From assembly GCA_040752415.1 (NCBI GenBank), contig JBFMGU010000003.1, forward strand, positions 1-64,000: DNA of 64,000 nt, written 5' to 3'. How positions within the stretch are numbered: the stretch's first letter is position 1; the number at the start of each line of letters is the position of its first letter. Positions 1 to 64,000 of the stretch are shown here, piece by piece. Both the position numbers and the translations under genes were made by a program. The notes beneath the pieces were generated by a model that was not told the origin of the DNA, made no database searches, and saw nothing but the letters and a program-made list of their open reading frames with translations. Origin of the DNA: Myxococcota bacterium. GTDB taxonomy: Bacteria > Myxococcota > JACRCW01.

Positions 1-676
1 CGGCAAGCAGCCGCCCACCCCGCCCGGCGGCGGGCCGCCCGCCCAGAAGCCCCAGCCCGGCATCCTGGCCGCGCTCACCAAGCTGCCCAAGAACAGCGGC
101 GCGGCGGGCAGCCAGACCATGCTGGCGGCGGTGAGCAACATCAACGCGGTCAAGGTCCCCGGCGGCGCGTCCAGCTTCAAGGTGAGCGCGCTCATTGGTC
201 GCGGCCCCACCACCGGCGTGCAGATTGGTGGCTCCGGCGGTGGCGTGGAGACCAAGGGCCTCAACAGCATCCTGCGTGAAGGCGGGGGCGAGGGGCCCGG
301 TGCGCTCGGCGGCAAGGGCAAGGGCCAGGTGCGTGCGGCTCCCGCCATGGCGCTGCACCGTCAGGCCACCGCGCAAGGTGAGCTCTCGCGCGAGGAGATC
401 AGCAAGGTCATCAACCAGAACATGGGTCAGATCCAGTTCTGCTACGAGAAGGAGCTGCTCAAGAACCCGGGCCTGCAGGGCAAGGTCGTCTTCGAGTGGA
501 CCATCAAGCAGGACGGCTCGGTGTCCGTGGTGCGTACCAAGGTGGGCGCGCTGCCCTCGCCCGCCGCCACCAACTGCATGATCGACAAGATCAAGGGCTG
601 GCAGTTCCCCAAGCCCCGCGGCAATGGCGTGGTGGTGGTGACCTATCCGTTCATCTTCAAGCAGGCTGGCTTCTGA
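1..676 (+). CDS. 5'-partial CDS running in from upstream of the window; AgmX/PglI-type (TonB-C-like) C-terminal domain protein, Gly-rich linker
   Basis: Frame 2 is open from position 2 (GKQPPTPPGGGPP...) to the stop at 676, so the gene is truncated by the window. The C-terminal block EISKVINQNMGQIQFCYEKELLKNPGLQGKVVFEWTIKQDGSV...VVVTYPFIFKQ matches the AgmX/PglI C-terminal domain as I remember it. Gly-rich low-complexity region upstream. Confidence 0.5.
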   Translation, partial: GKQPPTPPGGGPPAQKPQPGILAALTKLPKNSGAAGSQTMLAAVSNINAVKVPGGASSFKVSALIGRGPTTGVQIGGSGGGVETKGLNSILREGGGEGPGALGGKGKGQVRAAPAMALHRQATAQGELSREEISKVINQNMGQIQFCYEKELLKNPGLQGKVVFEWTIKQDGSVSVVRTKVGALPSPAATNCMIDKIKGWQFPKPRGNGVVVVTYPFIFKQAGF

Positions 677-738
677 ACTGAATGCGCGGCCTGCCGTCGC
701 CATGACGACGGTGCCGCGGATGCAAGGGTGCAACTGGC

Positions 739-1467
739 ATGAGCGCGGCGTTGCGGTCCAGGTTTGGCCGTTGGGGGATGCTGCCGGGGTGGCTGCTGTG
801 TGCGGCGGTGTTGTGGTGCGCGCCGTCCACCGCCAGCGCGGTGACTCCCTGGTCTCCCTATGACGACGAGGAGCAGACGCTGAAAGCGGAGGTGGTGCAG
901 CAGCGCCGCTTTGGCAAGCTGCACGAGTTCTCCCTCAGCGGCGGCGTCTATCCCCTGGATGCGCTCTACACCGGCGTGGTGGGCACGTTCCGGTACGTGC
1001 TGCATCTCTCCGACCTGTGGGCCTGGGAGATTGCCGGCGGCAGCTACTCGTTCAACATCACCAGCGGCGTGGAGAAGCGCATGCTGGACCGTTACGGGCT
1101 GCAGTTCACCGACACGGAACGCATCCTGGCGCTGGGCGAGAGCAACGTCATCCTCAAGCCCATCTACGGCAAGTTCGCCGTCTTCAACCGCTGGATCTGG
1201 TACGCGGAGCTCTACCTGCTCGCCGGCGTGGCGCTCTCGCGTTACTCGGCCAGCTGGCGCCCCGGCCCCGACTACGGCGCGGGCATCCGTTTCCACCTCT
1301 TCGACTGGCTCGCGCTGCACATGGATGCGCGGCATTACATCCTGTGGTCCGGCATTCCGCCGCCACCGCGTTCCCCGGCGGATTTCCTGCAAGGCCCCGC
1401 CACCCTCAGCAACGTCGTCTATTTCGGCTCCGGCGTGAGCTTCCTGGTCTGGGACAGGTCCCCATGA
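739..1467 (+). CDS. signal-peptide small outer-membrane beta-barrel-like protein (GltA/GltB/NfsA-B-like paralog 1)
   Basis: 242 aa. N-terminal signal peptide (LLCAAVLWCAPSTASA). Alternating aromatic/hydrophobic beta-strand pattern with a C-terminal aromatic (..VSFLVWDRSP). Its stop overlaps the next start (ATGA at 1464-1467). Paralogous to the next ORF (shared motifs such as NVILKPIYGKFAVFNR vs NLVLKPLYGKFSFFNR). Confidence 0.5.
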   Translation: MSAALRSRFGRWGMLPGWLLCAAVLWCAPSTASAVTPWSPYDDEEQTLKAEVVQQRRFGKLHEFSLSGGVYPLDALYTGVVGTFRYVLHLSDLWAWEIAGGSYSFNITSGVEKRMLDRYGLQFTDTERILALGESNVILKPIYGKFAVFNRWIWYAELYLLAGVALSRYSASWRPGPDYGAGIRFHLFDWLALHMDARHYILWSGIPPPPRSPADFLQGPATLSNVVYFGSGVSFLVWDRSP

Positions 1468-2279
1468 GCACGTGGCATCCCATGCGGCTCCTCGTCGTCG
1501 CCCTTCCTGCGTTGTTCCTGGCGCTCACGCCGGAAACCGCGCGCGCCGACCGTCAGGTCATCCAGAACCGCACCTACCGCATGCAGCATGAGTTCACGTT
1601 GGAAGGCGGCGTGCTGCCGTTGGACGTGCTGTACAAGGCCGGCACCGTCACCGGCCGCTACACGTTCCACTTCAACGACTTCCTGGCATGGGAGGCCTTG
1701 AGCCTGACCTATGCGCCCATGACGGACATCAGCATCTTGAACCTGGGCTTTGGCCCATTCCGGTTCAACCACTTCACGCAGCAGGGCAACGACCTCCAGG
1801 ACAACCACGGCTACGACACCTTTGACGTCGACCAGCTGCGCCTGTTCGCGGAGAGCAACCTTGTGCTCAAGCCGCTGTACGGGAAGTTCTCCTTCTTCAA
1901 CCGCGCCAACGCGCGCGTGGAACTTTTTGGCGTTCTGGGCGGGGCTGTGGCCAATTTCATTGCGTACCGCGCCTGGCCCTTCCAGCCGGAGGAGAACATC
2001 GGCACCGTGCCGCCGCTTCCCGCCACCGCCGCCGACATCTTCCCCAAGCCGGGCCAGACCCTGCTCATCCGCCCCGGCGTCAACTTCGGCGGAGGCACGC
2101 GGCTCTACGTCGGTGAGCACTTCAGCGTCCGCCTCGACGCGCGCAGCTACACCTTCCTGGAGGGCTACACCACGCCCAAGGCGCCCGTGCCGCGGGAGCT
2201 GCCGGAGATTCCCGTCGGCTTCACGCAGGTCCTCTACCTCGGCGTGGGAACCAGCCTGAGCTTTGGAGGTGGGCTGTGA
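1464..2279 (+). CDS. signal-peptide small outer-membrane beta-barrel-like protein (paralog 2)
   Basis: Start MSTWHPMRLLVVALPALFLALTPETARA lies inside the longer ORF 1017..2279 and is translationally coupled to the upstream gene. About 271 aa, with similarity to 739..1467 across the whole length. Stop overlaps the next gene's GTG start (GTGA at 2276-2279). Confidence 0.5.
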   Translation: MSTWHPMRLLVVALPALFLALTPETARADRQVIQNRTYRMQHEFTLEGGVLPLDVLYKAGTVTGRYTFHFNDFLAWEALSLTYAPMTDISILNLGFGPFRFNHFTQQGNDLQDNHGYDTFDVDQLRLFAESNLVLKPLYGKFSFFNRANARVELFGVLGGAVANFIAYRAWPFQPEENIGTVPPLPATAADIFPKPGQTLLIRPGVNFGGGTRLYVGEHFSVRLDARSYTFLEGYTTPKAPVPRELPEIPVGFTQVLYLGVGTSLSFGGGL

Positions 2280-3820
2280 AGGCGCGCGGTCTGGTGTTGC
2301 TGGCGCTCGTCGTGGCGCCGTGGTGGGTGGCCGCGCAGGCCGACAAGAATGGCAAGCCCCCGCCGCCTCCTCCCGCGCAGCCCGTGGCCCCAAGTCCCGA
2401 CGGGGGACCCGCTGCTTCCGTCGACGGCGGTGCTCCCGCGCCCAAGGCGGTGCCGGCCAGCGTGTTCGAGAGCGGTGTGAAGGCCTTCAATCGCGGCAAC
2501 TACGGTGAGGCCGCCGGCAAGTTCTTCCAGTACATCCAGGGCAACGAGCCCGCGGCCACGTTCTATGACTGGTCGGAGTACTACCTGGGGCGCAGCCTGC
2601 GCGCCGGCGGGCTCAACCACGCTGGCGACGAGTATCTCTACAACGTGGCCAAGGCGCGCAGCCGCCCGGAGCTGGTCCCCGACGCACTGCGTGGCATCGA
2701 GGAGGACATCCGCACCGGCGTCTACGACGAGGAGCTGCTCATCAAGGACCTGATTGCCGGCAGCGAGTTCGGCGACCAGCCCAACGACGTCACCGCGTTC
2801 ATCCAGTTCTACCAGGGCGTGGCCGACCTGCGGGACCGCAATGAGCTGTGGGCGCGCGGTCACTTCGAGCGCATCCCGCCCGGCACGCGTTACACCGCGC
2901 AGGCGCAGTACGTGATTGCCGTTCAGGAGCTGGCGCGCGGCAACCTGGAGAAGGCGCGGGAGCTCTTCACGGAGGCCGCCGAGGACCCGCGCGCCGACCT
3001 CAAGACGCGCAACAACGCGCACCGCGCCCTGGCGCGCATGGCGTTCGAGGAGAAGGACTACCTGGGCGCCATCAAGAAATATGGCGACGTGAAGGTCCCG
3101 TTCCTCTCCGAGGAGGAAGCCACCATCTTCCTGGAGATTGCCTGGGCGCGTTACCACCTCAAGGACTACCGCGGCGCACTCGCCATCCTGATTTCGCTGG
3201 ATGCGCCGAGTTATCGCCAGGCCTACTTCCCGGAGCGCTGGATTCTCGAGGCGCTCATCTACAAGAGCCTGTGTCACTACGCTGCGTCCAAGAGCAGCGC
3301 GCGGGAGTTCACCCGTCGGTACGGTGACGCGCTCAAGGCCGTGCGCGAGCAGCGCTCACCGCTGGCCCATCCCGTCATCCGCAACGCCGCGTTGCAGAGC
3401 CCGGTGGCGGGTCGAAGGCTGGCGCACCTCAAGCGTCTCAACGCCGAGCGCGACCGGCTCTCCGGCTTCTCCACCAGCGCCGACCTCTCCAAGCACCTCA
3501 AGCGCCTCTACGACCTCAAGGTCAAGGAAGGCGCGCGTCTCCTCGAGGAGGACCTGGAGAAGGAGGCCAAGCGCGTGGCGGAGGAGCTGTTGGACTTCGA
3601 GGAGCAGGCCCGGCTCGTCGACTACGAGGTGGGCCTGGAGGTGTTCCGACGGGTGCCGCAGGCCGCGCGTCGGGCCACGGTGGAGTCGCGCAGCTCGGCT
3701 CCGCCGCTGGGCGGTCACGACGTGCACTACGTCTTTGACGGTGAATACTGGAACGACGAGCTGCACGACTACCAGGTCTCCATCGAGGACCGGTGCTTTG
3801 CGGAAGGGTTGTTCAAATGA
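2276..3820 (+). CDS. secreted TPR/helical-repeat protein (GltC/NfsC-like position)
   Basis: 514 aa. GTG start with signal peptide MKARGLVLLALVVAPWWVAAQA. A Pro/Ala-rich linker is followed by helical repeats. Stop overlaps the next start (ATGA at 3817-3820). Confidence 0.45.
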   Translation: MKARGLVLLALVVAPWWVAAQADKNGKPPPPPPAQPVAPSPDGGPAASVDGGAPAPKAVPASVFESGVKAFNRGNYGEAAGKFFQYIQGNEPAATFYDWSEYYLGRSLRAGGLNHAGDEYLYNVAKARSRPELVPDALRGIEEDIRTGVYDEELLIKDLIAGSEFGDQPNDVTAFIQFYQGVADLRDRNELWARGHFERIPPGTRYTAQAQYVIAVQELARGNLEKARELFTEAAEDPRADLKTRNNAHRALARMAFEEKDYLGAIKKYGDVKVPFLSEEEATIFLEIAWARYHLKDYRGALAILISLDAPSYRQAYFPERWILEALIYKSLCHYAASKSSAREFTRRYGDALKAVREQRSPLAHPVIRNAALQSPVAGRRLAHLKRLNAERDRLSGFSTSADLSKHLKRLYDLKVKEGARLLEEDLEKEAKRVAEELLDFEEQARLVDYEVGLEVFRRVPQAARRATVESRSSAPPLGGHDVHYVFDGEYWNDELHDYQVSIEDRCFAEGLFK

Positions 3821-6800
3821 GCCGCGGTCTTGCTCTCCTCCTGGCGTTGTCCATTCCGCTGATGTCCGGCGCCGCGGATTGGCGCAACAAGCAGCAGCGC
3901 AAGGATGAGTTCCTCCTGCAGCTCAAGCGGGACATCAACAAGACCGACAAGTCCATTGCCATCACCAAGGACCTCATCGCCCGCAGCAAGGGCGAGAAAT
4001 ACCTCCCGGACCTCCACTTCCGCTTGGCCGAGCTCTACGTGGCCAAGAGCCGCCTCCTGTACTTCAAGGTGCTGGAAGAGGCCGGGCTCGAGGACAAGCG
4101 CAGCGTCACGGCGCCGGAAGCGCGGCTGCTGAAGGACCAGGCCATCCGCACGTACCGTCGCATCCTGCAGGAGTTCCCGGACTACCCGGACAACGACAAG
4201 ATCCGCTTCTTCGTCGGCCATGAGCTGCGTGAGCTCGGCGAGTTCGAGGCGATGATCCGCGAGTACCAGCTCCTCGTGGAGCAGTACCCGGACAGTGATT
4301 TCCGCTGGGAGGCCTACCTCGTCCTCGGCGACTACTACTTTGACAAGGCCGACCTCGATAACGCCGAGCTCTATTACAAGAAGATCGTCAACAGCCCGGA
4401 GACCTACGTCCACAACCTGGCGCGCTACAAACTCGCGTGGTGCCACCTCAACCGCGAGCGCTTCAAGGAAGCGCTGGAGCTGTTCGAGAAAGTCATCCTC
4501 ACCGAGCAGATCGACGTCAACAAGAGCCTCCAGATTGACGCGCACGGCCGCATGAACGTGAAGCGGGAGGCGCTGGTGGACAGCGCGTTCTGCTACACCG
4601 AGGTGAAGAAGCCGCAGGACGCGGTGCCGTACTATCGCAAGCTGGCGCAGAGCCGCTCCGACTACATCGCCGCGCTGGAGAAGCTGGCCCGTCGCTATTC
4701 CATCAAGGGCGACCCGGGCGCCGCCGCCACGCTGTACCGCGAGGCCATGGCGTACTCCAATGACGTCGAGCACAACATGGACCTGGCCCTCAAGATCTAC
4801 GAGATGGTCCAGCAGTCCAAGAAGCGCGACGAGACCGACAAGGACGTGGAGCTCATGGTGGCCGCCGCCGCGCGCTACCGCTTCTCCTGGCGCGGTACCG
4901 AGGAGCAGAAGAAGCAGGCGCTGGAGGACTTTGAGCTCCTCACCCGTGACCTCAGCACCAAGCTGCAGCTGGAAGCGCAACAGAAGGACGACGCCAAGCT
5001 GCACGCCAAGGCCGCGCGCGCCTACAAGGCCTATCTCTCGCTCTTCAAGGACAGCCCCAACGGCAAGGACATGACGTGGAATTACGCCGAGGCGCTGTTC
5101 GAGAGCGGGCAGTACGTCGAGGCGGGGCGCGTGTTCGAGAAGCTGGCGCAGGACGCGGAGAGCGCTTCCGGTCCCAAGCAGGCCGCCGCCGACAAGCCCG
5201 CCGACGCCAAGGCCGCCAAGCCCGACGAGAAGAAGCCCGCCAAGGCCGCGCCCGCTGTGCCGCCTCCGCCCAGGAAGGGGGCCGGCGCCAAGAAGGATGA
5301 CGTCGTCGAAATTGCCACCAAGGCGGGTGGGGGGGCGCCGGAGGATGGTGAGCGTCGCAAGGCCATGTACAGCGCCGTGATGGCGTACTTCCAGGCGCTG
5401 CGGAAGACGCAGAACCTCACCCGGCTGGAACAGACCCTGGCGCGCGAGGGCATCAAGAACCTGGGCGTGCGTTTCGTCGAGGAGTATCCGAAGGATGAGT
5501 TCGCCGCGCAGGTGAAGTTCAACGTGGCGCGCGCGTACTACGAGCAGGGTGAGCTCAAGAAGGCCAATGAGCTCTTTGTGGCCTATGCCGCCGAGCATCC
5601 CGGCAGCAAGGACGCCGTGGCCGCCGCCAACCTGGCGCTGGACGCGTTGCAGCAGCAGGAGAACTACGTGGAGCTGGCCAAGCAGGCGCGCGCGTTCGCC
5701 AAGGACACGCGGCTCGGCGACGACAAGTTCCGCTCCGACATGACCGCGTTGGCCTCGTCGGCGGACCAGCAGGAGATCGACCGCCGCACCATCGAGGCGC
5801 AGGGCAACCTCAAGGAAGCGCTCTCCGACATCATCAAGGAGAAGAAGGGCACCGACCTCGCCGCCAAGGCGCTCTACCAGGCGTTCGCGGTGGCCAAGGA
5901 CCGTCGGGACATCCAGTCCATGCAGAGCGTGGGCACGGAGATCATCACCGAGTATCCCGACTCCACCTACGCGCAAGGCGTCCTTCCCGCGCTGGGTGAG
6001 CTGGCCATCAACGGCGGCGAGTACGACCGAGGCGCCGGCTACTACGAGGAATTCACGCGCCGCTTCCCCAACGACAAGGCCTCCACCGACCTGCTCTCCG
6101 CCGCCACCGAGCTGCGCCTCGCGCTCGGCGACCGCGCCAACGCCATGACGAATCTCGAGAAGCTCATCAAGGCTTCCGAGGGACCCAAGCGCACCGAGTA
6201 CCAGATGCAGCTCATCCGCACGGCGCTGGAGGCCAAGGCGTGGCGTCGTGCCGCCGACGCGTCCGAGCCGCTGCACGACAACCCGCAGGTGGGCGCCGAG
6301 GCGCGCGTGCTGGGGGCGGAAGGGCTCATCAAGGCCGGTGAGGAGGCCGCGGCGGCGCGCGTGCTGCTGGGGGCCACGCAGATGGTGGCGCGCGGTGAGG
6401 GCGGGGAGAATGGCAAACAGGCAGCCTCACGCGCGTCCTTCATGCTGGGGGAGCTGCTGCGCAAGGAGTACGAGCAGATCAAGTTCGGTTCGGGTGCCGA
6501 CGACGCCACCGTGCTGGCCGCCAAGTTCCAGAAGCTGGAGGAGCTGGAGAAGATCTACGGCCAGGCGGTGCAGCTGGGAGATGCCGGCTCCGCCATTGCC
6601 GCGCTCTACCGCGTGGGCCAAGCCTACCGAGGCGCCGCCGACATGCTCGACGGTGCGCCCATGCCCGAGGGCCTTGCCGAGGCCGACCAGCAGGCCTACC
6701 GCGCCGCGCTGGCCGAGCGCAGTGGCCCGCTCCGCAGCACCGGCGACGAGTACCTGAAGACCTGCAAGGAGAAGAGCGGTCAGCTGCGCATCTTCTCCCC

Positions 6801-7269
6801 GTTCGCCCGCGCGTGCCTCACCGGCGCCCCCGTCCCCGACGAGCTGCCCGGTCCCGCGCCGCGCGCCGTCACCGAAATCCCCGGCGCCGCCGAGCTGCGC
6901 GTGAAGCTGCGCAACAACCCCAAGGACGTGGAAGCGCTGGTGGAGCTGGGCAAGCGCGCGCTGGCCGCCGGCGACTACTACGGCGCCCGCGTCATCTTCA
7001 GCCGCGCCGAGGAGCTCGCCGGCAACCGCGCCGACGTCCACAACGGCCTGGGCGTGGCCAACCATGGCACCGGCGACGTGCAGGCCGCGTACTTCTCCTT
7101 CAAGCGGGCGCTCGAGATCGACAGCGGGTTCGCGCTGGCGCATCACAACCTGGCCATCATGTTCTCCGAGGTGGGCGACACCACCAACGCCAACGCCGAG
7201 AAAGGCGCGGCCGGTGGCGCTCCGCCCGACTCCCCGGAGATCATCAAGCCGCAGGGCGGGGGGGCCTGA
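3817..7269 (+). CDS. large secreted TPR-repeat protein (~1150 aa; AgmU/GltD/NfsD-like)
   Basis: Start MSRGLALLLALSIPLMSGAA (signal peptide) is 8 codons inside the listed ORF 3793..7269 and overlaps the previous stop. It is TPR-like across its length, with a Lys/Ala/Pro-rich linker near the middle (KPAKAAPAVPPPPRKGAGAKK). Stop TGA overlaps the next ATG (7269). Confidence 0.55.
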   Translation: MSRGLALLLALSIPLMSGAADWRNKQQRKDEFLLQLKRDINKTDKSIAITKDLIARSKGEKYLPDLHFRLAELYVAKSRLLYFKVLEEAGLEDKRSVTAPEARLLKDQAIRTYRRILQEFPDYPDNDKIRFFVGHELRELGEFEAMIREYQLLVEQYPDSDFRWEAYLVLGDYYFDKADLDNAELYYKKIVNSPETYVHNLARYKLAWCHLNRERFKEALELFEKVILTEQIDVNKSLQIDAHGRMNVKREALVDSAFCYTEVKKPQDAVPYYRKLAQSRSDYIAALEKLARRYSIKGDPGAAATLYREAMAYSNDVEHNMDLALKIYEMVQQSKKRDETDKDVELMVAAAARYRFSWRGTEEQKKQALEDFELLTRDLSTKLQLEAQQKDDAKLHAKAARAYKAYLSLFKDSPNGKDMTWNYAEALFESGQYVEAGRVFEKLAQDAESASGPKQAAADKPADAKAAKPDEKKPAKAAPAVPPPPRKGAGAKKDDVVEIATKAGGGAPEDGERRKAMYSAVMAYFQALRKTQNLTRLEQTLAREGIKNLGVRFVEEYPKDEFAAQVKFNVARAYYEQGELKKANELFVAYAAEHPGSKDAVAAANLALDALQQQENYVELAKQARAFAKDTRLGDDKFRSDMTALASSADQQEIDRRTIEAQGNLKEALSDIIKEKKGTDLAAKALYQAFAVAKDRRDIQSMQSVGTEIITEYPDSTYAQGVLPALGELAINGGEYDRGAGYYEEFTRRFPNDKASTDLLSAATELRLALGDRANAMTNLEKLIKASEGPKRTEYQMQLIRTALEAKAWRRAADASEPLHDNPQVGAEARVLGAEGLIKAGEEAAAARVLLGATQMVARGEGGENGKQAASRASFMLGELLRKEYEQIKFGSGADDATVLAAKFQKLEELEKIYGQAVQLGDAGSAIAALYRVGQAYRGAADMLDGAPMPEGLAEADQQAYRAALAERSGPLRSTGDEYLKTCKEKSGQLRIFSPFARACLTGAPVPDELPGPAPRAVTEIPGAAELRVKLRNNPKDVEALVELGKRALAAGDYYGARVIFSRAEELAGNRADVHNGLGVANHGTGDVQAAYFSFKRALEIDSGFALAHHNLAIMFSEVGDTTNANAEKGAAGGAPPDSPEIIKPQGGGA

Positions 7270-7901
7270 TGAAGACCACGCGTGACCTGCTCATCCCGGT
7301 GCTGATTGCCGCTGCCGCGTTCGCCGGTTGCGGATTGCGCCACCGCGTTGACCGCGACCTGCTGGAACCCATCCCCAACGAGGACAAGCTCCTCCTGTTC
7401 GAGGCGGAGAACGACGTCCTGATCGCCAAGGATGAGATTGCCGCCGCGGAGACCGACCTGGAAGACGCCAAGAAGGCGCTGGACAACGCGGAGGACCAGG
7501 CGGACACGCTGCGTGGGCAGGCGGGTCGCGAGAAGAACGCGCAGCTGGCGGCGCTGTTGCGTCAGTGGGCGGACAAGAAGATCGACTGGCGGGAGGCGGA
7601 GGTGGACCTGGCCAAGGCCCGCAAGGCCGCCGCGTCCGACGCGCTCACCGCCGCCCGCGCCCGCTACGAGAGGGCCAAGGCCCAGATCGTCAAGGAGCAC
7701 GCACCGCGCAGCGCCACCGGCATCTCGCTCAAGGACTTCGAGGGGCAGGTGAAGGACAAGGAGCAGGACGCCGAGAGCGGTCGCAAGGACGTGGAGAAGG
7801 CCAGGAAGCTGCGCGACGAGAAGCGCGCGGCCTATGATGCCGTCAGTCGCAAGCTGCAGCAGGTCAGCGACGGCGCGTACGGAGGGCCGTGGGCGGACTG
7901 A
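7269..7901 (+). CDS. coiled-coil lipoprotein
   Basis: MKTTRDLLIPVLIAAAAFAGC.. is a lipobox (AFAGC), followed by charged heptad-like sequence (EDAKKALDNAEDQADTLRGQ...). The listed ORF 6813..7901 is an in-frame upstream over-extension running antisense-like through the previous gene. The ATG at 7269 is coupled to the upstream stop. Confidence 0.5.
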   Translation: MKTTRDLLIPVLIAAAAFAGCGLRHRVDRDLLEPIPNEDKLLLFEAENDVLIAKDEIAAAETDLEDAKKALDNAEDQADTLRGQAGREKNAQLAALLRQWADKKIDWREAEVDLAKARKAAASDALTAARARYERAKAQIVKEHAPRSATGISLKDFEGQVKDKEQDAESGRKDVEKARKLRDEKRAAYDAVSRKLQQVSDGAYGGPWAD

Positions 7902-7922
7902 CCCCGGCAGAAGAGGCCAACC

Positions 7923-9944
7923 ATGCAACGCCCCCTTCACTCCTGCACCCTGCGCCACCTCCGTCGGCCCGGTAGCGCCCTGGCGCTCTGGTGCGCGCTC
8001 TCCGTGGCTCCCGCCTCCACGCTGGCACAGGAAGAGACCGCGCCCGCACCCGACGCGCCCCCCGCCACCGTGGAGTCGCTGGAGGCCGCCCGCAGCTCCC
8101 AGCCCGACGACGCGGAGAGCCGCTACCTTCTGGCCATGGCCTACGCCAAGGCGGGCAAGGTCGACGAGGCCATCAAGGAGCTGGAAGCCGCCATTGCCAC
8201 CGAGCCGGAGAACCCGGATTTCCACCAGGCCCTGGCCCTCATCCTCGAGAAGAAGGGCGACCAGCCGCGCGCGCTCGAGGAGTACAAGAAGGCCTTTGAC
8301 CTGGCCACCACGCCGGAGACGCAGTTTGACCTGGCGCGCGGTCTCATCCTGGCCGGCAAGGCCGACGAGGCGTGCAAGCACCTGGAGCGCCTGCTGCAGA
8401 AGGACCCCAGCTTCACCGCCGCACGCTTCAACCTGGCGCAGGCCTATGAGGCGGCGGGCCGCTACGAGGACGCGGTTGCCAGCTACACCAAGGTGAGCCA
8501 GGAGCTGCCCGGCGACTCCCGCGCGTTCATTGCCATGGGCAAGATGTACGCGGAGCGCGGCATCTACGACCAGGCGCTGGAGAGCTTCAACAAGGCGCTG
8601 GCCGTCAATCCCAAGGACGCCGACGCCAAGTACAACGTGGGGGTGGTCTATTTCCGCATGAAGCGCTTCGCGGAGAGCGCGCGTGCGTATGAAGAGGCCA
8701 TTGCGCTCAACCCCAAGCGCATCGAGGCGCACAACAACCTCGGCGTGGCCTACCAGAAGCTGGGTCAGAAGGAGAAAGCGGTGGCCCAGTTCCGAAAGGT
8801 GGTGGAGCTGGACCCCGGCTTTGCCGACGCGCATTTCAACCTGGGCCTGGCCGCCTTCCACGCCGCGCAGTTCGACGAGGCGGAGCGCGAGTTCAAGAAG
8901 ACCCTGGAGCTGAAGCCCAACAGCCCGGAGGCCAAGTTCCACCTCGGGGAGGTGTATTTCCAGAAGGGCCAGACCGGCAAAGCGCTGGACGAATACAAGG
9001 CCGCCCTCCAGCTCAGCCCCGACGACGCCGCCACGCACCGTCGACTGGCCGACGCGTACCTCAAGCAGGGCGAGCTGGACCTGGCCATTGGTGAGTACCG
9101 CGCCGCGGTGCAGGGCGACGCCAAGGACACGCAGTCCCGTCACCAGCTGGCGCGCCTGCTGCTGCTGCGCAACCGCGCCGAGGAGGCCGTGGAGGTTGCC
9201 AAGGCCGCCATTGCTGCCAACGAGAAGGACATGGAGGCGCATCACCTCGCCGCCGAGGGCTACAAGGCGCAGTCCTTCAGCGTGCTGGCGGAGAAGCAGT
9301 ACCTGGCCGCGCTGGCCGCCAACCCCGACCACGCGCTCACCCACGCGCGCTACGGCACCGTGCTGCTGGACAAGGGTGACGACGTCAGCGCCGTGCGCGA
9401 AGCCGACGCTGCCCTCAAGCTCGACCGCAAGTGCGCGCTCGCCTACTGGATTCTCGGCGAGGTCAATCTCAAGCGGCAGAACGACACCAAGAAGGCCATC
9501 GACTCGTACAAGAAGGCGGTGGACGCGGACCCCAAGTTCGTCGACGCGCGCGTGGACCTGGCCTTTGCGCAGCTGAAGGATGGCGACACCAGGAAGGCCA
9601 TCGAGAACTTCGAGCGCGCCATCCGTGACGACGGGAAGAACGCTCGCGCGCGCTACTACCTGGGCTTCGCGCTGTACAAGCAGGGCGACAAGAAGCGCGC
9701 GCTCAAGGCCTTTGAAGCCGCCGCGGAGCTGGATCCCTCGCTGGCGGAGGCGCATTACCAGGCCGGGCGCATCCTGCTGGGGGAGGGACAGAAGCAGGAG
9801 GCCGCCAACGCGTTCTTCAAGGCCGCCAGCGCCAAGCAGGGCTACGGCGACGCGCTCCTGGAACTGGACAAGCTCGCCAAGGACGGTATCAAGCCTGCGG
9901 AGACGTCAGCGGCACCGTCGCCCGGGGGCGAGGCACCGCGCTGA
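7923..9944 (+). CDS. secreted tetratricopeptide-repeat protein (AglT/GltE-like)
   Basis: 673 aa. Signal peptide (ALALWCALSVAPASTLAQE), then more than 12 canonical TPR units (e.g. AYAKAGKVDEAIKELEAAIATEPENPDFHQALALILEKKGDQPRALEEYKKAF). Confidence 0.6.
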   Translation: MQRPLHSCTLRHLRRPGSALALWCALSVAPASTLAQEETAPAPDAPPATVESLEAARSSQPDDAESRYLLAMAYAKAGKVDEAIKELEAAIATEPENPDFHQALALILEKKGDQPRALEEYKKAFDLATTPETQFDLARGLILAGKADEACKHLERLLQKDPSFTAARFNLAQAYEAAGRYEDAVASYTKVSQELPGDSRAFIAMGKMYAERGIYDQALESFNKALAVNPKDADAKYNVGVVYFRMKRFAESARAYEEAIALNPKRIEAHNNLGVAYQKLGQKEKAVAQFRKVVELDPGFADAHFNLGLAAFHAAQFDEAEREFKKTLELKPNSPEAKFHLGEVYFQKGQTGKALDEYKAALQLSPDDAATHRRLADAYLKQGELDLAIGEYRAAVQGDAKDTQSRHQLARLLLLRNRAEEAVEVAKAAIAANEKDMEAHHLAAEGYKAQSFSVLAEKQYLAALAANPDHALTHARYGTVLLDKGDDVSAVREADAALKLDRKCALAYWILGEVNLKRQNDTKKAIDSYKKAVDADPKFVDARVDLAFAQLKDGDTRKAIENFERAIRDDGKNARARYYLGFALYKQGDKKRALKAFEAAAELDPSLAEAHYQAGRILLGEGQKQEAANAFFKAASAKQGYGDALLELDKLAKDGIKPAETSAAPSPGGEAPR

Positions 9945-9962
9945 CCGTGTGGAGCTGGGGTC

Positions 9963-10511
9963 ATGGGGCGCCTGCTGTTGTGTGCAGCGCTGCTGGTGTC
10001 CGTGGGTGGTTGCTCGCTGCTGCCGTGGAATCGCGCGGCGGAGGAACGACGTCGTCAGGCCCGCAATGATGCGCTGGTCCGCAAGATGGACCACGTGGTG
10101 CGCTCCTACCTGGGCACGCGCTACCGCCTGGGCGGCAACAGTCACAAGGGCATTGATTGCTCCGGCCTGCTGGTGCGCATCTATGAGGCCGTGGGCATCC
10201 GGCTGCCGCGCACCGCCTCCGCGCAGTACGACGTGGGTCGCGGGGCGGACTCCGACGAGCTCCAGTACGGCGACATCCTCTTCTTCAACACCAAGCCGCT
10301 GGGAAGACGGACGTCGTGCCTGTTCCCCGGGCCCATGGCCCGCGCGGATGTGCCGCTCATCTATGGGTTGACCCACAGCGGGATGTACGTGGGGCGCGGC
10401 CGGTTCGTGCACGCTTCGTCCAGCAGCGGCGTGAGCTATGCCCACCTGGATGACGAGTACTGGCAGGACCGGTTCATCGGCGCTCGTCGGATCCTGGATG
10501 ATTTTGACTGA
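9963..10511 (+). CDS. NlpC/P60 (C40) peptidoglycan endopeptidase lipoprotein
   Basis: Lipobox LVSVGGCS. Catalytic Cys context GIDCSGLLVRIY and His context LTHSGMYVGRGRFVHAS are typical of NlpC/P60. Confidence 0.75.
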   Translation: MGRLLLCAALLVSVGGCSLLPWNRAAEERRRQARNDALVRKMDHVVRSYLGTRYRLGGNSHKGIDCSGLLVRIYEAVGIRLPRTASAQYDVGRGADSDELQYGDILFFNTKPLGRRTSCLFPGPMARADVPLIYGLTHSGMYVGRGRFVHASSSSGVSYAHLDDEYWQDRFIGARRILDDFD

Positions 10512-10619
10512 TCGGACTTGCGCGTGGGCTGGGCCCTTGCCAAATGGCCGCGGCTGATTTTTCTTGTTTCCCCACACCGGGCCTTGGTAGCCCGGGGGCC
10601 TTCCGAGTGGGACCACGGT

Positions 10620-10960
10620 TCATGATTCGTCTGGCGCGTTGGGTTCGACTGCTGTGCGTGGGGGCCATGTTGTGCGCCCCGGGCGCGGCGTTGGCCCGTG
10701 CGCAGACGGACCTGGCCGAGCAGTCATCGCCGGGACAGCGCCTGCTCGAGGAAGAAGTCCACCAGCACGTGGAGCGTCGGCCGGTGGCCCTGCGACACCG
10801 CGGGGTGGTGCCCACGCCCCGGGTTGGCGTCCACCACAAGCGCATCGTTGACCAGCAACCGGTGCATCCCCTGCTGGAACGGGGAGTGGCCGCGCGCCAG
10901 CGCTCCGTCCAGCTGCCGCGGCGCACCGCGCCCCCTCCAGACGTAGAGAAACGCGCCTGA
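10620..10960 (+). CDS. hypothetical small secreted protein (weak call)
   Basis: Internal start MIRLARWVRLLCVGAMLCAPGAALARAQ looks like a signal peptide. No recognisable domain. It overlaps a long antisense artefact ORF. Confidence 0.2.
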
Positions 10961-11144
10961 CGGCGTGAAGGCCGGCTGATTCCCTGACGAGCCCCGGGTT
11001 CGGGCTGCGCATTGTTGCGTGGTCCGCCCGGCCCGTCACCGGCCCACCCATCCACACGCAGAACTGCAACCTCTGTCGTCGTCGGTGATGCCGCCGCACG
11101 CGCTGCGTGTGCCCGGTGTCTCCGAAAGCGCGGGCTGAACCACC

Positions 11145-12755
11145 ATGTCCAACACCTCCTCCGACGTCACCGAGCTGGTCCCGGCGCCCGTCGCGCATGA
11201 CCCCCCTCTCGACGTCACCGAGCCGCCCCGCGTGGTTCCGGTGCTCCTCCTTGCCGTGGTGTCCACCGGACTGCTGGGCGCCTCCAGCCTGGCGCTGGCG
11301 CCGCTGAGCGCGCTGCTGGCCACCCCGTTCCTGGGCGGGCTCCTCGTGCTGCTGGCGCCGGTCTCGCACCGCGGGGTGCTGCGCGCGCTCACACTGGTCA
11401 CGTCGGTGGTGACGCTGGTGCGGGCCTGGTCGCTGCTGGGGCCCTTTGACGGGTCGGTGGCCAGCCTGCAGCTGGTGGAAAGGCACCCGTGGGCCCCGGA
11501 AATGGGGATGTCCTACGTGCTGGGTGTCGACGGGCTCTCGTTCCCGCTGGTGCTCCTGACCACGCTGGTCAGCACGGTGGCCACGGTGGCCTCCGCCAAC
11601 CTCGGCGACCGGCCGCGCGGATTCTGGGGCTGCCTGCTGCTGCTGGAGGCGGCCATGCTCGGCGTGTTCACCGCGCAGGACTGGTTCCTCTTCTACAGCT
11701 TCTGGGAGATCACGCTCATCCCGCTGTTCCTGCTCGTCGGAGTGTGGGGCGGGGCGGGTCGTCACCATGCGGCCATGAGCTTCTTCCTCTACACGCTGGC
11801 CGGCTCCATCTTCATGCTGCTCGCCATGCTCGCGGCGCACGACGCCACGCCGGGCCACACCTTTGACATGGCGGAGATGGCGCACGCCGCGCGCAGCTGG
11901 CCGCTCAACTTCCAGGAGATGGTGCTGCTGGGTTTCCTCCTCGGCTTCGCGGTGAAGATCCCGGTCTTCCCGCTGCACGGGTGGCTGCCGCTGGCGCACG
12001 TGGAAGCTCCGGTGCCGGTCAGCATGCTGCTCTCCGCGGTGCTCCTGAAGATGGGCTCCTACGGGCTGCTGCGCGTTGGCGTCATGGTCCCCGCGGCGCT
12101 GGACGCGTTCGCGCCGGTGCTGATGGGCCTGGCGCTGGTCAACATCATCTACGGCGCGCTCATGAGCTGGCGCCAGAACGATCTCAAGAGCGCGGTGGCG
12201 TACTCGTCGGTGAGCCACATGGGCTTCGTGGTGCTGGGCATCTCCGCCGCCAACCTCACCGGGCTCGTCGGCGCGACGATGCAGATGCTCACCCACGGCA
12301 TCATCACCGCCGGGCTCTTCATGATGGTGGGCGCGCTGTATCACCGCACGCACACGCGACAGCTCACCGAGTACGGCGGCCTGGGTCCGCGGGTGCCCGT
12401 GCTGGCCGCGTTCACGACGGTGGCGGTGCTGGGCTCCATGGGCCTGCCCGGCCTGGCCGGTTTCGTCAGTGAGCTGCACACGCTCGTCGGCGGGTTCGAG
12501 CGCTGGGGCATGGTGGCGGTGCTGGCGTGCGTGGGCGTGATCATCACCGGCGCCACGTGCATCCGCATCCTGGCCCGCGCCTTCATGGGTCCGGCCAACC
12601 CACGCCTCCCGCACCTGGGCGACGCGAACGTCTGGGAGTGGGTGGGCATGGCGCCGTTGGTGCTGCTCGTCGTGGGACTGGGGCTGCAGCCGGCGCTGGC
12701 CCTGGACCTCATGTCCGCCACGCTGGGCCGCATGGCCGCGGCGCTCAACCGATGA
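11145..12755 (+). CDS. complex-I antiporter-like subunit, NuoM/ND4 family (Proton_antipo_M)
   Basis: 536 aa polytopic membrane protein. ND4/NuoM hallmarks are present: LGVDGLSFPLVLLTTLV, FLFYSFWEITLIPLFLLVGVWGG, FFLYTLAGSIFMLLAML, AYSSVSHMGFVVLGI. Confidence 0.75.
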   Translation: MSNTSSDVTELVPAPVAHDPPLDVTEPPRVVPVLLLAVVSTGLLGASSLALAPLSALLATPFLGGLLVLLAPVSHRGVLRALTLVTSVVTLVRAWSLLGPFDGSVASLQLVERHPWAPEMGMSYVLGVDGLSFPLVLLTTLVSTVATVASANLGDRPRGFWGCLLLLEAAMLGVFTAQDWFLFYSFWEITLIPLFLLVGVWGGAGRHHAAMSFFLYTLAGSIFMLLAMLAAHDATPGHTFDMAEMAHAARSWPLNFQEMVLLGFLLGFAVKIPVFPLHGWLPLAHVEAPVPVSMLLSAVLLKMGSYGLLRVGVMVPAALDAFAPVLMGLALVNIIYGALMSWRQNDLKSAVAYSSVSHMGFVVLGISAANLTGLVGATMQMLTHGIITAGLFMMVGALYHRTHTRQLTEYGGLGPRVPVLAAFTTVAVLGSMGLPGLAGFVSELHTLVGGFERWGMVAVLACVGVIITGATCIRILARAFMGPANPRLPHLGDANVWEWVGMAPLVLLVVGLGLQPALALDLMSATLGRMAAALNR

Positions 12756-12765
12756 CGGAGTCACC

Positions 12766-15700
12766 ATGAGCACGCACAACCACGCGCACGAAACTCCCCG
12801 GGACCCCCGCGAGCGCCTCCGTCACGAGGTGGAGCACGCCAGTCATCTGCTCGCGGCGCAGGGGCCCATCCGCACCTTTGTGCACCACAATACGCTGCAT
12901 GGCCTGCAACACCTGCACTTCGACGACGCCATCCGGGAAGCGGAGCGCGTGCTGGGAGGGCAGGGTTATCTGCCGGTGGAGACGTTCCGGCGCCTGCACG
13001 TCGAGGGACGTATCCCGCGGGACCAGCTGCTGCGCGCGCTGGAGGAGCTGTCCGGCCTGCCCCTGACCGAGAAGCCAGCGGCCAACGTCACCGTGCGCGA
13101 CGTGGTGATGGCCCACCTGCTCCACGGCGTGGACCGGGCGTCTCCGTCGGAGTTGGCGTGGGAGATCGAGGGGCGGGGTGCGTTGGGCCGCTTGCGCGGG
13201 GACCTGCCGGCGGACGTGCGCGCGCAGTTGCTGCGGAAGGCCCACGACGAGCTGGAGCGTGGAGTTGCGCGCATTGGCGTGGAGTGGACCATCTCGGACT
13301 GGCTGGGCTCCATCACCGGTCTCGACGTGGCCGGGCATGTCACACGGGTTGCCGCGAGCGGAGGAGACGCCGGTGGCGCGGAACGCGCGTTGCGCGAGCT
13401 GGGGATTCCCGTCGAAAAGCGGGCGGGATACGTCGAGCTTGCGCAGCGTCGATGTCCTTCCGGACCGGACGCGTGGCTGCACCTGGAGGCGTTGACCGTG
13501 TCCGCGCTGGCGGAACGGCATTGGAGCGTGGAGGGAAATCTTCCGTCGCTGCAGCGCCACTTCCGAGAGCACGTGGAGGCCTATGCCGCCGAGACGCTTT
13601 GGCGCGCCTGCCTGGGCATCTGGGCCCTCGAGGACCCCACGTCTCCGACGGACGCCGCGTTGTCCCCGCGCGACCCGCACGGAGGCGTGGCCGAGCAGGC
13701 GTGGATCCATGCGGAGGAGATGGAGGCGGCCGGCGGTCCCGCGGTCACGTTGACGTCGTCACAGGTGGCCACCGTCCAGGCGCTGCTGACGCGAGCGGAC
13801 GAGGGTGACCACGCACGCCTGTGCTGGACCATCCAGCGCGAGTTGCGGGCAGCGGAGCTGGGGCGCGCAGGCTTGGAAGCGCTGCGCACGTTGCTCTCGC
13901 TCCACGCCGATGAAGTGGCTGCCAGGTTGCAGGAAGAGCTGCGCACGCAGGACCCGCACGCGCGCATGCTCGCCCACGCCCACGACGTCGCGACGAGCCT
14001 CATGGACGGACTGGCACACGGTTCCACCCACCGTGACGTTCTCCTGGCGGTCACCGGCGTCGACGTCAACGAGCGCGTGCATCCACGCATGTTGGAGCTG
14101 TGCTCCGCGTTCCTCGACGGAGGGATGGCCACCTGGCGCATGCCCGGTCGGACGCTCGGCCTCTACGACGCGTGGCGGAACCATGCTTCGCATGTGCTCG
14201 ATCTCGGAAATCCCGACGACCAGGAGCTGAAGTCGGCGCTCGCGGAGCTTCCCGTGCTGCCCGTGGACGCGGTGTTGCAGTCGCTGCGCGCGCTTGGTGT
14301 CGAGGAGGAGGCGTGGGGAGGGTACCTGGGACGCATCCTGCTGCAGCTGCCGGGATGGGGCGGGATGATCAGCTGGATGGAGCGCTCCGGACGACGGGAA
14401 CGCTCCGTGGACCTGGTGCAATTCCTCGCGGTGCGACTGTTCCTCGAACGGATGGAGATTGCGCGGCTGGCGCGTCGGACGTGGCACGTGGAGGGGACCA
14501 CCGAGGGCCTGCGCCAGTATTTCCTGACCCACCCCGAGGAGATCGTGGTCCGGCGGGAGCTGTTCTCCGGTTCCCTCCCCGAGCACCTGGCGGAAACCGC
14601 GCGACACCTCTGCCACGACGAGAATCCCCGACACCGCGCCGGTTGGACCTCGCTCGCGAATCTCCTGTGGCACCACCACGAGATCACCGGCGGCATCTCC
14701 GCGCATGACCACGCCTGGCGTCTCTTCCACCTCTCGCAGCTGCTGGGCCTGGGCGCCGAGGAGGTCCGTGCGCTGACCCGCGACGACGCCACGGCGCTGC
14801 TGAGGGTGCTGGACGGGTTTCCCGTCGAGAAGCACCGGCGCATCTGGCAGGCCGCGTATGAAAGCACCTACCGCGACCAGGTCCTGGACGCGCTCTGGCA
14901 GAACCGCGGGCGTGGACGTTGGAAGGACCGCCCGACGAGACCGCGCGCGCAGATTGCTTTCTGCATCGATGACCGGGAGGAGTCGTTCCGTCGTCACGTG
15001 GAGGAGATTGACCCGGAGTACGAGACGCTGGGCGTGGCCGGGTTCTTTGGCGTGGCCGTGCACTACCAGGGTCTCGACGACGAGGCGGCCAGCGCGCGCT
15101 GTCCCCTGGGTGTGAACCCGCAGCACCACGTGCGCGAGGTGGCGCAGGAGGATGCGGGGCGACAGATGGCGCGTCATCGCTCGGAGTCACGCTGGCAGCA
15201 GGCGGTTTCCGACGTGTTGTGGGAGCTGCGTCGCAGCCTGGTGGGCAGCTACTTCCTGGTGGACCTGGTGGGGGCGGTCTCGGCGGTGCCCTTGCTTGGG
15301 CGCGTGGCGTTCCCCGGCGCGTTTGACGACGTGGCGAACCGCGTCCGTAGCCCCATGAACACCGCCGTTCCCACCCGCCTCACCGTGGACGCGCGGGAGG
15401 TGGACGGACGCCGCAGCGGGTTCACCACCGCCGAGCAGGCCGACCGCGTGGAAGCCACGTTGCGCAACATGGGATTGACGTCGGGATTCGGGGCGGTGGT
15501 GCTGCTGTTTGGTCACGGATCCATCAGCGTCAACAATCCACACCTTTCCGCGTACGACTGCGGCGCGTGCGGCGGCAACCACGGTGGCCCCAACGCACGA
15601 CTCTTCGCCGCCATGGCCAATGCGCCGGAGGTGCGCGCGGTGCTGGCCACACGCGGCATCGTGATTCCCGACGACACCTGGTTCGTGGGCGCGGAGCACA

Positions 15701-16524
15701 ACACCTGCAATGAGCTGCTCACGTACTACGACACCGACGTCATTCCCGCGTCCAACAAGCAGGCCTTCGCGGAGCTGGTGAAGGACATGGAGGAGGCGCG
15801 TCGACGTTCCGCGCACGAGCGGGCTCGGCGTTTCCGGTCCGCGCCGCGCAATCCCACGCCGGAGCGCGCGTTGCGGCACGTGCAGGAGCGCGCGGTGGAC
15901 CTCAGCCAGGCGCGACCGGAGCTGGGACACGCCACCAACGCCTGCGCCGTCGTGGGGCGGCGGTCCCTGACGCGCGGGGTGTTCCTGGATCGCCGCGCGT
16001 TCCTCATCTCCTACGACGCCACGCAGGACCCCACGGGGAGCATCCTGGAGCGCATCCTGATGGCGGTGGGGCCGGTGGGGGCGGGCATCAACCTGGAATA
16101 CTACTTCTCCACCGTCGACAACCTGCGCTTCGGCTGCGGCTCCAAGGTGGTGCACAACGTCAACGGGCTGCTCGGCGTGATGGACGGTCCGCGCAGCGAC
16201 CTGCGTACCGGGCTCCCCAAGCAGATGGTCGAGATCCACGAGCCCATGCGGCTGCAGATGATCGTCGAGGCCAGCACGGAAACCCTCGGCGCCATCTACG
16301 GACGACAGAAGCCGTTGCAGGAGCTCATTGGCAACGCGTGGGTGCACCTGGTGGCCGTGGACCCGCACAGCGGGGAGGCCTCGGTGTTCACGCCTGGCCG
16401 GGGATTCGTGCCCTGGACGCCGCCGGGGAGCGCGCTCCCAACGGTCAAGGCCTCGTCGGACTGGTACCGCGAAAAAGCGGATTTCATTCCTCCCGCGCTG
16501 ATCCAGGGGGACCGCCATGCTTGA
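12766..16524 (+). CDS. DUF2309/DabA-like protein (putative beta-CA-like CO2-hydrating subunit of a DAB-type complex), unusually long (1252 aa)
   Basis: N-terminal AAQGPIRTFVHHNTLHGLQH matches the conserved DabA/UPF0753 N-terminus. Internal FCIDDREESFRRH (CxDxR) and GHGSISVNNPHLSAYDCGACGGNHGGPNAR (His/Cys) resemble the Zn-ligand motifs reported for DabA. It starts 11 nt after the upstream ND4-like gene, and its 3' end overlaps the next gene by 8 nt. Confidence 0.8.
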   Translation: MSTHNHAHETPRDPRERLRHEVEHASHLLAAQGPIRTFVHHNTLHGLQHLHFDDAIREAERVLGGQGYLPVETFRRLHVEGRIPRDQLLRALEELSGLPLTEKPAANVTVRDVVMAHLLHGVDRASPSELAWEIEGRGALGRLRGDLPADVRAQLLRKAHDELERGVARIGVEWTISDWLGSITGLDVAGHVTRVAASGGDAGGAERALRELGIPVEKRAGYVELAQRRCPSGPDAWLHLEALTVSALAERHWSVEGNLPSLQRHFREHVEAYAAETLWRACLGIWALEDPTSPTDAALSPRDPHGGVAEQAWIHAEEMEAAGGPAVTLTSSQVATVQALLTRADEGDHARLCWTIQRELRAAELGRAGLEALRTLLSLHADEVAARLQEELRTQDPHARMLAHAHDVATSLMDGLAHGSTHRDVLLAVTGVDVNERVHPRMLELCSAFLDGGMATWRMPGRTLGLYDAWRNHASHVLDLGNPDDQELKSALAELPVLPVDAVLQSLRALGVEEEAWGGYLGRILLQLPGWGGMISWMERSGRRERSVDLVQFLAVRLFLERMEIARLARRTWHVEGTTEGLRQYFLTHPEEIVVRRELFSGSLPEHLAETARHLCHDENPRHRAGWTSLANLLWHHHEITGGISAHDHAWRLFHLSQLLGLGAEEVRALTRDDATALLRVLDGFPVEKHRRIWQAAYESTYRDQVLDALWQNRGRGRWKDRPTRPRAQIAFCIDDREESFRRHVEEIDPEYETLGVAGFFGVAVHYQGLDDEAASARCPLGVNPQHHVREVAQEDAGRQMARHRSESRWQQAVSDVLWELRRSLVGSYFLVDLVGAVSAVPLLGRVAFPGAFDDVANRVRSPMNTAVPTRLTVDAREVDGRRSGFTTAEQADRVEATLRNMGLTSGFGAVVLLFGHGSISVNNPHLSAYDCGACGGNHGGPNARLFAAMANAPEVRAVLATRGIVIPDDTWFVGAEHNTCNELLTYYDTDVIPASNKQAFAELVKDMEEARRRSAHERARRFRSAPRNPTPERALRHVQERAVDLSQARPELGHATNACAVVGRRSLTRGVFLDRRAFLISYDATQDPTGSILERILMAVGPVGAGINLEYYFSTVDNLRFGCGSKVVHNVNGLLGVMDGPRSDLRTGLPKQMVEIHEPMRLQMIVEASTETLGAIYGRQKPLQELIGNAWVHLVAVDPHSGEASVFTPGRGFVPWTPPGSALPTVKASSDWYREKADFIPPALIQGDRHA

Positions 16525-18553
16525 TGTCGTCATCCTGCTTGTTCCCGCGCTCCCGCTGCTGGCGGCCGCGTTGCTCGGCGTGTTGTGGGCGTCCGGTCGC
16601 ACGTTGGCGGAACGGACCGTCAGCCGGATGGTGTGTGGCGCCATCGGCCTCTCGCTCGTCGGGTCGGCGTTTGCGTTGACCCAGGTGCTCACGCTCCATC
16701 ACGGCGTGGAGGTGCGCGCGTGGCGCTGGCTGGAGAGTGGTCGCTTCACCGTGGACGTGGCGTTCCTCGTCGACCCGCTCTCGGGCGTCATGATGACGCT
16801 GGTTTCCCTGCTGTGCCTGGTGGCGTCGTGGTTTGCACGCAACTACATGCACGCGGAGGCGGGGTTCACGCGCTTCTTCGCCCTGGTGAGCCTGTTTGCC
16901 GGCGCCATGCTGGTGCTGGTGATGGCCAACAACTACGTCGTCATGTTCGCCGGGTGGGAGCTGGCGGGCATCTGCTCGTACCTGCTCATTGGCTACCAGC
17001 ATGAGCGCACCTCCGCGGTGCAGGGCGCCACGAGGGCATTCATCACCAAGCGCGTGGCGGAAGTGGCCCTGGTGTTGGGCATCCTGCTCGTGTTCGTGCA
17101 GTTCGGGACGGTGGACTACACGCGGGTGTTCGGTGCGGTGGGTGGATTGTCGACGGAGATGGCCAACGTCATGGCGCTCTGTCTGTTCCTGGGCGCCGCG
17201 GGGAAGGCCGCGCAGCTTCCGTTCGCCACGTGGTTGCCACGCGCCATGGAGGGGCCCACGCCGTCGAGCGCGCTCTTCTACGGCGGCACCATGGTCTCCG
17301 CGGGGGTGTACCTGGTGATCCGCAGCCAGCCCATCTTCAACGCCGCGCCCAACGTGCTGGTGATGGTGGCCATGGTGGGCGTGCTCACCGCCGTGTACGG
17401 CGCGCTCGTCGGGTGGGTGCAGACGGACGTGAAGAGCATCCTGGCGCATTCCGTCATGACGCAGCTGGGGCTCATGTTCCTGGCGTGCGGGCTGGGGGCG
17501 TACACCGCGGCGGTGCATCACCTGGTGGCCCACGCCGTCTTCAGCACGCTGCTCTTCCTGACCGCGCCCTCCATCCTCCTGCGCCTGCGCGACGCGAGCC
17601 CGCGTGAACACGGCGACCGCCACCAGATGACGACGCCACAGTGGCTCTTCATCCTCGGCGTGGCGGGCCTGATGGCCATGCCGTTCGTATCCGGCTGGTG
17701 GGAGACCGACGAGCGCGGCGCGGCATTCGAGGACGCCGGTCACGTGCTGCTGGCTTTTGGCGCGAAGGCGGCGTTCGGCACGGTGGTGCTCTCGTCGCGC
17801 GCGGTGCAACGCGCCTTCGGTGGTCCGCTGGGATCCTCGGTGCTGCGCGTCATGGTGATCAGTCTGGTCGCCGTGGGGCTCGCGGTGGCCGTGCAGCAGA
17901 CGGTGCTCGCCGGTGGGATCGACCAGGGCTGGTTCCAGCGTTTCATGGGCGGGCCGGATGTGAAGCACGGCGACGTGGCCCCGCTGCTGCTCCACGCCTT
18001 GATGCTGGTGCTGCTCGTGGCGCTTACCGTGGGCTGGCTCGGTGCGCTGTACTTTGACCGGCAGCAGCCCGAGGTCCACGGCGCGCTGATGGTCCGGTTG
18101 CGCACGTTGCACGCGGTCGCGTTGCGACGGTTCCATCTCGAGGATCTGCAGGAACGCTGGTTGGTGGCGCCGTTGCTGCGGCTGGGGCGCTGGCTGGACC
18201 GCGTGGATCGTCGGGTCATTGACCGCGCCATGGGGACGCCGGGGCCCGCGCAGCAGGTGCGCAGCGTGCTGGCGCAGTGGGAGGAGCACGTGGCCACCGG
18301 CGGTGCGGTGTCGTCGGAGGGACGGGGCCTGGGACCGGCGCGGGGGCTCATGGGGACGCTGGCGGAGGTTGCTGCGGCGTTCTCGTCGGCGTTGGAGCGC
18401 TACGTCATTGGAATGCTGGTGGGGCGGGGCGTGCCGCAGACCAGTGGCCTGCTGGGGCGGGCGCTCAACGGGCTGGAGCACGTGGTGGGCAAACCCGTGG
18501 TGCTGGGGGCCGTCGTGGCGGCTGGAGCCCTGATGCTGTTGGGGGTGCGTTGA
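16517..18553 (+). CDS. complex-I antiporter-like subunit, NuoL/ND5/MnhA family (DabB-like)
   Basis: 678 aa. ND5/NuoL-type motifs: FAGWELAGICSYLLIGY, AGKAAQLPFATWLPRAMEGPTPSSALFYGGTMVSAGVYLVIRS, SILAHSVMTQLGLMF. Long C-terminal extension typical of L-type subunits. Overlaps DabA-like stop. Confidence 0.8.
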   Translation: MLDVVILLVPALPLLAAALLGVLWASGRTLAERTVSRMVCGAIGLSLVGSAFALTQVLTLHHGVEVRAWRWLESGRFTVDVAFLVDPLSGVMMTLVSLLCLVASWFARNYMHAEAGFTRFFALVSLFAGAMLVLVMANNYVVMFAGWELAGICSYLLIGYQHERTSAVQGATRAFITKRVAEVALVLGILLVFVQFGTVDYTRVFGAVGGLSTEMANVMALCLFLGAAGKAAQLPFATWLPRAMEGPTPSSALFYGGTMVSAGVYLVIRSQPIFNAAPNVLVMVAMVGVLTAVYGALVGWVQTDVKSILAHSVMTQLGLMFLACGLGAYTAAVHHLVAHAVFSTLLFLTAPSILLRLRDASPREHGDRHQMTTPQWLFILGVAGLMAMPFVSGWWETDERGAAFEDAGHVLLAFGAKAAFGTVVLSSRAVQRAFGGPLGSSVLRVMVISLVAVGLAVAVQQTVLAGGIDQGWFQRFMGGPDVKHGDVAPLLLHALMLVLLVALTVGWLGALYFDRQQPEVHGALMVRLRTLHAVALRRFHLEDLQERWLVAPLLRLGRWLDRVDRRVIDRAMGTPGPAQQVRSVLAQWEEHVATGGAVSSEGRGLGPARGLMGTLAEVAAAFSSALERYVIGMLVGRGVPQTSGLLGRALNGLEHVVGKPVVLGAVVAAGALMLLGVR

Positions 18554-20082
18554 TGGAAACGTTTCCGCTGTTGAGCGCGTTGCTGTTCCTTCCGTTGGTG
18601 GCGTCGGTGACCATGACCGCGCTGCGCGACGAACGGGTGGCGCGCCTGGCCGCGTGGGCCTTCGCTGGCGTCGAGCTGTTGCTGGCCGGTGTGATGATCC
18701 TGCGCTTCCAGTCTGGTGTTCCAGGGCCGCAGCTCGTCGAGAACGGGTTCCTCATCCCGGGTCTGGGAGTGCAGTACCACCTCGGTGTCGACGGAATCAG
18801 CGCGTTGTTCGTCCCGGTGGCGGCGCTGATGACCCTGCTCATGGTCCTCCACACCGACGAGCAGGCAGGCGGCGCGCGGCAGAACCTGGCGTCCATCTTC
18901 GCCATGGAGGCCAGCACGGTGGGCGTGCTCGTCTCGTTGGACCTGGGGCTGTGGTGGCTGTTCCTCACGCTGGAGGTGTGGCCCGCGTACCTGGTGATCC
19001 GACGCTGGGGCACCGGGGAACGTCGTCACGAGGTGGCGCGCAGGTTCGCGGCGTTCATGGCGGTCAGCGTGGTGACCTCGTTGGCGGCCGTGGTCTGGCT
19101 CCGCGTGCAGGGCGCGGGACGGCCGTTTCCCCTCAGCGTGACGTCGTGGATGCAGGATCCGCTGGCCGCCGCGGCGCAGGAGCCGGTCTTCCTCCTGTTG
19201 CTGTTGGCGTTGGCCATCCGCATCCCCGTCTTCCCGTTCCACACGTGGCTTCCCCAGGTGGTCGAGCACGGTCCGCTCGTCGGGGTGACGGTGTTCTTCC
19301 TGGGGCTCAAGGTGGGCGCGTACTCACTGCTCCGCGTGGTCATCCCGGTGCTCCCCGACGCCGCGCAGCACTGGGCGTGGTTGATGGCCGGCCTGGGCGT
19401 GGCGGGGCTGTTGCACGGCGGGCTGATTGCCATGGTGGAGCCGAATCTCCGTCGCATGCTGGCGTTCGCGAGCGTGAGTCACGTCGGCGGAGTGCTGCTG
19501 GGAATTGCTTCCCTCACCATGGCGGGGTTCCAGGGCGCGTTGCTGCAGATGCTGAGCCTGGGCGTCTGCGTGGTGTGCCTGTTCTTCCTCGCGGGTTTCC
19601 TCCAGCGGCGGACCGGCGCCGTCGACGCGCCGTCCCTCGGCGGACTGGTGCACCGCGTGCCGCGGCTCTCGGTGGTCTTCCTCGTCATGGCCATGGCGTG
19701 CGTGGGCATGCCGGGCACCAGCGGTTTCAACGGGGAGCACCTCATCATGCTGGGCGCGCTGCGCGCGAACTGGCTCTGGGGCCTGGCCGCGGGTGTGGGA
19801 ACGTTGCTGAGCGCCGCGTACTTCCTCATCTACTTCCAGCGCGCCTTCATCCGCGCGCCCGTCGTCAACACGGCTTCTCCCATCTCCGACCTGACCGCGC
19901 GGGAGTGGCTCACCTGTGGAACGTTGTGCGCGCTGGTGTTCTGGTGCGGTCTCTTCACCGGTCCGTTCCTCGACGTGATGAACGGTTCACTCAAGTCGCT
20001 GGCCCACAAGGTCGACCGTCGCGCGCACACCACCGTGACCACGCTGGAGCAGCAGCCGGGGAGCAACCATGCCCTTGAATGA
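18553..20082 (+). CDS. complex-I antiporter-like subunit, NuoM/ND4 family
   Basis: Start METFPLLSALLFLPLVASV shares the A of the upstream TGA (TGATG). Motifs LGVDGISALFVPVAALMTLLMVL, WWLFLTLEVWPAYLV, FPFHTWLPQVVEHGP. Confidence 0.75.
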   Translation: METFPLLSALLFLPLVASVTMTALRDERVARLAAWAFAGVELLLAGVMILRFQSGVPGPQLVENGFLIPGLGVQYHLGVDGISALFVPVAALMTLLMVLHTDEQAGGARQNLASIFAMEASTVGVLVSLDLGLWWLFLTLEVWPAYLVIRRWGTGERRHEVARRFAAFMAVSVVTSLAAVVWLRVQGAGRPFPLSVTSWMQDPLAAAAQEPVFLLLLLALAIRIPVFPFHTWLPQVVEHGPLVGVTVFFLGLKVGAYSLLRVVIPVLPDAAQHWAWLMAGLGVAGLLHGGLIAMVEPNLRRMLAFASVSHVGGVLLGIASLTMAGFQGALLQMLSLGVCVVCLFFLAGFLQRRTGAVDAPSLGGLVHRVPRLSVVFLVMAMACVGMPGTSGFNGEHLIMLGALRANWLWGLAAGVGTLLSAAYFLIYFQRAFIRAPVVNTASPISDLTAREWLTCGTLCALVFWCGLFTGPFLDVMNGSLKSLAHKVDRRAHTTVTTLEQQPGSNHALE

Positions 20083-21586
20083 GATCATGGCGTTGCAGCA
20101 GGTGGGCTTCCCCATCCTGACCACGCTCATCCTGCTCCCGGTGGCGGCGATCTTCGCATTGCTGGTGGCGCCGGTGAGCTGGTCGCGGAGGGTGGGTTAC
20201 GTGGCCGCGGCGCTGGAGCTGGCGTTGTCCGTGCTCCTGGTGGCGCGCTTCCGGCCCGGCGTGGCGGACATGCAATTCGTGGAGCGCGCCAGCTGGATTC
20301 CCACGCTGGGAGTGAACTGGCACGTCGGTGTCGACGGCATCAGCCTGCTGTTCATCCCGCTGACCTGTTTGCTGACGCTGCTGGTGCTCATCCAGCGCGC
20401 GCCCTCCGCCAAGGTCCACCCGCGCGGGTGGCTGGCGTGCATGTTGGGGTTGCAGGCGGCCACCGTCGGGGTGTTCGCAGCGCTGGACCTGATCCTGTTC
20501 TTCATCTTCTGGGAGCTGACGCTCATCCCCACGTTCTTCCTCGTGTCCCGTTGGGGCTTCGGTCCGCATCGACGGTTCGCCGCCGTGAAATACGTGGTGT
20601 TCATGCTTGTGGGCTCGGCGCCGTTGCTGGTAGCCAACATCATCCTGGGCACCCACGCGGCGCGCATTACCGGCAACTTCGTCGGAGCGTTCGACCTCAC
20701 CGCGCTCCTCGCCACGCCGCTTCCCGTCGAGCTGCAGACCCAGGTGCTCTTCCTGCTGGTGCTGGGGTTCGCCGTGAAGGCGCCCATGTTCCCGTTCCAC
20801 ACCTGGCTGCCCGCGCTGCTGCTGGAGGGGCCCGTCGGGATCGGGGTGTTCATGGTGGGTGTGAAGCTCGGCATCTACGGGCTCGTCCGCCTCGCCATTC
20901 CGCTCGCTCCCGACGCGGCTCGCGAATGGGCCACGGCGGGCATGGCCTGGGGGCTGGTGGGCGTCCTCTATGGCGCGCTCGTGGCGCTGAGCCAGGACAA
21001 CCTCCGTCGGATGCTGGCGTTTCTCGGCGTCAGTCACGTGGGGTTGATGGTCATGGGCCTGTTCTCGCTCAATGTGCAGGGCGTGCAGGGCGCGCTGCTG
21101 GTGATGCTCAACATGGGGATCACCTCCACGGGACTGATGTTCCTCCTCGGCGCGCTCTACGCGCGCACCGGCTCGTCGGACCTGACGGCGCTGGGCGGAT
21201 TGGCGCGACATGCTCCCATGCTCACCACCGCCTTCTTCGTCCTGGCGCTGGGCTCCATGGGTGTCCCGGGAACCAGCGGGTTCAGCAGCGAGCAGGTGCT
21301 GCTGTTGGGCGCATTCAAGGCCCACGGGGGCTGGGCGGCGGCCGCGCTCGTCGGTGCGCTGGTGGGTGCCGCGGCGCTCATCTGGGCCTTCCAACGCGCC
21401 TTCGTCGGTCCCGCCAGCCCACGCCGCGTCGACGATCTGCTCCCCCGCGAGAAGGCCGTGGCCGCCGTTCTCGTCGTGCTCGTGCTTGCCCTGGGGCTCC
21501 ACCCGCGACCGGTGATGGAGACCAGTCGCGCCGCCGTGGATGCCTTCCACCAACGTCTCAACCTTCGCGTCACCGCGTCACGCTGA
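20069..21586 (+). CDS. complex-I antiporter-like subunit, NuoN/NuoM (ND2/ND4) family
   Basis: 505 aa. Motifs VGVDGISLLFIPLTCLLTLLVL, ILFFIFWELTLIPTFFLVSRWG, MFPFHTWLPALLLEGPVGIGVF. Overlaps upstream gene by 14 nt. Confidence 0.75.
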   Translation: MPLNEIMALQQVGFPILTTLILLPVAAIFALLVAPVSWSRRVGYVAAALELALSVLLVARFRPGVADMQFVERASWIPTLGVNWHVGVDGISLLFIPLTCLLTLLVLIQRAPSAKVHPRGWLACMLGLQAATVGVFAALDLILFFIFWELTLIPTFFLVSRWGFGPHRRFAAVKYVVFMLVGSAPLLVANIILGTHAARITGNFVGAFDLTALLATPLPVELQTQVLFLLVLGFAVKAPMFPFHTWLPALLLEGPVGIGVFMVGVKLGIYGLVRLAIPLAPDAAREWATAGMAWGLVGVLYGALVALSQDNLRRMLAFLGVSHVGLMVMGLFSLNVQGVQGALLVMLNMGITSTGLMFLLGALYARTGSSDLTALGGLARHAPMLTTAFFVLALGSMGVPGTSGFSSEQVLLLGAFKAHGGWAAAALVGALVGAAALIWAFQRAFVGPASPRRVDDLLPREKAVAAVLVVLVLALGLHPRPVMETSRAAVDAFHQRLNLRVTASR

Positions 21587-21602
21587 ACCGTCAGAGGTCC
21601 CC

Positions 21603-23234
21603 ATGCAGACCGATTCCGTCGTCAAGGAAAAGCCCGTCGCCAAGAACGTTGCACCGCCGCCCGCGCAGCCCGCGTCGGCGACGCCCAAACCGGACGCGCC
21701 GGACCTGCGTCCCACCGCGAACATCAAGTACGACCTGCCCGCGGGCCTGGTGGTCTTCCTGGTGGCGCTGCCGCTTTGCCTGGGCATTGCGCTGGCCTCC
21801 AACGCGCCGCTGTTCTCCGGCGTCATCGCGGGGATTGTGGGTGGCCTGGTGGTCCCGTTCATCAGCGGCTCACCGCTCAGCGTCAGCGGTCCCGCGGCGG
21901 GACTGGCGGCGATTGTCTCCATGGGCATTGCGCAGGTGGGCGGCTTCCCGCAGTTCCTGGCGGCGGTGCTCCTGGGCGGCGTCATCCAGATCCTGCTCGG
22001 CGCGTTCCGGCTGGGCGCGGTGGCGTATTTCATCCCCTCGTCGGTGATCAAGGGCATGCTCACCGCCATTGGCCTGCTCCTCATCTTCAAGCAGCTCCCG
22101 CACGCCATCGGTTATGACGTCGACAACTTTGCCTCCGTGAAGTTCAAGGCCGCCGACGGCAACACCTTCAGCGTGCTGCTGGACTCGGTGAAGACCATGG
22201 AGTGGGGCGCGTTCCTCATCAGCGCGGTCTCGCTCGTCATCCTGGCGGGTTGGGAGCACACGCCGCTCAAGAAGATCTCGTTCCTCCCGTCGGCACTGGT
22301 GGCGGTCGTTGTTGGCTCGCTCATCAATGAGGGACTGGTGTCGTCGGGCTCCGCGCTGGCGTTGGGGAGCACGCACCTGGTGGACCTTCCGCCCATGGAC
22401 GGCGTGGGTGGCTTCGTGGCGCAGCTGCAGATGCCGCAGTGGAGCGCGTTCACCAACCCGCAGGTGTGGGTCATGGGGCTCACGCTTGGCATCGTGGCGT
22501 CGTTGGAGACGCTGCTCAGCATTGAGGCGGTGGACAAGCTGGACCCGTTCCACCGCAAGAGCCCGCTCAACCGTGAGCTGCTGGCGCAGGGCGCGGCCAA
22601 CGCCACCTCCGGTCTCATCGGCGGGTTGCCCATCACCGCCGTCATCGTGCGCAGCAGCGCCAACGTGAATGCCGGTGCGCGCACGCAGGCCTCCGCCATC
22701 TTCCACGGTGTGTTCCTGTTCCTCGCGGTGGTATTCGCCGGGAGCCTGTTGGTGCACATCCCGCTGGCGTGCCTGGCCTCCATCCTGCTCATGACCGGCT
22801 ACAAGCTGGCCAAGCCCGCCATGTTCCGCGCCATGTTCCAGCTGGGTTGGGGTCAGTTCATCCCGTTCATGGCCACCATCGTCGCCATTGTGTTCACCGA
22901 CCTGCTGCGCGGCATTGGCGTGGGCTTGGTGGTGGGCCTGGCGTTCGTGATCCGCGCCAACATCCGCGACGCGTTCACCGTCAAGAAGCACGGCTCCAGC
23001 TATCTCATCCTGCTGCGCAAGGACGTGTTCTTCTACAACAAGGCCGTGCTCATCCAGGCGCTGGAGCGCATCCCGTCGGGCGCCAGCGTGATTGTCGACG
23101 GAGGCAGCACCGAGTTCATTGACATGGACATCTACGAGGCGGTGCTGGCCTTCAAGGCAGGCGCCGCGGCGCGCAACATCAACGTGGAGCTGCGGCTGCG
23201 CGCGCCCGGCGTCATGGCGCCCGCGGCGCATTGA
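21603..23234 (+). CDS. SulP-family anion transporter with C-terminal STAS domain (BicA/sulfate-permease-like)
   Basis: Start MQTDSVVKEK is preceded by GAGG 7 nt upstream. The listed ORF 21540.. overlaps the previous gene and is less likely. SulP hallmarks: LVVFLVALPLCLGIALASNAPLFSGVIAGIVGGLV.. Multiple TM segments. C-terminal STAS-like fold (YLILLRKDVFFYNKAVLIQALERIPSGASVIVDGGSTEFIDMDIYEAVLAF). Confidence 0.8.
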   Translation: MQTDSVVKEKPVAKNVAPPPAQPASATPKPDAPDLRPTANIKYDLPAGLVVFLVALPLCLGIALASNAPLFSGVIAGIVGGLVVPFISGSPLSVSGPAAGLAAIVSMGIAQVGGFPQFLAAVLLGGVIQILLGAFRLGAVAYFIPSSVIKGMLTAIGLLLIFKQLPHAIGYDVDNFASVKFKAADGNTFSVLLDSVKTMEWGAFLISAVSLVILAGWEHTPLKKISFLPSALVAVVVGSLINEGLVSSGSALALGSTHLVDLPPMDGVGGFVAQLQMPQWSAFTNPQVWVMGLTLGIVASLETLLSIEAVDKLDPFHRKSPLNRELLAQGAANATSGLIGGLPITAVIVRSSANVNAGARTQASAIFHGVFLFLAVVFAGSLLVHIPLACLASILLMTGYKLAKPAMFRAMFQLGWGQFIPFMATIVAIVFTDLLRGIGVGLVVGLAFVIRANIRDAFTVKKHGSSYLILLRKDVFFYNKAVLIQALERIPSGASVIVDGGSTEFIDMDIYEAVLAFKAGAAARNINVELRLRAPGVMAPAAH

Positions 23235-23237
23235 GTC

Positions 23238-23620
23238 CCCCCAAGAAGGAAGTCAGGAGTCAGAAGTCAGAAGATGGTCCCGCGACGACGACGGGTAGGC
23301 ATCTTCTGAAGGGGCGTTGGAGAAGTTCCGACAAGGGCGTCACAACGGAGAGTGTGGTCCTGCCCTGCTTGTTGCGGCGGGCGAGCCCGCACCTGGCAAT
23401 GTGGCGGCGCCAAGCGCGTCACGAAGCGGGTGGGCGGAAGCAGCGGCGCCCTGGAGTGCGGTGCGAACCGAGCGAGCGGTCGACGACGTGAAGCACCGCC
23501 CTGGATCGGGCCGCTCCGACGGCGCATCCGACAGACCCTCAGAAGGTGCTCTCCCGTCGTCGTCACGGGACCAACCTTCTGACTTCTGACTCCTGACTCC
23601 TGACTTCCTTTTGGGATCCC
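23238..23620. repeat. long imperfect palindrome: ~75-bp inverted-repeat arms (GGAAGTCAGGAGTCAGAAGTCAGAAG...GGTCCCGCGACGACGACGGG...) separated by ~235 bp
   Basis: Left arm 23238-23312 and right arm 23545-23620 are reverse complements with only a few mismatches. The outer parts carry a tandem GTCAGAA/GTCAGGA motif. A nested second inverted pair (GTCCCGCGACGACGACGGG / CCCGTCGTCGTCACGGGAC) sits inside. Intergenic between SulP and a hypothetical gene. Confidence 0.7.
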
Positions 23621-23674
23621 CGACAACCCATGACCCACATTGCGACCGCAGATCGCGACCTCTAACGTCAGGGC

Positions 23675-24226
23675 GTGCCGCGCCCGTCCATTCCCCGCGC
23701 CGTGCCTCCCGCCACGCCCGCGGGTGTCATCTCCGCGCGGCCCGGATTGCGTGGTCACGACGGGCGTTGGCCGCGTCGCATCCTGGGCCTGATGCTGTTG
23801 CTGGCGTGCATCCCCGCCACCTGCATGGCGGTGGTGGACCGCCTGTTTCCCACCGAGGGGAGCTTCGCCAACCTGGCGGCCATGCGGGAGCGCGGCTGGC
23901 ACGTGCCCACGTTCGTCCCGCCTGTGGCGACGGAGATCCGCGTGTGGAGCCATCCGCCGGCGCGCACGTGGGCCATGCGGTTCCGTTTCCCGACGGGGAA
24001 TCCCTGGATCTCGTCGCACGGCGTGGAGGTGCCCACCGCGGAGGTGCCCTACCGTCTGCCCACGGAGCAGGTTCCCCCGTGGTGGCCCCCGGAGCTCGAC
24101 GGCGCACGCGCGGTGGGAGCGCAGCCGGGTGTGACGTACGTGCGGTTCCACCGGTCGCGGAATTCCTCGTTCTTCTGCGCGGTCACGGCGGAATCCGTGG
24201 CGCACTGCTGGCACCGGCGACACTGA
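23675..24226 (+). CDS. hypothetical membrane protein
   Basis: 183 aa. One clear TM helix (ILGLMLLLACIPATCMAVV). No recognisable domain. Codon usage is consistent with neighbours. Confidence 0.3.
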   Translation: MPRPSIPRAVPPATPAGVISARPGLRGHDGRWPRRILGLMLLLACIPATCMAVVDRLFPTEGSFANLAAMRERGWHVPTFVPPVATEIRVWSHPPARTWAMRFRFPTGNPWISSHGVEVPTAEVPYRLPTEQVPPWWPPELDGARAVGAQPGVTYVRFHRSRNSSFFCAVTAESVAHCWHRRH

Positions 24227-24287
24227 GTTGCACGGCTGGTTTCCCCGGGGCGGTCCTGCTAGGAGGGGGCCCGGAACCGAGCAGCCC

Positions 24288-24653
24288 ATGCCCAATCCCG
24301 CCGACATTGCCAAAGTGCGTGCGTTCATTTCCCGCGAGCTGGACACCATCAGTGAGTACGTCGCCATGGCGGAGGCCGCCGAGGACCCCGTGGTGAAGGA
24401 GCTCTTCATCCACGTGGCGCGCGAGGAGAAGGAGCACGTGGCGGAGGGCATGCGCCTGTTGCACGCGCTGGATCCGGATCAGGCCAGCGTGGAGTCGGCG
24501 CACGCGGAGGCGCTGCTGGGCGGGGCGGCGGGCTCGTCGTTGGGGCCGTTGGCCACGCCCGTGTCGTCGGCCGCGTCCACGCCCGCTTCCGCGCCGCCGG
24601 ATGGCCCCGGGAAAGGCACCTTCACCGTAGGCAACCTCCGACGGGGCGCCTGA
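24288..24653 (+). CDS. encapsulin cargo: ferritin-like (EncFtn/rubrerythrin-like) protein with C-terminal targeting peptide
   Basis: Start MPNPADIAK is preceded by AGGAGGGGG. ExxH ferritin-like helices (VAREEKEHVAEGMRLLHALD). Disordered Ala/Ser/Pro linker, then C-terminal ...GKGTFTVGNLRRGA, resembling the TVGSLR-type encapsulin cargo-loading peptide. Immediately upstream of an encapsulin shell gene. Confidence 0.7.
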   Translation: MPNPADIAKVRAFISRELDTISEYVAMAEAAEDPVVKELFIHVAREEKEHVAEGMRLLHALDPDQASVESAHAEALLGGAAGSSLGPLATPVSSAASTPASAPPDGPGKGTFTVGNLRRGA

Positions 24654-24709
24654 CCTCCCACGTTGTTATCTTCCTCCCACCCGCATTCCGGTTTGCACGG
24701 AGACACTCC

Positions 24710-25594
24710 ATGCCCACCCCTCCCAGCTATCACAGCTACACCGGTCACGCCGAGAACCCGCTGACGCCCGACGAGTGGAACAAGATGCGCGCCGCGGTCA
24801 TCGAGAGCGCCACGCGTCACATGGTGGGACGTCGGATCATTGACGTCTACGGTCCGCTGGGGCCGGGCGTGCAGAGCCTCCCGTTCGAGCAGTTCGCCGA
24901 CGCTTCGCTGGGCACCGTGGACCTGATTGGTGAGAAGAGCGAGGGCGCGGTGGTGGCGGAGAGCCGTCGCTTCAAGCCCATCCCGATGATCCACAAGGAC
25001 TTCGTGCTGCACTGGCGTGACCTGGAGGCCAGCCGTGGCGGGGCCTTCCCCCTCGACGTCTCGGCGGCGGCGGGCGCGGCCTCGCTGGTGGCGCGGGCCG
25101 AGGACCGGCTCATCTTCTTTGGCAACGCGGAGCTGGGTTACGACGGGCTCATGAACGCGCAGGGCCGCTCCCACGTGGAGATGCGGTCCTGGGAGCGCAC
25201 CGGCGGCGGGTTCGAGAACGTGGTGGAGGCGCTGGAGGTCCTGCTGGCGCACGGTCACTACGGCCCCTACGCCATGGCCGCCAGCCCCAAGCGCTTTGCG
25301 CAGCTGCACCGCGTCTACGAGAAGACCGGCGTCCTCGAGATCGACTCGATCAAGAAGGTGGTCACCGAGGGCATCTTCCAGTCCACCGTGCTCACCGGGG
25401 ACCAGGCGGTGGTGATTGCCGTCGGGAGCGAGCACTTTGACCTGGCGGTGAGCGTGGACGTGGACCTGGCGTACCTGGGCGCGGAGAAGATGAACCATCC
25501 CTTCCGCGTGCTGGAGTGCGTGGCGCTGCGCATCAAGCACCCCGACGCCATCTGCACCTTCGAGGCGGGTCCGCAGCGTCGTGGCAAGGGCTGA
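24710..25594 (+). CDS. family-1 encapsulin shell protein (HK97 fold, linocin M18-like; EncA-like)
   Basis: 294 aa. About half the residues match M. xanthus EncA as I remember it (GHAENPL..EW, VGRRIxDxYGPLG, KDFxLHWRD, PLDVSAAAGAA, GHxGPYA, YEKTGVLEI, MNHPFRVLE..LRIKHPDAICT). Confidence 0.85.
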   Translation: MPTPPSYHSYTGHAENPLTPDEWNKMRAAVIESATRHMVGRRIIDVYGPLGPGVQSLPFEQFADASLGTVDLIGEKSEGAVVAESRRFKPIPMIHKDFVLHWRDLEASRGGAFPLDVSAAAGAASLVARAEDRLIFFGNAELGYDGLMNAQGRSHVEMRSWERTGGGFENVVEALEVLLAHGHYGPYAMAASPKRFAQLHRVYEKTGVLEIDSIKKVVTEGIFQSTVLTGDQAVVIAVGSEHFDLAVSVDVDLAYLGAEKMNHPFRVLECVALRIKHPDAICTFEAGPQRRGKG

Positions 25595-25630
25595 GGCGCA
25601 GGCCGCAGCGGGAAGGAAGATGAGGCGGTC

Positions 25631-26923
25631 ATGACTGGCGTGGTCTGCGTTGGTGCGCAGTGGGGGGATGAGGGCAAGGGCAAGATCGTGGACCTGCTGG
25701 CGGAGCGCGCCGACGTGGTGGTGCGCTTCCAGGGCGGCAACAACGCCGGGCACACGCTGGTGGTGGGCGGAGTGCAGACGGTCCTGCACCTGATTCCCAG
25801 CGGCGTGCTCCACCCGGGCAAGCTGTGCGTGATTGCCAATGGCGTCGTGGTCGACCCGGACGTGCTGCTCTCCGAGGTGGAGACGCTGCAGGCGCGCGGT
25901 CACCTCAAGGACCCTTCCCGGCTGGCGGTGAGTCACCAGGCACACGTCATCCTGGACATCCACAAGCGCATTGACCTGGCGCGGGAGAAGTACCTGCCGC
26001 GCAAGATCGGCACCACGGGGCGCGGCATTGGTCCGGCGTACGAGGACAAGGCGGCCCGTCGGGGATTGCGCGTCCTGGACCTGATGAAGAAGGAGACCTG
26101 GGCGGACCTGCTGCGCGCGCGCGTGTCCGGTGCCAACACCTATCTCGCGGGCCTGGGCGCGCCCCCGGTGAGCGGTGCCGAGCTGGAGGAGATGATCGAG
26201 AAGACGCGTCGCACCGCGGACGCGCTGCGGCCTTTCGTGCGCGACACCGTGGTGCTGCTGGATGAGCAGCGTCGCGCGGGGAAGCACATCCTGTTCGAGG
26301 GCGCGCAGGGCACGCTGCTCGACGTGGATCACGGCACCTACCCGTACGTGACCAGCTCCAACACAGTGTCCGGCGCGGCGTGCGCGGGGGCCGGCGTGGG
26401 GCCCACGGCCATCCAGCGCGTCATTGGCGTGTGCAAGGCGTACGCAACCCGCGTGGGCGAGGGACCGTTCCCCACCGAGCTCCACGACGAGATTGGCGAG
26501 CGGCTGCGGGGCCGGGGGCTGGAGTTTGGCGCCACGACGGGTCGGCCGCGGCGTTGCGGTTGGCTGGACATGGTGAGCCTGCGTCGGGCGGTGCGTCTCA
26601 ACGGCGTGGACTGCCTGGCGGTGACCAAGCTGGACATCCTCTCCGGGCTGAAGCCGCTGAAGGTGGCCGTGGCGTACGAGGTGGATGGCAAGCGCGTCGA
26701 GGAGTACCCGGCGGACACCGAGGAGCTCGCGCGGGCCAAGCCCGTCTACATCGACATGCCGGGTTTCGACGGTGACGTCACCGGGGCTCGTCGCCTGGAG
26801 GACCTGCCGCCGAACGCGCGCGCGTACGTGGAGTGGATTGCGCGGGAGCTCGGCGTGAAGCTGGCGTTGGTGAGCGTGGGCGCGGGTCGTGGCGAGGAGA
26901 TCGCGCTGGACCCCGTGTTCTGA
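25631..26923 (+). CDS. purA: adenylosuccinate synthetase
   Basis: GAQWGDEGKGKIVD P-loop, GGNNAGHT, KIGTTGRGIGPAYEDK, GATTGRPRRCGWLD are canonical PurA motifs. 430 aa. Confidence 0.9.
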   Translation: MTGVVCVGAQWGDEGKGKIVDLLAERADVVVRFQGGNNAGHTLVVGGVQTVLHLIPSGVLHPGKLCVIANGVVVDPDVLLSEVETLQARGHLKDPSRLAVSHQAHVILDIHKRIDLAREKYLPRKIGTTGRGIGPAYEDKAARRGLRVLDLMKKETWADLLRARVSGANTYLAGLGAPPVSGAELEEMIEKTRRTADALRPFVRDTVVLLDEQRRAGKHILFEGAQGTLLDVDHGTYPYVTSSNTVSGAACAGAGVGPTAIQRVIGVCKAYATRVGEGPFPTELHDEIGERLRGRGLEFGATTGRPRRCGWLDMVSLRRAVRLNGVDCLAVTKLDILSGLKPLKVAVAYEVDGKRVEEYPADTEELARAKPVYIDMPGFDGDVTGARRLEDLPPNARAYVEWIARELGVKLALVSVGAGRGEEIALDPVF

Positions 26924-26960
26924 GGCGTTGCGGTTCTCGCGGTGACGTCGTCATCCCCAA

Positions 26961-27127
26961 CCGGCGCGGCCCCTCCGGTGCCTCCCCGAGGTGACGGCGC
27001 AGCGTGACGCGTGGGTTGGGTTGGGAGGGTGTGGCCGGGGGGCCCGCGGAAGGTTCACTTGTCCCAAGGTGTATTACACCTCAAAGAGAACATGACATGC
27101 CCGGCGAGGGGCCCCCCTCCGCACCGG
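26961..27127 (-). repeat. dispersed ~150-bp repeat, copy A (palindromic core GGTGTATTACACC; conserved CCCTCCCAACCCAACCCACGC block)
   Basis: The reverse complement of 26961-27127 aligns nearly base-for-base with 27261-27385 and partly with 39441-39600. Confidence 0.65.
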
Positions 27128-27260
27128 AACCGGTGACACCGACGGTCACCTGACGCGCTGATCCGGATCACCTGGGTCCGGGCGCACGCGGTGGCAGGCG
27201 GCGCATGCCGCTGTTTCAACGTACCCGAAAGCGGCCGGGTGACGGGGCCCGTGCGGCGAT

Positions 27261-27385
27261 CATGTCAAGTCTTGTTTGAGGTGTAATACACCTTGGGGCA
27301 AGTGGAGCTACCGCGGGCCCCCCGGCCACACCCTCCCAACCCAACCCACGCATCACGCTGCGCCGTTACCTCGGGGAGGCACCCC
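27261..27385 (+). repeat. dispersed ~150-bp repeat, copy B (inverted relative to copy A, ~130 bp spacer)
   Basis: CATGTCAAGTCTTGTTTGAGGTGTAATACACCTTGG...CCGCGGGCCCCCCGGCCACACCCTCCCAACCCAACCCACGCATCACGCTGCGCCG. Lies in a convergent intergenic region (purA 3' end / minus-strand gene 3' end). Confidence 0.65.
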
Positions 27386-27413
27386 AAGCGGCCCATCCCG
27401 CGGCGCGCGAAGG

Positions 27414-28013
27414 TCAGACCATGCCGGGGCAATCACCGAACGCGACGACGGCGTTGCGCGCTTCCTCACTCAGCGTGGTGAGGCGCACGCGCCAGCGACC
27501 CTGGTCCTGCACGGCCATCACCGCCCGCGTGACGACGCCGCCATCCACGCTCTCGATGATGGCGCTGCGGTCCGGCTTGAAGTTGAAGCGGCCGCGGTCC
27601 TCGGGCCACTCGAAGAAGACCACCATGCCCGCCTTGGGCTCCACCGGCCCGCCGCGCGGGTAGTAGAGGCTCATGCGCTGCAGGCAGTGTCGCACGTTGG
27701 CGTGGCGACGGAGGAAGTACCCGGCCTTGGGCGTGTTGGCGCCCCCGCCGATCTTCCGGTAGCCGCCCGGGTCGCGCTGGTAGTCGGCGAGCATGGCTTC
27801 CCGGAGGTGGGGCTCGGCCGCGAAGGGGAAGACGTCCAGGGGCGTGAGGGGGCCGCGGCGCCAGTCCCAGCCGTCGTCGGTGGTGGCGCCAATGAGGCCC
27901 TTGGCACGCTCCAGGAGGCGCTTGCGAGCCATCTCCCGCGCGGGGCTGTCAGCGCCCGAGGACGTCTGGGGAGTGCCGCCAGACTTCATGCCCAATGTCC
28001 TCACCACGGCCAT
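27414..28013 (-). CDS. hypothetical protein
   Basis: 199 aa ORF with consistent GC3 bias. No family recognised. Start codon uncertain (alternatives at MKSGG or MARKRL). Confidence 0.35.
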   Translation of the reverse strand: MAVVRTLGMKSGGTPQTSSGADSPAREMARKRLLERAKGLIGATTDDGWDWRRGPLTPLDVFPFAAEPHLREAMLADYQRDPGGYRKIGGGANTPKAGYFLRRHANVRHCLQRMSLYYPRGGPVEPKAGMVVFFEWPEDRGRFNFKPDRSAIIESVDGGVVTRAVMAVQDQGRWRVRLTTLSEEARNAVVAFGDCPGMV

Positions 28014-28173
28014 GCCATGAACCCATGCGTGCGCAAATGTTCTTTCCTCCCGGGAGTTTACGACGACGGGTCCCGGAAGTCATTGCGCCCGTGGCCTGGC
28101 CCCCGGCTGGGACGTCCAAGCCCAGGTCCGAGCGCGTGCCCGCCGGCCGGGTGCGAGGTAACTCCGCGTCCTG

Positions 28174-29382
28174 ATGGCTTCCCCCACGCTGGTCCAGGCC
28201 CCCACCGGGGTCTACGTGCACGTGCCCTACTGCCGGCACCGCTGCCCGTACTGCGACTTCTACCTGGTGGTGGGCCGCCCCACGCCCGCGTTCACCGACG
28301 CCCTGTTGGCCGATTGGTCCGCCGCACGGGAGCTCCTGGCGGGGGTGTCCACGCTGGAGAGCGTGTACCTGGGCGGAGGCACGCCGGGGCGGATGGCGCC
28401 CGGGGAGGTGGGACGGCTGCTGGAGGCCATCCACGCCGCCATCCCGCTGAAGGCCGGGGCGGAGGTCACGCTGGAGGTGAACCCCGACGACGTCACGGCG
28501 GAGACGCTGGCGGGATGGCGCGCCGCGGGCGTGACCCGGATCTCGCTGGGCGTGCAGGCGCTCGACGACGCCACGCTGCGCTGGCTGGGGCGCGGACACA
28601 GCGCGGAGGAGACGTTGGGCGCGTTGGAGGCGGTGGCGGCCGCGGGGTTCCCCACGTTCTCGGCGGACATCATCTTCGGCGCGCCGCAGCAGCCGCTCAG
28701 CGCGCTGGACGAGGCAGTGCGCATCATGGCGGGCCTGGCGCCGCACATCAGCGCGTACTGCCTGACCTACGAGGAGAACACCAACCTGGGCCGGCGCGTG
28801 GAGAAGGGACGCGTGATGCCCTTGGACAACGACGTGGAAGCCGACCTCTACGAGCGCGTCCGCGACGGGCTGCACCGCGCGGGGCTGCGACAGTACGAGG
28901 TGAGCAACCACGCGCGCCCGGGACACGCGGCGGTGCACAACCGGCTCTACTGGGCGGGCGCGCCCACGCTGGGCCTGGGGCCGGCGGCAGCGTCCTACCT
29001 GCGCTTCTCCGACGGAACCGCGCGGCGCTGGCGCGTGGCGCCCGACCTGGACGCGTACCTGCGTGGAGAGCGGCGTGCGGTCGACGTCGACGAGATGGCG
29101 CCGGCGTTGGCCCTCCGCGACCGCATCTTCGCCGGCATCCGCGACCTGGAGCGCGGTGTGGACCTGCGTCGTCTCGAGGTGGAGCACGGGGTGGGGGTGC
29201 CGGATGACGTCGTGGCCGCGCTGGAGCGCGAGGTGGCGGCGGGTGCGCTGGAGCGGGTGGGGGAGGGCCGCTACCGGCTCACCCCGTCGGGCGCGCTGGT
29301 GGGGGACCGGGTGGCGCGCGGTGTGGTGGCCCGGGATGACGACGGAAACCGTCCGTCTCCGCTGACCGTGCTTCCGTCTTGA
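28174..29382 (+). CDS. hemW: radical SAM heme chaperone HemW-like (HemN family, oxygen-independent coproporphyrinogen-III oxidase-like)
   Basis: VYVHVPYCRHRCPYCDF (CxxxCxxC radical-SAM cluster motif at the N-terminus), YLGGGTPG, HemN-like C-terminal domain. About 400 aa. Confidence 0.75.
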   Translation: MASPTLVQAPTGVYVHVPYCRHRCPYCDFYLVVGRPTPAFTDALLADWSAARELLAGVSTLESVYLGGGTPGRMAPGEVGRLLEAIHAAIPLKAGAEVTLEVNPDDVTAETLAGWRAAGVTRISLGVQALDDATLRWLGRGHSAEETLGALEAVAAAGFPTFSADIIFGAPQQPLSALDEAVRIMAGLAPHISAYCLTYEENTNLGRRVEKGRVMPLDNDVEADLYERVRDGLHRAGLRQYEVSNHARPGHAAVHNRLYWAGAPTLGLGPAAASYLRFSDGTARRWRVAPDLDAYLRGERRAVDVDEMAPALALRDRIFAGIRDLERGVDLRRLEVEHGVGVPDDVVAALEREVAAGALERVGEGRYRLTPSGALVGDRVARGVVARDDDGNRPSPLTVLPS

Positions 29383-29521
29383 AGGTGCGTTGGAAATCTC
29401 AGAAGCCTACCCGTGCCCGGCCTTCAGGTTCTCGCCGCGCAGAGGTTGTCGGCGGAAAACCTCGTGGGGCCGCTGCGCCCTCAAGCCGGGCACGGGGTTG
29501 TGAGTGGTTCCCGGTTGGGGC

Positions 29522-31399
29522 CTACCGCTGGGCCAGCGCGGACTGGGAGGTCACGTCGCGCAACGCCAGCGCACTGCCAAACCGCGCGCTGTTTCCGACG
29601 TCACCGCTCCGAACGCGCACGTTCGACGGGTCCAGGCCGCGGGGGCCGCCCAGCATCAGGTACACCCGGCCACCGTGCGCATCCTGCGGCGCCCCGACGA
29701 GCACGTCGCTGTACCCGTCGCCGTTGGTGTCGCCCACGCCGCGCAAGGCACCGCCAAACCCCGCGCCCAGCTGTCCGCGGATGCGCGCGGCGGGCTCTCG
29801 CGGCGCGGTGGTGGCGCCGTGGAACACGTGGATGCGACCCGGTTGCTGCGCGCTCTCGGGAATGGCCACCACCACGTCGGCAAAGCCGTCCGCGTTCACG
29901 TCGCCGGCGCCGGACACGTTCATTCCAAAGCCAAGCTCCTCGGGTGCGCCCTCCAGCATCCAGCCGCGGGCATCCACGCCGGTGGCACCACCCAGCTGCA
30001 CGTAGGCCCGCCCGCTCTCCTCGCCCGGTGCGCCCACCACCAGGTCCGCGTAGCCGTCGCCATTGACGTCGCCAGCGCCGGAAAGCGCGGTGCCCAGGCG
30101 GCTCTCCGACGTGGTGCCCATCAGCGTGGTGGCCGCGCGCGGGTCCGTACCGTCGACGGACCCGTGGTGGACCAGCACCATCCCGCGACCCGCGTGCGAC
30201 ACCGGCGCGCCCACCGCGAGATCGCCGTAGCCATCCCCGTTGACGTCGCCAAGCCCGGCCAGCGCGGCTCCAAACCCGGTGCCCGACGAGCCCCGCAGCA
30301 CCGTGGCGGGAGCCGCCTGCAGCCCGGAGGGCATCCCGTGGTGGATGAACACGCGCGCGTCGCCGGGTGAGCCCACCGCCACGTCGCCGTACCCGTCGCC
30401 ATTGACGTCGCCCACGCCGGCCACGGTGGCCGCGAAGCGCGTGCTGCTGTCCAGCGGGCCGCGCAGCGTGGTGGCCGGGGTCGTCGACAAACCGGCGGCG
30501 TTGCCCAGGTACAGGTGCACCACGCCCCGACGTCCCTCTCCCGGCGCGGTCACCAGCACGTCGGAGAATCCGTCGCCATTGACGTCGCCGGCGTGCGCCA
30601 CGGCGTGGCCCAGCCCGGTGGCGCCGGTGGCATGCGGGAGGACAACGGCGTCCGCGTGACCGGTGAGCACGGACGCGCCGCCGAGGAAGAGCTGCACCTG
30701 CCCCGCGCCATCTGCCGCGCCATGCGCGCCCACCACCACGTCGGCGTGGCCATCCGCGTTGACGTCGGTAACGCTGCCCACCGCCACCGCGCGCGGAGCA
30801 CCGTGACGTCCCACCACCAGCTGCCACGTGGGGCTGACCATGGTGCCCACCGCGCGGCCCTGCAGTGCGCGCAGGCGCCAGTAGACCACGCCGGTGGGAA
30901 GGTCGCGCGGCAGCTCCAGCGTCGAGCCCGTGGCGGTCACGGTTTCCGCCGGACATTCGCAGCGACGGTCGTGACAGATCTCCACCTCCACGCCGGTGGC
31001 CGCCACGTCCGCCAGGAAGCGCAGCGTGGGGCGGGTGCCGGTCACCACCGTCGACGACAGTGGCGCCAGCTGGCGCGGGGGCCGGAGCTCCACGCGTTGC
31101 AGCGCGGGTCCTGGCGAGGGCGTTGTCACGGGCCGCACCACGTCGGGACAGCGCGCCGGCGTCACCCGGACCTGGTCGCCGTCACGGGCGTTGAAGACGC
31201 CGCCGGAGCTGGAGACGGTCAGCACCTCACCTTCCGGTGGTGGGGAGCTGGGCGCCTGGCAGGTGCGGTCCTGGCACACGTTTCCCGTCGGACAATCCCG
31301 GTCCTCCCGGCAATCCGGTGGGTTGAGATCCACGGAGCACGCCGTGACGGAGAGTGTGCAGCCCGCGGTGAGAGCAAGGAGCCCCCGGATGGAGAGCAT
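29522..31399 (-). CDS. FG-GAP (integrin-alpha-like) repeat lipoprotein
   Basis: Lipobox LTAGCTLSVTACS. At least seven repeats of GxxGDVNGDGYxDLxVGAP (FG-GAP/VCBS-like). Confidence 0.7.
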   Translation of the reverse strand: MLSIRGLLALTAGCTLSVTACSVDLNPPDCREDRDCPTGNVCQDRTCQAPSSPPPEGEVLTVSSSGGVFNARDGDQVRVTPARCPDVVRPVTTPSPGPALQRVELRPPRQLAPLSSTVVTGTRPTLRFLADVAATGVEVEICHDRRCECPAETVTATGSTLELPRDLPTGVVYWRLRALQGRAVGTMVSPTWQLVVGRHGAPRAVAVGSVTDVNADGHADVVVGAHGAADGAGQVQLFLGGASVLTGHADAVVLPHATGATGLGHAVAHAGDVNGDGFSDVLVTAPGEGRRGVVHLYLGNAAGLSTTPATTLRGPLDSSTRFAATVAGVGDVNGDGYGDVAVGSPGDARVFIHHGMPSGLQAAPATVLRGSSGTGFGAALAGLGDVNGDGYGDLAVGAPVSHAGRGMVLVHHGSVDGTDPRAATTLMGTTSESRLGTALSGAGDVNGDGYADLVVGAPGEESGRAYVQLGGATGVDARGWMLEGAPEELGFGMNVSGAGDVNADGFADVVVAIPESAQQPGRIHVFHGATTAPREPAARIRGQLGAGFGGALRGVGDTNGDGYSDVLVGAPQDAHGGRVYLMLGGPRGLDPSNVRVRSGDVGNSARFGSALALRDVTSQSALAQR

Positions 31400-31564
31400 G
31401 GCAACCTCGTCGGGAAGCGGTGCTGCCGTGCGCAGGCGCGTGCCTTCACGACCCGCGAGGGGCGGCGCATCACGTTGGTGCGGACGACAGGAAACAGTGC
31501 GCGCCCCACGTGGGGCAACGCGGCAACCCGGCTTGTTATAGCGACGACACGGGCATGCGACCGT

Positions 31565-32347
31565 TCAACGCGACAGGTGCGCCACGATCACCGTGATGTT
31601 GTCCTTGCCCGCCACGCGGTTGGCCATCTTCACCACCTCGTTGGCCAGCCAGTTGATGCGTGAGCCGCGGTGCTCGCTCGGCGCCAGCGCGGCGCGGATG
31701 AGCTCGGTGAGCTTGCGCTCGCTGACAAAGTCGGTGACGCCGTCGCTGCACAGCAGGTAGAGGTCATCATCCTTCACGCGGTCCACGCGCACCGTGGGCA
31801 GCACGTCCATCTCAATGCCCAGCGCCCTGGTGATGATGTTCTTCTCCGGGTGGAAGCGCGCCTGCTCCGGTGAGAGGCGACCGGCGTCAATGAGCTCGTT
31901 GACCTCGCTGTGATCGCGCGTGAGGGGCTCCAGCTTGTCCGCGCGGAAGCGGTAGACGCGGCTGTCTCCCACGTGCGCCACGTGCGCCAGCCCGTCGTGG
32001 AAGAGCAGCGCGGCCACCGTGGTGCCCATGCCCTGCAGGCCGCTGTTGCGCGCCGCGGCGTCGTAGATGGTGTAGTTGGCCACGCGGATGGCCATGGAGA
32101 GACGGTTGCTCTCCGGCAGCAGATTGGGGTCCCACGGGTAGGGCAGCGGGAGGTTGGTGCCCTGGCGCGTGGCGCGGATGAAGTTGGCAATGCTGTCGCA
32201 TCCCAGGCGACTGGCCACCTCACCACCCGCGTGACCACCCATGCCATCACACACCACGTAGAAGCGGTGCACGTCGTCCGTGACGTAGTGATCTTCGTTG
32301 ATCTTGCGATGCACGCCGACATCCGTGCAGGCCACGACTTCAAGCAT
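31565..32347 (-). CDS. PP2C-family Ser/Thr protein phosphatase
   Basis: MLEVVACTDVGVHRKINED..FYVVCDGMGGHAGGEVAS...DNITVIV are PP2C/PPM motifs. The listed ORF extends 16 codons further upstream (to 32395). Start at MLEVV is preferred by homology. Confidence 0.75.
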   Translation of the reverse strand: MLEVVACTDVGVHRKINEDHYVTDDVHRFYVVCDGMGGHAGGEVASRLGCDSIANFIRATRQGTNLPLPYPWDPNLLPESNRLSMAIRVANYTIYDAAARNSGLQGMGTTVAALLFHDGLAHVAHVGDSRVYRFRADKLEPLTRDHSEVNELIDAGRLSPEQARFHPEKNIITRALGIEMDVLPTVRVDRVKDDDLYLLCSDGVTDFVSERKLTELIRAALAPSEHRGSRINWLANEVVKMANRVAGKDNITVIVAHLSR

Positions 32348-32410
32348 CGCGCGACGAACCTCAGGTGGGCCCCACTCTGACGTGATGGGCCTCACAACGC
32401 AATGACGATG

Positions 32411-34525
32411 TCAGTCCTCGGAGCGTGGGACCTTCAGCATGCTGCCCACGCCGGTGAAGGATTCTTCCCCACCTTCTCCTCCCTGGAACGCCTGCCAGAT
32501 GCGCTGGGCGGTGGCGCGGGTGACGCCGGGGACCGCGGCCAACTCCTCGGGTGAGGCCTGCTTGACGGCGGTCAGCGAGCCGAAGTGACGCAGCAGGGCC
32601 TTCTTGCGCGTCTCACCCACGCCGGGAATGGCGTCGAGCTCGGAGCGGAACGCGCTCTTCTTCCGGCGGGCGCGGTGGAAGGTGATGGCAAAGCGGTGCG
32701 CCTCGTCGCGCAGGCGGGTCATGAGGTGCAGCTCGGCGGTGTTGGTGCGCAGCGCAATGGGGTCCTTGACGTCGGGGAGGAACACGCGCTCGGGGCTGTG
32801 CCGGGAGCCGCCCTCCTCGCCGCCTTCCTCCCAGCGCTCCTCAGGCGCGGCCTCGTCCACCAGCTGCTTGCGACCGAAGTAGCCACGTCGACCATCCGCC
32901 TTGAGCGCGCGCGCCTTGGCCAGGGAGCACAGCTCCACCCAGCTCTCGCGGCCGCGTGGCCACAGGGGGGTCCCGTCGTCACGGGTGCGGTTGCTGAACG
33001 CCTCCGCCTCGGTGGCGCTGATGGGGATGCCCACGTCCTGGAACGCGGCGCGCGCCACGCCCAGCTGGCCCTTGCCGCCGTCGATGACCATGAGGTCCGG
33101 GAGGTCATCCTCCTCCAGTCCACGACGGAGACGACGCACCAGCACCTCGTGCAGCATGGCGAAGTCGTTGGTGCCCTGCACGCTCCTGATGACAAAGCGG
33201 CGGTAGCGGCTCTTGTCCGGGACTCCGTCGACAAAGACCACCTTGCTGGCCACCGGCTCGTGCCCCTGGAAGAGCGAGACGTCAAAGCACTCCATCACCG
33301 TGGGACGACGGGAGAGCCGCAGCCGTTGCTGCAGGCGTTCCAGCGCGCGTGAGCGGGTCTCGTGACGTCGGAGATGGTCCTCCAGCAGGGTCTCCGCGTT
33401 GCGCGTGGCAATCTCCACCAGCTTGCGCTTGTCACCGCGTTGGGGCGCGTGGAACTCCACCTTCCGACCGCGCAGCTCGCGGTAGTAGTCGGCGCGCGCC
33501 TCGGCCTCGCCCTCGGGGAGCTCGAGCGGGAGCAGGACCTCGTCGGGGAGGTCGGCGGGGGGCCGCTGGGCGCGCACGTCCAGGACCTGGAGGATGAGCT
33601 CGTCGTCGGGAAGCTCCGCGTCGGCAAAGTACAGGTTGTCCTTCCCCACGATGCGGCCGCCACGCAGGCTGAGGATGCTCACCGCCACCGCGTTGCCGCT
33701 GCGCGCCAGGCCCACCACGTCGGAGTCGGGACGGTCCGGGTCGGCCACCACCTGGCGCTCCACGGTCCGCTCGATGTCCCGCAGCTGGTCGCGGAGTCGC
33801 GCCGCCTCCTCGAACCGCAGCTCCTCGGAGGCATTCAGCATGCGTTGCTGCAACGTGTCCACCAGGGCGTCCTGCTTGCCGGAGAGGAACAGCACCGCGT
33901 CGTCGACGTGCTGGCGGTAGGTCTCCTGCGGAATCTCGAACACGCACGGCGCCATGCAGCGACCGATCTGGTACTCCAGGCACGGGCGCGAGCGGTTCTG
34001 CAGGACGTGGTCGGTGCAGGTGCGGAGCTGGAAGTGCTGATTGAGCAGCCGCAACGTTCCCCGCACCGCCGCCGCCGACGAGTACGGACCGAAGTAGCGG
34101 AACCCCGGCTGCGCGCCTTCCTGGACGAGCTGGTGGGTGCGGAAGACCTCGATGCGGGGGTAGTCGTGGCGCAGGTTGAGCCGGAGGGTGATGAAGCTTT
34201 TGTCGTCCTTGTGGACCACGTTGTAGGGCGGCTTGTGCTGCTTGATGAGCGCTTCCTCCAGCAGCAACGCCTCCTTCTCGCTCCGGACGACGATGACCTC
34301 GAGATCCCCCAGCACGGCGGTGAGCAGGGAGACAAAGGCCCGCGTGTCTCCGCTGCGGTTGAAGTAGCTGCGCACGCGCGAGCGCAGGTTGACGGCCTTG
34401 CCCACGTAGATCACCGCGCCCTTGCGGTCCCTCATGATGTAGACGCCGGGCTCCTGCGGCAGGTTGTCAATGCGGCCGGTCAGCTCGTCGGAGAGGCCGT
34501 AGCGCGAGGGTTCGGGCAGGGTCAT
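32411..34525 (-). CDS. uvrC: excinuclease ABC subunit C
   Basis: N-terminal GIY-YIG (PGVYIMRDRKGAVIYVGKAVNLRSRVRSYF), UvrBC domain, C-terminal RNase H-like and HhH (IPGVGETRKKALLRHFGSLTAVKQASPEELA). 704 aa. Confidence 0.9.
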   Translation of the reverse strand: MTLPEPSRYGLSDELTGRIDNLPQEPGVYIMRDRKGAVIYVGKAVNLRSRVRSYFNRSGDTRAFVSLLTAVLGDLEVIVVRSEKEALLLEEALIKQHKPPYNVVHKDDKSFITLRLNLRHDYPRIEVFRTHQLVQEGAQPGFRYFGPYSSAAAVRGTLRLLNQHFQLRTCTDHVLQNRSRPCLEYQIGRCMAPCVFEIPQETYRQHVDDAVLFLSGKQDALVDTLQQRMLNASEELRFEEAARLRDQLRDIERTVERQVVADPDRPDSDVVGLARSGNAVAVSILSLRGGRIVGKDNLYFADAELPDDELILQVLDVRAQRPPADLPDEVLLPLELPEGEAEARADYYRELRGRKVEFHAPQRGDKRKLVEIATRNAETLLEDHLRRHETRSRALERLQQRLRLSRRPTVMECFDVSLFQGHEPVASKVVFVDGVPDKSRYRRFVIRSVQGTNDFAMLHEVLVRRLRRGLEEDDLPDLMVIDGGKGQLGVARAAFQDVGIPISATEAEAFSNRTRDDGTPLWPRGRESWVELCSLAKARALKADGRRGYFGRKQLVDEAAPEERWEEGGEEGGSRHSPERVFLPDVKDPIALRTNTAELHLMTRLRDEAHRFAITFHRARRKKSAFRSELDAIPGVGETRKKALLRHFGSLTAVKQASPEELAAVPGVTRATAQRIWQAFQGGEGGEESFTGVGSMLKVPRSED

Positions 34526-34655
34526 GGTTGCGGGTCGTCAGCACGGCGGACGTGCCGTGGGCAGCCTTTATAGTGACCGCCGCCGCCTTGGTCAGGGGCA
34601 TCCGGGCGAAGGCCGTCCGACGCCGCCGTGAGCGCAACCGGACCGGTGTTGGGAG

Positions 34656-36242
34656 TCAGGCGGGCTCCACGTTGCGGGGGCCGGCGTGCGTGGTGAGGCC
34701 CCTGGGCCGGCGCAGCGACGTGGCTCCACGGAATGCCAGACGGCGCAGCAGTCGCAGGGCGGGGATGGGACCCTCGATCATGGTCTCCAGCTCGCGCACG
34801 ACGTTGAGGTTTCCCTTCTGCACCCCGGGTTGGAAGAGGACGCGTTTCTGCTCGGCGGGCTCCAGCAGCATGTCCAGCGCGGACCAACCCTCCGTCATGG
34901 GCAACGCCTCCATCTGCATCATGTTGAACCAGAGCCGGCCCAGCCCCGTCAGCGTGTGGCCGGGGCCGCCTGGCTCGATCAGTCCACGACGCCGCCAACT
35001 GTCGACGAGGGCCCGCCCCGCCAGGTTGTCCACCGTGTGCCGCGGCACGCGGAAGAGCAGCAGCCCAAACACCAACGCCCGACGACGGGCCTGGGGAGCC
35101 GCCAGTGGTTTCCACGCGCGGATGGGGAGTTTCTCCTCGGAGATCAGCCGCAGGTACTCCGGCAGGGACGCCACCTGGTGGTAGAGCGTCCCATCGACGA
35201 GGCCGTAGGAGGAGGGCCCCAGGGCGAGGATCTCATCCAGTCCGCTTTGTCCGCCGTAGTGGGTCTGGTTGAACGCGGTGAGGCGCGCGGGGTTCCGGTC
35301 AAACACGTCACCCGCGACGTGGTGGAAGCCCGCGGCAAGCAGCTGCGCTGTCGAGTCCACGCGCATGCGCAACAACGTGTCGCCCGCCGCCTGCGCCGCA
35401 CGCACGCCGGCTCGGATCATCTCGTAGTAACGCGTTCCTGGCGTGGCGACGTAGTGCAGCACGTCCAGCGACGTGGCACCCAGCTCCGTGGCCCGCGCAA
35501 GATCCGAGAGCAGCATCGGCCCATCCTGGCCGGGCAGACCCATCAGGAAGTCCATGTTGAGATCCTGGAAGCCCACGCGCGTGACCGCCTCCGCGCACGC
35601 CGCCACGTCTTCCGCGGTGTCCAGTCGGCCAAGCTGTACGCGCAGCGGCTGGTGGAAGGTCTGCACGCCGATGCTGATGCGCGTGACGCCCAGCGCCTGG
35701 AGGCCGCGCAGGTAGGGCTCGTGGCGGAGTTGATGGGACATGCCCTCGAACGTCACCTCCAGGCCACGACGGAGCGGGAGGTGTCGTGCGGCGGTGGTGA
35801 GGATGCGCTCCACCTGGTCCAAGGTGAGCATGCTGGGGGTCCCGCCGCCGACGTAGATGCAGTCGATCTCGCGCGCCCGCGCCGTGGCGGTGGTTCCCTG
35901 CAGCTCGATCTCACGACACAGCGCGCGGACAAACCGCTCGATGACGTCGGAGGATTGCTCCTTGGGATCCGTGGTCTTGTAGAGCATGCAGAAGTGGCAG
36001 AACGCGGGACAGAACGGCACGTGGAGGTAGAGCTGCCGGGTGCGCTGGCGGCCTCCGGGGCACGCGTCGAGGTAGCGCGCGGTGTCGGGGCGGAGCGCTG
36101 GCGCCCACTGCTCCGGGTGCGGCGCCGGTGACGACGGAAGAAGCTGGTGCACCGGGTACATCTTGATGATGGGTGGAAGGAGGGCGGGGAAGGGTCGGCC
36201 AGGTGGGCCGAACCACCCGCTCCAGAGCGCATCAAGCTGCAT
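34656..36242 (-). CDS. HemN-like (class C-type) radical SAM protein with N-terminal extension
   Basis: LYLHVPFCPAFCHFC (CxxxCxxC), IYVGGGTPSML and a HemN-like fold. Start ambiguous: MQLDALW at 36242 (11-nt overlap with the upstream P450 stop) or MYPVHQ at 36161. The listed ORF runs to 36380 through the P450 3' end. Confidence 0.6.
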   Translation of the reverse strand: MQLDALWSGWFGPPGRPFPALLPPIIKMYPVHQLLPSSPAPHPEQWAPALRPDTARYLDACPGGRQRTRQLYLHVPFCPAFCHFCMLYKTTDPKEQSSDVIERFVRALCREIELQGTTATARAREIDCIYVGGGTPSMLTLDQVERILTTAARHLPLRRGLEVTFEGMSHQLRHEPYLRGLQALGVTRISIGVQTFHQPLRVQLGRLDTAEDVAACAEAVTRVGFQDLNMDFLMGLPGQDGPMLLSDLARATELGATSLDVLHYVATPGTRYYEMIRAGVRAAQAAGDTLLRMRVDSTAQLLAAGFHHVAGDVFDRNPARLTAFNQTHYGGQSGLDEILALGPSSYGLVDGTLYHQVASLPEYLRLISEEKLPIRAWKPLAAPQARRRALVFGLLLFRVPRHTVDNLAGRALVDSWRRRGLIEPGGPGHTLTGLGRLWFNMMQMEALPMTEGWSALDMLLEPAEQKRVLFQPGVQKGNLNVVRELETMIEGPIPALRLLRRLAFRGATSLRRPRGLTTHAGPRNVEPA

Positions 36243-37566
36243 GGTGTCCCCCGTGGTGATGTGGGCAGTGCCTGATGGCCGGCCGTCGTCGAGGATGGAT
36301 GGCGGTGATTTCCACGCGCGTCCCGGTGGAGGGCGCCACCGTGACGCCACCCAGGCGCGCACGTGGTGTTGCGCGTTCAACGAGTCGGTAGTCCGCGGCG
36401 CGCAACAGGGAGGCCAGAAGAACCTTCATCTCGTGCAACGCGAGGTGCCACCCCACGCAGCGACGGACGCCACCGCCGAACGGCAGGAACTCGAAGGGCC
36501 CGAAGGTGCGATCCCCAAAGCGTTCCGGGTGGAATCCGTCGGGATCGCGGAAGACGTCGGGGAGGTGATGGGTCAGGTACAGGCACCCCACCACGGTGTC
36601 GCCGACGGGAATCTCGTAATCACCCACGCGGAAGGGACGCAGCGCCCTGCGCGGCACAAACGGCACCACCGACGCGCGTCGCAGCGCCTCCTGGCATACC
36701 TGCGCCAGGTACGGAAGGTCGACGACGTCACCAGGCGTCGCAGCATCACGAAGCTCCTCCTTCAGACGCAGGTGGACGTGGGGGTGGGCAAGCACCAGGT
36801 ACATGGCCCACGCCAGCGCCTTGCCCAGCGTTTCCTGGCCCGCCACCAGCAGCGACGTCACGTTCTCCAGCAACGCCTGCTCGTCGCCACCGCGAAGGTC
36901 GTCGAGAATGTCCGCAGGATCCACGGCGTCCCCTCGTCGCCGGAGCTCCCGGCGCAGCAGCTCGTGGACCCGCGCTCGTCGACGCAGGACGGGGTCCACC
37001 AGGACGCCCCGCTGCAACGCCGGCACGAACATGGTGACGCCCAGCGAGTTCGCGAAGTCGATGATCGCGGGAACCAGGCGCGCGGCGACGTCGTCAGGGC
37101 ATCGGCCCAGGAGTGCATGGACCACCACGCGCGTGGTCATTCGTTGGAGCGTGGGCAGCAGCGCCATCGGGACGCCCCGTTGCCACGTGGCCGACTCCTC
37201 GTCGACAACGCGCTGGATGACGTCGTTGATCTGCCCGGTGACCGCACCGCGCATGCACCCCTGCACACGTCGGTATTCCGCCAGGTAGGCAGCGCCGGAG
37301 AGCATGAACAAGGACCCGTTCCCGAACAGCCAGCGACCGGATTCCGCCGCGGCGGCAGCGCACAGCACGTCGTCGGGAGCGGTGAGGATTTCGCGCAGAT
37401 GCTCGGGTCGTGAGAACACCACCCAACGCATCCCGGCCATGCGTGGCAACGTGAATGAAGCGCCATACCGCTGAGCGGTGAGACGCAGGAACCCGAAGGG
37501 GTCATGCGCCCAGTGCAGCAACGTGGGAAGCAGGTGCCGCGGACCAGGCGGCAATGACGACGACAT
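36232..37566 (-). CDS. cytochrome P450 monooxygenase
   Basis: Heme-binding loop FGGGVRRCVGWHLALHEM (FxxGxRxCxG). AGQETLGKA is an I-helix-like oxygen-binding motif (AGxET). EALRR is the K-helix ExxR. 444 aa. Confidence 0.8.
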   Translation of the reverse strand: MSSSLPPGPRHLLPTLLHWAHDPFGFLRLTAQRYGASFTLPRMAGMRWVVFSRPEHLREILTAPDDVLCAAAAAESGRWLFGNGSLFMLSGAAYLAEYRRVQGCMRGAVTGQINDVIQRVVDEESATWQRGVPMALLPTLQRMTTRVVVHALLGRCPDDVAARLVPAIIDFANSLGVTMFVPALQRGVLVDPVLRRRARVHELLRRELRRRGDAVDPADILDDLRGGDEQALLENVTSLLVAGQETLGKALAWAMYLVLAHPHVHLRLKEELRDAATPGDVVDLPYLAQVCQEALRRASVVPFVPRRALRPFRVGDYEIPVGDTVVGCLYLTHHLPDVFRDPDGFHPERFGDRTFGPFEFLPFGGGVRRCVGWHLALHEMKVLLASLLRAADYRLVERATPRARLGGVTVAPSTGTRVEITAIHPRRRPAIRHCPHHHGGHHAA

Positions 37567-37730
37567 GGGTTTCCTCCCGCAGTGTCACGGGAGCGGTCCC
37601 AAGCAACGGGGATACCAAGCGCGCGCCGCCTCATTCGGGGGAGGCTGAGGCAATGCGCGGCCTGATCATGCAAGAGTTGCCCGGCTGGATGTTGCCCAGT
37701 TGAGCAAGCGTTGCTTCGTGTCGTCGGGAG

Positions 37731-38798
37731 TCAGTAGGGAAGGTCGCCGACGCCGAGGATGCGTGTGAAGGGCGGGGCGCTACCCACGTCCTGCAAACGC
37801 CCCACCACGCTGGCCTTCTGGCCCAACGTGCCCAGGACGTCGACGGCGCGCTGGGCGTCTTCCTGCCTCACCACCGCCACCATCCCCAGGCCCATGTTGA
37901 AGGTGCGGTACATCTCGTCGGGGGAGACGTTGCCACCGTCGGCGAGCACCTTGAAGAGCGGCGGGGTGGGCCAGGTGGCGGGATCGAGGATGGGGGCGAG
38001 TCCCTTGGGCAGAACGCGCGGGAGATTCCCCGGCAGTCCCGAGCCGGTGATGTGACTCAGCGCGCGGACCTCGAGCTCCTTGCACAGCGTCGTGACGGCG
38101 CGGGTGTAGAGCGCGGTGGGGGTGAGCAGGGCGTTGGCGGCGGTGGTTCCGTCGGGCAGCAGGGGGTCGTGAACGGAGCGGCCCATGCGCTCGAAGATGA
38201 TCTTCCGTGCCAGGCTGAGGCCGTTGCTGTGGATTCCCGTCGAGAGCATGCCCACCAGCGCGTCGCCGGCGCGGACCTTGCTGCCATCAATGAGCTGGCT
38301 TCGCTCCACCACGCCCACGGCGAAACCGGCAAGATCGTATTCTCCCTCGTCGTAGAGGCCGGGCATCTCCGCGGTCTCCCCGCCCACCAGGGCAATCTGC
38401 GCTTCCTCGCAGGCGCGGGCGATGCCGGTGATGACGGACTGCGCCTGGCCCACCTCCAGCTTTCCGCACGCGAAGTAGTCGAGGAAGAAGAGGGGCAGGG
38501 CGCCGGTGGTGAGGACGTCATTGACGCACATGGCGACGAGGTCCTGGCCCACGGTGTCATGCTTGTTGGCCATGAAGGCCACCTTGAGCTTGGTACCCAC
38601 GCCGTCGGTGCCGCTGACGAGGACTGGGTCGGTGAACTTGCCCGCGGCCATGAGCTGGAAGAGGGAAGCGAAACCGCCGACGCCGGCCATGACGCCGGGA
38701 CGGTGCGTGCGCTTGGCTGCCTCGGAGATGGCGTCGACCAGGCGGTCCCCGGCCTCCGCGTCGACACCGGCATCACGATACGTCAGCGAGCGCGTCAT
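37731..38798 (-). CDS. purM: phosphoribosylformylglycinamidine cyclo-ligase (AIR synthetase)
   Basis: MTRSLTYRDAGVDAEAGDRLVD... is the typical PurM N-terminus. GGFASLF and DVLTTGA motifs. Start chosen 5 codons inside the listed ORF. Confidence 0.9.
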   Translation of the reverse strand: MTRSLTYRDAGVDAEAGDRLVDAISEAAKRTHRPGVMAGVGGFASLFQLMAAGKFTDPVLVSGTDGVGTKLKVAFMANKHDTVGQDLVAMCVNDVLTTGALPLFFLDYFACGKLEVGQAQSVITGIARACEEAQIALVGGETAEMPGLYDEGEYDLAGFAVGVVERSQLIDGSKVRAGDALVGMLSTGIHSNGLSLARKIIFERMGRSVHDPLLPDGTTAANALLTPTALYTRAVTTLCKELEVRALSHITGSGLPGNLPRVLPKGLAPILDPATWPTPPLFKVLADGGNVSPDEMYRTFNMGLGMVAVVRQEDAQRAVDVLGTLGQKASVVGRLQDVGSAPPFTRILGVGDLPY

Positions 38799-38904
38799 GC
38801 AGTCACCCTTCACGTCAAGGAGCCTTGCTGCGGTGTATCAGTTCGAGGGACGTTGTCCATAGCGGCACCGAGGACGCCCCCTGGGGTGGTATTGGCGTGA
38901 CGTC

Positions 38905-39453
38905 GTGGCGCGCGAGGCGTGGCAAGGTCGGGAGGAAGGGATGAACGCTGACCGGGATGAAGACTTCGAGGACGGCCCTGACGCGGATCGCGCGGCTGCG
39001 GGCTCGAGGACATTGAAATCCATCCGGCTGCCAACGCACCTGGTGCAGGCGGCGGAACGGCAGGCGAAGCACCTGGGGATCGGGTTTGGTGACGTCGTGG
39101 GGGATGCATTGGCGTCGTGGCTGGGCCACCCGCGAGAGCCCCGGACCATGTTGCTGGCCGAGCTTGCCTCATTGCTGCGGACCGCCTTCTACGACGAGTG
39201 TCCGCCCGACGTGGTGCGCCGCCTCTACCTGGAGATCCAGAACACGCCGCAGTTGTGGGATCTCTATACGGCGGCGATCTCGGAACGCGGGCGTCCCGAT
39301 GAGAAACGACGAGAGTCGCTGCACATCGCGATTGGGCGGATGGTGCCCAGGGTCCTCGAGGCCTTCCCGGATGGGCGCGTCGCCACGGCGGAGGAGACCG
39401 AGCTCATCCGAGGTTATCCCCTTCTGTTTCGCACCCGTGTCAACAAGGTGTAA
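38905..39453 (+). CDS. hypothetical protein
   Basis: 182 aa, acidic N-terminus. No family recognised. Its TAA stop lies inside the palindromic core of repeat copy C. Confidence 0.3.
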
Positions 39454-39600
39454 TACACCTCGAACACAACTTGACATGCCTGCCGGAGGGGGCCCCCCGC
39501 GCCCGCCGGCTCTTCCGCGCTCCCCGCGGACACGCCCTCCCAACCCAACCCACGCATTGCGCTGCGCCGACGTTGCACGGTCAAGCACCCAAGGGGACGT
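39441..39600 (+). repeat. dispersed repeat, copy C (core GGTGTAATACACC; CCCTCCCAACCCAACCCACGCATTGCGCTGCGCCG block)
   Basis: Shares the palindromic core, the TTGACATGCC segment, GGGGGCCCCCC, and the CCCTCCCAACCCAACCCACGCA..GCGCTGCGCCG block with copies A/B at 26.96-27.39 kb. Located in the 5' leader of the pyrC-pyrB fusion gene. Confidence 0.6.
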
Positions 39601-39692
39601 GGAAGTCGTCACGTACAGACTTCCGGACAAACGGAGTGGTCACAGCAGGCATTGTCGCGCGGAACATGATCCGGGTAACAAGCGCGCCGCCC

Positions 39693-41756
39693 ATGGCCAC
39701 CCTCCGACTCCCTGGACTGATCGATCCCCACGTTCATCTCCGTGATCCCGGCGCCACCCACAAGGAGGACTGGGACACCGGCACCGCGGCCGCGTTGGCA
39801 GGCGGATTCACGTGTGTGCTGGAGATGCCCAACACGACGCCACCCGTGACGGACGCGGCGTCGTTGTTGCTGAAGCAGCAGGCGGCGCGAGCGCGCGCGC
39901 GATGCGACTACGGCCTGTACCTCGGCGCCGGCGAGTCGAACGTCGACGACGCTGCGTCACTGGCACCGCAGGTTGCGGGGTTGAAGTGCTACATGGACAC
40001 CACGTTCGGTCCATTGAAGATCGACGGGTTGGCGGCGCTGATGGCACACGCGGCGCGCTGGCCGGCGGATCGTCCGCTGGCGTGTCACGCCGAGGGGCGC
40101 AACGTGGCGACGGCGATCCTGGTGGCGCACCTGACGGGTCGCGCGGTGCACATCTGTCACGTGGCGACGAAGGAGGAGATCGAGCTGATCCGTGCGGCCA
40201 AGAACAAGGGCCTGAAGGTGACGTGCGAGGTTGCGCCACATCACCTGTTCCTGACCGCTGACGACGTCAAGGGAATGGGTGGTCGCGGTACGGTGCGCAC
40301 GCCTCTGGCCACGGCGGCGGATCGCCAGGCGTTGCGCAACAACCTGGACATCGTCGATTGTTTCGCCACGGACCACGCGCCGCACACGCTCGAGGAGAAG
40401 GACTCCGAGAAGCCGCCGCCCGGATTCCCCGGTCTGGAGACGGCGCTGCCGCTGTACCTGGCGCTGGTGCGGGAGAAGGTGTTGACGCTGGAGGACCTGG
40501 TCCAGAAGTGCGTCGACAATCCGCGCCGGATCTTCAACATCCCCGCGCAGCCGGAGACGTGGGTGGAGGTGGATCCGGACTCGGAGTGGGAGGCGCGTGG
40601 CAAGGACATGTTCACGCGCGCCAAGTGGACGCCTTTCGAGGGATGGAAGATGCGTGGCCGCATCACGCGCGTGGTGCTGCGCGGCAAGACCGCCTTCCAC
40701 GACGGAAAAGTGCTGGCGCCGCCAGGCAGCGGGCTGGACCTGATCCGTGAGGGCATCCCGGCGCAGCCCACGGAGCAGCTCCAGCGCTCCACGCGGTTCA
40801 CCGCGCCGATGGCGTCGTCGCCAGGCGGCTCGCGGTTCCACAACCAGCACATCCTGTCCATCTCCCAGTTCACACGCTCCGACCTTCAGGACATCTGTGC
40901 CGTGGCCGAGCAGATGCGCACCATGGTGGAGCTGGTGGGCACGTTTGATCTGCTCAAGGGCAAGGTCCTGGCGTGTCTGTTCTACGCGCCGTCGACACGA
41001 ACGTCGTCGTCATTCATCGCGGCGATTGAGCGCCTGGGCGGCTCGGCCATTCCCATCAGCGGCGTGCAGTTCTCGTCGGTGGCCAAGGGAGAGTCGCTCC
41101 CGGACACGGTGCGCACGCTGGAAGCCTACGCCGACGTCATCGTCCTGCGACACTCCGAGACCGGCGCGGCGGCCACGGCGGCACGGTACGTCAAGAAGCC
41201 CATCATCAACGCAGGCGACGGCGTGGGCGAGCACCCAACGCAGGCATTGCTGGACCTGTTCACCATTCGCGAGGAGCTCGGCCGCGTCGACGGGCTCACG
41301 GTGACCATGCTGGGCGACCTGAAGTACGGCCGCACCGTGCATTCCCTGGCGCGCCTGCTCTCCCTCTACGACGTGAAGCTCAACTACGTCTCACCGGAAA
41401 TCCTGAAGATGCCGCCGTCCATCGTCGAGGAGCTGAAGGCGAAGGGCGTGCCGCAGCGGGAGTTCAACTCGCTGGACCCGGTGCTGGCGGAGACCGACGT
41501 GCTCTACGTGACGCGCGTCCAGAAGGAGCACTTCACGGACATGAAGGAGTACGAGTCCGTGCAGGGTTCGTACTCGATCACGTCGGAGACCATGCTGCGG
41601 GCCAAGCCGCGGATGGTGTTGATGCACCCGTTGCCGCGCGTGGGGGAAATCTCCATGGAAGTGGATAACGACCCGCGCGCTGCGTACTTCCGCCAGATGA
41701 ACTACGGCCTCTACGTCCGCATGGCGCTGCTGGCCATGGTGTTGGGGAAAGCATGA
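39693..41756 (+). CDS. pyrB: fused dihydroorotase-like / aspartate carbamoyltransferase (PyrC-PyrB single polypeptide)
   Basis: N-terminal [20 protein letters not shown]...DHAPH is the amidohydrolase/DHOase metal-binding signature. From about residue 380 the sequence reads as ATCase: [12 protein letters not shown] (STRTR carbamoyl-P site), [15 protein letters not shown] (HPTQ), [15 protein letters not shown]. No stop between the two halves. The listed ORF from 39471 has a non-homologous 5' extension; an alternative start is MIRV at 39666. Confidence 0.75.
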
Positions 41757-43129
41757 GCTTCTTTGGTCTGCTGGAGGAGCGGGCACGCAAGACGTCGTCG
41801 CTGCTGTGTGTGGGACTGGATCCCGCGACGGAAAACGTGGATGGCATCCGCGACGCCTGCTTCCGCATCATCGACGCCACGGCGGAGCATGCCTGCGCGT
41901 TCAAGCCGAACAGTGCGTTCTTCGAGGCGCACGGCGCGAAGGGATGGGCGGCGCTCAAGGAGGTGATTGCGCACGTTCCCCAGGGCATTCCCGTCATTCT
42001 CGACGTCAAACGCGGTGATATCGGCGACACCAACGACGCCTACGCGCGCGCGTGCTTCGACGAGCTGGGCGCTCACGCCATCACCGCGAGCCCGTATCTC
42101 GGCGGGGAAGCGCTTTCACCGCTGCTCAAGCGTTCGGACCGCGGCGTGTTCCTGCTGTGTCGCACGTCGAACCCGGGCGCGGAGGAGCTGCAAGGGCTCA
42201 CCGTCGGTGGGCAGGCGCTGTTCGAGGTGGTGGCGGGGAAGGCGCAGCAGTGGAACCGCAACGGGAACGTGGGCCTCGTCGCGGGCGCGACGGATCCGGA
42301 TGCGCTGGCGCGCGTGCGAGCCGCGGCGCCCGACCTGTGGCTGCTGGTTCCCGGCGTGGGAGCACAGGGCGGTGACCTGGAGGCGTCGGTGCGCGCGGGC
42401 CTGCGTGGCGACGGGCTGGGCATGCTCATCAACGTGTCCCGCGGCATCTCCCGGGCGCAGGACCCCGGCGCGGAGGCGCGCAAGCTCAAGGAGTCCATTC
42501 GCGCTGCCGCCGAGAAGCGCGGTGTGACGACGAGGGCCAAGCACCCCGGTCTCGCGCAGGCGCTGGCGCAGGCGGGTTGTGTGCGCTTCGGAAAGTTCAC
42601 GCTGAAGTCGGGGAAGAGCTCGCCCATCTACATGGACCTGCGACAGCTCGTGAGCTTCCCCGTCGTGCTGCGTCGGGCGGCGCAGGCGTACGCGGGCATC
42701 CTGGCCACGCTGAAGTTTGATCGCGTCGCCGGCATTCCCTACGCCGCGCTGCCCATCGCCACCGCGATTGGTCTCGAGACGGGGCTGCCGGTCATCTATC
42801 CCCGTCGCGAGGTGAAGGAGTACGGGACCAAGGCCGCCATCGAGGGCGTGTTCAAGCCAGGTGAAACCGCAGTCATGATCGACGACCTGGCCACGACGGG
42901 CGACACCAAGATCGAAGCGATCAAGAAGCTGGAGGAGCAGGACCTCGTCGTGAAGGACATTGTGGTGCTGATCGAGCGAGGGCAGGGCGCCACCGAGATG
43001 CTGGCCAAGGCCGGTTACCGCATGCACGCCGTCATCACACTGCGCGAGATCCTCGAGGACCTCCGTCAGACCAACGCCATCACCGTCGAGCAATACCGCG
43101 AGGTCATGGACTTCCTCGCCGCTGGCTGA
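41753..43129 (+). CDS. pyrF: fused orotidine-5'-phosphate decarboxylase / orotate phosphoribosyltransferase (PyrF-PyrE)
   Basis: The N-terminal half is type-2 OMP decarboxylase ([24 protein letters not shown]). The C-terminal half is OPRTase ([32 protein letters not shown] as the PRPP-binding motif). Contiguous 458-aa ORF, ATGA-coupled to the upstream gene. Confidence 0.8.
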
Positions 43130-44208
43130 TGTACCCGCTGATCAAGCCCCTGCTGTTCCGGATGGACCCGGAGCGCGCGCATGAGCGCACCGTGGCCGCC
43201 CTGCAGCGAGTCGGCCATTCCGCCGCGGCGTTGGCCGCCATGCGGGCCATGTATGTCGTCGAGGATCCGCGGTTGCGCGTGAGCGTGGCGGGCCTGGAGA
43301 TGCGCAACCCGGTGGGCCTTGCCGCGGGCTACGACAAGAACGGCGTGGCGGTTCCCGCGTTGGCTGCGTTGGGCTTCGGTCACGTCGAGGTGGGGACGGT
43401 CACGCGCGTGGGGCAGCCCGGCAATCCGCGGCCGCGTGTGCACCGCATCCCGGAAGCGCGCGCAGTGATCAACGCCATGGGCTTTCCCAACGGCGGCGCC
43501 GACGTGATGCACGTGCAGAAGGTCCCCGGCGTACCGGTGGGCATCAACGTGGGGAAGAACAAGGACACGCCGCTGGAGCACGCCGCGGAGGAGTACAGCG
43601 GGCTGTTGCAGAAGGTGCATCCGCAGGCGGATTACCTCGTCGTCAACGTGAGCAGTCCCAACACGCCCGGGCTGCGGCAGCTGCAGACGCGCGCGTTTGT
43701 CGAGGGGTTGGTGCAATCGGTGACGACGGCGGTGAAGTCGCTGACGCCGAAGAAGCCGCTGTTCATCAAGATCTCGCCGGACATGGAAGACGCGGACCTC
43801 GATCACCTGCTGGAGACACTGCTCGCCCACGGGGTTGACGGCGTCATTGCCACCAACACCACGCTCTCCCGCGCGGGTGTCACCGGGTTTGACGACGTGG
43901 CCGGCGGTCTGAGCGGCGCACCGCTGCGAGCGCGCTCCACGGCGGTGATCCGGCGCGTGTATGAGCGGACGCAGGGGCGGTTGCCGATCATCGGCGTGGG
44001 CGGGATCGCCAGCGCGGAGGATGCGCTCGAGAAGCTGCGGGCAGGCGCGTCGGTGGTGCAGGTGTACACGGGTCTTGTCTACGAGGGGCCGGGCCTGGTG
44101 CGACGGATCCTGGAGGGCCTGATCCGCGCATGTGAACGGGAAGCGGTGGCGGATCTCCCGGCGCTGGTCGCGCGCATCCGGTCCGCGCCGCAGGCCCCAA
44201 GCGGTTGA
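43129..44208 (+). CDS. pyrD: dihydroorotate dehydrogenase (quinone), class 2
   Basis: [19 protein letters not shown] is the class-2 N-terminal helix. GLAAGYDKNG, NAMGFPNGG, NVSSPNTPGLRQLQ motifs. 359 aa. Confidence 0.85.
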   Translation: MYPLIKPLLFRMDPERAHERTVAALQRVGHSAAALAAMRAMYVVEDPRLRVSVAGLEMRNPVGLAAGYDKNGVAVPALAALGFGHVEVGTVTRVGQPGNPRPRVHRIPEARAVINAMGFPNGGADVMHVQKVPGVPVGINVGKNKDTPLEHAAEEYSGLLQKVHPQADYLVVNVSSPNTPGLRQLQTRAFVEGLVQSVTTAVKSLTPKKPLFIKISPDMEDADLDHLLETLLAHGVDGVIATNTTLSRAGVTGFDDVAGGLSGAPLRARSTAVIRRVYERTQGRLPIIGVGGIASAEDALEKLRAGASVVQVYTGLVYEGPGLVRRILEGLIRACEREAVADLPALVARIRSAPQAPSG

Positions 44209-44340
44209 CCTCCCAACGGTTTCTCGACGTGCGCAGACCTTGCCGTGAGCAGGTGCAACGTCGATGTCGGCTGGCTATCTCGCGTGCCCACGCGCGGGGT
44301 CTTGTTCCCGTTCATGGCATAGGTTAGGTGCCCAGCCCTC

Positions 44341-47208
44341 ATGGTCGCTCCCACGTCGCCGGTTCACTGTCTCGTCGTCACGTTCCACCGCGCCGAGGAC
44401 CCGCGCGCCCACGGGCTGCTCTCCAGCGCACATGCCCTGGGCTTCACCGGGATCACGCAGGTGGAATGCGCGGATCTCTACTTCCTCGAGGGAGCGCTCA
44501 CGTCGCAGGACCAGCAACGCCTGGCGCGCGAGCTGCTCAGTGATCCCGTGGCGCAGCGTGCGGAGTGGCGCATGGGCAAGGCGGCTGCGTCGGGAGCGGG
44601 GGTCCACCTCGTGGAAACCGCGTTGCGCCCCGGCGTCACCGACCCCGTGGCGGAGCAGATCATCCGCAGCTCGCGCATGCTGGGCATTGCCAGCGTGACC
44701 GCCGCGTCGACGGGACAGCGCTTCGTCCTGCGCGGCGCCATCGACGAGAAGCAGCTCCAGCGCCTGACCCGCGCGCTCCTTGCCAACCCGGTCATCCAGC
44801 GGTGGTCGTTCGGTGAGATCGACCCCGTGTTCCCGCATCCCGCCGAGGCTTCGGGGAAGGTGGAGACCATCCCGGTGCGGGAGCTGAGTGACGACGGACT
44901 GCTGGCCCTCAGCAAGCAGCGTCGTGCCGCGTTGGACCTCGCGGAGATGAAGGCGATCCAGGGCTTCTATCGCAGCGTGGGACGCGACCCCACCGACGTG
45001 GAGCTGGAAACGATCGCGCAGACCTGGAGCGAGCACTGCGTGCACAAGACCTTCCGCGCACGCATCAGCGTGACCGGTCCCGACGGTGCGTCGTCGGAAG
45101 TGGATGGCCTGCTCCGCACGTTCATCCGCGCGCCCACCGAGAAGATCGCCGCGCCGTGGGTGCGCTCCGCCTTCGTCGACAACGCCGGCATCATCGACTT
45201 TGACGACGAGAACGAGGTCTCCTTCAAGGTGGAGACGCACAACCATCCCTCGGCCATTGAGCCCTTTGGTGGCGCCAACACCGGCGTGGGCGGCGTGATC
45301 CGCGACGTGCTCGGTGTCTCCGCCAAGCCCATCGCCGCCACCGACGTGTTGTGCTTCGGCCCGCAGGAGACGCCGCCGCAGGGCCTGCCCGAGGGCGTGC
45401 TGCACCCGCGACGCATCCAGTCCGGCGTCGTCGCGGGCGTGCAGGACTACGGCAACAAGATCGGTATTCCCACCGTCAACGGCGCCATCCTGTACGACGA
45501 GGGCTACACCTCCAACCCACTCGTCTATTGCGGCTGCGTGGGCATTGCGCCCAAGGGCAGTCACCCGCGTCAGCCCCAGAAGGGCGACCGCGTGATCGTC
45601 CTCGGCGGACGCACCGGGCGCGACGGACTCCGCGGCGCCACGTTCTCGTCGATGACCATGGACGCGCAGACGGGTGAGGTGGCCGGCGCGTCGGTGCAGA
45701 TCGGTGATCCCATCGTCGAGAAGGGGCTCATCGAGGTCTGCACGCGTGCGCGGGACCGCAAGCTCTACCACGCCATCACGGACTGCGGCGCCGGTGGTTT
45801 GTCCTCCGCCGTCGGGGAGATGGCCGCCGGAGTAGGCGCCGACGTCGAGCTCTTCAAGGTGCGGCTGAAGTATCCCGGCCTGGCGCCCTGGGAGATCTGG
45901 CTCAGTGAGGCGCAGGAGCGCATGGTGCTCGCGGTGCCGGACGTGGCCCCGCTGCAGGCGCTGTGTGACCTGTATGACGTCGAGCTCACCGACATCGGCG
46001 CGTTCACCGGCGACGGAAAGCTGGTGGTGCGCTACCAGGGCCGCCCCGTCCTGGATCTGCCCACGGACTTCATGCATGACGGCATTCCTCGTCGTCATCT
46101 GAAGGCGGAGATCGTGACGCCGGTGCGTTCGGCCGCTCCCGCGCCGCGCGTTGACGACGTGGGGCGCACCACGCTGAAGTTGCTGGCGCATCCCAACATC
46201 GCGTCCAAGGCGCCCGTCATCCGCATCTATGACCACGAGGTGCAGGGCGGTACCGTCGTGAAGCCGCTGACCGGCGCGGTCAATGACGGCCCCTCCGACG
46301 CGTGCGTGCTGAAGCCCATGGGCACCAAGGGGCTGCGCGGCATCGTGCTCTCCAACGGCGTCAATCCCCAGTTCGGCAAGCGCGACGCGTACCGGATGGC
46401 GCTCAGTGTCGTCGACGAGGCGCTGCGCAACGCTGTGGCGGTGGGTGCGGATCCCACGCGCGTCGCCATCCTGGACAACTTCTGCTGGGGCGACCCGCTG
46501 CGGCCGCAGACACTTGGCGCGCTCGTCGAGGCGGCGCGGGGTTGTCGGGATGCGGCGCTGCACTTCGGAACGCCGTTCATCAGCGGCAAGGACTCGCTCA
46601 ACAACGAGTACCTGGGCGCCGACGGACAGCGTCATGCCATCCCGCCCACGCTCCTCATCAGCGCCATGGGGGTCATCGACGACGTCACCCAGGCCGTCAC
46701 CATGGATCTCAAGGAAGCCGGCAACGTCGTGTATCTCCTGGGGGAGACGCGCGCGGAGCTCGGCGGTTCCCACCTGGGTCTCGTGCTCGGACGCGACATC
46801 GGCGGCGTGGTGCCCGACCAGGTGGAGTTCGCGCCCGCGTTGTTCAAGGCCCTGCACGTCGCCATCCGCGCCGGTGTGGTGCGGGCGTGCCACGACCTCA
46901 GCGAGGGTGGTCTCGCCGTGGCGGCGGCGGAGATGGCCATCGCCGGTCGACTGGGGCTGGAGCTCACGCTGGACGTCGACGACGTGGTGACCGCGCTGTT
47001 CAGCGAGTCCAATGCGCGCTTCCTCGTCGAGGTGCGCAGCAAGGACACCGCCGCGTTCGAGTCCCACCTTGCGGCGCTTGGTCCACGTCGTTACACGCGG
47101 CTCGGCTCCGTCGTCGCCACGCCGGCGCTAAGCATCAAGAACCGCACCGAAACCCTTTGCGCGCTGCCGGTCCAGGAGCTGGTGGCTGCGTGGAACACCC
47201 TTCCGTGA
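44341..47208 (+). CDS. purL: phosphoribosylformylglycinamidine synthase, small-type PurL fused to two N-terminal PurS-like domains (PurS-PurS-PurL)
   Basis: Residues ~1-200 contain two PurS-like units (..LRPGVTDPVAEQIIRSSRMLGIASV..FVLRG..). The PurL body follows (TWSEHCVHKTF, ETHNHPSAIEPFGGANTGVGGVIRD, GDPIVEKG). 955 aa, versus ~740 aa for stand-alone small PurL. Confidence 0.85.
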   Translation: MVAPTSPVHCLVVTFHRAEDPRAHGLLSSAHALGFTGITQVECADLYFLEGALTSQDQQRLARELLSDPVAQRAEWRMGKAAASGAGVHLVETALRPGVTDPVAEQIIRSSRMLGIASVTAASTGQRFVLRGAIDEKQLQRLTRALLANPVIQRWSFGEIDPVFPHPAEASGKVETIPVRELSDDGLLALSKQRRAALDLAEMKAIQGFYRSVGRDPTDVELETIAQTWSEHCVHKTFRARISVTGPDGASSEVDGLLRTFIRAPTEKIAAPWVRSAFVDNAGIIDFDDENEVSFKVETHNHPSAIEPFGGANTGVGGVIRDVLGVSAKPIAATDVLCFGPQETPPQGLPEGVLHPRRIQSGVVAGVQDYGNKIGIPTVNGAILYDEGYTSNPLVYCGCVGIAPKGSHPRQPQKGDRVIVLGGRTGRDGLRGATFSSMTMDAQTGEVAGASVQIGDPIVEKGLIEVCTRARDRKLYHAITDCGAGGLSSAVGEMAAGVGADVELFKVRLKYPGLAPWEIWLSEAQERMVLAVPDVAPLQALCDLYDVELTDIGAFTGDGKLVVRYQGRPVLDLPTDFMHDGIPRRHLKAEIVTPVRSAAPAPRVDDVGRTTLKLLAHPNIASKAPVIRIYDHEVQGGTVVKPLTGAVNDGPSDACVLKPMGTKGLRGIVLSNGVNPQFGKRDAYRMALSVVDEALRNAVAVGADPTRVAILDNFCWGDPLRPQTLGALVEAARGCRDAALHFGTPFISGKDSLNNEYLGADGQRHAIPPTLLISAMGVIDDVTQAVTMDLKEAGNVVYLLGETRAELGGSHLGLVLGRDIGGVVPDQVEFAPALFKALHVAIRAGVVRACHDLSEGGLAVAAAEMAIAGRLGLELTLDVDDVVTALFSESNARFLVEVRSKDTAAFESHLAALGPRRYTRLGSVVATPALSIKNRTETLCALPVQELVAAWNTLP

Positions 47209-47219
47209 GGAATCCCGTC

Positions 47220-47969
47220 ATGGCGCCCCGTGTCCTCATCCTCCACGCCACCGGCACCAACCGGGACCACGACGCAGCCGCGGCCTTCCAGCTCGCCGGC
47301 GCGGAGCCGGAGATTGTTCCGCTCCAGGAGCTGCGTGAACGTCGTCGGAAGTGGCAGGACTACCAGATCCTCGTTGTGCCCGGCGGGTTCAGCTACGCGG
47401 ATGCGCTGGGCGCGGGGAAGCTGTTCGCGCTGGACCTGCAGAGCTACTTCGTCGACGAGGTGAAGGCGTTCGTGCAGAGCGGCCGTCCCGTCATCGGCAT
47501 CTGCAACGGTTTCCAGGCGCTGGTGAAGTCCGGCCTGCTCCCCGCGCTCGACGGAGCCGAGGCCACGCTGACCTTCAACGCGTCGGGCCACTTCGAGTGT
47601 CGCTGGGTGACGCTGCGCCCGGTCTCCCGCGTCTGCCTCTGGACGCGCGACCTCACCGACGAGATCTACTGCCCCGTCGCGCACGGTGAGGGCCGGTTCC
47701 TCGTGGCGTCGGACAGCGCGCTCTCCCAGCTCAAGCAGCGCGACCAGGTGGCGCTCACCTACGTGGGCAACGGCTACCCCGACAATCCCAATGGCTCGCC
47801 GGGTGACGTCGCGGGCGTGTGCAATCCGCAGGGGAACGTGCTCGGGCTGATGCCGCACCCGGAGGATCACATCCAGCCGTTCCAGCATCCGCGCTGGACG
47901 CGGGGTGAGCGCGGCAAGCTGGGGCTCAAGCTGTTGGAAGCCGGCGTGCGCCACGCCGCGGCGATGTGA
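47220..47969 (+). CDS. purQ: phosphoribosylformylglycinamidine synthase glutamine-amidotransferase subunit
   Basis: MAPRVLILHATGTNRDHD..VVPGGFSYAD..GICNGFQAL.. (catalytic Cys)...HPE is a class-I GATase triad. The start is inside the listed over-long ORF 46302..47969. Confidence 0.85.
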   Translation: MAPRVLILHATGTNRDHDAAAAFQLAGAEPEIVPLQELRERRRKWQDYQILVVPGGFSYADALGAGKLFALDLQSYFVDEVKAFVQSGRPVIGICNGFQALVKSGLLPALDGAEATLTFNASGHFECRWVTLRPVSRVCLWTRDLTDEIYCPVAHGEGRFLVASDSALSQLKQRDQVALTYVGNGYPDNPNGSPGDVAGVCNPQGNVLGLMPHPEDHIQPFQHPRWTRGERGKLGLKLLEAGVRHAAAM

Positions 47970-48955
47970 CGGAGGTGATGAAGGTGGACCGGCAGCTCAT
48001 CGTCGACGCGTTCAAGGCGCCCTTTGACGGGACGCAGCTCCCGTTGCCCGGCAAGAAGACTGGCAAGGTGCGCGACTGGTACCCGCTCCCCGACGGGCGC
48101 CGCCTCCTCATCACCACCGAGCGGCTCAGCGCGTTTGATCGCATCCTCGGCTGCGTCCCGTACAAGGGCCAGGTGCTCAACGAGCTCAGCGCGTGGTGGT
48201 TCGAGCAGACGCGCGACATCATCCCCAACCACGTCGTCAGCGTCCCGGATCCCAACGCGCTCATTGCGCGCGAGGCGCAGGCGTTCCCGGTGGAAGTGGT
48301 GGTGCGCGGCTTCATCAGCGGTGTGACGTCGACGTCGCTGTGGACGCGCTACGCCAAGGGTGAGCGCAACATCTACGGCTACACGTTCCCCGACGGGCTC
48401 AAGAAGAACCAGGCGCTCCCGCAGCCCATCATCACGCCCACCACCAAGGCCCAGGACGGCGCCCACGACGAGCCGGTGACCTGCGCGGAGGTGGTCCAGC
48501 GTGGTCTCCTCGACACGCGCACGTGGGACGCGGTGCAGTCCGCCGCCATTGCGGTGTTCAAGCGCGGTCAGGAGCTGGCGCGGAAGGCGGGGCTGGTCCT
48601 CGTCGACACCAAGTACGAGCTGGGCCGCGCCCCCGACGGGACCATCCTGCTCATCGACGAGGTCCACACGCCGGACAGCTCGCGGTTCTGGAAGGCGGAC
48701 ACGTACGAGGCGCGCGTGGCGGCGGGCGAGGAGCCGGACAACTTCGACAAGGAGTTCATCCGCCTGGCCTACGCAGCCAAGGGCTACCGTGGCGACGGAG
48801 AGCCGCCCGTGATGCCCGACGACCTGTGGATCTCCGTCGCCGAGCGTTACATCACGATTTTCGAGAAGCTGACGGGTCGCACGTTCATCCCGGCGTCGCG
48901 CCCGGTTGGGCCGCGGCTGGAGCAGAACCTCCGACGTGCGGGAGTGATGTCATGA
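47966..48955 (+). CDS. purC: phosphoribosylaminoimidazole-succinocarboxamide synthase
   Basis: Long-form SAICAR synthetase: GKVRDWY, ITTERLSAFDRILG. 329 aa. Overlaps purQ and purF start/stops. Confidence 0.85.
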   Translation: MTEVMKVDRQLIVDAFKAPFDGTQLPLPGKKTGKVRDWYPLPDGRRLLITTERLSAFDRILGCVPYKGQVLNELSAWWFEQTRDIIPNHVVSVPDPNALIAREAQAFPVEVVVRGFISGVTSTSLWTRYAKGERNIYGYTFPDGLKKNQALPQPIITPTTKAQDGAHDEPVTCAEVVQRGLLDTRTWDAVQSAAIAVFKRGQELARKAGLVLVDTKYELGRAPDGTILLIDEVHTPDSSRFWKADTYEARVAAGEEPDNFDKEFIRLAYAAKGYRGDGEPPVMPDDLWISVAERYITIFEKLTGRTFIPASRPVGPRLEQNLRRAGVMS

Positions 48956-50382
48956 GCGCGCTGCCCATCCTCTCCACCGACGACCGTCCGCACGAGGAGT
49001 GCGGCATCATCGCCATCTCCGCTCCCGACGAGGACGCCGCGCGCATGGCGTTCTTCGGCCTGTTCGCGCTGCAGCACCGCGGGCAGGAGGCGGCGGGCAT
49101 TGCCGTTTCCGACGGGTCCACCGCGCGCCTGCACAAGGACGTGGGCCTGGTCACCCACGTGTTCCACCCGCAGGACCTCAAGAACCTGCACGGACACGTC
49201 GCCATCGGGCACACGCGGTATTCCACCACCGGTTCCTCGTCGGTGCGCAACGCGCAGCCGTTCCTCATCGAGACGCAGTGGGGCTCGCTGGGCGTGGCGC
49301 ACAACGGCAACCTGGTGAACGCGGGGCAGCTACGGCGGGAGGTGCTGGAGCGCGGCGTGGGGCTCTCGTCGTCGTCGGACAGCGAGGTCATGACCATGAT
49401 GCTCGCGGGCGCCGCCGGGCACACCTGGGAGGAGCGCATCCAGAGCGCCATGGCGCGTTGGCGCGGTGCGTACAGCCTGGTGATCCTGGCGCGCGACTCC
49501 GTCTACGCCGTGCGCGACCCGTGGGGCTTCCGCCCGCTCTGCGTGGGTCGGCTGTCGGGGGGCGGGCACGCCGTGGCGTCGGAAACGTGTGCGCTGCGCA
49601 CGCTGGGCTGTGAGTCCATCCGTGAGGTGGCGCCCGGCGAGATCGTGCACATTCGTGGGAAGGATCTGAAGAGCCACCAGGCCATGCCGGCCATGCCGCA
49701 GACCGCGCTCTGCACGTTCGAGCACATCTACTTCTCGCGCCCGGACAGCGAGCTCGACGGACTCTCCATCCACCAGGTCCGCCAGCGTCTGGGCGAGGAG
49801 CTCGCGCGGGAAGCGGGAGTGCCTGCTGACGTCGTGGTGCCGGTGCCGGACAGCTCGGTTCCCGCCGCGGTGGGCTACGCGCGCGCTTCCGGCATCCCGT
49901 ACAACGACGGGCTCATCAAGAACCGCTACATTGGTCGCACCTTCATCGAGCCCACGGACTCGCTGCGCAAGCAGGGCGTGGCCATGAAGTTCAACGCACT
50001 GGAAGCCAACCTGCGCGGCAAGCGCACCGTCCTCATCGACGACAGCATCGTGCGCGGCAACACCTCCGGTCCGCTGGTGAAGCTGCTCCGCGACGCTGGC
50101 GCCACCGAGGTTCACCTCCGCATCACCTGCCCGCCCATTGCGCACCCCTGTTACATGGGCGTGGACATGGGCACCTACGACGAGCTGCTCGCGCACCGCC
50201 TCTCGCTCGAGCAGATGCGCGCGCACATCGGCTGCGACAGCCTGCGCTTCCTTTCCGTCGAGGGAATGATGCGCGCCATTGGTCGGAGCAGCGGCTACTG
50301 CAACGCGTGCTTCACGGGGAAGTATCCCATTGATGTTCCCGCTGGTGCGGCCAAGACGGGTTTCGAGAAGGCCATTGGATGA
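48952..50382 (+). CDS. purF: amidophosphoribosyltransferase
   Basis: MSALPILSTDDRPHEECGIIAI is the N-terminal nucleophile Cys after Met. HTRYSTTGSS and VLIDDSIVRGNTS (PRTase motif). The start is inside the listed ORF 48523.. and overlaps the purC stop (ATGA). Confidence 0.9.
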   Translation: MSALPILSTDDRPHEECGIIAISAPDEDAARMAFFGLFALQHRGQEAAGIAVSDGSTARLHKDVGLVTHVFHPQDLKNLHGHVAIGHTRYSTTGSSSVRNAQPFLIETQWGSLGVAHNGNLVNAGQLRREVLERGVGLSSSSDSEVMTMMLAGAAGHTWEERIQSAMARWRGAYSLVILARDSVYAVRDPWGFRPLCVGRLSGGGHAVASETCALRTLGCESIREVAPGEIVHIRGKDLKSHQAMPAMPQTALCTFEHIYFSRPDSELDGLSIHQVRQRLGEELAREAGVPADVVVPVPDSSVPAAVGYARASGIPYNDGLIKNRYIGRTFIEPTDSLRKQGVAMKFNALEANLRGKRTVLIDDSIVRGNTSGPLVKLLRDAGATEVHLRITCPPIAHPCYMGVDMGTYDELLAHRLSLEQMRAHIGCDSLRFLSVEGMMRAIGRSSGYCNACFTGKYPIDVPAGAAKTGFEKAIG

Positions 50383-52487
50383 GCACGAAGCGTCTGGTCG
50401 TGCTGGTGTCCGGGAATGGCAGCAACCTGCAGGCCATCCTGGACGCGTGCGCGTCGGGGGCGTTGAACGCGCAGGTGTGCGCGGTGGTGTCCAACAAGCC
50501 GGATGCGTTCGGGCTTGAGCGTGCTCGTCGGGCTGGGGTTCCCGCGGTCAGCAGGAAGAAGGACCCGCAGCAGGATCGCAGCGCGTACGACGCGGAGCTG
50601 GCGAGTCTCGTCGAGGAATACGCCCCCGACTACGTGGTGCTGGCGGGATGGATGCGCATCCTGGGCATGCCGTTCCTCGGTCGGTTTCCCAATCGCGTCA
50701 TCAACCTGCATCCCGCGCTGCCCGGTGCGTTCGCGGGCACGCATGCGATTGAGCGCGCCTTCGACGCATTCAAGCGCGGCGAGGTCACGCACACCGGCGT
50801 CATGGTCCACCTTGTCCCCGACGAGCGCGTGGACCTGGGCCCGGTGCTGGCGCAGGTCAACGTGCCCATCCACACCACCGATACGTTGGACGTGCTGGAA
50901 GCGCGCATGCACGCCGCCGAGCACGTGTTGCTGGTGGATGCACTGAAGCAGCTCTGCAACCAACCTCATTCCTCGACGGAGAAAGCCATGAAGCGGGCCA
51001 TTCTTTCGGTGCACGACAAGACAGGCGTGGTGGAGTTTGCGCGCGGGCTGCATGAGCTGGGGTGGACGCTGATTGCGTCGGGTGGGACGGCCAAGCTGCT
51101 GACGCAGAGCGGGCTGCCGGTGAAGGAGGTGTCCGACTACACGGGCTCGCCGGAGATGCTGGGCGGGCGGGTGAAGACGCTGCACCCGGCCATCCACGGC
51201 GGCTTGCTGGCCCGTCCCACTCCCGCCGACGAGGGCGACCTCAAGAAGCAGGGTTATGGCTACATCGACCTCGTGGCGGTCACCCTCTATCCGTTCGAGC
51301 AGACCATCGCGAAGCCCAACGTGACGATGGAAGAGGTCATCGAGAACATCGACATCGGCGGAGTGACGCTCATTCGCGCTGCCGCCAAGAACCACGAGCG
51401 CGTGACGCTGGTCTGCGACCCGCGCGACTACAATGCGGTGCTCAGCGAGCTGCGGACGGGTGCGGTGTCGTCGGAAACGCGCAAGCGCCTGGCCATCAAG
51501 GGCTTTGCCTCCACCGCGCACTACGACGCCACCATCGCCGGCTACCTCAACCCGGAGGGCGGTCATCACGTGCAGGCGTACACGGTGCAGAAGCTCCGTT
51601 ACGGCGAGAATCCGCACCAGGCCGCCACGCTCTACTCCTTGCAGCCGGGCGGTGGTCCGCTGGGTGGTCGTATCCTGCAGGGCAAGGAGCTCTCCTACAA
51701 CAACCTGCTGGACCTCGACGCTGCGTGGCGCGCCGCGGTTTCGTTTGAGCGGCCCAGCGTCGCCATCGTGAAGCATCTCTCTCCGTGCGGCGTGGCCAGC
51801 GGCGACGATCTCACGACGGCATTCAAGGCCGCGTTGGCCTCGGATCCCATCTCCGCGTTCGGCGGTGTCATTGCGAGCAACAAGCCCTTCGACGCGAAGA
51901 CGGCGGAGACGCTGGGTGATCTCTTCGTGGAGTGCATCGCCGCGCCCGGTTTCACCGACGACGCCAAGGCGTTGCTGGCCAAGCGCAAGCAGTGTCGCCT
52001 GCTGGAGATGCCGGACACGTCGGTGGAGCCGCGCCACGAGCTGCGTTCGGTGACGCGCGGTCTGCTGAAGCAGGACGTGGACTTTGGTGACCCGTCGGAT
52101 GCGCAGTGGAAGGTGGTGAGCAAGCGTGAGCCCACGGCGGCGGAGTGGACGGCGTTGAAGTTTGCGTGGAAGGTGTGCGCGCACGTGAAGAGCAACGCGA
52201 TTGTGTTCGCGCAGGGTGAAGCCACGGTGGGCATTGGTGGCGGTCAGCCGAATCGTGTGGACTGCGTGCGCATTGCGTCGGAGCGGGCGGGCGAGAAGTC
52301 CAAGGGTGCCGCCATGGCGTCGGACGCATTCTTCCCGTTCCCGGACTCCGTTCAGGTGGCGGCCAAAGCCGGCATCACCGCGGTCATCCACCCCGGTGGC
52401 TCCATCCGTGACAAGGAATCCATCGCCGCCGCCGACGAGGCGAACATGGCCATGGTCGTCACCGGCGTGCGCCACTTCCGCCACTGA
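50379..52487 (+). CDS. purH: fused phosphoribosylglycinamide formyltransferase / AICAR transformylase-IMP cyclohydrolase (PurN-PurH single polypeptide)
   Basis: Residues 1-200 are PurN ([29 protein letters not shown]). From ...[23 protein letters not shown] onward it is PurH (MGS-like IMPCH domain, then AICARFT domain with GVASGDDL and [10 protein letters not shown]). No intervening stop. 702 aa. Confidence 0.85.
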
Positions 52488-52553
52488 CCGACTTCGAGTG
52501 GTGGCCGCAGGTTGCTGCGGTTTGACCGGCCAACCGACGGCATGGCCCCCGCA

Positions 52554-54140
52554 CTACTTCCGCTGCGTCTCCAGGATGAGCTGCTTGAGGGCCTCCGTCG
52601 GCCGACGATCATTCGGCAGCATCTTGCACGCCTTCCTCAGCAGCGCATCCGCGCCCGCGTGGTCACTCAACGCGCGCGAAATCTCCCCCGCGTAATACAC
52701 GGCCAACCCGCACTCCGGGTCCATGCGCATCGCCTCTTGCAGGTCCTTGAGGCACTGGGCCGCCAACTTCGGCGTCGCGCGGTACCGGCTCCACGTCAGC
52801 TCCGCGCGGTAGAGCCCCTTCTGCGGATCACAATCGGAAGCAAACTCGAGGAACGGGATCGCCTCCGCGAACTTCCCCGCGTTCATCCTTGCCACGCCTT
52901 CCTTGAACTGCCCGGTGGCGTCGAGGAGGTTCGTCTTGATTGCAAAGTACTTGTCCGGATTCCCGCGGCTCTCCTGCACCGGGTTCATCTTCCGGTGGAT
53001 GAGTGAATTGCGCTGCTCCGCGTCCTGCAGCAGCGCGTACGCGCGGGCCCCGGCAAGGAACAGGTCCTGCGCCCGTTCCGCCAGCGGCTGCAGGTCCGGG
53101 TGCTGGAACGTCCACGGCGCGTATTTCTGGGAGAACGCCAGGAACTTGTCGCGGATGGCAGAAGGCGTGGCGTCGAGCTTGAGGCCCAGCAGGTCAAAGG
53201 CATCCTGCTTGCGGTAGTTGAGGTACGCCGCGGTGACCTCGTTGCGCGTCTTCTCCACATCGACGGGCGGAGGTGGCGGCGCCGCGGGCGCAGGCGCAGC
53301 GGCCGCCGGCGCGGGTGCGGGTTCCGTCGCCACCACGGGCGCTTCCACCACCGGGATCGTCTTCGTGGTGGTCTTCGCGGGGGCGGCGTCGGCGGGAATC
53401 TGGTCCGCCGGGAGCACCACGCCCATGAGGGCGAGCGCGTAGATGAAGCGCGTGAGCTCGTCGGGCGGCAGGTTCGCCTCGACCATCAGCTCGTCGATAC
53501 GCGGCCGCTTCTTGAGCAGCGTCATGACGCGCGTCTGCTTGGCGGACAGCTTCAGGCTGCTGACGCTGATGGGCGGGGCAGGGTGCACCCCCAGGTTCCT
53601 CCCGACGAGCGCGCCAATGTCCGCATCCACCTGTTCCTGCGGCGCGAATCCGGTGACTCCCGCCAGCACGAGCTGCGGCACCCGCACCTTCAGCGGTGAC
53701 TCCACGGCGGGCACGTCGGTGTGGACCTTGAACTGACCCGTCTTCCACGTGAACCCGTCGAGCAGCTTGTGCGCCAGGTTCTGCTGCAACATCTTGAACA
53801 GGTCGAACGCGTTGATGAGCCCGTACTTCAGCAGCACGTCACCCAGCTGCACGCCGCCGGCCACGCTCTCGGAGAGGCAGCGCTGGTAATCCTCCTCTCC
53901 CAGCTTCCCGCGCTCGACGAGAAACTTCCCCAGCGTCTCGTGCAGCAGGTTGGAACGGCAATCCACGGGGATCCCGTCCTCGAAGATGATGTGCTTCTGC
54001 AGCTGGTTGCGTGTGATCTCCAGGACCAGGGAGCGCTCGTGCACGGAGAACGCGTAGAGCAGCACCGGGAACGGCTGGTCGACGAGGTTGCCCTCCTTGA
54101 GGCGGGAGATGTCCTGCAGGTCCTTCGCGCTTGGGATCAC
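52554..54140 (-). CDS. DUF4388 (PATAN-like) / J-domain / TPR multidomain protein
   Basis: N-terminal [26 protein letters not shown] is DUF4388-like. Pro/Ala linker. The J-like domain has [37 protein letters not shown] (HPD motif). C-terminal TPR-like helices. Confidence 0.55.
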
Positions 54141-54152
54141 GACTTCCCCTCC

Positions 54153-54572
54153 TCAGCCCACGCCACTGATGTGCACCACCAGCCGGCGCGCGTGCGACCT
54201 CCCGCGGTGCTCCCAGACATACAGCCCCTGCCACGTCCCCAGGGCCAGCTGGCCGCGGGTGACGGGGATGGTCTCGGAGGTGCGGGTGATGGCGCTGCGG
54301 GCGTGCGCGGGCATGTCATCGGGTCCTTCAGCGTCATGCTCCCATCGCCGGGACTCGGGCGCCAGATCCTGCATCCAGGCGGAGAGGTCGCGCAGGACGG
54401 CCGGGTCGGCGTTCTCCTGGATGACCAGGCTGGCGGAGGTGTGCTGGATGAACACGGTGCACAGCCCGGTAACCACGCTGCTGCGTGCCACCACGGCGGC
54501 CACCACGTCGGTGACGTTGGTGAGCGCGCCGGCGCGGGTCCGGACCTCCACGGTCTCCTGGTGCACCTTCAT
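54153..54572 (-). CDS. YjbQ/UPF0047-family protein (secondary thiamine-phosphate synthase-like)
   Basis: MKVHQETVEVRTRAGALTNVTD..GLCTVFIQHTSASLVIQENADP..GRSHARRLVVHISG is a typical YjbQ fold signature. The start is internal to the listed 200-aa ORF. Confidence 0.7.
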   Translation of the reverse strand: MKVHQETVEVRTRAGALTNVTDVVAAVVARSSVVTGLCTVFIQHTSASLVIQENADPAVLRDLSAWMQDLAPESRRWEHDAEGPDDMPAHARSAITRTSETIPVTRGQLALGTWQGLYVWEHRGRSHARRLVVHISGVG

Positions 54573-54657
54573 GATCGCTCCGTTGCGTTGGCGGCCAAGA
54601 CTGCCCCGTGCCGCCACGTCCTGGCCACCGGCGCCCGACCACCCTACAAACCTGCTC

Positions 54658-55650
54658 ATGCAGCGGCTGGTGGTGGATCCCACAAACCCCGACCCGCGTG
54701 TGCTCCAGCAGGCGGCCCAGGTCCTCCGACGTGGTGGCCTGGTGGCCTTCCCCACGGAGACCGTCTACGGCCTTGGCGCTCGCGCCCTGGACCAGGCTGC
54801 GGTGCAGCGCATCTACGCGGCCAAGGGGCGCCCGGGGTGGAACCCGCTGATTGCCCACGTGCTGGACGCCCACATGGCCCAGCGCGACGTGGTCTCGTCG
54901 TGGCCCCCGCTTGCCGAGACGCTGGCGCGCGCGTTCTGGCCGGGTCCGCTGACGCTGGTGCTTCCGCGACAGGACCGCGTCCCGCCCAACGTGAGCGCCG
55001 GTCTTCCGTCGGTGGCGGTGCGTGCGCCGGCGCATCCGGTGGCGCGGGAGCTGATCCGCCTCCTGGACGAGCCGGTGGCCGCGCCCAGCGCCAACCGCTT
55101 CATGGCCATCTCGCCCACCACCGCGGACCACGTCGAGAAGGGCCTGGGGGAAGCGGTGGACATCCTGCTGGACGGCGGGCCCGCCAACGTGGGCGTGGAG
55201 AGCACGGTGGTGGATTTGACGTCGTCACCGCCGCGCGTGCTGCGCCCGGGGGGGATCACGCTGGACGCGCTGCGCGCCGCCGCGCCGCAGGTCACCTTCA
55301 TCACCGCCGCGGAAGTCGTCGACGGAGAAGCGCGCGCCTCACCCGGCCAGGTGCGCAAGCACTACGCCCCGAAAGCGCACGTCATCCTGGTGCCCCACGG
55401 CGACGTCGGTGGCTGGCGTTCCGCGCTGGCCACCGCGGCGCAGCCCGTCGGCACGTTGTCCTTCACGCTGCAATCCTCCGCGCCCACGGTCGTGCACCTC
55501 CCGCTGGACCCCGTGGCCGCCCAAGCCGCCCTCTACGGCGCATTGCACCAGCTGGAGGACGCGGGTTGCGCCACGGTTGTCGTCGAGGAGCCACCCGCCG
55601 GCCCCGACTGGGACGCCGTCCGCGACCGCCTCTCCCGCGCCGGCGCGTAG
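54658..55650 (+). CDS. tsaC: L-threonylcarbamoyladenylate synthase (Sua5/TsaC/YrdC family, with Sua5 C-terminal domain)
   Basis: VAFPTETVYGLGARALDQAAVQRIYAAKGRPGWNPLIAHV is the YrdC signature. SANRFMAISPT. About 330 aa including the Sua5-type C-terminal domain. The start MQRLVV is internal to the listed ORF 54088... Confidence 0.8.
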   Translation: MQRLVVDPTNPDPRVLQQAAQVLRRGGLVAFPTETVYGLGARALDQAAVQRIYAAKGRPGWNPLIAHVLDAHMAQRDVVSSWPPLAETLARAFWPGPLTLVLPRQDRVPPNVSAGLPSVAVRAPAHPVARELIRLLDEPVAAPSANRFMAISPTTADHVEKGLGEAVDILLDGGPANVGVESTVVDLTSSPPRVLRPGGITLDALRAAAPQVTFITAAEVVDGEARASPGQVRKHYAPKAHVILVPHGDVGGWRSALATAAQPVGTLSFTLQSSAPTVVHLPLDPVAAQAALYGALHQLEDAGCATVVVEEPPAGPDWDAVRDRLSRAGA

Positions 55651-55714
55651 AAACGAAAGGCCCCCGCACCATCCACCGGGGCGGGGGCCCTTCGTCATTC
55701 CATGAGAGACGGGT

Positions 55715-57880
55715 TCAGGGGTCTGACGTCGTCAGCGTGAAGCTGGAGGCCTCGTAGCCGTGCACACCGATGTGCAGCGTGCCGTTGGCGGTGGGCGTGT
55801 CACGCAGCTCCTCGTTGCCGCTGCTGGTGTACGCCAGGGCCACGTGGCTCTCGGTGGTGGGCTGGGCGTCCATCTGCAGGTAGAGGTCCACGTCGTTGGG
55901 CGCGGTGGTCCGGATGACAATCTCCTTGCCCGCCGTCACCGCCACCGTGAAGTACGCAAAGGCTCCCTGCGCCACCGTGCCGCTGACGTTGAGGTGCTGC
56001 GTGGCCGGCGGCGTCACCACCGTGCCACCTCCGCCACCGGCGCCCGGCTCCAGGTAGGTGATGTCCAGCGTGTAGTCGCTGCTCTGCGCGTAGCCGTGCA
56101 CCGCCACGTAGAACTGGCCGGGGCCCTGCGGGCTGCACGTCTCATTGGAGCCGCTCTTGTACGGACGACAGTCGTAGCTGGTCAGCGTGGGCGCGGAGCC
56201 CTTGCGCACGTAGAGGTCGGCGTCACCGGTGCCGGTCATCTTGACGGAGAACAGGCTGCCCGCCGCCACGTTGAACGGGCCGTAGTGCTTCAGCGCGCCC
56301 TTGGTCACCGTGCCGCGCTCCTGCACCGTGCGCTGCTGGCCGCTGCCGGACTCCTCGGTGGCAATGGACGCGTTCAAGAGCGTCATGACGTCGGCGTACT
56401 TGATCTTCCCCTCCGCCACCGACTGCTGCCGCGCGCGCACCGGCAGCCACAGGAAGTCGGGGTGCTGGCGCTTGCTGTCCCCCAGCCACTCGCCGCCCAG
56501 CAGCCTGCCTTCCTGGTCCGCCTCCAGCACGTAGTGCAGCGTGTCGGTGTGCGTGTAGCGGTCAATCTGCGAGGTCAGCGGGCCGTCCACGTTGCTTGCG
56601 CTCTCGCCGATGTACGCGAGATCGGTGATGACCTCGAAGAAGCGCTTGGCGTTGGCGTTGAACTTGTACGCCTTGGGCGTGGTGCCGCCGGAGGTGATGG
56701 TGAGGTTGACGTTGGCCTCGGTGTAGCCGTGCACGGAGATGAACGCCTGGGTCTGGCCCGCAGGCACGTCCAGCTCGCAGGTCTCCGTCGAGCCGTTCTC
56801 GTACGGCCGACAGTCAAAGGCCTGCGCCGTGGGCTGCGCGCCGAACTTCACGTAGAGGTCGCCGTCGCCGGTCATGCCGACCTTCAGCTTGCTGCCCGCC
56901 GTCACCGCCACGGGGTCCAGGTGCTGCCACTGGTCCTTCTGCAGCGTGGCCGCCTTCGTCGTCGTGGTGCCGCCCTCGGTGGTGACGCCCACCAGCGCGT
57001 TGGCTTGCTCGGCGGTGACCTCGGCCCACTTCGTCACGCGGAAGCTGCGCAGCGGCTGGTTCCAGACCTCGTCGTCAAAGGTCCGGTCCATGACGAAGGA
57101 CTGCTGTCGCTTGCCAAGGTAGTTGGCCAGCAGCAGGTGCAGCGTGGCGGGGTTGGTGTCCATGCAGTCGCCCTGCTTGGGGCGGCCGTACTCGTCGTAT
57201 TCAATCTTGCCCTGTCCGTCGTCACGGTCACAGCGCAGGGAGACGAACTTGTTCTCCACGCTGTCGTGCACCAACGTGACCAGCGCCTTGATGTCATTGA
57301 CCTTGAAGGTGACGCCATTGTGGGTGACGGGGTGCTGCGGCTCGGGCACCAGGATGGAGGCGGGGCCCCACGCGTGGCACACGCCCCACCACGTGGGAAT
57401 GCAGCGACCTTCCGTCTGCCCCTCACGCTTGGCACACGCCTCGCCAATCTCCGCCTTGCACTGGCTGTTCTCCGTGCACGCGGTGCGGGTGGAGGCGCCG
57501 GCAATGCCCCGCATGCGGCTCACCGCGTCCTCCACGCCGGTGACGCTGAACGCCTTGCCGAACTTCGTCGTCGGGGCTTCGCTCTGCGGACCGTCCCACT
57601 TGTAGTTGATGCCGTCCTGGTAGACCGGCCAGTAGCTGCCCGCCCACGGCGGGGAGGCGGCCTGGCCCTCCCGCGGCAGCTCGTCGACCTTGTAGGTGAG
57701 GTCGGCGGCAAAGATGCTGGGGCTGTCCGAGGAGCCCCACGCCACGGGCTTGGTGGCCTCCGCGTCCTTGCCGCCCGGAGCCACCTCATCCACCGGCGTG
57801 CTCTCAAAGCCTTCCGTCTGCACCACGCAGCCGCTCGACACGGCCGCACCCACCAGCATCATTCCCAGGACGTTCCGCAT
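55715..57880 (-). CDS. secreted lipoprotein with N-terminal Cys-containing domain and three pre-peptidase C-terminal (PPC)-like beta-sandwich domains
   Basis: Lipobox AVSSGC. N-terminal ~330-aa domain contains WWGVCHAWGPASIL. Three repeats of the pattern (GxxxxFxV..G.GD.DLYV..G..PT...YDCRPY..GS.ETC...Q.FISVHGY). 721 aa. Confidence 0.55.
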   Translation of the reverse strand: MRNVLGMMLVGAAVSSGCVVQTEGFESTPVDEVAPGGKDAEATKPVAWGSSDSPSIFAADLTYKVDELPREGQAASPPWAGSYWPVYQDGINYKWDGPQSEAPTTKFGKAFSVTGVEDAVSRMRGIAGASTRTACTENSQCKAEIGEACAKREGQTEGRCIPTWWGVCHAWGPASILVPEPQHPVTHNGVTFKVNDIKALVTLVHDSVENKFVSLRCDRDDGQGKIEYDEYGRPKQGDCMDTNPATLHLLLANYLGKRQQSFVMDRTFDDEVWNQPLRSFRVTKWAEVTAEQANALVGVTTEGGTTTTKAATLQKDQWQHLDPVAVTAGSKLKVGMTGDGDLYVKFGAQPTAQAFDCRPYENGSTETCELDVPAGQTQAFISVHGYTEANVNLTITSGGTTPKAYKFNANAKRFFEVITDLAYIGESASNVDGPLTSQIDRYTHTDTLHYVLEADQEGRLLGGEWLGDSKRQHPDFLWLPVRARQQSVAEGKIKYADVMTLLNASIATEESGSGQQRTVQERGTVTKGALKHYGPFNVAAGSLFSVKMTGTGDADLYVRKGSAPTLTSYDCRPYKSGSNETCSPQGPGQFYVAVHGYAQSSDYTLDITYLEPGAGGGGGTVVTPPATQHLNVSGTVAQGAFAYFTVAVTAGKEIVIRTTAPNDVDLYLQMDAQPTTESHVALAYTSSGNEELRDTPTANGTLHIGVHGYEASSFTLTTSDP

Positions 57881-58142
57881 GACCCATTCCCTCGCAAAAG
57901 GCCCCCACGTAGCGCCCCAGATGGGTGTGCTCGTGTGGGAAGAGGCCTACATTGTCGCACAGGCCGCGAAAGGGTTGCGAGGAAGATCGGTCAGGTGGAG
58001 GACCCGACTTCTAACGGCATGAATTATCAGGTGAATTTGCGCTCGAGATGATCCCGTGACGGCCGGATACGGCAAGGTGCGGATGGTTTCCGGCGGATGT
58101 CTGTGCCGCACCCCGGTTGGGAATGCGGATCGTGCTGGCCGG

Positions 58143-61100
58143 TCAGCTCCGGCCGCCCCGCGCGCGCCAGCGCCGGCGCCACGTGGTGAGCAGGGCGAGC
58201 GACGCACCCAGCAGGACGGGAGCGCCGGGGTCGCGGCTGGTGTTGCACGCGCACGTGGTGTTGTCGTCGCCGGGGTCGGAGCCACCCGAGGAGGAGCCGC
58301 TCCCACCGCTGGACGTGCTGGAGCCGCCGGTGGCCGCGTCCGGGGATGCCGTGACCGCCGCGTCGCGACCGCCCCCGCCCGCATCCGGCCTCCCCGCGTC
58401 GGGGCGCACCACCGCCGCATCCGGCTCTTCCGACGTGGCCGCGTCCGCGGCGTCGCTGGCGTCGGGCGGGCTGCCCGCGTCGGGAACGGCGCCAGGAGTG
58501 GAGCCGGTGATGGGGATCTCGCGCAGCACCTGGTCGCCCGACTCCAAGCGCAGCGCGCCCTGGAACTGGCCTTCCGTCGTGGGCGCGAACTGCACGCGCA
58601 CCACCGCGGGCGCCCCGTGGAAGAGTTCCGGGGGCAGGGCGGTGTCGGTGAGCGTGAACGCGGGGTCGGTGGTGCTGGTGAGGAGCACCGCGGGCGTCAG
58701 GGGTGTCATGGACAGGCTCTGCAAGCGCAGCTGAAGGCTTGCGGTCTGGCCCACCGCCACCGCCGGGAAGGTCAGGGACGCGGGGTCCGCGTACAGGCTC
58801 GTGGGGCTGAGGTCCGCGTCGTCAAAGATGGACGTCGGGTCACCGCCCAGCAGCAGCTCCATCTCGTCGGCAACGCCGCCCATGTCGGTGTCCACGCTGG
58901 TGGGGTCGGTATTGGTCCCGCCCTGCGCCACGCTCAACAGCTCACGGCCGTCCGCAATCGTGTCTCCGTCGCTGTCCCACAGCTCCGGCCAGGTCCCGGC
59001 CAGGTATTCATCCTCGCTGCTGAGGCCGTCACCATCCTGGTCCAGCGTGCTGTCGGTGCCGTGCGGGTTCGTGCCGTGGAGCTGTTCCCAGCGGTCGGGC
59101 ACGTTGTCGCCATCCGAGTCGACGCCGGGGTCCACCTGCAATCGCTGCGTGGCGCCGCGGCTGACGGGCCCGGCCGAGCTGTCCAGGCGCGCCGTCACCT
59201 GCACCTCGTGTCCCCCCACCGCGGCGGTATTCAGGTACCAGCCCGAGTACACGGAGTCACCCGCAACGCGGTCCGCGCCCAGTCCGTCGTCACGCAGCAG
59301 CAGCAGGCGGCCGGTGCCGTTGGGCGCGCGCACGGTGGCGGAGATGTCCATCACCTGCGCAGCTCGGCTGCTCACCACCCCATTCACCACCACCGGCTCT
59401 CCCTGCGTGGCCCGCGGCGGCGAGAATGAGACGGAGACCACCACGTCGGAGATCACCGACACATCCAGCGTGAAGGGCATGGTCGGCGGCCCGTGCGGGG
59501 TCCATTGGACTTCCGCCTGCCACGTGCCCACGGCCATCTCGTCGGAGCGGTAGCGGATGAAGGTGGAGCCACTGCTGTACTCGAAACCGCTGGTCGGGGC
59601 GTTGCCCCGGTCATAACGCGTGCCGTCCGGCGCGAGGAGCGAAAGCTGGAAGGGCTCCAGCAACGTCCTCCACTTCAACGCCACCATCACATCCTGGACG
59701 GACGGGTCGACCACGAACTCGTAGCGTTGCGGCTCTGCGCTGGTGGCCGCCCCGCGCTCACGCAAAGTGGTGCTCCTCCGTCCCAGCGTCTGGGAAAGCT
59801 CGTAGTAGATGTCCAGCAGCTCATTGGGGTCGTCGGTGAATGCGTAGGTACCTCCGGTGTACTCGGCTATCTGCTGGAGCTGCTGGCTGTCGGCGCCGCC
59901 CAGACCCACGGTGTAGACGGGAATGCCGCTGGAGATCACCGTGGGCAGCACGTCGGCAACCATGGGCGGGGAATTCTCCTGCCCGTCGGTCATGAGGATG
60001 ATCGCCTGGAAGCCGCCGGCATTGCTGTTGACCAGGGAGAGGTAGCCCTGTTGCAGACCGCCACCCACCGACGTGGCACCCCGCGCGTAGATCGTGTCGA
60101 TGGCGTCGATGATGTCGTTGACCACGGTCTGGGCCGCCCCGTCGGTCACGCGCACCGCATCCACGAACCAGCCCTCTCCCGGTGAGGCGCCGGTGATGAG
60201 GCGGAAGCGCACGTGGACGGTGGCGTTCACCGGCAGCGCCTGCTCCACCAGGCCTTCCGCCACGCCGGTGCCGGTCCAAAGCGTCGTCCAGCTGGTTCCG
60301 TCGGTGGAGGTCTGGAGCTGCGCCTGGTCGCCGGTGCCAAGCCGGGACTGCTGCCAGAAGCGCAACGTGGGCTCCCCCAGGGCGCTGGTGTCCAACGGCT
60401 GTGTCAGCGTGGCCGTGGTGTCCGACGACGCGGTGGCCGTGGCGCCCGGGCTGTCGCTGAGGGCGGTGGTGAGTCCCAGGCCCACGCCGGTCTCCGCGGC
60501 CCAGCTACCCGTCAACGTCCATGCCTGCGTGCCCTGTTCGAAGTTGTCGTCGAGCGCCGGGCCGGTGGCGCCGCCCTCCGCGTCGAGTTCGGTGAGCGGA
60601 TAGAGCAGGTCCACGGCGTCGTCGAAGATCACCACGCTCACCAGGTCGCCGGGGGACAGGAGCCGCACGAACAGGCGCGCCGCCTCCTTGGCAACCTCCA
60701 TGGGCAGGCCGCCCATGCTGCCGGAGCGGTCCAGCACCAGCGCCACCTCCACGAACCGGCTCACCTCGCCAAAGTTCACGCTCGTCGTCGCGGTCCCCTC
60801 CGACTGCGCGCCGCCCAGGTTGGCCCGCACCACGAGGTCGCGCAGTCCCACCGAGGCCTGAGCCGCCGGGAGCACCGTCAAGACGTGACCGTCGAGGGCG
60901 GGGAACACGGCGGTGACCGGCGCGGGCAGCCCGCCCACCTCCGCGCTGAACGACTCGCGGCCCAGGAAGCTGGCGTAGCGCCCGGCGGGCGTGTCCAGGC
61001 GCACGTGGACCTGGATGGGGGAGGGCGCGTCGAAACGGCCAGCGTTGGCGGGGCGCGTGGTGGTGGGCTCCACCACGGTGAGCGTGGGACTGCTGCGCGG

Positions 61101-62771
61101 CGGGAGCGCGGCCAATCCCGCACCGGTCAGGAAGTCCACGCCGACCATGCCGGTGGGGCTGGCTGAGGAGAGCAGGGCGGTCTGCAGACCGTCGGGGGTG
61201 AGGGTGGGGTCGGCGGACAGGAGGAGCGCGGCCGCGCCGGCCACGTGGGCCGCGGCGGCGGAGGTCCCCTGGAACACGCCGGTGCCCGTGGCCCGGGTGT
61301 GCACGGCGGCGTAGCCCATCAGGTCCGGCTTGTGCCGGCCATCCGCGGTGGGACCCTGCGCACTGTACGTCTCATCGACGAGACCGCTGCTCCAGCTCGC
61401 CGCGCCCACCGTCAGCACGTGTGGGGAGTCGGCGGGGAAGGCCAGGCTGCCCACCGCGGTGGAATGCTCCAGGCCGGTGCTGGACCAGAGCTCCAGGCGG
61501 ATGCGCCGCCCCGGCGCCACCTGCGGGCTCTTCTGGCGGATCTTGATCCAGTACTCGTCGGTGACGTCGGGGTTGAAGATGAGGTGCTCGTAGGGGAAGT
61601 CATCCCCGTCCTGCACCGCCGTGCCGCCCCACGCCTGACCGGGCTGGATGTCATCCTCCGCCGACGCGGTGGCCACCGGCATGAACGGCGTGTTGATGCC
61701 GCGACGCAACAGCGAGATGTCGAAGTCGTCGCGCGCAATGGCCTGGCCCACGTCCTGCGCGTCCCACTCGTCCCACGTCAGGAAGATGTCCACGCGCTCG
61801 CCCTGCGTGAAGCGCACGTTGTTGAGGCTGTCGGTGGCAAGGTCGGCGTTGAAGTAGTGACCGGTGGCGCCGTTGCCGGTGTACGCGCCGGAGAACACCT
61901 TGTGACGGCCGTTGCCCGCGCCCACCACCACCAACACGCCGGCCGCGCGCGCAGCTTCCAGTGCCTGGTTCACGCCGTGGGGATCCCGCCCGTCCATCGG
62001 CGCCAGCGGCGCGTAGCCCACGGAGAGGGCCACCACGTCGGCGCCCAGGGCCACCGCCTCGTTGATGACGCTGGGCAGCGCGGACAGCCCGCCGTCATTG
62101 CGCATGAGCATCAGCGTGGCTTCGGGCGCCACGTCGTGGATGACCTCCGCGCACGCCACGCCGTGGGCACCGGCGCTTCCGGTCTCCACCTCGGTGGCCA
62201 CGCAGCCGCTGGCCTGACAGAGGTAGCCCTCGGTGTTGGCGGGGAGCTCTCCCGCGGTCTGCGCCGCGGCCACGCCGAGGAACTCGGTATCCACCACCGC
62301 CACGCGCACGCCGGCCCCGGAAATGGCCGGGTCACCGCCCACGTACTCCGCGGCGTTGAGCGGTCCCACGCCCTCCGACGAGACGGCCAGGAGCTGCGCG
62401 GGCGGCATGGGGATGACGGTGCGGAGCCAGGCCTGCTCCGCCAGCGTGTCCAGCGCGGCCAGCGGTCCTTCCACGCTGGCGGAGGCGCCCTCGGTGCGCA
62501 GGACGCGGAAGCCCAGCGCGCGCAGCGCGGCGGCGTGATCGCTTGCTGGGCCGCGTGTGGAGACCAGCAGCGGAAGCGCGTCGGCGCGGGAGGCGAGACC
62601 CAGACGCCGCACCCACGCGTCGGCCCGCTCCGGGGTCAGCCGCGACGTCCGCAGGTGCGCCAGCGGCCCGCCCAGGCTGCCGGCGGGAACGCGCGAGGAT
62701 GCGTCGGCGGAAATGATGGTGGCGGCCGCGAGCAACGCGGCAACGCGGATGGACCTGGAATTCACGTGCAC
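58143..62771 (-). CDS. S8 subtilisin-like serine peptidase with VWA domain, thrombospondin-type-3-like Asp-rich repeats and C-terminal MYXO-CTERM sorting signal
   Basis: Signal peptide. S8 triad contexts VAVVDTEF (Asp), HGVACAE (His), GTSAAAAHVAGAAALL (Ser). VWA MIDAS motif VALVLDRSGSMGG. Asp-rich Ca-binding repeats (DSDGDNVPDRWE, DQDGDGLSSEDE, DSDGDTIADG). C-terminal NTTCACNTS...GAPVLLGASLALLTTWRRRWRARGGRS is MYXO-CTERM-like (Cys-rich motif, TM helix, Arg-rich tail). 1542 aa. Confidence 0.8.
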   Translation of the reverse strand: MHVNSRSIRVAALLAAATIISADASSRVPAGSLGGPLAHLRTSRLTPERADAWVRRLGLASRADALPLLVSTRGPASDHAAALRALGFRVLRTEGASASVEGPLAALDTLAEQAWLRTVIPMPPAQLLAVSSEGVGPLNAAEYVGGDPAISGAGVRVAVVDTEFLGVAAAQTAGELPANTEGYLCQASGCVATEVETGSAGAHGVACAEVIHDVAPEATLMLMRNDGGLSALPSVINEAVALGADVVALSVGYAPLAPMDGRDPHGVNQALEAARAAGVLVVVGAGNGRHKVFSGAYTGNGATGHYFNADLATDSLNNVRFTQGERVDIFLTWDEWDAQDVGQAIARDDFDISLLRRGINTPFMPVATASAEDDIQPGQAWGGTAVQDGDDFPYEHLIFNPDVTDEYWIKIRQKSPQVAPGRRIRLELWSSTGLEHSTAVGSLAFPADSPHVLTVGAASWSSGLVDETYSAQGPTADGRHKPDLMGYAAVHTRATGTGVFQGTSAAAAHVAGAAALLLSADPTLTPDGLQTALLSSASPTGMVGVDFLTGAGLAALPPRSSPTLTVVEPTTTRPANAGRFDAPSPIQVHVRLDTPAGRYASFLGRESFSAEVGGLPAPVTAVFPALDGHVLTVLPAAQASVGLRDLVVRANLGGAQSEGTATTSVNFGEVSRFVEVALVLDRSGSMGGLPMEVAKEAARLFVRLLSPGDLVSVVIFDDAVDLLYPLTELDAEGGATGPALDDNFEQGTQAWTLTGSWAAETGVGLGLTTALSDSPGATATASSDTTATLTQPLDTSALGEPTLRFWQQSRLGTGDQAQLQTSTDGTSWTTLWTGTGVAEGLVEQALPVNATVHVRFRLITGASPGEGWFVDAVRVTDGAAQTVVNDIIDAIDTIYARGATSVGGGLQQGYLSLVNSNAGGFQAIILMTDGQENSPPMVADVLPTVISSGIPVYTVGLGGADSQQLQQIAEYTGGTYAFTDDPNELLDIYYELSQTLGRRSTTLRERGAATSAEPQRYEFVVDPSVQDVMVALKWRTLLEPFQLSLLAPDGTRYDRGNAPTSGFEYSSGSTFIRYRSDEMAVGTWQAEVQWTPHGPPTMPFTLDVSVISDVVVSVSFSPPRATQGEPVVVNGVVSSRAAQVMDISATVRAPNGTGRLLLLRDDGLGADRVAGDSVYSGWYLNTAAVGGHEVQVTARLDSSAGPVSRGATQRLQVDPGVDSDGDNVPDRWEQLHGTNPHGTDSTLDQDGDGLSSEDEYLAGTWPELWDSDGDTIADGRELLSVAQGGTNTDPTSVDTDMGGVADEMELLLGGDPTSIFDDADLSPTSLYADPASLTFPAVAVGQTASLQLRLQSLSMTPLTPAVLLTSTTDPAFTLTDTALPPELFHGAPAVVRVQFAPTTEGQFQGALRLESGDQVLREIPITGSTPGAVPDAGSPPDASDAADAATSEEPDAAVVRPDAGRPDAGGGGRDAAVTASPDAATGGSSTSSGGSGSSSGGSDPGDDNTTCACNTSRDPGAPVLLGASLALLTTWRRRWRARGGRS

Positions 62772-62939
62772 CTCCCCGGGTGGGACGGCGCGTCGACGAA
62801 GACGTGACCGCCCTGCGGGCCAAGGAGGCTACCAGTCGTGGGTGTGCCGAGGAAGGGAGCGTGCCCCGCGGGTGCGAACGCATGCCGGGCGGAGCATGCA
62901 GCGCGGCGGCCGAGTCTGGGGCCGCCGCGCCGCGAAGGC

Positions 62940-64000
62940 TCAGGGAGTCGCAATGCGGTAGTAGACCTCACCCTGCATGGTGAGGGAGCGCTTCTCCTTG
63001 TAGCCCGTTCGTGTGTCGGTCTCGAACTCGACGGTCACGGAGATGCGCGCAGGACCCGCGTCCGGCAGCGCCACCTCCAGGCTTGGCGTCAGGAGGGTGA
63101 AGGCGGTGTAGCCCCCCACGAGGACCGGCGCCTCGGGAGAAACCAGCGTGACCTCCGTGTTGGGGCCCAGGCCCTGGACCTTCACGCTGATGCTGGCGGA
63201 GTCATACGGAGAGGCGGCGTTGCCGTTCACGTCCACGAAACGCACGATGAAGGTGCTGCCGCCATCCACGGGGTGCACGAAGTAGTCGCTGGCGCCCGTG
63301 TGATCGGTCGCGTCCACCGTGTCGATGCTCGCCCCGGGGTAGGCCGGGTCGTTGGCCTCCTGCCCGTCGGGGACCACGTGGAAGAAGCTGTGGAGCCGGT
63401 CGTACAGGACAATGGGACCCACCTGCGCCGGGCCATCCGCGTAGCGCCCGTAGCCGCTCAGCGCCAGCACACCCGCCGGGAGTCGGCCGTTGATGATGGG
63501 ACCCGGGTCGCGCCAGTCGTAGCTGTTGAAGTGGCTGACGCCCAGGAGGTCCGTGGCCAGACCCGCACGACCGGAGAACGCCACGCCGCTGAGCGTCACG
63601 TTCTTGAAGATGAGCGTGTCGGTGTCGTAGCAGGAGTTCACGTCGTCCCACACGCCGTTGTTGTTGCCGTCAATGAACTGGTCGGTCTGGGCAATCCGCA
63701 GCTGGCTGCGTGCAAAGTCGTCAAACGGCGCGCGCTGGTCACCGTCGGTCACCACGAATGAGGCGGTGGTGTCCACCAGCGGCAGCTCCGACGGCTCGAA
63801 CTTCACGAACAGCTTCTGGCCGTTGTCCGCCGTCAGCTCCACCACGCCGAATTGCTGGTTCACCGGGTCAATCACCGCCTGCACGTCGGTGCCAAAGTTG
63901 GTGCGACCCGGAGCGCGGTAGGCCAGCAGGCCCGGGCTGTCTGCGGTGTAGCGCAGCGCGCCCGGCGTCTCGAGCAGGCCCGTGGTGGGCGTGTCATCCG
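62940..64000 (-). CDS. secreted hypothetical protein, probably 5'-truncated by the window end
   Basis: The ORF is open to at least 63884 on the minus strand (first Met). The reading frame may continue to the window edge. Beta-rich with a DGNNNGVWDD calcium-binding-like segment. No family recognised. Confidence 0.35.
   Translation of the reverse strand, partial: DDTPTTGLLETPGALRYTADSPGLLAYRAPGRTNFGTDVQAVIDPVNQQFGVVELTADNGQKLFVKFEPSELPLVDTTASFVVTDGDQRAPFDDFARSQLRIAQTDQFIDGNNNGVWDDVNSCYDTDTLIFKNVTLSGVAFSGRAGLATDLLGVSHFNSYDWRDPGPIINGRLPAGVLALSGYGRYADGPAQVGPIVLYDRLHSFFHVVPDGQEANDPAYPGASIDTVDATDHTGASDYFVHPVDGGSTFIVRFVDVNGNAASPYDSASISVKVQGLGPNTEVTLVSPEAPVLVGGYTAFTLLTPSLEVALPDAGPARISVTVEFETDTRTGYKEKRSLTMQGEVYYRIATP

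Follow-up and report, generated by a model that had tools for sequence, protein, structure and literature searches.

A probable counterpart of the Myxococcus xanthus G5 gene cluster, a Glt-paralogous set, in an uncultured Myxococcota bacterium

The Agl-Glt and Agl-Nfs systems are the best-studied proton-driven motors that move envelope-spanning complexes along the cell surface. The genes of the Agl-Glt gliding machinery are arranged in regions G1 (gltD-J) and G2 (gltK-B-A-C) and the motor is AglRQS, while the Agl-Nfs spore-coat assembly complex is encoded by a single operon, nfsA-H (MXAN_3371-3378), and depends on a motor encoded elsewhere. Both complexes are moved by the motor, whose AglR subunit binds GltG as well as NfsG (PMC3858216). 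In 2011, two additional paralogous sets were reported, G4 and G5 (PMC3169522). The third Glt-paralogous set, G5, corresponds to MXAN_1327-1331 and has the order F-G-B-C-D, running from MXAN_1331 to MXAN_1327 (Luciano et al. 2011, PLoS Genet; PMC3169522, Table S3). An insertion mutant of MXAN_1327 in M. xanthus showed wild-type gliding (PMC3169522). No function for G4 or G5 was found in the literature searched. In this study, a 64,000-nucleotide stretch of DNA from an uncultured Myxococcota bacterium (the window) was analyzed, and the operon at its 5' edge was compared with these systems.

Gene content of the operon

Positions 2 to 9944 of the window contain seven tightly packed ORFs on the + strand (g1 to g7), as the first-pass annotation had stated, and an eighth gene (g8) is part of the same transcription unit. 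The third-position GC content is 0.84-0.92 in g1, g2, g4, g5 and g7; g3 and g6 are absent from the output of the GC3 screen. Start/stop overlaps had been listed at 1464, 2276, 3817 and 7269. The first three were confirmed, as ATGA for g2/g3, GTGA for g3/g4 and ATGA for g4/g5, respectively, while the g5/g6 junction at 7269 is a TGATG with a one-base overlap. The locus of the nearest relative (L001) displays identical start/stop overlaps, indicating that they are conserved and not due to chance. All products of the operon but that of g1 have an N-terminal signal peptide, and lipoboxes are present in g6 and g8.

Gene g1 (2..676, + strand, GC3 0.92) is open to the 5' edge of the window and represents the last 224 codons of a GltG/PglI-like gene whose start lies upstream. 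This 3' part codes for a linker rich in Pro and, at the C-terminus, for the TonB-C-like AgmX/PglI domain that had been described earlier, residues 128-220 matching NF033768 (AgmX/PglI) with 111.8 bits, above the cut-off of 40. The C-terminal 190 residues match the GltG model NF033760 (E 3.9e-37; 128 bits, cut-off 650) at model positions 468-649 of 650, and the GltJ model matches g1 in the shared C-terminal tail only. The TonB-C similarity of the GltG-like protein is weak by sequence (E about 0.8 with the PDB TonB). In L001, the g1 homologue is 81% identical across the g1 part and has a full length of 756 aa. It shows an FHA-type match (NCBIfam) at its N-terminus, Pro-rich regions and a single hydrophobic segment (455-473), which we take to be a transmembrane helix. 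This full-length GltG-like protein reaches 163 bits against the GltG cut-off of 650.

The products of g2 and g3 are OmpA-like 8-stranded barrels, in agreement with the first-pass description of two paralogous signal-peptide barrels. Gene g2 (739..1467, + strand) encodes a signal-peptide-bearing outer-membrane beta-barrel of 242 aa that belongs to the GltA/GltB type, and g3 (1464..2279, + strand) its 271-aa paralogue, with longer loops and also a signal peptide. The two proteins share 28% identity (E 1e-31). Both have the OMP_myx_plus domain (TIGR04565), with 81.3 bits for g2, which exceeds the cut-off of 60, and 51.3 bits for g3, which is under it. The AlphaFold2 model of g2 (pLDDT 79) has eight strands, and its top Foldseek matches were the OmpA transmembrane domain, NspA, OmpW, OmpX and OprF-N, with E values from 3e-5 to 8e-4. 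Many related loci also carry a barrel gene at the second position.

Gene g4 (2276..3820, + strand) encodes a GltC-like periplasmic protein of 514 aa, which carries a signal peptide and is rich in Pro in its N-terminal region. Assignment to the GltC type is supported by the GltC model NF033756 (E 6.8e-23; 81 bits, cut-off 450) and by 34% identity over 532 aa (283 bits) to a 538-aa M. xanthus ORF matching MXAN_1328. Its earlier designation as a TPR protein was not sustained: no Pfam TPR match was obtained at E<=0.01, and only the GltC model and weak YbgF/BamD-type matches were found. The following gene, g5 (3817..7269, + strand), encodes a 1150-aa GltD-like periplasmic TPR scaffold, identified by Pfam TPR matches and homology, with a signal peptide and an Ala/Lys/Pro-rich low-complexity insert at about residues 450-525 that varies among lineages. 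The GltD-type assignment holds, with 34% identity over 1117 aa (546 bits) to a 1089-aa M. xanthus ORF matching MXAN_1327, the protein listed by Luciano et al. as a GltD homologue. D-like proteins of G5 scored 527-559 bits against g5 over about 1110 aa, versus 107 bits (29% identity, 434 aa) for the G4 D-like proteins beside mglBA, which served as paralogue control. The match of g5 to tol_pal_ybgF was 74 bits (cut-off 90).

Gene g6 (7269..7901, + strand) encodes a 210-aa lipoprotein with the lipobox FAGC and three long predicted helices (37-87, 91-144 and 154-203 in a single-sequence AlphaFold2 model, pLDDT 75), for which Foldseek returned generic helical-bundle matches only. A g6 homologue is located at the equivalent position in most related loci, including a 211-aa counterpart in M. 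xanthus (E 9e-6); g6 is thus a conserved cluster member, without a Glt counterpart. The 673-aa periplasmic TPR protein encoded by g7 (7923..9944, + strand) has a signal peptide and matches TPR_2, TPR_11 and related families with E values down to 1e-82, and nearly all related loci contain a homologue in collinear position. Its proposed equivalence to GltE/AglT is unsupported, since the GltE model gave 150 bits (cut-off 225) and the generic TPR models MamA, PrsT, PilW and Tgl scored higher. Finally, g8 (9963..10511, + strand) starts 18 nt past g7 and encodes an NlpC/P60 lipoprotein of 182 aa with the lipobox VGGC, whose type is that of the MepS-like peptidoglycan endopeptidases (PF00877, E 2.7e-26; NF008096, E 5e-28). 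Of 80 related loci, L011 is the only one with a g8 homologue at the equivalent position, and its presence there is restricted to this lineage.

Comparison with the G5 and G4 clusters

The M. xanthus AM003 locus (L045) contains ORFs of 1089, 538 and 246 aa, which are the published lengths of MXAN_1327, MXAN_1328 and MXAN_1329. The window proteins match this locus collinearly, with 47, 32, 34, 34 and 30% identity. The order G, two barrels, C and D on one strand is also that of G5; since the window begins inside G, the GltF-like gene and the N-terminal portion of the g1 product are known from relatives only. Moreover, the M. xanthus G5 proteins likewise remain below the Glt cut-offs (GltG 217 vs 650, GltC 96 vs 450, CglF/GltF 33 vs 90). 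In both clusters, D is followed by the helical lipoprotein and long TPR genes, the TPR protein being roughly 650-690 aa long (a 689-aa ORF in M. xanthus), and no motor gene was found next to either cluster, for the operon studied here within the bounds of the window. The published definition of G5 excludes these two downstream genes. The clusters differ in that M. xanthus has one barrel gene whereas the window has two in tandem, that the window adds the NlpC/P60 lipoprotein gene, and that g5 bears the low-complexity insert. With only 30-47% identity, the window represents a distant lineage.

The order F-G-barrel(1-2)-C-D-lipoprotein-TPR was kept in essentially all sufficiently long loci of a set of about 80, one per Myxococcota species. 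Within Myxococcus, DNA identity of the cluster is 92-93%, versus 82-87% in its flanks. The G4 set (MXAN_1919-1923, beside mglBA) resembles the operon in combining a D-like TPR protein with an AgmX/PglI-tailed protein, but its gene order is different and it is devoid of barrel genes.

Taken together, these features indicate that region 2-10511 probably makes up the greater, 3' portion of an operon encoding an envelope-spanning machine, the uncultured-Myxococcota counterpart of G5 and the two genes that follow it. That the operon lies nearer to G5 than to either Glt or Nfs is concluded from synteny, from the equivalog cut-offs and from the published tree. The comparison with Glt component models that had been called for yielded matches to GltG, GltC and OMP_myx_plus. 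It had also been proposed that the operon is a distinct paralogous set with an order of its own; the set is indeed distinct from glt and nfs, but its order is the published G5 order (PMC3169522, Table S3), so that this finding is not new.

Motor genes and proposed mechanism

No motor gene was detected in the 64-kb window, nor upstream of the operon in L001. In two distant MAG loci (L014 and L022), the GltG-like gene is immediately preceded by a MotA_ExbB gene and two ExbD genes, while in a third (L018) only a TolQ-like match was obtained at the equivalent upstream position. These motor-linked loci have the order R-Q-S-(F)-G-B-B-C-D-lipoprotein-TPR. A comparable grouping exists in Bdellovibrio, where Bd1474-1481 and Bd2369-2377 combine genes of the C, B, G, F and D types with a TolQ-like and two TolR-like genes. 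These clusters differ from the window in the details of gene order and in their linked motor genes.

On the analogy of the Agl-Glt and Agl-Nfs machines, the GltG-like protein would reside in the inner membrane and dock to a TolQ/TolR-type motor powered by protons, with one MotA/TolQ/ExbB and two ExbD/TolR subunits. This motor would be encoded elsewhere in the genome. The Pro-rich spacer and TonB-C-like domain of g1 would transmit force to a periplasmic scaffold formed by the g4, g5 and g7 products, which in turn would extend to the outer-membrane barrels g2 and g3 and the lipoprotein g6. The NlpC/P60 protein g8 may locally open the peptidoglycan for assembly. Since neither the window nor the surroundings of the L001 operon contain a motor gene, the coupling to a motor is postulated from this analogy and from the linkage in the three distant loci only.

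The cellular role is probably neither gliding nor spore-coat assembly. As a more tentative proposal, to which we give somewhat less than an even chance, G5-type clusters (F-G-barrel(s)-C-D with the helical lipoprotein and the long TPR protein) could constitute a third class of motor-driven envelope machine, ancestral to Myxococcota, with its own TolQ-TolR-TolR motor and a cargo other than slime or spore coat. Under this proposal, the motor would still be cluster-linked in L014 and L022, and the unassigned M2 motor (MXAN_3003-3005) would be a candidate in M. xanthus.

Alternative assignments and significance

The operon shares many elements with Agl-Glt: an FHA/TonB-C GltG-like protein, GltA/B-type barrels, GltC- and GltD-like scaffold proteins, a GltF-like small protein in the relatives, and a Tol/Exb-type motor as the expected drive. 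It could be asked whether it encodes the actual adventurous gliding machinery of the organism, as a true orthologue gathered in one operon. The D, F, G, C, A and B types are present, which, save for the motor and GltE, are those that Luciano et al. deem enough to suspect a glider, and in Anaeromyxobacter the G1 and G2 homologues are grouped likewise. However, the scores stay far below the equivalog cut-offs (GltG 128/650 on the C-terminal part, GltC 81/450, GltE 150/225), and the single operon has another gene order and no specific GltE. Homologues of GltH, GltI, GltJ and GltK were not found in the operon or in the Pfam-scanned 10.7-47.2 kb region, whose ORFs are transport or housekeeping genes. 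In addition, the cluster is collinear with G5, which coexists with glt in M. xanthus and whose disruption leaves gliding normal. Orthology to Agl-Glt is thus very unlikely. An Nfs-type spore-coat assembly complex appears even less probable. Like nfsA-H, the genes form a single operon in which two barrel genes precede C-like and D-like genes, and it would share with Nfs an envelope complex dependent on a motor encoded elsewhere. In nfs, however, the order is A-B-C-D-E-F-G-H, with F and G downstream of D and E, whereas window-type loci have both of these genes ahead of the barrels, like G5. In published trees the nearest paralogue of glt is nfs, and G5 is a separate set, which coexists with nfs in M. 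xanthus. The operon has the helical lipoprotein and the 673-aa TPR protein instead of NfsE-like or NfsH-like genes.

A housekeeping function similar to that of Tol-Pal, in which the operon would maintain envelope integrity (outer-membrane tethering or constriction) and not act as a surface transporter, is given a higher probability than these two assignments, although it is still considered unlikely. As in the TonB-ExbBD and Tol-Pal systems, g1 corresponds to a presumed inner-membrane anchored protein with a Pro-rich spacer and a TonB-C-like domain, and YbgF/CpoB- and BamD-type TPR models are the best non-Glt matches of g4 and g5. The very wide conservation in Myxococcota, the higher conservation of the Myxococcus cluster relative to its flanks and the predicted peptidoglycan endopeptidase in the same operon also fit such a function. 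On the other hand, no Pal/OmpA-C peptidoglycan-binding domain or TolB-like beta-propeller was found among the eight products (Pfam, NCBIfam), the operon has no TonB-dependent receptor, and a bona fide Tol-Pal system is encoded at another site in M. xanthus. This alternative overlaps with the G5-type machine favored here, as it assumes another biological role for the same mechanism. The idea that these are generic TPR and outer-membrane protein genes unrelated to Glt/Nfs can be regarded as ruled out. Pfam alone does give TPR matches for g5 and g7 and none for g1-g4 and g6, but the NCBIfam matches to GltG, the AgmX/PglI tail, OMP_myx_plus and GltC, together with the collinear homology to a cluster published as glt paralogues, leave it practically no probability.

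The window thus provides a distant new member of the G5 set and no new kind of system. The comparison showed that this set is conserved across Myxococcota, that it regularly includes the helical lipoprotein and long TPR genes, and that in a few lineages it lies beside its own TolQ/TolR-type motor genes. This conservation, the two extra genes and the motor linkage offer handles on the function of G5.

Organization of the Glt-like operon

At the 5' end of the window, a 10.5-kb stretch (G+C ~68%) contains a run of + strand ORFs, and the ORFs reported by the coding screen show a strong bias, with a third-position GC of 0.84-0.92. Eight + strand genes are found there, namely g1 (2-676, its frame open to the 5' edge of the window), g2 (739-1467), g3 (1464-2279), g4 (2276-3820), g5 (3817-7269), g6 (7269-7901), g7 (7923-9944) and g8 (9963-10511). 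The operon described in the first-pass annotation was confirmed, and its interpretation was essentially right. Among the start/stop overlaps listed there, ATGA at 1464, GTGA at 2276 and ATGA at 3817 are present, whereas the one at 7269 is a single base (TGATG). The nearest relative has identical overlaps in its gene calls, which indicates that they are a conserved feature of the operon. No promoter-like or terminator-like signals above chance were found in 1-11500, and a gap of ~600 nt on the 3' side of g8 precedes the next + strand gene. All operon products except that of g1 have an N-terminal signal peptide, and those of g6 and g8 carry lipoboxes.

In NCBIfam, the g1 product aligns with the final 180 positions of the GltG equivalog (E 3.9e-37), and at 111.8 bits it exceeds the cut-off of 40 set for the AgmX/PglI C-terminal domain. 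The nearest relative has a full-length homologue of 756 aa, with 81% identity to the stretch of g1 that lies in the window. From its N-terminus, this homologue shows an FHA-type match (NCBIfam), Pro-rich regions, one hydrophobic segment (455-473), another Pro-rich spacer and the C-terminal domain. Pfam FHA is also matched by more distant g1 homologues. A PDB sequence search with g1 returned only insignificant TonB matches (E about 0.8).

The products of g2 and g3 are paralogues (28% identity, E 1e-31). With the OMP_myx_plus barrel model (NCBIfam, cut-off 60), g2 passed at 81.3 bits and g3, at 51.3 bits, was slightly under the cut-off. An AlphaFold2 prediction for g2 from 24 homologues (pLDDT 79) has eight strands, and in the PDB it most resembles the OmpA transmembrane domain, NspA, OmpW, OmpX and the OprF N-terminal barrel, in agreement with the OmpA-like fold reported in the literature for GltA.

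In the operon, Pfam matches are limited to TPR repeats (g5, g7) and NlpC/P60 (g8). The g4 product matches the GltC model with an E-value of 6.8e-23, but with 81 bits vs a cut-off of 450 (NCBIfam), and had no match in a PDB sequence search. The GltD-like g5 protein bears an Ala/Lys/Pro-rich low-complexity insert at residues about 450-525 (window 5165-5390), which is present in some lineages and missing from others. The g6 product belongs to no NCBIfam or Pfam family; its predicted model consists of three long helices, and a fold search with it retrieved nothing more specific than three-helix and BAR-like bundles (E > 6e-3). The identification of g7 as the GltE equivalent was rejected, as its GltE score is below the cut-off (150 vs 225 bits) and generic TPR models score higher (NCBIfam). 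No evidence was found for g6 and g7 being a "split GltE" or CpoB-like.

Relationship to the G5 gene set of M. xanthus

Besides the gliding genes glt (G1 and G2, with the M1 motor), M. xanthus has the Glt-like sets G3 (the spore-coat genes nfs), G4 (MXAN_1919-1923) and G5 (MXAN_1327-1331), and a second motor, M2 (MXAN_3003-3005) (PMC3169522). According to Table S3 of that study, G5 comprises MXAN_1327 (1089 aa, GltD-like), MXAN_1328 (538 aa, GltC-like), MXAN_1329 (246 aa, GltB-like), MXAN_1330 (749 aa with FHA, GltG-like) and MXAN_1331 (162 aa, GltF-like), and thus reads F-G-B-C-D on the coding strand (PMC3169522). The gene order of the window, which had been thought unpublished, is therefore the published G5 order (Luciano et al. 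2011, PMC3169522).

A g5-homologue profile scanned against one genome per species yielded 237 relatives, from which 80 loci were retained. One of them, from M. xanthus AM003 (L045), has ORFs of exactly 1089, 538 and 246 aa. The window proteins match this locus collinearly, with 47% identity for g1, 32% for g2, 34% over 532 aa for g4, 34% over 1117 aa (546 bits) for g5 and 30% over 656 aa for g7; at the position of g6 lies a 211-aa lipoprotein ORF (E 9e-6). As a paralogue control, g5 was compared with one further set, G4, located via the neighbouring mglA with an MglA query; it aligned with the G4 D-like proteins over only ~435 residues (29% identity, 107 bits) and scored 527-559 bits against the Corallococcus and Myxococcus G5 D-like proteins. 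Moreover, the M. xanthus G5 proteins are themselves sub-threshold against the Glt models (GltG 217 bits for a cut-off of 650, GltC 96 for 450, CglF/GltF 33 for 90), the same pattern as that of the window proteins. Collinearity, the paralogue control with G4 and the shared sub-threshold pattern together lead us to conclude, from sequence comparison, that the window cluster is of the G5 type and not a glt or nfs orthologue. The distinct Glt/Nfs-like paralogous set proposed earlier is borne out, and this set had already been published as G5.

In the 80 loci, wherever contigs were long enough, the genes follow the order F-G-barrel (one or two)-C-D-lipoprotein-TPR with hardly an exception; the loci represent Myxococcus, Corallococcus, Pyxidicoccus, Archangium and numerous uncultured Myxococcota. 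Given this conserved order, both the lipoprotein and the long TPR protein belong to the cluster as regular members, although the original G5 definition left them uncounted. The NlpC/P60 gene occurs in the cluster only in the window and the nearest relative.

Between Myxococcus loci (L042 vs L045 and L070; locus ~6040-16220), the G5 cluster with its lipoprotein and TPR genes has 92-93% DNA identity and the flanks 82-87%, which suggests strong purifying selection on the cluster. L042 (BNCN01000002.1, 71.6% G+C) is labelled "Comamonas sp. KCTC 72670"; its G5 cluster is 92-93% DNA-identical to the Myxococcus loci, and the assembly is evidently a mislabelled Myxococcus. In the G4 loci next to mglBA (L084-L086, locus 18995-20350), the AgmX/PglI tail is on the last gene, which at 448 aa has the length of MXAN_1919, and the 803-aa gene encodes a TPR protein. 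In Table S3, MXAN_1919 is given as GltC-like and MXAN_1923 as GltG-like (PMC3169522), so that some of its assignments look shifted.

A ~15-kb block (11139-25594) separates the operon from purA (25595-26923). It is absent at the equivalent position in five related loci (L005, L009-L012), as purA lies within 10 kb after the cluster, directly after the TPR gene in L005, L009, L010 and L012 and after NlpC/P60 in L011. The block encodes a DabB-like Proton_antipo_M protein and three more Proton_antipo_M proteins, an unusually long DabA (1252 aa vs a 747-position profile), a SulP transporter, a 186-aa ORF without family and an encapsulin (Linocin_M18) whose N-terminus is extended by ~130 aa. Further on, two radical-SAM proteins (28162-29382 and 34656-36425) and a 680-aa FG-GAP repeat protein (29522-31564) are encoded near PP2C phosphatase and UvrC genes. 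The remaining scanned ORFs, to ~47 kb, are mostly devoted to purine and pyrimidine biosynthesis.

Motor linkage and possible role of the cluster

The nearest relative (64-81% identical) served to deduce the genes upstream of the window. There, the first gene of the operon encodes a 142-aa GltF/CglF-like protein (E 1e-6); upstream of it lie pgk, tpiA and a gene for an AMP-binding enzyme, and motor genes are absent. In the window, tblastn with E. coli TolQ and TolR sequences gave no match, and Pfam detected no MotA_ExbB or ExbD domain in 20 ORFs between 10.7 and 47.2 kb. Two other loci, about 35% identical, carry a MotA/TolQ/ExbB gene and two ExbD/TolR genes directly upstream of the GltG-like gene (L014, 2114-3818; L022, 2518-4254), with a GltF-like gene in between in L014. 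This is the gene composition of AglRQS, and each of the two loci is a complete motor-plus-transducer operon. In L018, the equivalent upstream position (~700-945) has a TolQ-like tblastn match only.

Work on Agl-Glt and Agl-Nfs has shown AglR binding to both GltG and NfsG, and movement of these complexes by the proton-driven motor (PMC3858216). For the G5-type cluster, the present analysis shows the topology signals, folds, homologies and synteny, and the motor linkage in L014 and L022 (TolQ-like only in L018). By analogy with the published systems, we infer motor coupling of the window cluster: the GltG-like protein would connect, at the inner membrane, with a motor of the TolQ/TolR type whose genes lie elsewhere. 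The Pro-rich spacer and TonB-C-like domain of g1 would reach a periplasmic scaffold formed by g4, g5 and g7. This scaffold would in turn contact the barrels g2 and g3 in the outer membrane and the lipoprotein g6, and g8 may cut peptidoglycan locally.

As to function, insertions in the gltD homologues of G4 and G5 left motility unaffected (PMC3169522), and a full-text literature search for MXAN_1325-1331 found no functional study. The cluster could have a Tol-Pal-like housekeeping function in maintaining the envelope. A transcriptome paper listed MXAN_1327 under "Tad-like pilus", in a gene cluster (MXAN_1327, MXAN_3105-3107) upregulated in predatory co-culture. The Tad assignment was rejected, the protein being a GltD-type TPR scaffold.

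Taken together, the window cluster is best described as belonging, as a distant member, to a paralogous set that had been published before. To that set, the present analysis adds an extended conserved gene content (the lipoprotein and the TPR protein), a variable number of barrel genes, a lineage-specific NlpC/P60 gene and the existence of motor-linked versions.

Follow-up and report, generated by a model that had tools for sequence, protein, structure and literature searches.

A cluster of six tightly packed genes on the + strand (11145-23234 of the window, i.e., the whole 64-kb stretch of DNA that was analysed) constitutes a conserved variant of the DAB CO2-uptake systems, known from genes alone, in which the CA-like DabA is accompanied by one complete subunit of the NuoL type, three of the NuoM type and a SulP permease. 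Judged from its sequence, the cluster would encode a stand-alone vectorial carbonic anhydrase (CA) of the DAB family, driven by the proton-motive force and equipped with an expanded antiporter arm, a reading to which we assign a probability of roughly 0.55. CO2 hydration is probably tied to a complex-I-like proton arm with several channels.

Gene content and order

Families were assigned using Pfam and NCBIfam (Table 1), giving the order M-DabA-L-M-M, then SulP. The genes are separated by a 10-nt gap (g1/g2), an 8-nt overlap (g2/g3), a 1-nt overlap (TGATG, g3/g4), a 14-nt overlap (g4/g5) and, at g5/g6, either a 16-nt gap with the SulP ATG at 21603 or a 47-nt overlap with the alternative start at 21540. 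The family searches and the junction mapping bear out the six-gene cluster, on one strand with overlaps or short gaps, described in the sequence-only reading made earlier from this DNA. For g4, the frame 18654-20078 proposed by the ORF lister was wrong and had no Pfam match, the gene being 18553-20082.

Table 1. Features of the cluster, in window positions.
Feature	Positions	Strand	Basis
g1, subunit 'a', NuoM-type	11145..12755	+	PF00361, TIGR01972
g2, DabA long-form, 1252 aa	12766..16524	+	PF10070
DabA long-form-specific insert, residues ~96-434	13051..14067	+	
DabA membrane hairpin ('elbow'/'finger' motif), residues 823-853	15232..15324	+	hydropathy
His1055 codon within RPELGH	15928..15930	+	alignment to DabA2
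g3, subunit 'L', NuoL-type	16517..18553	+	PF00662 + PF00361, TIGR01974
L C-terminal lateral element + TM16	18032..18544	+	hydropathy vs E. coli NuoL, AlphaFold2
g4, subunit 'b', NuoM-type	18553..20082	+	PF00361
g5, subunit 'c', NuoM-type	20069..21586	+	PF00361, TIGR01972
g6, SulP permease	21603..23234	+	PF00916

The GC3-supported ORFs in the 64-kb window include no nuoA-K, Mrp small-subunit, RuBisCO or carboxysome genes; the Pfam scan covered all but 54153-54755 (minus), and four ORFs (119-676, 739-1467, and on the minus strand 27414-28013 and 62940-63884) had no match in it. The lack of nuoA-K and of Mrp small subunits in the window supports the earlier view that these genes represent neither a respiratory complex I nor an Mrp antiporter of the canonical kind, and the claimed difference from the described DabB-paired systems holds with respect to both DabAB and DabABC. 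The proposed L-M-N order had to be given up, as g1, g4 and g5 all match NuoM/ND4/NdhD chains best and no NuoN/ND2-type subunit is present; g5, previously called 'ND2/ND4-like', proved to be of the NuoM type and not ND2/NuoN. TPR proteins and an NlpC/P60 peptidase are encoded upstream of the cluster, and an encapsulin pair downstream.

DabA and its NuoL-type partner

The product of g2 had been taken for a DUF2309 protein, rightly so: it matches PF10070 in the Pfam search (E 1.6e-253) and the solved DabA2 (9rd0_A) in phmmer (E 1.2e-77), and is 100% identical to NCBI MEW5847317.1, 'putative inorganic carbon transporter subunit DabA'. The zinc ligands (C733, H917, C932) and the Asp-Arg dyad (D735/R737) all occupy invariant columns of the alignment (A1), and a motif census found the lid motif GVAGFFG, NNP..DCGACGG, NNPHLSAYDCGACGG and RPELGH; DabA is the predicted cytoplasmic β-CA-like subunit. 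The long-form-specific insert of ~340 aa lacks transmembrane segments and makes up a soluble domain, all-alpha with about 19 helices, for which no structural match was found; a second, shorter long-form segment spans residues ~571-681. By hydropathy, DabA has no strongly hydrophobic stretch other than the hairpin, whose D833 aligns with Glu444 of DabA2, an essential residue that replaces K399/D400 of NuoL in the DAB2 structure (PMC13144422).

At an active-site position where the DabAs of DAB1 and DAB2 have Leu, the alignment to DabA2 places His1055. The corresponding residue of Thermocrinis albus, L825, has been proposed to block the rebinding of HCO3- in DAB1 (bioRxiv 10.64898/2026.05.01.722082). 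Across the long-form clade, the His signature co-varies with NNPH..DCGACGG and C.D[ED]REE, while the motif census gives RPEWGL / NNPY..ALDCGACGG / CIDVRSE for classic DabAs. To our knowledge, the tested DABs are all of the RPEWGL type. The His counts against the stand-alone DAB reading in that it resembles the reversible β-CAs and CsoSCA.

Subunit L (678 aa), encoded directly after DabA, reaches 415 bits with the NuoL model TIGR01974 of NCBIfam and 193 bits with that of the NdhF3 subfamily (cutoff 588.7); against solved relatives it scores 242 (NdhF1), 241 (Nqo12) and 229 bits (NuoL), with only 106 for DabB2. Both NuoL ion pairs are kept (E148/R179 and E182/K230), as are H335 and H339; these pairs are absent from the classic DabB1 (locus L017) and missing in DabB2 too (PMC13144422). 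L has no TM12 Lys; in a comparison of 60 relatives no other L is as short, and no other has a Ser (here Ser343) in place of Lys. By hydropathy, its lateral element (residues ~506-655) comprises about 150 aa, versus about 80 in E. coli NuoL, and is followed by the anchor helix TM16 (residues ~656-676, or 660-676 according to AlphaFold2). The AlphaFold2 model (pTM 0.73), whose top Foldseek matches are full-length NuoL/ND5 chains, has lateral helices at 524-571, 584-594, 611-636 and 645-657, with low confidence over 580-650. In relatives with four other antiporter-like genes the lateral segment measures 202-244 aa; a published precedent, in a passage of PMC9040806 citing Chadwick 2018, is a gain of 26 aa in the lateral helix per added pumping subunit. 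The ion pairs, the ~150-aa element with TM16 and the NuoL-like model suggest that L is made to work in a chain of several subunits.

NuoM-type subunits, SulP and related loci

The channel residues of the three NuoM-type subunits were mapped on E. coli NuoM. Subunit 'a' (536 aa, read from the first start codon downstream of the in-frame stop at 11136; PF00361 E 3.2e-70, TIGR01972 NuoM 499 bits) has the full proton-channel set (E188, K271, H278, K302, H358, H384, E443) and perhaps one additional hydrophobic helix near its N-terminus (residues ~31-50); among solved chains it scores highest against NdhD1 (338 bits), followed by NuoM (308 bits), and in a neighbour-joining (NJ) tree it falls into orthogroup 'a'. 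The set is also complete in 'c' (505 aa; PF00361 E 6.3e-55, TIGR01972 431 bits; E149, K174, K237, H244, K266, H323, E408), with NuoM as best solved relative (239 bits) and, in the NJ tree, the position of sister paralogue to 'b'. The latter (509 aa; PF00361 E 1.6e-45; best against NuoM with 202 bits, NuoN reaching about 67) has an orthogroup of its own and is degenerate, with T139 in place of the TM5 Glu and R223 in place of the TM7 Lys; K253, H310 and E395 are kept. In all orthologous 'b' subunits mapped, the TM5 Glu is absent (Val or Thr).

The L and M subunits lie much nearer to NuoL/NuoM/NdhF/NdhD than to DabB2, which would fit docking to a respiratory complex equally well and so speaks against the stand-alone DAB reading. 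The cluster could then be an exchangeable distal module of the host's respiratory complex I, resembling NDH-1MS (NdhF3/NdhD3/CupA), in which the L/M-type subunits replace or extend NuoL/NuoM on a NuoN-NuoH core, and redox-driven proton pumping, not the proton-motive force alone, pulls CO2 hydration at DabA. Such a module would agree with the scores of g3 and g1 against NdhF1/NdhD1 and bona fide NuoL/NuoM (229-338 bits; DabB2 106), the exceeded NuoL and NuoM subfamily cutoffs of NCBIfam, the inter-subunit ion pairs of L, and a window cluster with neither an N-type nor an MrpD-type terminal subunit of its own. It is distinctly unlikely, however: most relatives have their own MrpD-type 'd' closing the arm, nuo core genes are absent from the 64-kb window, known DabA complexes need no redox partners (bioRxiv 10.64898/2026.05.01.722082; PMC13144422), DabB1 and not E. 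coli NuoL groups with the L clade (in a small NJ tree that carries no support values), and an N+M+M+M+L arm would be larger than every known complex I.

The SulP half of the 'SulP-STAS' assignment stands (543 aa from ATG 21603; PF00916 E 9.5e-54), with TIGR00815, DauA and BicA models all below their cutoffs. A STAS domain (PF01740) was not detected in the C-terminus even at E 0.5, the last ~100 aa having no recognisable resemblance to one. Nor did the suggested kinship with BicA survive: with 124 bits, g6 falls far below the cutoff of the BicA equivalog model (880), and among solved proteins the fumarate transporter SLC26Dg ranks first (102 bits; BicA 77).

MAGs from at least eight lineages carry the core a-DabA-L-b-c, usually accompanied by 'd' and SulP. 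The gene order is shared by over 12 independent contigs belonging to several phyla (MAGs of Rubrobacter, Actinomycetota, Gemmatimonadaceae, Chloroflexota, Vicinamibacterales, Gammaproteobacteria, Nitrotoga and Polyangiaceae), which puts the arrangement far beyond chance, and DabA adjoins all five of the five long NuoL-like homologues sampled. In most loci (L001-L004, L007-L010, L014 and L016) the DabA cluster has a SulP gene next to it, and this conserved synteny lends support to the predicted link with inorganic carbon, as does a β-CA gene adjoining L014 and L016. Archangium and Aquisphaera have two-antiporter forms, the latter with SbtA near its DabA cluster; CBS-pair genes also occur near the DabA cluster in relatives. 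With its atypical L and no 'd', the copy in the window may be a reduced one, which also weighs against the stand-alone DAB reading.

The variable accessory content (no 'd' in the window, no SulP in the Polyangiaceae relative), the degenerate 'b' and the sufficiency of DabAB heterodimers in characterised systems (bioRxiv 10.1101/476713) might suggest that a DAB-type complex is made of DabA and L alone, and that SulP and the remaining PF00361 genes share the operon but have separate functions. This is highly improbable given the strict a-DabA-L-b-c order across at least eight lineages, the overlapping or nearly overlapping junctions, the kept ion pairs, and a lateral element with TM16 that is only sensible if it embraces neighbours and that is extended at loci with more subunit genes. 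The close junctions, conserved order and DabA linkage of the long NuoL-like homologues point instead to one functional unit.

That unit could serve pH/ion homeostasis or run in reverse rather than accumulate carbon: CO2 hydration would provide the cytoplasm with H+ and SulP would export HCO3-, or SulP would import HCO3- for DabA to dehydrate, consuming H+, the antiporter-like subunits moving H+ (or Na+/K+) in Mrp fashion. His1055, restoring the hydrogen-bond donor or proton shuttle of reversible β-CAs and CsoSCA (bioRxiv 10.64898/2026.05.01.722082), is consistent with this, as are the MrpD-type 'd' of most relatives, the canonical β-CA gene beside L014 and L016, the many soil, desert or heterotrophic hosts with no adjacent RuBisCO, and a SulP permease that is not a BicA orthologue. 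We consider it unlikely, and reverse running (CO2-evolving or for pH homeostasis) a weaker reading than hydration, since the free energy of CO2/HCO3- interconversion should not suffice to pump several protons as long as the proton-motive force is normal; MrpB/C/E/F/G-type small subunits are absent, and the hairpin, its acidic residue and the NNP..DCGACGG loop are elements of proton-driven hydration in the solved DABs.

Proposed mechanism and closest known systems

The stand-alone DAB reading takes as its template the conformational gating driven by the proton-motive force that has been proposed on the basis of cryo-EM of DAB1 and DAB2 (bioRxiv 10.64898/2026.05.01.722082; PMC13144422). DabA, a cytoplasmic zinc β-CA-like head, would dock on L via the hairpin, whose Asp833 would supply the acidic group missing at TM12 of L, like Glu444 in DabA2/DabB2. 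The lateral element and TM16 of L would hold the three NuoM-type subunits together as a linear arm resembling that of complex I, with 'a' and 'c' as complete proton channels and 'b' as a degenerate connector comparable to DabC. Protons would enter through the arm down the proton-motive force, at an H+/CO2 ratio above 1, and the resulting changes would travel through the charged central axis as far as the interface of L and DabA, gating the buried active site, so that CO2 hydration becomes one-way and HCO3- is released into the cytoplasm. SulP would be a co-expressed transporter of bicarbonate or another anion in the same inorganic-carbon economy. Against this machine, a stoichiometry of at least three protons per CO2 would be far above what thermodynamics demands, and the canonical β-CA encoded beside two related clusters (L014 and L016), if cytoplasmic and co-expressed, would dissipate an out-of-equilibrium HCO3- pool.

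DAB2 of Halothiobacillus neapolitanus (DabA2/DabB2, PDB 9rd0) and DAB1 of T. albus and H. neapolitanus (DabA/DabB/DabC) share with the cluster a PF10070 DabA with the zinc ligands, Asp-Arg dyad, lid motif, NNP..DCGACGG loop and acidic hairpin, and an adjoining gene for a NuoL-related partner that has no TM12 Lys; DabC, a third and non-pumping membrane subunit at the NuoM position in DAB1, is comparable to 'b'. They have one full-length PF00361 subunit, whereas the cluster has four (five in most relatives). L, which scores only 106 bits against DabB2, differs from it in being a complete NuoL that keeps the ion pairs and has TM16 and a long lateral element; the cluster's DabA differs by the Leu-to-His change, CIDDREE for CIDVRSE, and the ~340-aa helical domain. 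Its gene lies upstream of the NuoL-like gene, not downstream, and is linked to SulP, the PII/LysR/carboxysome context of the classic locus L017 being absent.

The description of the module as undescribed is only partly true, as the COGNAT survey of Klimchuk et al. 2017 (PMC5700660) had already noted ybcC upstream of a nuoL homologue, often with COG1008 (NuoM) and COG0659 (SulP) neighbours. Their 'clade C' ybcC (COG3002) has this same arrangement, and the two-antiporter forms probably make up most of it. That study, based on 711 genomes, preceded the assignment of DabA as a carbonic anhydrase; it proposed an exergonic reaction driving ion export and suggested multi-ion translocation, with more membrane subunits meaning more translocated ions. 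The orthogroups, degenerate 'b', extended lateral helix, DabA insert and Leu-to-His change are not described there.

Cyanobacterial NDH-1MS/MS' (NdhF3/NdhD3/CupA/CupS and NdhF4/NdhD4/CupB) likewise place a zinc CO2-hydrating head on NuoL/NuoM-type subunits, and g1 and g3 are best among solved chains against cyanobacterial NdhD1 and NdhF1; however, CupA is unrelated to DabA, and NDH-1MS has a ferredoxin-plastoquinone redox drive through a full complex I core that the locus lacks. The extra-subunit complexes I, Nitrospira '2M' and Complex_I_3 of 'Ca. Manganitrophaceae', also have NuoM-type subunits in duplicate, spanned by a NuoL/MrpD lateral helix that is longer than usual (PMC9040806), and the common seven-gene form of the cluster family matches the five antiporter-like subunits of Complex_I_3. 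Those are redox enzymes with NuoA-K, whereas the sole non-antiporter partner here is a CA-like protein and the window has no N-type subunit. With the Mrp (CPA3) Na+/H+ antiporters the cluster shares a redox-independent assembly of several PF00361 subunits, including an MrpD-type 'd' in relatives; MrpB/C/E/F/G genes and the MrpA C-terminal domain are absent, and the window subunits score two to three times higher against NuoL/NuoM than against MrpA/MrpD.

Gene cluster and surroundings

The window has a G+C content of about 68%, and a filter on third-codon-position G+C (GC3) singled out one coding frame per region. The six genes of the cluster (g1 to g6; see the table) follow one another closely: 10 nt separate g1 from g2, the next three junctions overlap by 8, 1 and 14 nt, and 16 nt separate g5 from g6. 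The start ATG of g4 overlaps the stop codon of g3. An ORF at 18654-20078 was dismissed as lying in the wrong frame, as it had no Pfam or NCBIfam match, the true g4 being read in another frame. A promoter and terminator scan of 10400-24300, which returned no promoter-like site and five terminator-like sites against 7.2 expected, was uninformative on co-transcription. The g2 and g3 proteins are identical to two NCBI entries from a Myxococcota metagenome-assembled genome (MAG), MEW5847317.1, named “DabA”, and MEW5847318.1, named “NADH-quinone oxidoreductase subunit L”.

Features of the DabA cluster and of other genes noted in the window
Feature	Coordinates	Strand	Length	Match
g1 (a, NuoM-type)	11145-12755	+	536 aa	PF00361; NuoM subfamily TIGR01972, 499 bits
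g2 (DabA)	12766-16524	+	1252 aa	PF10070, E 1.6e-253
g3 (L, NuoL-type)	16517-18553	+	678 aa	PF00662 and PF00361; NuoL subfamily TIGR01974, 415 bits
g4 (b, NuoM-type)	18553-20082	+	509 aa	PF00361, E 1.6e-45
g5 (c, NuoM-type)	20069-21586	+	505 aa	PF00361; TIGR01972, 431 bits
g6 (SulP)	21603-23234 (alternative start 21540)	+	543 aa	PF00916
EncFtn-like/rubrerythrin-like protein	24228-24653	+		E 4.5e-5
Encapsulin shell protein	24710-25594	+		Linocin_M18, E 6e-64
purA	25631-26923			
Amidohydrolase (dihydroorotase-like) and aspartate carbamoyltransferase fusion	39471-41756	+	761 aa	
PurS-PurL fusion	44341-47208	+	955 aa	
PurN-like formyltransferase fused with MGS and PurH domains	50379-52487	+	702 aa	
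Sua5/TsaC	54088-55650			

Genes for TPR proteins and an NlpC/P60 peptidase lie 5′ of the cluster, and directly 3′ of it come the genes for the EncFtn-like and encapsulin shell proteins, followed by purA. Several small ORFs beside the cluster, among them 10544-10960 and 23675-24226, were considered as hidden NuoJ/K or Mrp small subunits and rejected: they had no Pfam match, showed poor coding statistics or signal-peptide-like sequence, and were not membrane-like. In the scan of GC3-supported ORFs across the 64 kb, where four had no Pfam match and 54153-54755 (minus strand) was left out, no nuoA-K, Mrp small-subunit, RuBisCO or carboxysome genes were found. Purine and pyrimidine genes are abundant in the window, several of them as fusions. 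Some steps related to these nucleotide and Sua5 genes use bicarbonate, and a link through bicarbonate between nucleotide biosynthesis and the DabA cluster is only a thought.

DabA, the antiporter-type subunits and SulP

The sequence-only reading had taken g2 for a DabA-like protein, and this was borne out by the Pfam match, which covers the full model (844 bits), and by comparison with the solved DabA2 (E 1.2e-77, the alignment of the C-terminal half giving E 1.7e-73). The β-carbonic anhydrase (CA)-type zinc site and the Asp-Arg dyad are present (C733, D735, R737, H917 and C932, invariant in alignment A1) and are located in CxDxR, GHGS and DCGAC motifs, the same motifs that hold C449/D451/R453/H694/C709 of the T. 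albus DabA (bioRxiv 10.64898/2026.05.01.722082). The motifs tested as specific to the DabA-DabB CO2-uptake system (DAB) were the lid GI(A/G)GFFG, NNPYESALDCGACGG and DW(xxx)RPEWGL with its active-site Leu; g2 does not carry this set as a whole, since the lid is kept as GVAGFFG, the second motif is the variant NNPHLSAYDCGACGG, and the third reads DLSQARPELGH, with the active-site Leu replaced by His1055 and the first Trp by Leu. A motif census found the His signature in 73 of the sequences scanned, and across the clade the His co-varies with NNPH..DCGACGG and C.D[ED]REE, whereas classic DabAs retain RPEWGL together with NNPY..ALDCGACGG and CIDVRSE. These differences place g2 in a DabA subfamily of its own, apart from DabA1 and DabA2, which have been characterised. 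The active-site Leu has been proposed to prevent the binding of HCO3−, and the proton-shuttle His of CsoSCA occupies the equivalent position (bioRxiv 10.64898/2026.05.01.722082).

The only hydrophobic stretch of g2, residues 823-853, is the predicted counterpart of the DabA membrane hairpin that inserts, with its conserved acidic residue, into the NuoL-like partner of DAB systems, D833 being aligned to Glu444 of DabA2, which in the DAB2 structure is essential and takes the place of K399/D400 of NuoL (PMC13144422). The two segments specific to the long form of the protein share a 34-aa match, residues 238-271 against 557-590, with 41% identity (E 1e-4 for the pair), which is suggestive of an origin of the DabA insert through internal duplication but does not establish it.

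The L subunit (g3), whose gene directly follows that of DabA, scored 229-242 bits against the solved NuoL/ND5/NdhF chains and only 106 bits against DabB2. Channel residues of g1 and g3 to g5 were mapped with the E. coli numbering verified on K-12 sequences. Both ion pairs of NuoL are kept in g3 (E148/R179 and E182/K230), as are H335 and H339; the classic DabB1 examined, from a DAB1 locus fetched for contrast (L017), lacks these pairs (F139, R227), and DabB2 is likewise reported to lack them (PMC13144422). The TM12 Lys is absent from g3 and from the whole L family, which fits the DabA hairpin providing that function. At the C-terminus, TM15 (489-512) is followed by about 150 aa of non-membrane sequence, against about 80 aa in E. 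coli NuoL, and a structure model, the best matches of which were full-length NuoL/ND5/NdhF chains, predicts helices in this lateral segment at 524-571, 584-594, 611-636 and 645-657 before TM16 (660-676). The segment measures 202-244 aa in relatives encoding four other antiporter genes; in the 2M and five-subunit variants of complex I, a 26-aa lateral-helix insertion accompanies each extra pumping subunit (PMC9040806). L thus appears to be built to hold neighbouring subunits. The copy in the window is atypical: it is the shortest L among 60 relatives, it has a unique Ser at residue 343 (window 17543-17545; Lys in 56 and Arg in 3 of the 60, corresponding to E. coli NuoL K342), and it has Glu at the position of E. 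coli NuoL D178, where 59 of the 60 have Asp. It resembles a reduced form of its family, perhaps in function as well.

The remaining three antiporter-type proteins all scored best against NuoM/ND4/NdhD-type solved chains (338 bits for g1, 202 for g4 and 239 for g5), and over all solved chains the window subunits reached 202-308 bits with NuoM chains versus 46-67 bits with NuoN/ND2 chains. The L-M-N order first proposed for the cluster has therefore to be replaced by one L-type and three M-type subunits, and with no N-type subunit the arm reads M-DabA-L-M-M. Subunits a and c retain every residue of the NuoM set: the Glu of TM5 and of TM12, the Lys of TM7 and of TM8, and the histidines. In b, T139 stands for the TM5 Glu and R223 for the TM7 Lys, and the Glu is absent in every orthologous b mapped. 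In this b recalls DabC, the protein at the NuoM position in DAB1, where hydrophobic residues replace the channel residues (bioRxiv 10.64898/2026.05.01.722082). An hhalign comparison of b orthologues with the classic DabC (L017 3033-3824) gave a match confined to one TM11-12 motif, with a probability of 7% and E 0.005. Weak as it is, the match is in line with the likeness between DabC and half of NuoM reported from structures; not significant by itself, it is a hint, which we do not put forward as a claim, that DabC could be a remnant of b.

For g6, announced as a SulP-STAS protein akin to BicA, the SulP part holds (PF00916 transmembrane domain, E 9.5e-54, profile positions 2-375 of 380), and the STAS domain PF01740 was undetected at E 0.01 in the whole protein and at E 0.5 in the C-terminal 114 aa. 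The orthologous SulPs of two related loci (L014 and L016) gave weak-to-clear STAS matches, so that a degenerate STAS in g6 is possible. The kinship with BicA was not upheld: the BicA equivalog model NF050096 scored 124 bits against a cutoff of 880, and among solved chains SLC26Dg scored 102 bits and BicA 77.

Relatives and spread of the architecture

The closest DabA homologues (1224-1311 aa) are 43-49% identical at 99% query coverage, and their contigs have the order SulP-a-DabA-L-b-c-d, in which d is an MrpD/MbhH-type subunit. A genome scan with one peptide pattern from the DabA insert, taking one genome per GTDB species, gave 6 loci: the same order was found in one Rubrobacter, one Rubrobacteraceae, two Gemmatimonadaceae and one Chloroflexota MAG, and an Actinomycetota MAG contig fetched before (L002) was found again. 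A profile search of 1.84 billion representatives with the insert gave 19 matches at E<1e-30. With g3 as the query, more than 120 clusters of NuoL-like proteins of 700-860 aa came up, and in all five relatives looked up (Vicinamibacterales, Polyangiaceae, Gammaproteobacteria and Ca. Nitrotoga MAGs, and an ENA metagenome contig) the gene lies directly 3′ of DabA and is followed by two or three PF00361 genes. The insert-based counts thus understate the family, and since the five-gene core recurs in the Polyangiaceae MAG with a DabA of 1058 aa, the insert is unreliable as a marker of the architecture.

A neighbour-joining tree of 44 sequences resolved five orthogroups, a, L, b, c and d, with b and c as sister paralogues, a beside E. 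coli NuoM and the classic DabB1 with the L clade; having no support values, the tree defines orthogroups and not the deep placement against NuoL, DabB and MrpA. In the window, the core consists of the five genes a-DabA-L-b-c and d is absent, and SulP lies at the 3′ end rather than the 5′ end. The b of the Polyangiaceae MAG groups with that of the window, and d is likewise missing from the MAGs of Gammaproteobacteria and Nitrotoga. Within the clade, shorter DabAs (Archangium, 1123 aa; Aquisphaera, 1039 aa) are followed by a truncated L of 462-475 aa with no lateral element and by one degenerate M-type subunit, with SulP or SbtA nearby. The classic DAB1 locus has the order DabB-DabC-DabA-PII beside LysR, RuBisCO and carboxysome genes.

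Further genes were seen next to related clusters. A 131-133-aa CBS-pair protein is encoded just 5′ of SulP in four loci (L001 362-757, L007 3596-3991, L010 5930-6325 and L014 2410-2811), another CBS gene lies near the L003 cluster (14712-15110, minus strand), and the window has no CBS-pair gene; the protein may regulate the system by sensing adenylates. A canonical β-CA (PF00484) adjoins the long-DabA cluster in L014 (929-1585, minus strand) and L016 (3302-3952, minus strand), in the latter within a divergent unit that also encodes SulP-STAS and an HTH regulator. Such an adjacent β-CA, if cytoplasmic, would oppose the accumulation of bicarbonate.

Mechanism and place among known systems

The reading that we favor, at a probability of roughly 0.55, is that of a five-protein complex catalysing vectorial CO2 hydration driven by the proton motive force, with SulP transporting bicarbonate alongside. 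The direct evidence consists of a DabA equipped with its catalytic residues and hairpin, a NuoL-type partner, three NuoM-type channels of which two are complete and one is degenerate, genes that nearly overlap, a synteny that is strict across phyla and neighbours related to inorganic carbon. Under this reading, a, DabA, L, b and c would assemble as one complex, and protons would flow inward through a, through c, and through L jointly with the DabA hairpin. The resulting change would then travel along the central charged axis to the buried site and gate it, in line with proposals for DAB1 and DAB2, making the hydration of CO2 vectorial, while SulP would provide bicarbonate transport within the same regulon.

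The main doubts concern the His that occupies the “directionality” position, the use of several H+ per CO2, which would exceed the thermodynamic need, the β-CA adjoining two related clusters, and the L- and M-type subunits being much nearer to respiratory subunits than to DabB. Together, these leave room for three rivals. A role in pH or ion homeostasis, or a reverse mode of operation, seems unlikely. Docking on complex I in the manner of NDH-1MS is quite unlikely. Set beside the near overlaps and the conserved gene order, mere co-location of the genes appears far-fetched. The findings can also be joined into a bolder picture, which we regard as a long shot: a stand-alone machine of the complex-I type whose head is a CA and not a redox module, using at least 3 H+ per CO2, reversible, and ancestral to the reduced DabAB and DabABC. 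Such a machine could run backward, with the restored His and bicarbonate imported by SulP, and convert an HCO3−/CO2 disequilibrium into an ion-motive force.

The locus offers a natural test case of DAB coupling, with its several complete channels, a NuoL with ion pairs and lateral helix, and a His at the residue argued to impose directionality. How H+ flow is coupled to the buried CA site was left open by the first DAB structures (2026), and as the variant differs in just those features, the H+/CO2 stoichiometry and the role of the His become directly testable. It would further illustrate that the antiporter arm of complex I and Mrp is reused modularly, in this case under a head that is not a redox module. 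Five antiporter-like subunits are found in most relatives, as many as in Complex_I_3 of ‘Ca. Manganitrophaceae’, whose authors call five pumping subunits unique (PMC9040806). NCBI and JGI name DabA-linked L subunits “NADH-quinone oxidoreductase subunit L”, and the M-type genes of the window that score above the NCBIfam NuoM cutoff can be expected to be named NuoM likewise. Counts of complex I genes in these MAG lineages are thus probably inflated, and metabolic reconstructions of soil and MAG lineages may book carbon-uptake parts as respiratory complex I. The presence of the architecture in Rubrobacter, Gemmatimonadaceae, Chloroflexota, Acidobacteriota, Nitrotoga and Myxococcota points to an unexplored strategy for inorganic carbon among oligotrophs and soil bacteria, and the system is a possible part for the engineering of CO2 uptake.

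The genomic facts are solid, and they set the cluster apart from several known machines. The sequence-only reading had separated it from respiratory complex I and from canonical Mrp antiporters, and both distinctions stand. NuoA/H/J/K, NuoB/C/D/I and NuoE/F/G were unmatched among the scanned 64-kb ORFs, and since an N-type subunit, the core and the peripheral arm are all missing from the locus and the window, it is not complex I; all Mrp NCBIfam models stayed far below their cutoffs, and the packed ORFs leave no space for small genes, so that, having no small subunits, it is not Mrp. Nor is it NDH-1MS, as no CupA-type match was found in the cluster and g3 scored 193 bits with TIGR01960 (ndhF3_CO2), against a cutoff of 588.7. 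The literature search for multi-antiporter DAB systems found a COGNAT note alone and nothing on this clade; it found no description of the five- to seven-gene architecture, its orthogroups or the extended lateral element, nor of the DabA insert or the Leu-to-His signature. That note, the genomic survey of Klimchuk et al. 2017 (PMC5700660), which precedes the knowledge of DabA function, reported that ybcC genes 5′ of nuoL homologues are often accompanied by NuoM and SulP genes, and speculated that several ions might be translocated. In its predicted working, the system is closest to DAB (also DAC or MpsAB), and by domain, zinc site and hairpin g2 is a member of the DabA family. Recent DAB papers describe the complex as a DabA-DabB heterodimer with DabC optional; unlike these characterised systems, the cluster lacks the Leu of RPEWGL, has four PF00361 genes instead of one DabB with or without DabC, and places next to DabA a NuoL-like PF00361 protein with the ion pairs that DabB lacks.

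Follow-up and report, generated by a model that had tools for sequence, protein, structure and literature searches.

A short-tail SulP-family transporter gene at the end of a DabA gene cluster in a Myxococcota bacterium: a candidate bicarbonate transporter

SulP-family transporters carry diverse substrates, namely sulfate, dicarboxylates, halides and bicarbonate, and BicA of cyanobacteria is a Na+-dependent bicarbonate transporter of the SulP type. In the 64-kb stretch of DNA from a Myxococcota bacterium analysed here (hereafter, the window), a SulP-family gene directly follows a cluster of genes encoding DabA and antiporter-like proteins. This arrangement raises the question of what the transporter carries, and whether it is functionally connected with the putative CO2-hydrating complex encoded upstream.

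The gene (21603..23234, forward strand) extends from an ATG at 21603 to a TGA stop codon at 23232-23234, and its 543-aa translation is identical to a deposited protein (P0001, 'SulP family inorganic anion transporter, MAG Myxococcota bacterium'). The preceding NuoM-like gene ends with a TGA at 21584-21586, and the 16-nt gap between the two genes (21587-21602) contains, as read from the sequence, a GAGG ribosome-binding site (21594..21597, forward strand) located 5 nt before the ATG. This bears out the sequence-only reading, which had described a SulP gene co-oriented with the antiporter-like genes, starting 16 nt after the last of them and equipped with its own GAGG site. Downstream of 21603, no alternative in-frame ATG, GTG or TTG codon occurs before the first transmembrane helix, and a start at the upstream in-frame ATG at 21540 would entail a 47-nt overlap with the preceding gene. 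The GC content at third codon positions is 0.90, in a window with an overall GC content of 68.6%. The open reading frame is a genuine SulP-family anion transporter gene, identified by its translation, its match to PF00916 and the deposited protein. A hairpin with a 10-bp stem (23267..23309, forward strand) lies 33 nt past the stop codon and is a possible, if unproven, end of the transcription unit; the fold of 23232-23330 (-33.5 kcal/mol, z = -1.7) is weak and has no T-run, and the terminator scan did not pick up the hairpin. The open reading frame at 23267-24451 on the reverse strand has no Pfam match, failed the test of third-position GC and is probably not a gene.

The five genes preceding SulP, all on the forward strand, encode a NuoM/NdhD-like antiporter-type subunit (11145..12755; 536 aa as called; PF00361, 237 bits; TIGR01972, 499 bits), a long form of DabA (12766..16524; 1252 aa; PF10070, 844 bits), a full-length NuoL-like (DabB-like) subunit (16517..18553; 678 aa; PF00361 and PF00662; TIGR01974, 415 bits over residues 6-578) and two more NuoM-like subunits (18556..20082, 508 aa, TIGR01972, 367 bits; and 20069..21586, 505 aa, TIGR01972, 431 bits), the last of them directly upstream of SulP. 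The upstream genes are therefore as originally described. The frame 18654-20078 yields an Arg/Gly-rich nonsense translation, and 18556-20082 was taken instead. The zinc ligands of DabA, which are of the beta-carbonic anhydrase (beta-CA) type (C733, D735, H917 and C932), are invariant in an alignment of 20 sequences, and the protein looks active. Other long-form DabA proteins (1224-1311 aa) were found in only five further sequence clusters. The successive spacings within the cluster are 10, -8, 2 and -14 nt, followed by the 16 nt before SulP. Because the genes are tightly spaced on one strand and the last gap holds a ribosome-binding site, the six genes probably form one operon with SulP as its last gene, co-transcription being suggested by the spacing. 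Scans of 9900-24800 for sigma-70 promoters and intrinsic terminators gave nothing beyond the shuffled expectation, with no terminator-like sites between the cluster genes, and an Rfam scan of the same region returned no match.

Residues 42-420 of the SulP protein (21726..22862, forward strand; Pfam coordinates) match the Sulfate_transp family (PF00916; 183.2 bits, cut-off 23.2) and constitute the transmembrane transport domain, in which alignment to BicA, SLC26Dg and DauA locates the motifs LETLLS (E302, S306) and VRSSANV (R350). The AlphaFold2 model (pLDDT 80.3) has the SLC26 transmembrane fold, with its 14-helix transport/scaffold architecture. Foldseek aligned the model to SLC26A11 and AtSULTR4;1 (TMq 0.73 and 0.72, respectively) and to the transmembrane domain of BicA (TMt 0.85), and the alignments with full-length SLC26 structures spanned 504-545 columns. 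Of the earlier label 'SulP/STAS', the first part thus stands, but the second may hold in a reduced form only. A full STAS domain is ruled out at the Pfam level: the whole protein has no match to PF01740 or PF13466, and the C-terminal 91 aa alone gave a STAS_2 score of 13.1 bits (E=0.11), under the cut-off of 29.2. In the model, the tail is a minimal, degenerate STAS-like module of ~75 residues (residues 458-531; 22974..23195, forward strand; pLDDT about 78-89) with a predicted beta-beta-alpha-beta-alpha-beta order, and phmmer paired these residues with the beginning of the STAS domain in SLC26Dg.

BicA (PDB 6KI1) shares with the window SulP the family, the fold, the presumed substrate and the pairing of a bicarbonate transporter with a CO2-hydrating complex, but carries a full STAS domain in place of the mini module. 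The analogy of descent from BicA implied by the sequence-only reading did not survive comparison. The SulP scored 124.4 bits against the BicA equivalog model (NCBIfam NF050096; cut-off 880), is 25.7% identical to BicA and grouped with it in 3 of the 200 bootstrap replicates (1.5%) of a neighbour-joining tree in which BicA was represented by its transmembrane domain only and which did not include Rv3273, Rv1739c and AFE_0286. The Na+ ligands of BicA are Asp258, Thr262 and Thr302 (bioRxiv 10.1101/2022.06.08.495363); the window SulP has Glu302, Ser306 and Ile348 in these columns, two of the three being conservative substitutions. The scores, the tree and the mismatch at the Na+ ligands exclude orthology with BicA. 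At the same positions, SLC26Dg has E/T/I and DauA has E/C/I, and the ion site of the window SulP (E/S/I) appears to resemble this pattern more closely than the Na+ site of BicA. Arg350 of the VRSSANV motif is common to DauA and the canonical SulPs, and is replaced by Gly in BicA and by Gln in SLC26Dg.

The closest relatives of the window SulP are found next to carbonic anhydrase genes. The tree places the window SulP, with 100% bootstrap support, in a clade of short-tail SulPs associated with beta-CA ('win-type'), together with CA-adjacent proteins from Sorangium, Chondromyces, Minicystis and Ohtaekwangia. In the first three genera, the orthologues (52-57% identity) are encoded directly downstream of a co-oriented beta-CA gene (PF00484), and in Ohtaekwangia (Bacteroidota) the order is reversed, with the beta-CA gene directly downstream of SulP. 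Among 80 metagenomic loci of the clade (47-55% identity to the window SulP), 66 contain a beta-CA gene, which in 56 is directly adjacent, that is, co-oriented and within 400 nt; half of the 14 loci lacking it have less than 1 kb of downstream flank. A reversible cytoplasmic CA, the partner in most relatives, would dissipate an accumulated pool of bicarbonate. In the window itself, no beta-CA gene lies beside SulP and the DabA cluster takes its place; a tblastn search of the 64 kb found neither a beta-CA gene nor a second SulP gene. The two arrangements meet in locus L112 (NuoM-DabA-NuoL-NuoM-NuoM-betaCA-SulP), where the gene order is that of the window plus a beta-CA gene between the last NuoM and SulP, and where the SulP is 51% identical to that of the window. 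Five further loci combine a SulP of this clade with CA and DabA/DabB genes.

An association of SulP with CA has been noted before. Where a SulP gene adjoins a beta-CA gene or is fused to one, its product was proposed to be a bicarbonate transporter, and the can2-sulP transcripts of Acidithiobacillus ferrooxidans drop with rising CO2 (PMC6458275); the same paper traces this idea to Felce and Saier 2004. These CA-associated SulPs, including can2-sulP, the Rv3273 SulP-CA fusion of Mycobacterium tuberculosis and 'clade C' of PMC6458275, resemble the window clade in their link to beta-CA, in having no Pfam-detectable STAS domain, in their length of about 520-545 aa and in their predicted transport of bicarbonate. 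Given these shared properties, the window clade may correspond to 'clade C'. In the papers found on Rv3273, the best-known CA-fused SulP, the CA domain alone was characterised. Unlike the reversible soluble CA in these cases, the partner in the window is a five-gene DabA/NuoL/NuoM complex, which would be an energy-coupled, one-way CA.

To assess the generality of the association, we surveyed DabA loci. A SulP-family gene is present within 10 kb at 27 of 80 loci, and within 1.5 kb at 15 of the 39 well-flanked loci, whose flanks extend 2.5 kb or more past each end of the cluster. Many DAB-type systems, nitrifier and methanotroph ones among them, thus have a SulP-family gene at their locus. In each of the other long-form DabA loci that could be assessed (L011, L012, L013, L014, L016, L017 and L066), the cluster has SulP at its 5' end. 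These SulPs are 34-38% identical to that of the window, and the clade that they form is sister to the window clade (bootstrap for the pair, 90%). The sister clade accompanies long-form DabA clusters almost without exception in Actinomycetota, Acidobacteria, Polyangium (Polyangium sp. y55x31 at L017) and Roseovarius. SulP next to DabA is also present in Sorangium cellulosum So ce56 (L069). Because the sister clade occupies the 5' end and the window SulP the 3' end, two SulP lineages appear to have been recruited at two positions. Linkage to genes for beta-CA and DabA recurs in the window clade and in two clades related to it. The suggestion that the neighbourhood reflects inorganic carbon rather than accident is strengthened by the beta-CA context of the clade, by locus L112 and by the sister clade at the long-form DabA loci. 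In the literature searched, we found no description of SulP-DabA linkage or of a five-subunit DabA cluster. Linkage to an enzyme that makes bicarbonate fits export or exchange of bicarbonate equally with its uptake.

The reading that we favour, and hold to be reasonably probable, is that the SulP transports bicarbonate and is expressed together with the DabA complex, a vectorial carbonic anhydrase. We infer the substrate, the direction of transport and the coupling ion. The argument for bicarbonate is that the SulP is retained when the partner enzyme is swapped: a reversible CA in some loci, a one-way CA in others, and both together in yet others. The membrane-energised DabA complex, with its four antiporter-like subunits, would turn CO2 diffusing into the cell into cytoplasmic HCO3-, and the SulP would carry HCO3- itself across the inner membrane, most likely by cation-coupled uptake. 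A single transcript would then cover both inorganic-carbon species and feed bicarbonate-dependent carboxylations in an apparently heterotrophic myxobacterium. Some proteobacterial SulPs rescue CA-free Escherichia coli and accumulate inorganic carbon, but such a strain was not rescued by one of the T. pelophila SulP paralogues (PMC12628692). The 64-kb window lacks genes for Rubisco and carboxysomes, and so offers no direct link to a CO2-concentrating mechanism.

The same protein might instead export bicarbonate, exchange it for an anion such as sulfate, chloride or oxalate, or serve as a relief valve in the homeostasis of pH or inorganic carbon, a possibility that we consider unlikely but that draws on several observations. 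Several mammalian SLC26 proteins act as exchangers, and the linkage data, while showing partnership with an enzyme that produces HCO3-, are silent on the direction of flux. An importer of HCO3- next to a reversible cytoplasmic CA is also hard to square with accumulation; Arg350 is common to DauA and the canonical SulPs, whereas BicA has Gly; and a role in pH homeostasis was raised for A. ferrooxidans (PMC6458275). However, an exporter of HCO3- co-transcribed with an energy-consuming accumulator of HCO3- would be futile unless exchange is intended, no genes of sulfur assimilation or other anion metabolism lie near SulP in the window, and the SulPs assayed in an inorganic-carbon context are importers (BicA; T. 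pelophila SulP-CS, PMC12628692).

We judge it very improbable that the gene encodes an ordinary permease for sulfate or another inorganic anion and has no functional connection with its DabA neighbourhood. Such a role is suggested by the generic Pfam and NCBI name, 'sulfate permease family', and by a weak match to the molybdate transporter model MFS_MOT1 (23.5 bits, below the cut-off of 30), but the SulP reached 164 bits on TIGR00815 (sulP), far under its cut-off of 380.45. Canonical STAS-bearing SulPs that pass TIGR00815, among them the one at 6255-8372 of locus L032 (442 bits), branch elsewhere in the tree, and the protein was accordingly not classed as a canonical sulfate permease; the grouping with sulfate-type SulPs that the sequence-only reading had set against its own proposal was looked for in the tree and did not appear. 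Adjacency to CA or DabA genes moreover recurs across phyla, in both gene orders and in two SulP clades. By a rough estimate, chance would place a SulP gene within 10 kb of DabA in a few percent of loci at most, SulP genes being few per genome, against the 27 of 80 observed. About equally improbable is a carrier of organic carboxylates, linked to CA and DabA through bicarbonate-dependent carboxylation. DauA (E. coli YchM) and SLC26Dg (Deinococcus) are bacterial SulP dicarboxylate transporters, with C4-dicarboxylates and fumarate as the respective substrates. Both are top sequence and structure matches among the solved bacterial SulPs, SLC26Dg being the best PDB sequence match (E=3.8e-28); both have Glu in the TM8 motif, in line with the similar residues at the BicA Na+-ligand positions, and the TM10 Arg is common with DauA alone. 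The score on the DauA equivalog model (NF008660, 158.4 bits) also approaches that on the generic sulP model. Yet it falls far from the DauA cut-off of 614, which together with the tree excludes orthology, and identity to DauA (25.5%) or SLC26Dg (27.1%) is no closer than to BicA. The gene context differs as well, genes of dicarboxylate metabolism being absent nearby in the window and the surveyed loci. By these scores and the tree, the window SulP lies outside the BicA, DauA and sulfate-permease groups.

Like DAB, DAC and MpsAB, the window locus combines DabA with conserved zinc ligands and a NuoL-like DabB (PMC13144422; bioRxiv 10.64898/2026.05.01.722082). However, the published systems (DabAB2 dimer, DabABC1 trimer) consist of two or three subunits and lack a SulP, whereas in the window cluster DabA is of the long form, one NuoL-like and three NuoM-like subunits are all full length, and a SulP gene follows in the same orientation. 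In principle, the arrangement is similar to the cyanobacterial NDH-1(3/4) CupA/B and BicA/SbtA set, in which a complex-I-type module drives one-way CO2 hydration beside a separate HCO3- transporter. In contrast to the window, the CA subunit of that set, Cup, is unrelated to DabA; the window locus, for its part, has no redox module, brings the genes together in what is probably one operon and belongs to an apparent heterotroph.

A bolder and rather doubtful extension is that the short-tail SulPs, comprising the window clade, its DabA-linked sister and a tail-less Nitrosomonas clade, are dedicated partners of CO2-hydrating enzymes, with the window SulP joined to the DabA/NuoL/NuoM3 complex. If so, the SulP would dock, for example via its mini STAS-like module, giving a six-subunit machine that deals with both CO2 and HCO3- or that conducts HCO3- between periplasm and vectorial CA; as docking partner, the beta-CA of other genomes would be exchangeable with the DabA of the window. 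CA-adjacent and CA-fused SulPs have been termed bicarbonate transporters since 2004, and the window locus, L112 and the long-form DabA loci make the question testable, the three SulP clades being cheap targets for complementation of CA-free E. coli. A swappable partner enzyme is the strongest kind of genomic argument for HCO3- as the substrate. The SulP-DabA locus extends the known pairing of CA with SulP and does not overturn current ideas. The presence of SulP at DAB loci is relevant to models of inorganic-carbon supply in heterotrophs and chemolithotrophs and to the engineering of CO2-concentrating modules, and a bicarbonate transporter may be a frequent companion of DAB systems.

The SulP gene closes an operon-like block of six genes on the forward strand, in which genes for a NuoM-like protein (11145-12755), DabA (12766-16524; PF10070, 844 bits), a NuoL-like protein (16517-18553) and two further NuoM-like proteins (18556-20082 and 20069-21586) are followed by SulP itself (21603-23234; PF00916, Sulfate_transp, residues 42-420, 183 bits). 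The five upstream genes are spaced by 10, -8, 2 and -14 nt, and the last of them ends with a TGA at 21584-21586. The position and ribosome-binding site proposed in the sequence-only reading were confirmed: after a 16-nt gap containing GAGG (21594-21597), the open reading frame runs from the ATG at 21603 to the TGA at 23232-23234 and encodes 543 aa. There is no alternative in-frame start codon from 21603 to the first transmembrane helix, and a start at the upstream ATG at 21540 would make the gene reach 47 nt into its predecessor. The same 543-aa protein is present in public databases from a Myxococcota MAG (P0001, encoded on a 94-kb contig), and third-position GC of the gene is 0.90 (window GC, 68.6%). 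A terminator scan found no terminator-like sites between the block genes, and scans of the cluster region found neither sigma-70-like promoters nor Rfam elements; a 10-bp hairpin without a T-run (z = -1.7) lies 3' of the SulP stop codon (23267-23309).

The five-gene cluster preceding SulP (11145-21586), with its full-length NuoL-like gene, recurs in the same order over ~9.3-9.5 kb among surveyed loci L019-L093 (e.g., L020, L027, L031 and L083), in Nitrosomonas, Methylococcaceae, Sulfurimicrobium, Accumulibacter, Magnetococcales and other hosts. The DAB complexes described so far consist of two subunits (DabAB) or three (DabABC), whereas this cluster encodes a larger, five-subunit set. All four Zn ligands of DabA (C733, D735, H917 and C932) are invariant in the alignment. 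Published DAB complexes act as one-way carbonic anhydrases, powered by the proton gradient, and convert CO2 to cytoplasmic HCO3- (PMC13144422; bioRxiv 10.64898/2026.05.01.722082).

The label 'SulP/STAS' held in its first half, and its second half had to be qualified. No Pfam match to a STAS domain was found in the whole protein, and the last 91 residues alone scored 13 bits against STAS_2 (E=0.11; cut-off 29). In an AlphaFold2 model derived from 20 clade members (mean pLDDT 80.3, pTM 0.72), residues 458-531 fold into a compact beta-beta-alpha-beta-alpha-beta module; the model aligns with full-length SLC26 structures (SLC26Dg, SLC26A11 with a TM score of 0.73, and AtSULTR4;1) over 504-545 columns. 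Taken together, the Pfam scores, the modelled module and the full-length alignments suggest that the protein carries a minimal, degenerate STAS-like tail. Residues 1-31 are predicted to be disordered; alignments with relatives start at about residue 39-40 and span 81-99% of the query.

To place the protein among characterized transporters, we compared it with curated NCBIfam models and aligned 48 sequences (488 columns kept), including E. coli DauA as well as the BicA transmembrane domain and SLC26Dg, both rebuilt from PDB alignments. The scores lay far below the cut-offs for the BicA equivalog (124 versus 880 bits), the DauA equivalog (158 versus 614 bits) and the sulfate permease model TIGR00815 (164 versus 380 bits). 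In this alignment, identity was 25.7% to BicA, 25.5% to DauA and 27.1% to SLC26Dg, and in a neighbour-joining tree with 200 bootstraps, from which Rv1739c and Rv3273 were absent, grouping with BicA appeared in 3 of 200 replicates. Orthology with BicA was not observed. Clustering with sulfate-type SulPs was not observed either: STAS-bearing canonical SulPs scoring above the TIGR00815 cut-off fall elsewhere in the tree, and a canonical sulfate permease was rejected. The BicA Na+ ligands Asp258/Thr262/Thr302 (bioRxiv 10.1101/2022.06.08.495363) correspond to Glu302/Ser306/Ile348, a pattern resembling those of SLC26Dg (E/T/I) and DauA (E/C/I); at the position of Arg350 (VRSSANV), DauA and canonical SulPs likewise have Arg, whereas BicA has Gly.

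The closest relatives share 52-63% identity with the window SulP, measure 438-570 aa and were found in Polyangium, Sorangium, Chondromyces, Minicystis and Byssovorax as well as in Bacteroidota. Among six gene neighbourhoods inspected, a co-oriented beta-carbonic anhydrase (beta-CA) gene (PF00484) lies directly upstream of SulP in Sorangium cellulosum, Chondromyces crocatus and Minicystis rosea and directly downstream in Ohtaekwangia, with none near SulP in Polyangium aurulentum and one Myxococcota MAG. A scan of metagenomic contigs with the window-clade alignment yielded 80 loci (47-55% identity), 66 of which include a beta-CA gene, co-oriented and within 400 nt in 56 cases (50 downstream, 6 upstream); in 7 of the 14 loci without one, the downstream flank is shorter than 1 kb. 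These properties fit a published SulP clade without recognizable STAS, adjoining or fused to beta-CA, that covers Rv3273 and can2-sulP of Acidithiobacillus ferrooxidans, whose transcripts drop with rising CO2 (PMC6458275); for Rv3273, the biochemistry in papers found by our literature search concerns the CA domain only. The window SulP adds a further member to the CA-linked SulPs. A tblastn search of the whole 64-kb window found no beta-CA.

A connection between SulP genes and DabA clusters emerges from three independent sets of observations. Within the window clade, 6 of the 80 metagenomic loci also contain DabA; one of these, L112, reads NuoM-DabA-NuoL-NuoM-NuoM-betaCA-SulP, the order of the window except that the latter lacks the CA gene. 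The L112 SulP (519 aa) is 51% identical to that of the window, and the 213-aa CA encoded beside it carries CxDxR and HxxC motifs and lacks a signal peptide. Furthermore, the window DabA belongs to a rare long form, of which only five other sequence clusters (1224-1311 aa) were found, versus many of ~930-1130 aa, and every other assessable long-form locus has a SulP gene at the 5' end of the cluster (L011, L012 and L013, Actinomycetota; L014, Acidobacteria; L016, Rubrobacter; L066, Roseovarius autotrophicus; and, in divergent orientation, L017, Polyangium sp. y55x31); L015, where only 4 nt of contig precede the first gene, was left out. These 5' SulPs are 55-72% identical among themselves (pairs compared, L011-L013) and 34-38% identical to the window SulP, and form the sister clade of the window clade (95.5% bootstrap; 90% for the pair of clades). 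SulPs of the sister type also directly precede short DabA genes in Sorangium (L058, L062, L069) and Myxococcus eversor (L088); in two MAGs, one from Nitrosomonadales and one from Planctomycetaceae (L025, L089), they come after the cluster. Finally, in a survey of 80 DabA loci from species-representative genomes, 27 had a SulP-family gene within 10 kb, and 15 of the 39 with at least 2.5 kb of flank beyond both cluster ends had one within 1.5 kb; these SulPs include a 450-aa tail-less Nitrosomonas clade and several with STAS. DabA clusters have therefore acquired SulP genes from no fewer than two lineages, placed at different ends; the nearest DabA relatives of the window hold the sister lineage, and the window itself holds the CA-linked one.

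The surveyed loci show further variation. The window DabA (1252 aa) has ~240 extra residues (~160-400) compared with common ~1000-aa DabAs, and the five other long-form sequence clusters come from Actinomycetota, Acidobacteria, Polyangium and metagenomes. Two metagenomic loci combine several inorganic-carbon modules: in L095 (2025-14514), DabA, DabB and a sister-clade SulP are followed by two tandem SulP-betaCA pairs, and in L153 (10001-18192) two SulP-CA pairs face each other beside DabAB. Nitrosomonas clusters (L020, 6496-7860 and 20670-22025; L021; L027; L040) are flanked by one or two divergent SulPs of ~450 aa without a C-terminal domain (22-28% identity to the window SulP), which 81% of bootstraps place together with the two short-tail clades. 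Near a Methylobacter DabA cluster, at a distance of 2.5 kb and in opposite orientation, L046 carries a SulP fused to two universal-stress-protein (Usp) domains (3777-6092, reverse strand). Small CBS-domain proteins flank two SulP/long-DabA clusters (L011, 362-757; L012, 14712-15110) and two-component regulators lie upstream of a third (L013); both are possible regulators, and no counterpart was found beside the window cluster.

Because HCO3- is common to beta-CA and DabA, and SulP stays while its partner changes, the simplest reading is that SulP transports bicarbonate in functional association with the DabA complex, which we consider probable. The recurring linkage to beta-CA and DabA supports the proposed integrated inorganic-carbon locus, without BicA orthology. 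The same linkage, together with the curated cut-offs and the tree, contradicts an incidental permease for sulfate or another inorganic anion, which is very unlikely. A carboxylate transporter of the DauA or SLC26Dg type is likewise very unlikely, given that similarity to these proteins is no closer and the gene context offers no support.

As to direction, genomic linkage gives none, and a reversible CA would be an awkward neighbour for an importer; export of HCO3-, or its exchange for another anion, is accordingly a minor but real prospect. Nevertheless, uptake is favoured, with less assurance than bicarbonate transport as such, since there would be no point in expressing an exporter from the same transcript as an accumulator that costs energy, and since SulPs assayed in an inorganic-carbon setting act as importers (PMC12628692). 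The direction of transport and the coupling ion are both inferred.

The surroundings of the operon comprise an encapsulin pair and numerous genes for the biosynthesis of purines and pyrimidines. Starting ~1 kb downstream of SulP, an EncFtn/rubrerythrin-like small cargo gene (24228-24653) precedes an encapsulin shell gene (Linocin_M18, 24710-25594) on the same strand as SulP. The intervening stretch holds only ORFs without Pfam matches: one of 183 aa (23675-24226, forward) passed the GC3 test and has no known domain, and one of 394 aa (23267-24451, reverse) failed it and was rejected. Dense nucleotide biosynthesis genes, several of them fused, occupy 25631-52487, including purA, an AIR-synthase-like gene (reverse strand), an amidohydrolase-aspartate carbamoyltransferase fusion (39471-41756), pyrF (458 aa), pyrD, a PurS-PurL fusion (44341-47208), purC and a PurN-PurH fusion (50379-52487). 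Both the purine and the pyrimidine pathway use bicarbonate as a substrate.

The arrangement modifies the known pairing of CA with SulP: an energy-coupled DabA complex replaces the soluble CA. Co-location of inorganic-carbon 'toolkit' genes is known in general (PMC10880623); a limited literature search found no description of SulP-DabA linkage or of the five-subunit NuoM-DabA-NuoL-NuoM-NuoM cluster. The arrangement would be unsurprising to a specialist, and is useful and directly testable. SulP would move HCO3- across the inner membrane, co-expressed with the CO2-hydrating DabA complex, so that a single operon would handle both inorganic-carbon species, in a logic like that of cyanobacterial BicA/SbtA plus NDH-1(3/4). 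No Rubisco or carboxysome genes were found in the 64-kb window. In non-autotrophs, DAB/MpsAB systems are known to supply bicarbonate for carboxylations, and in this apparently heterotrophic host the bicarbonate would likewise probably feed carboxylations.
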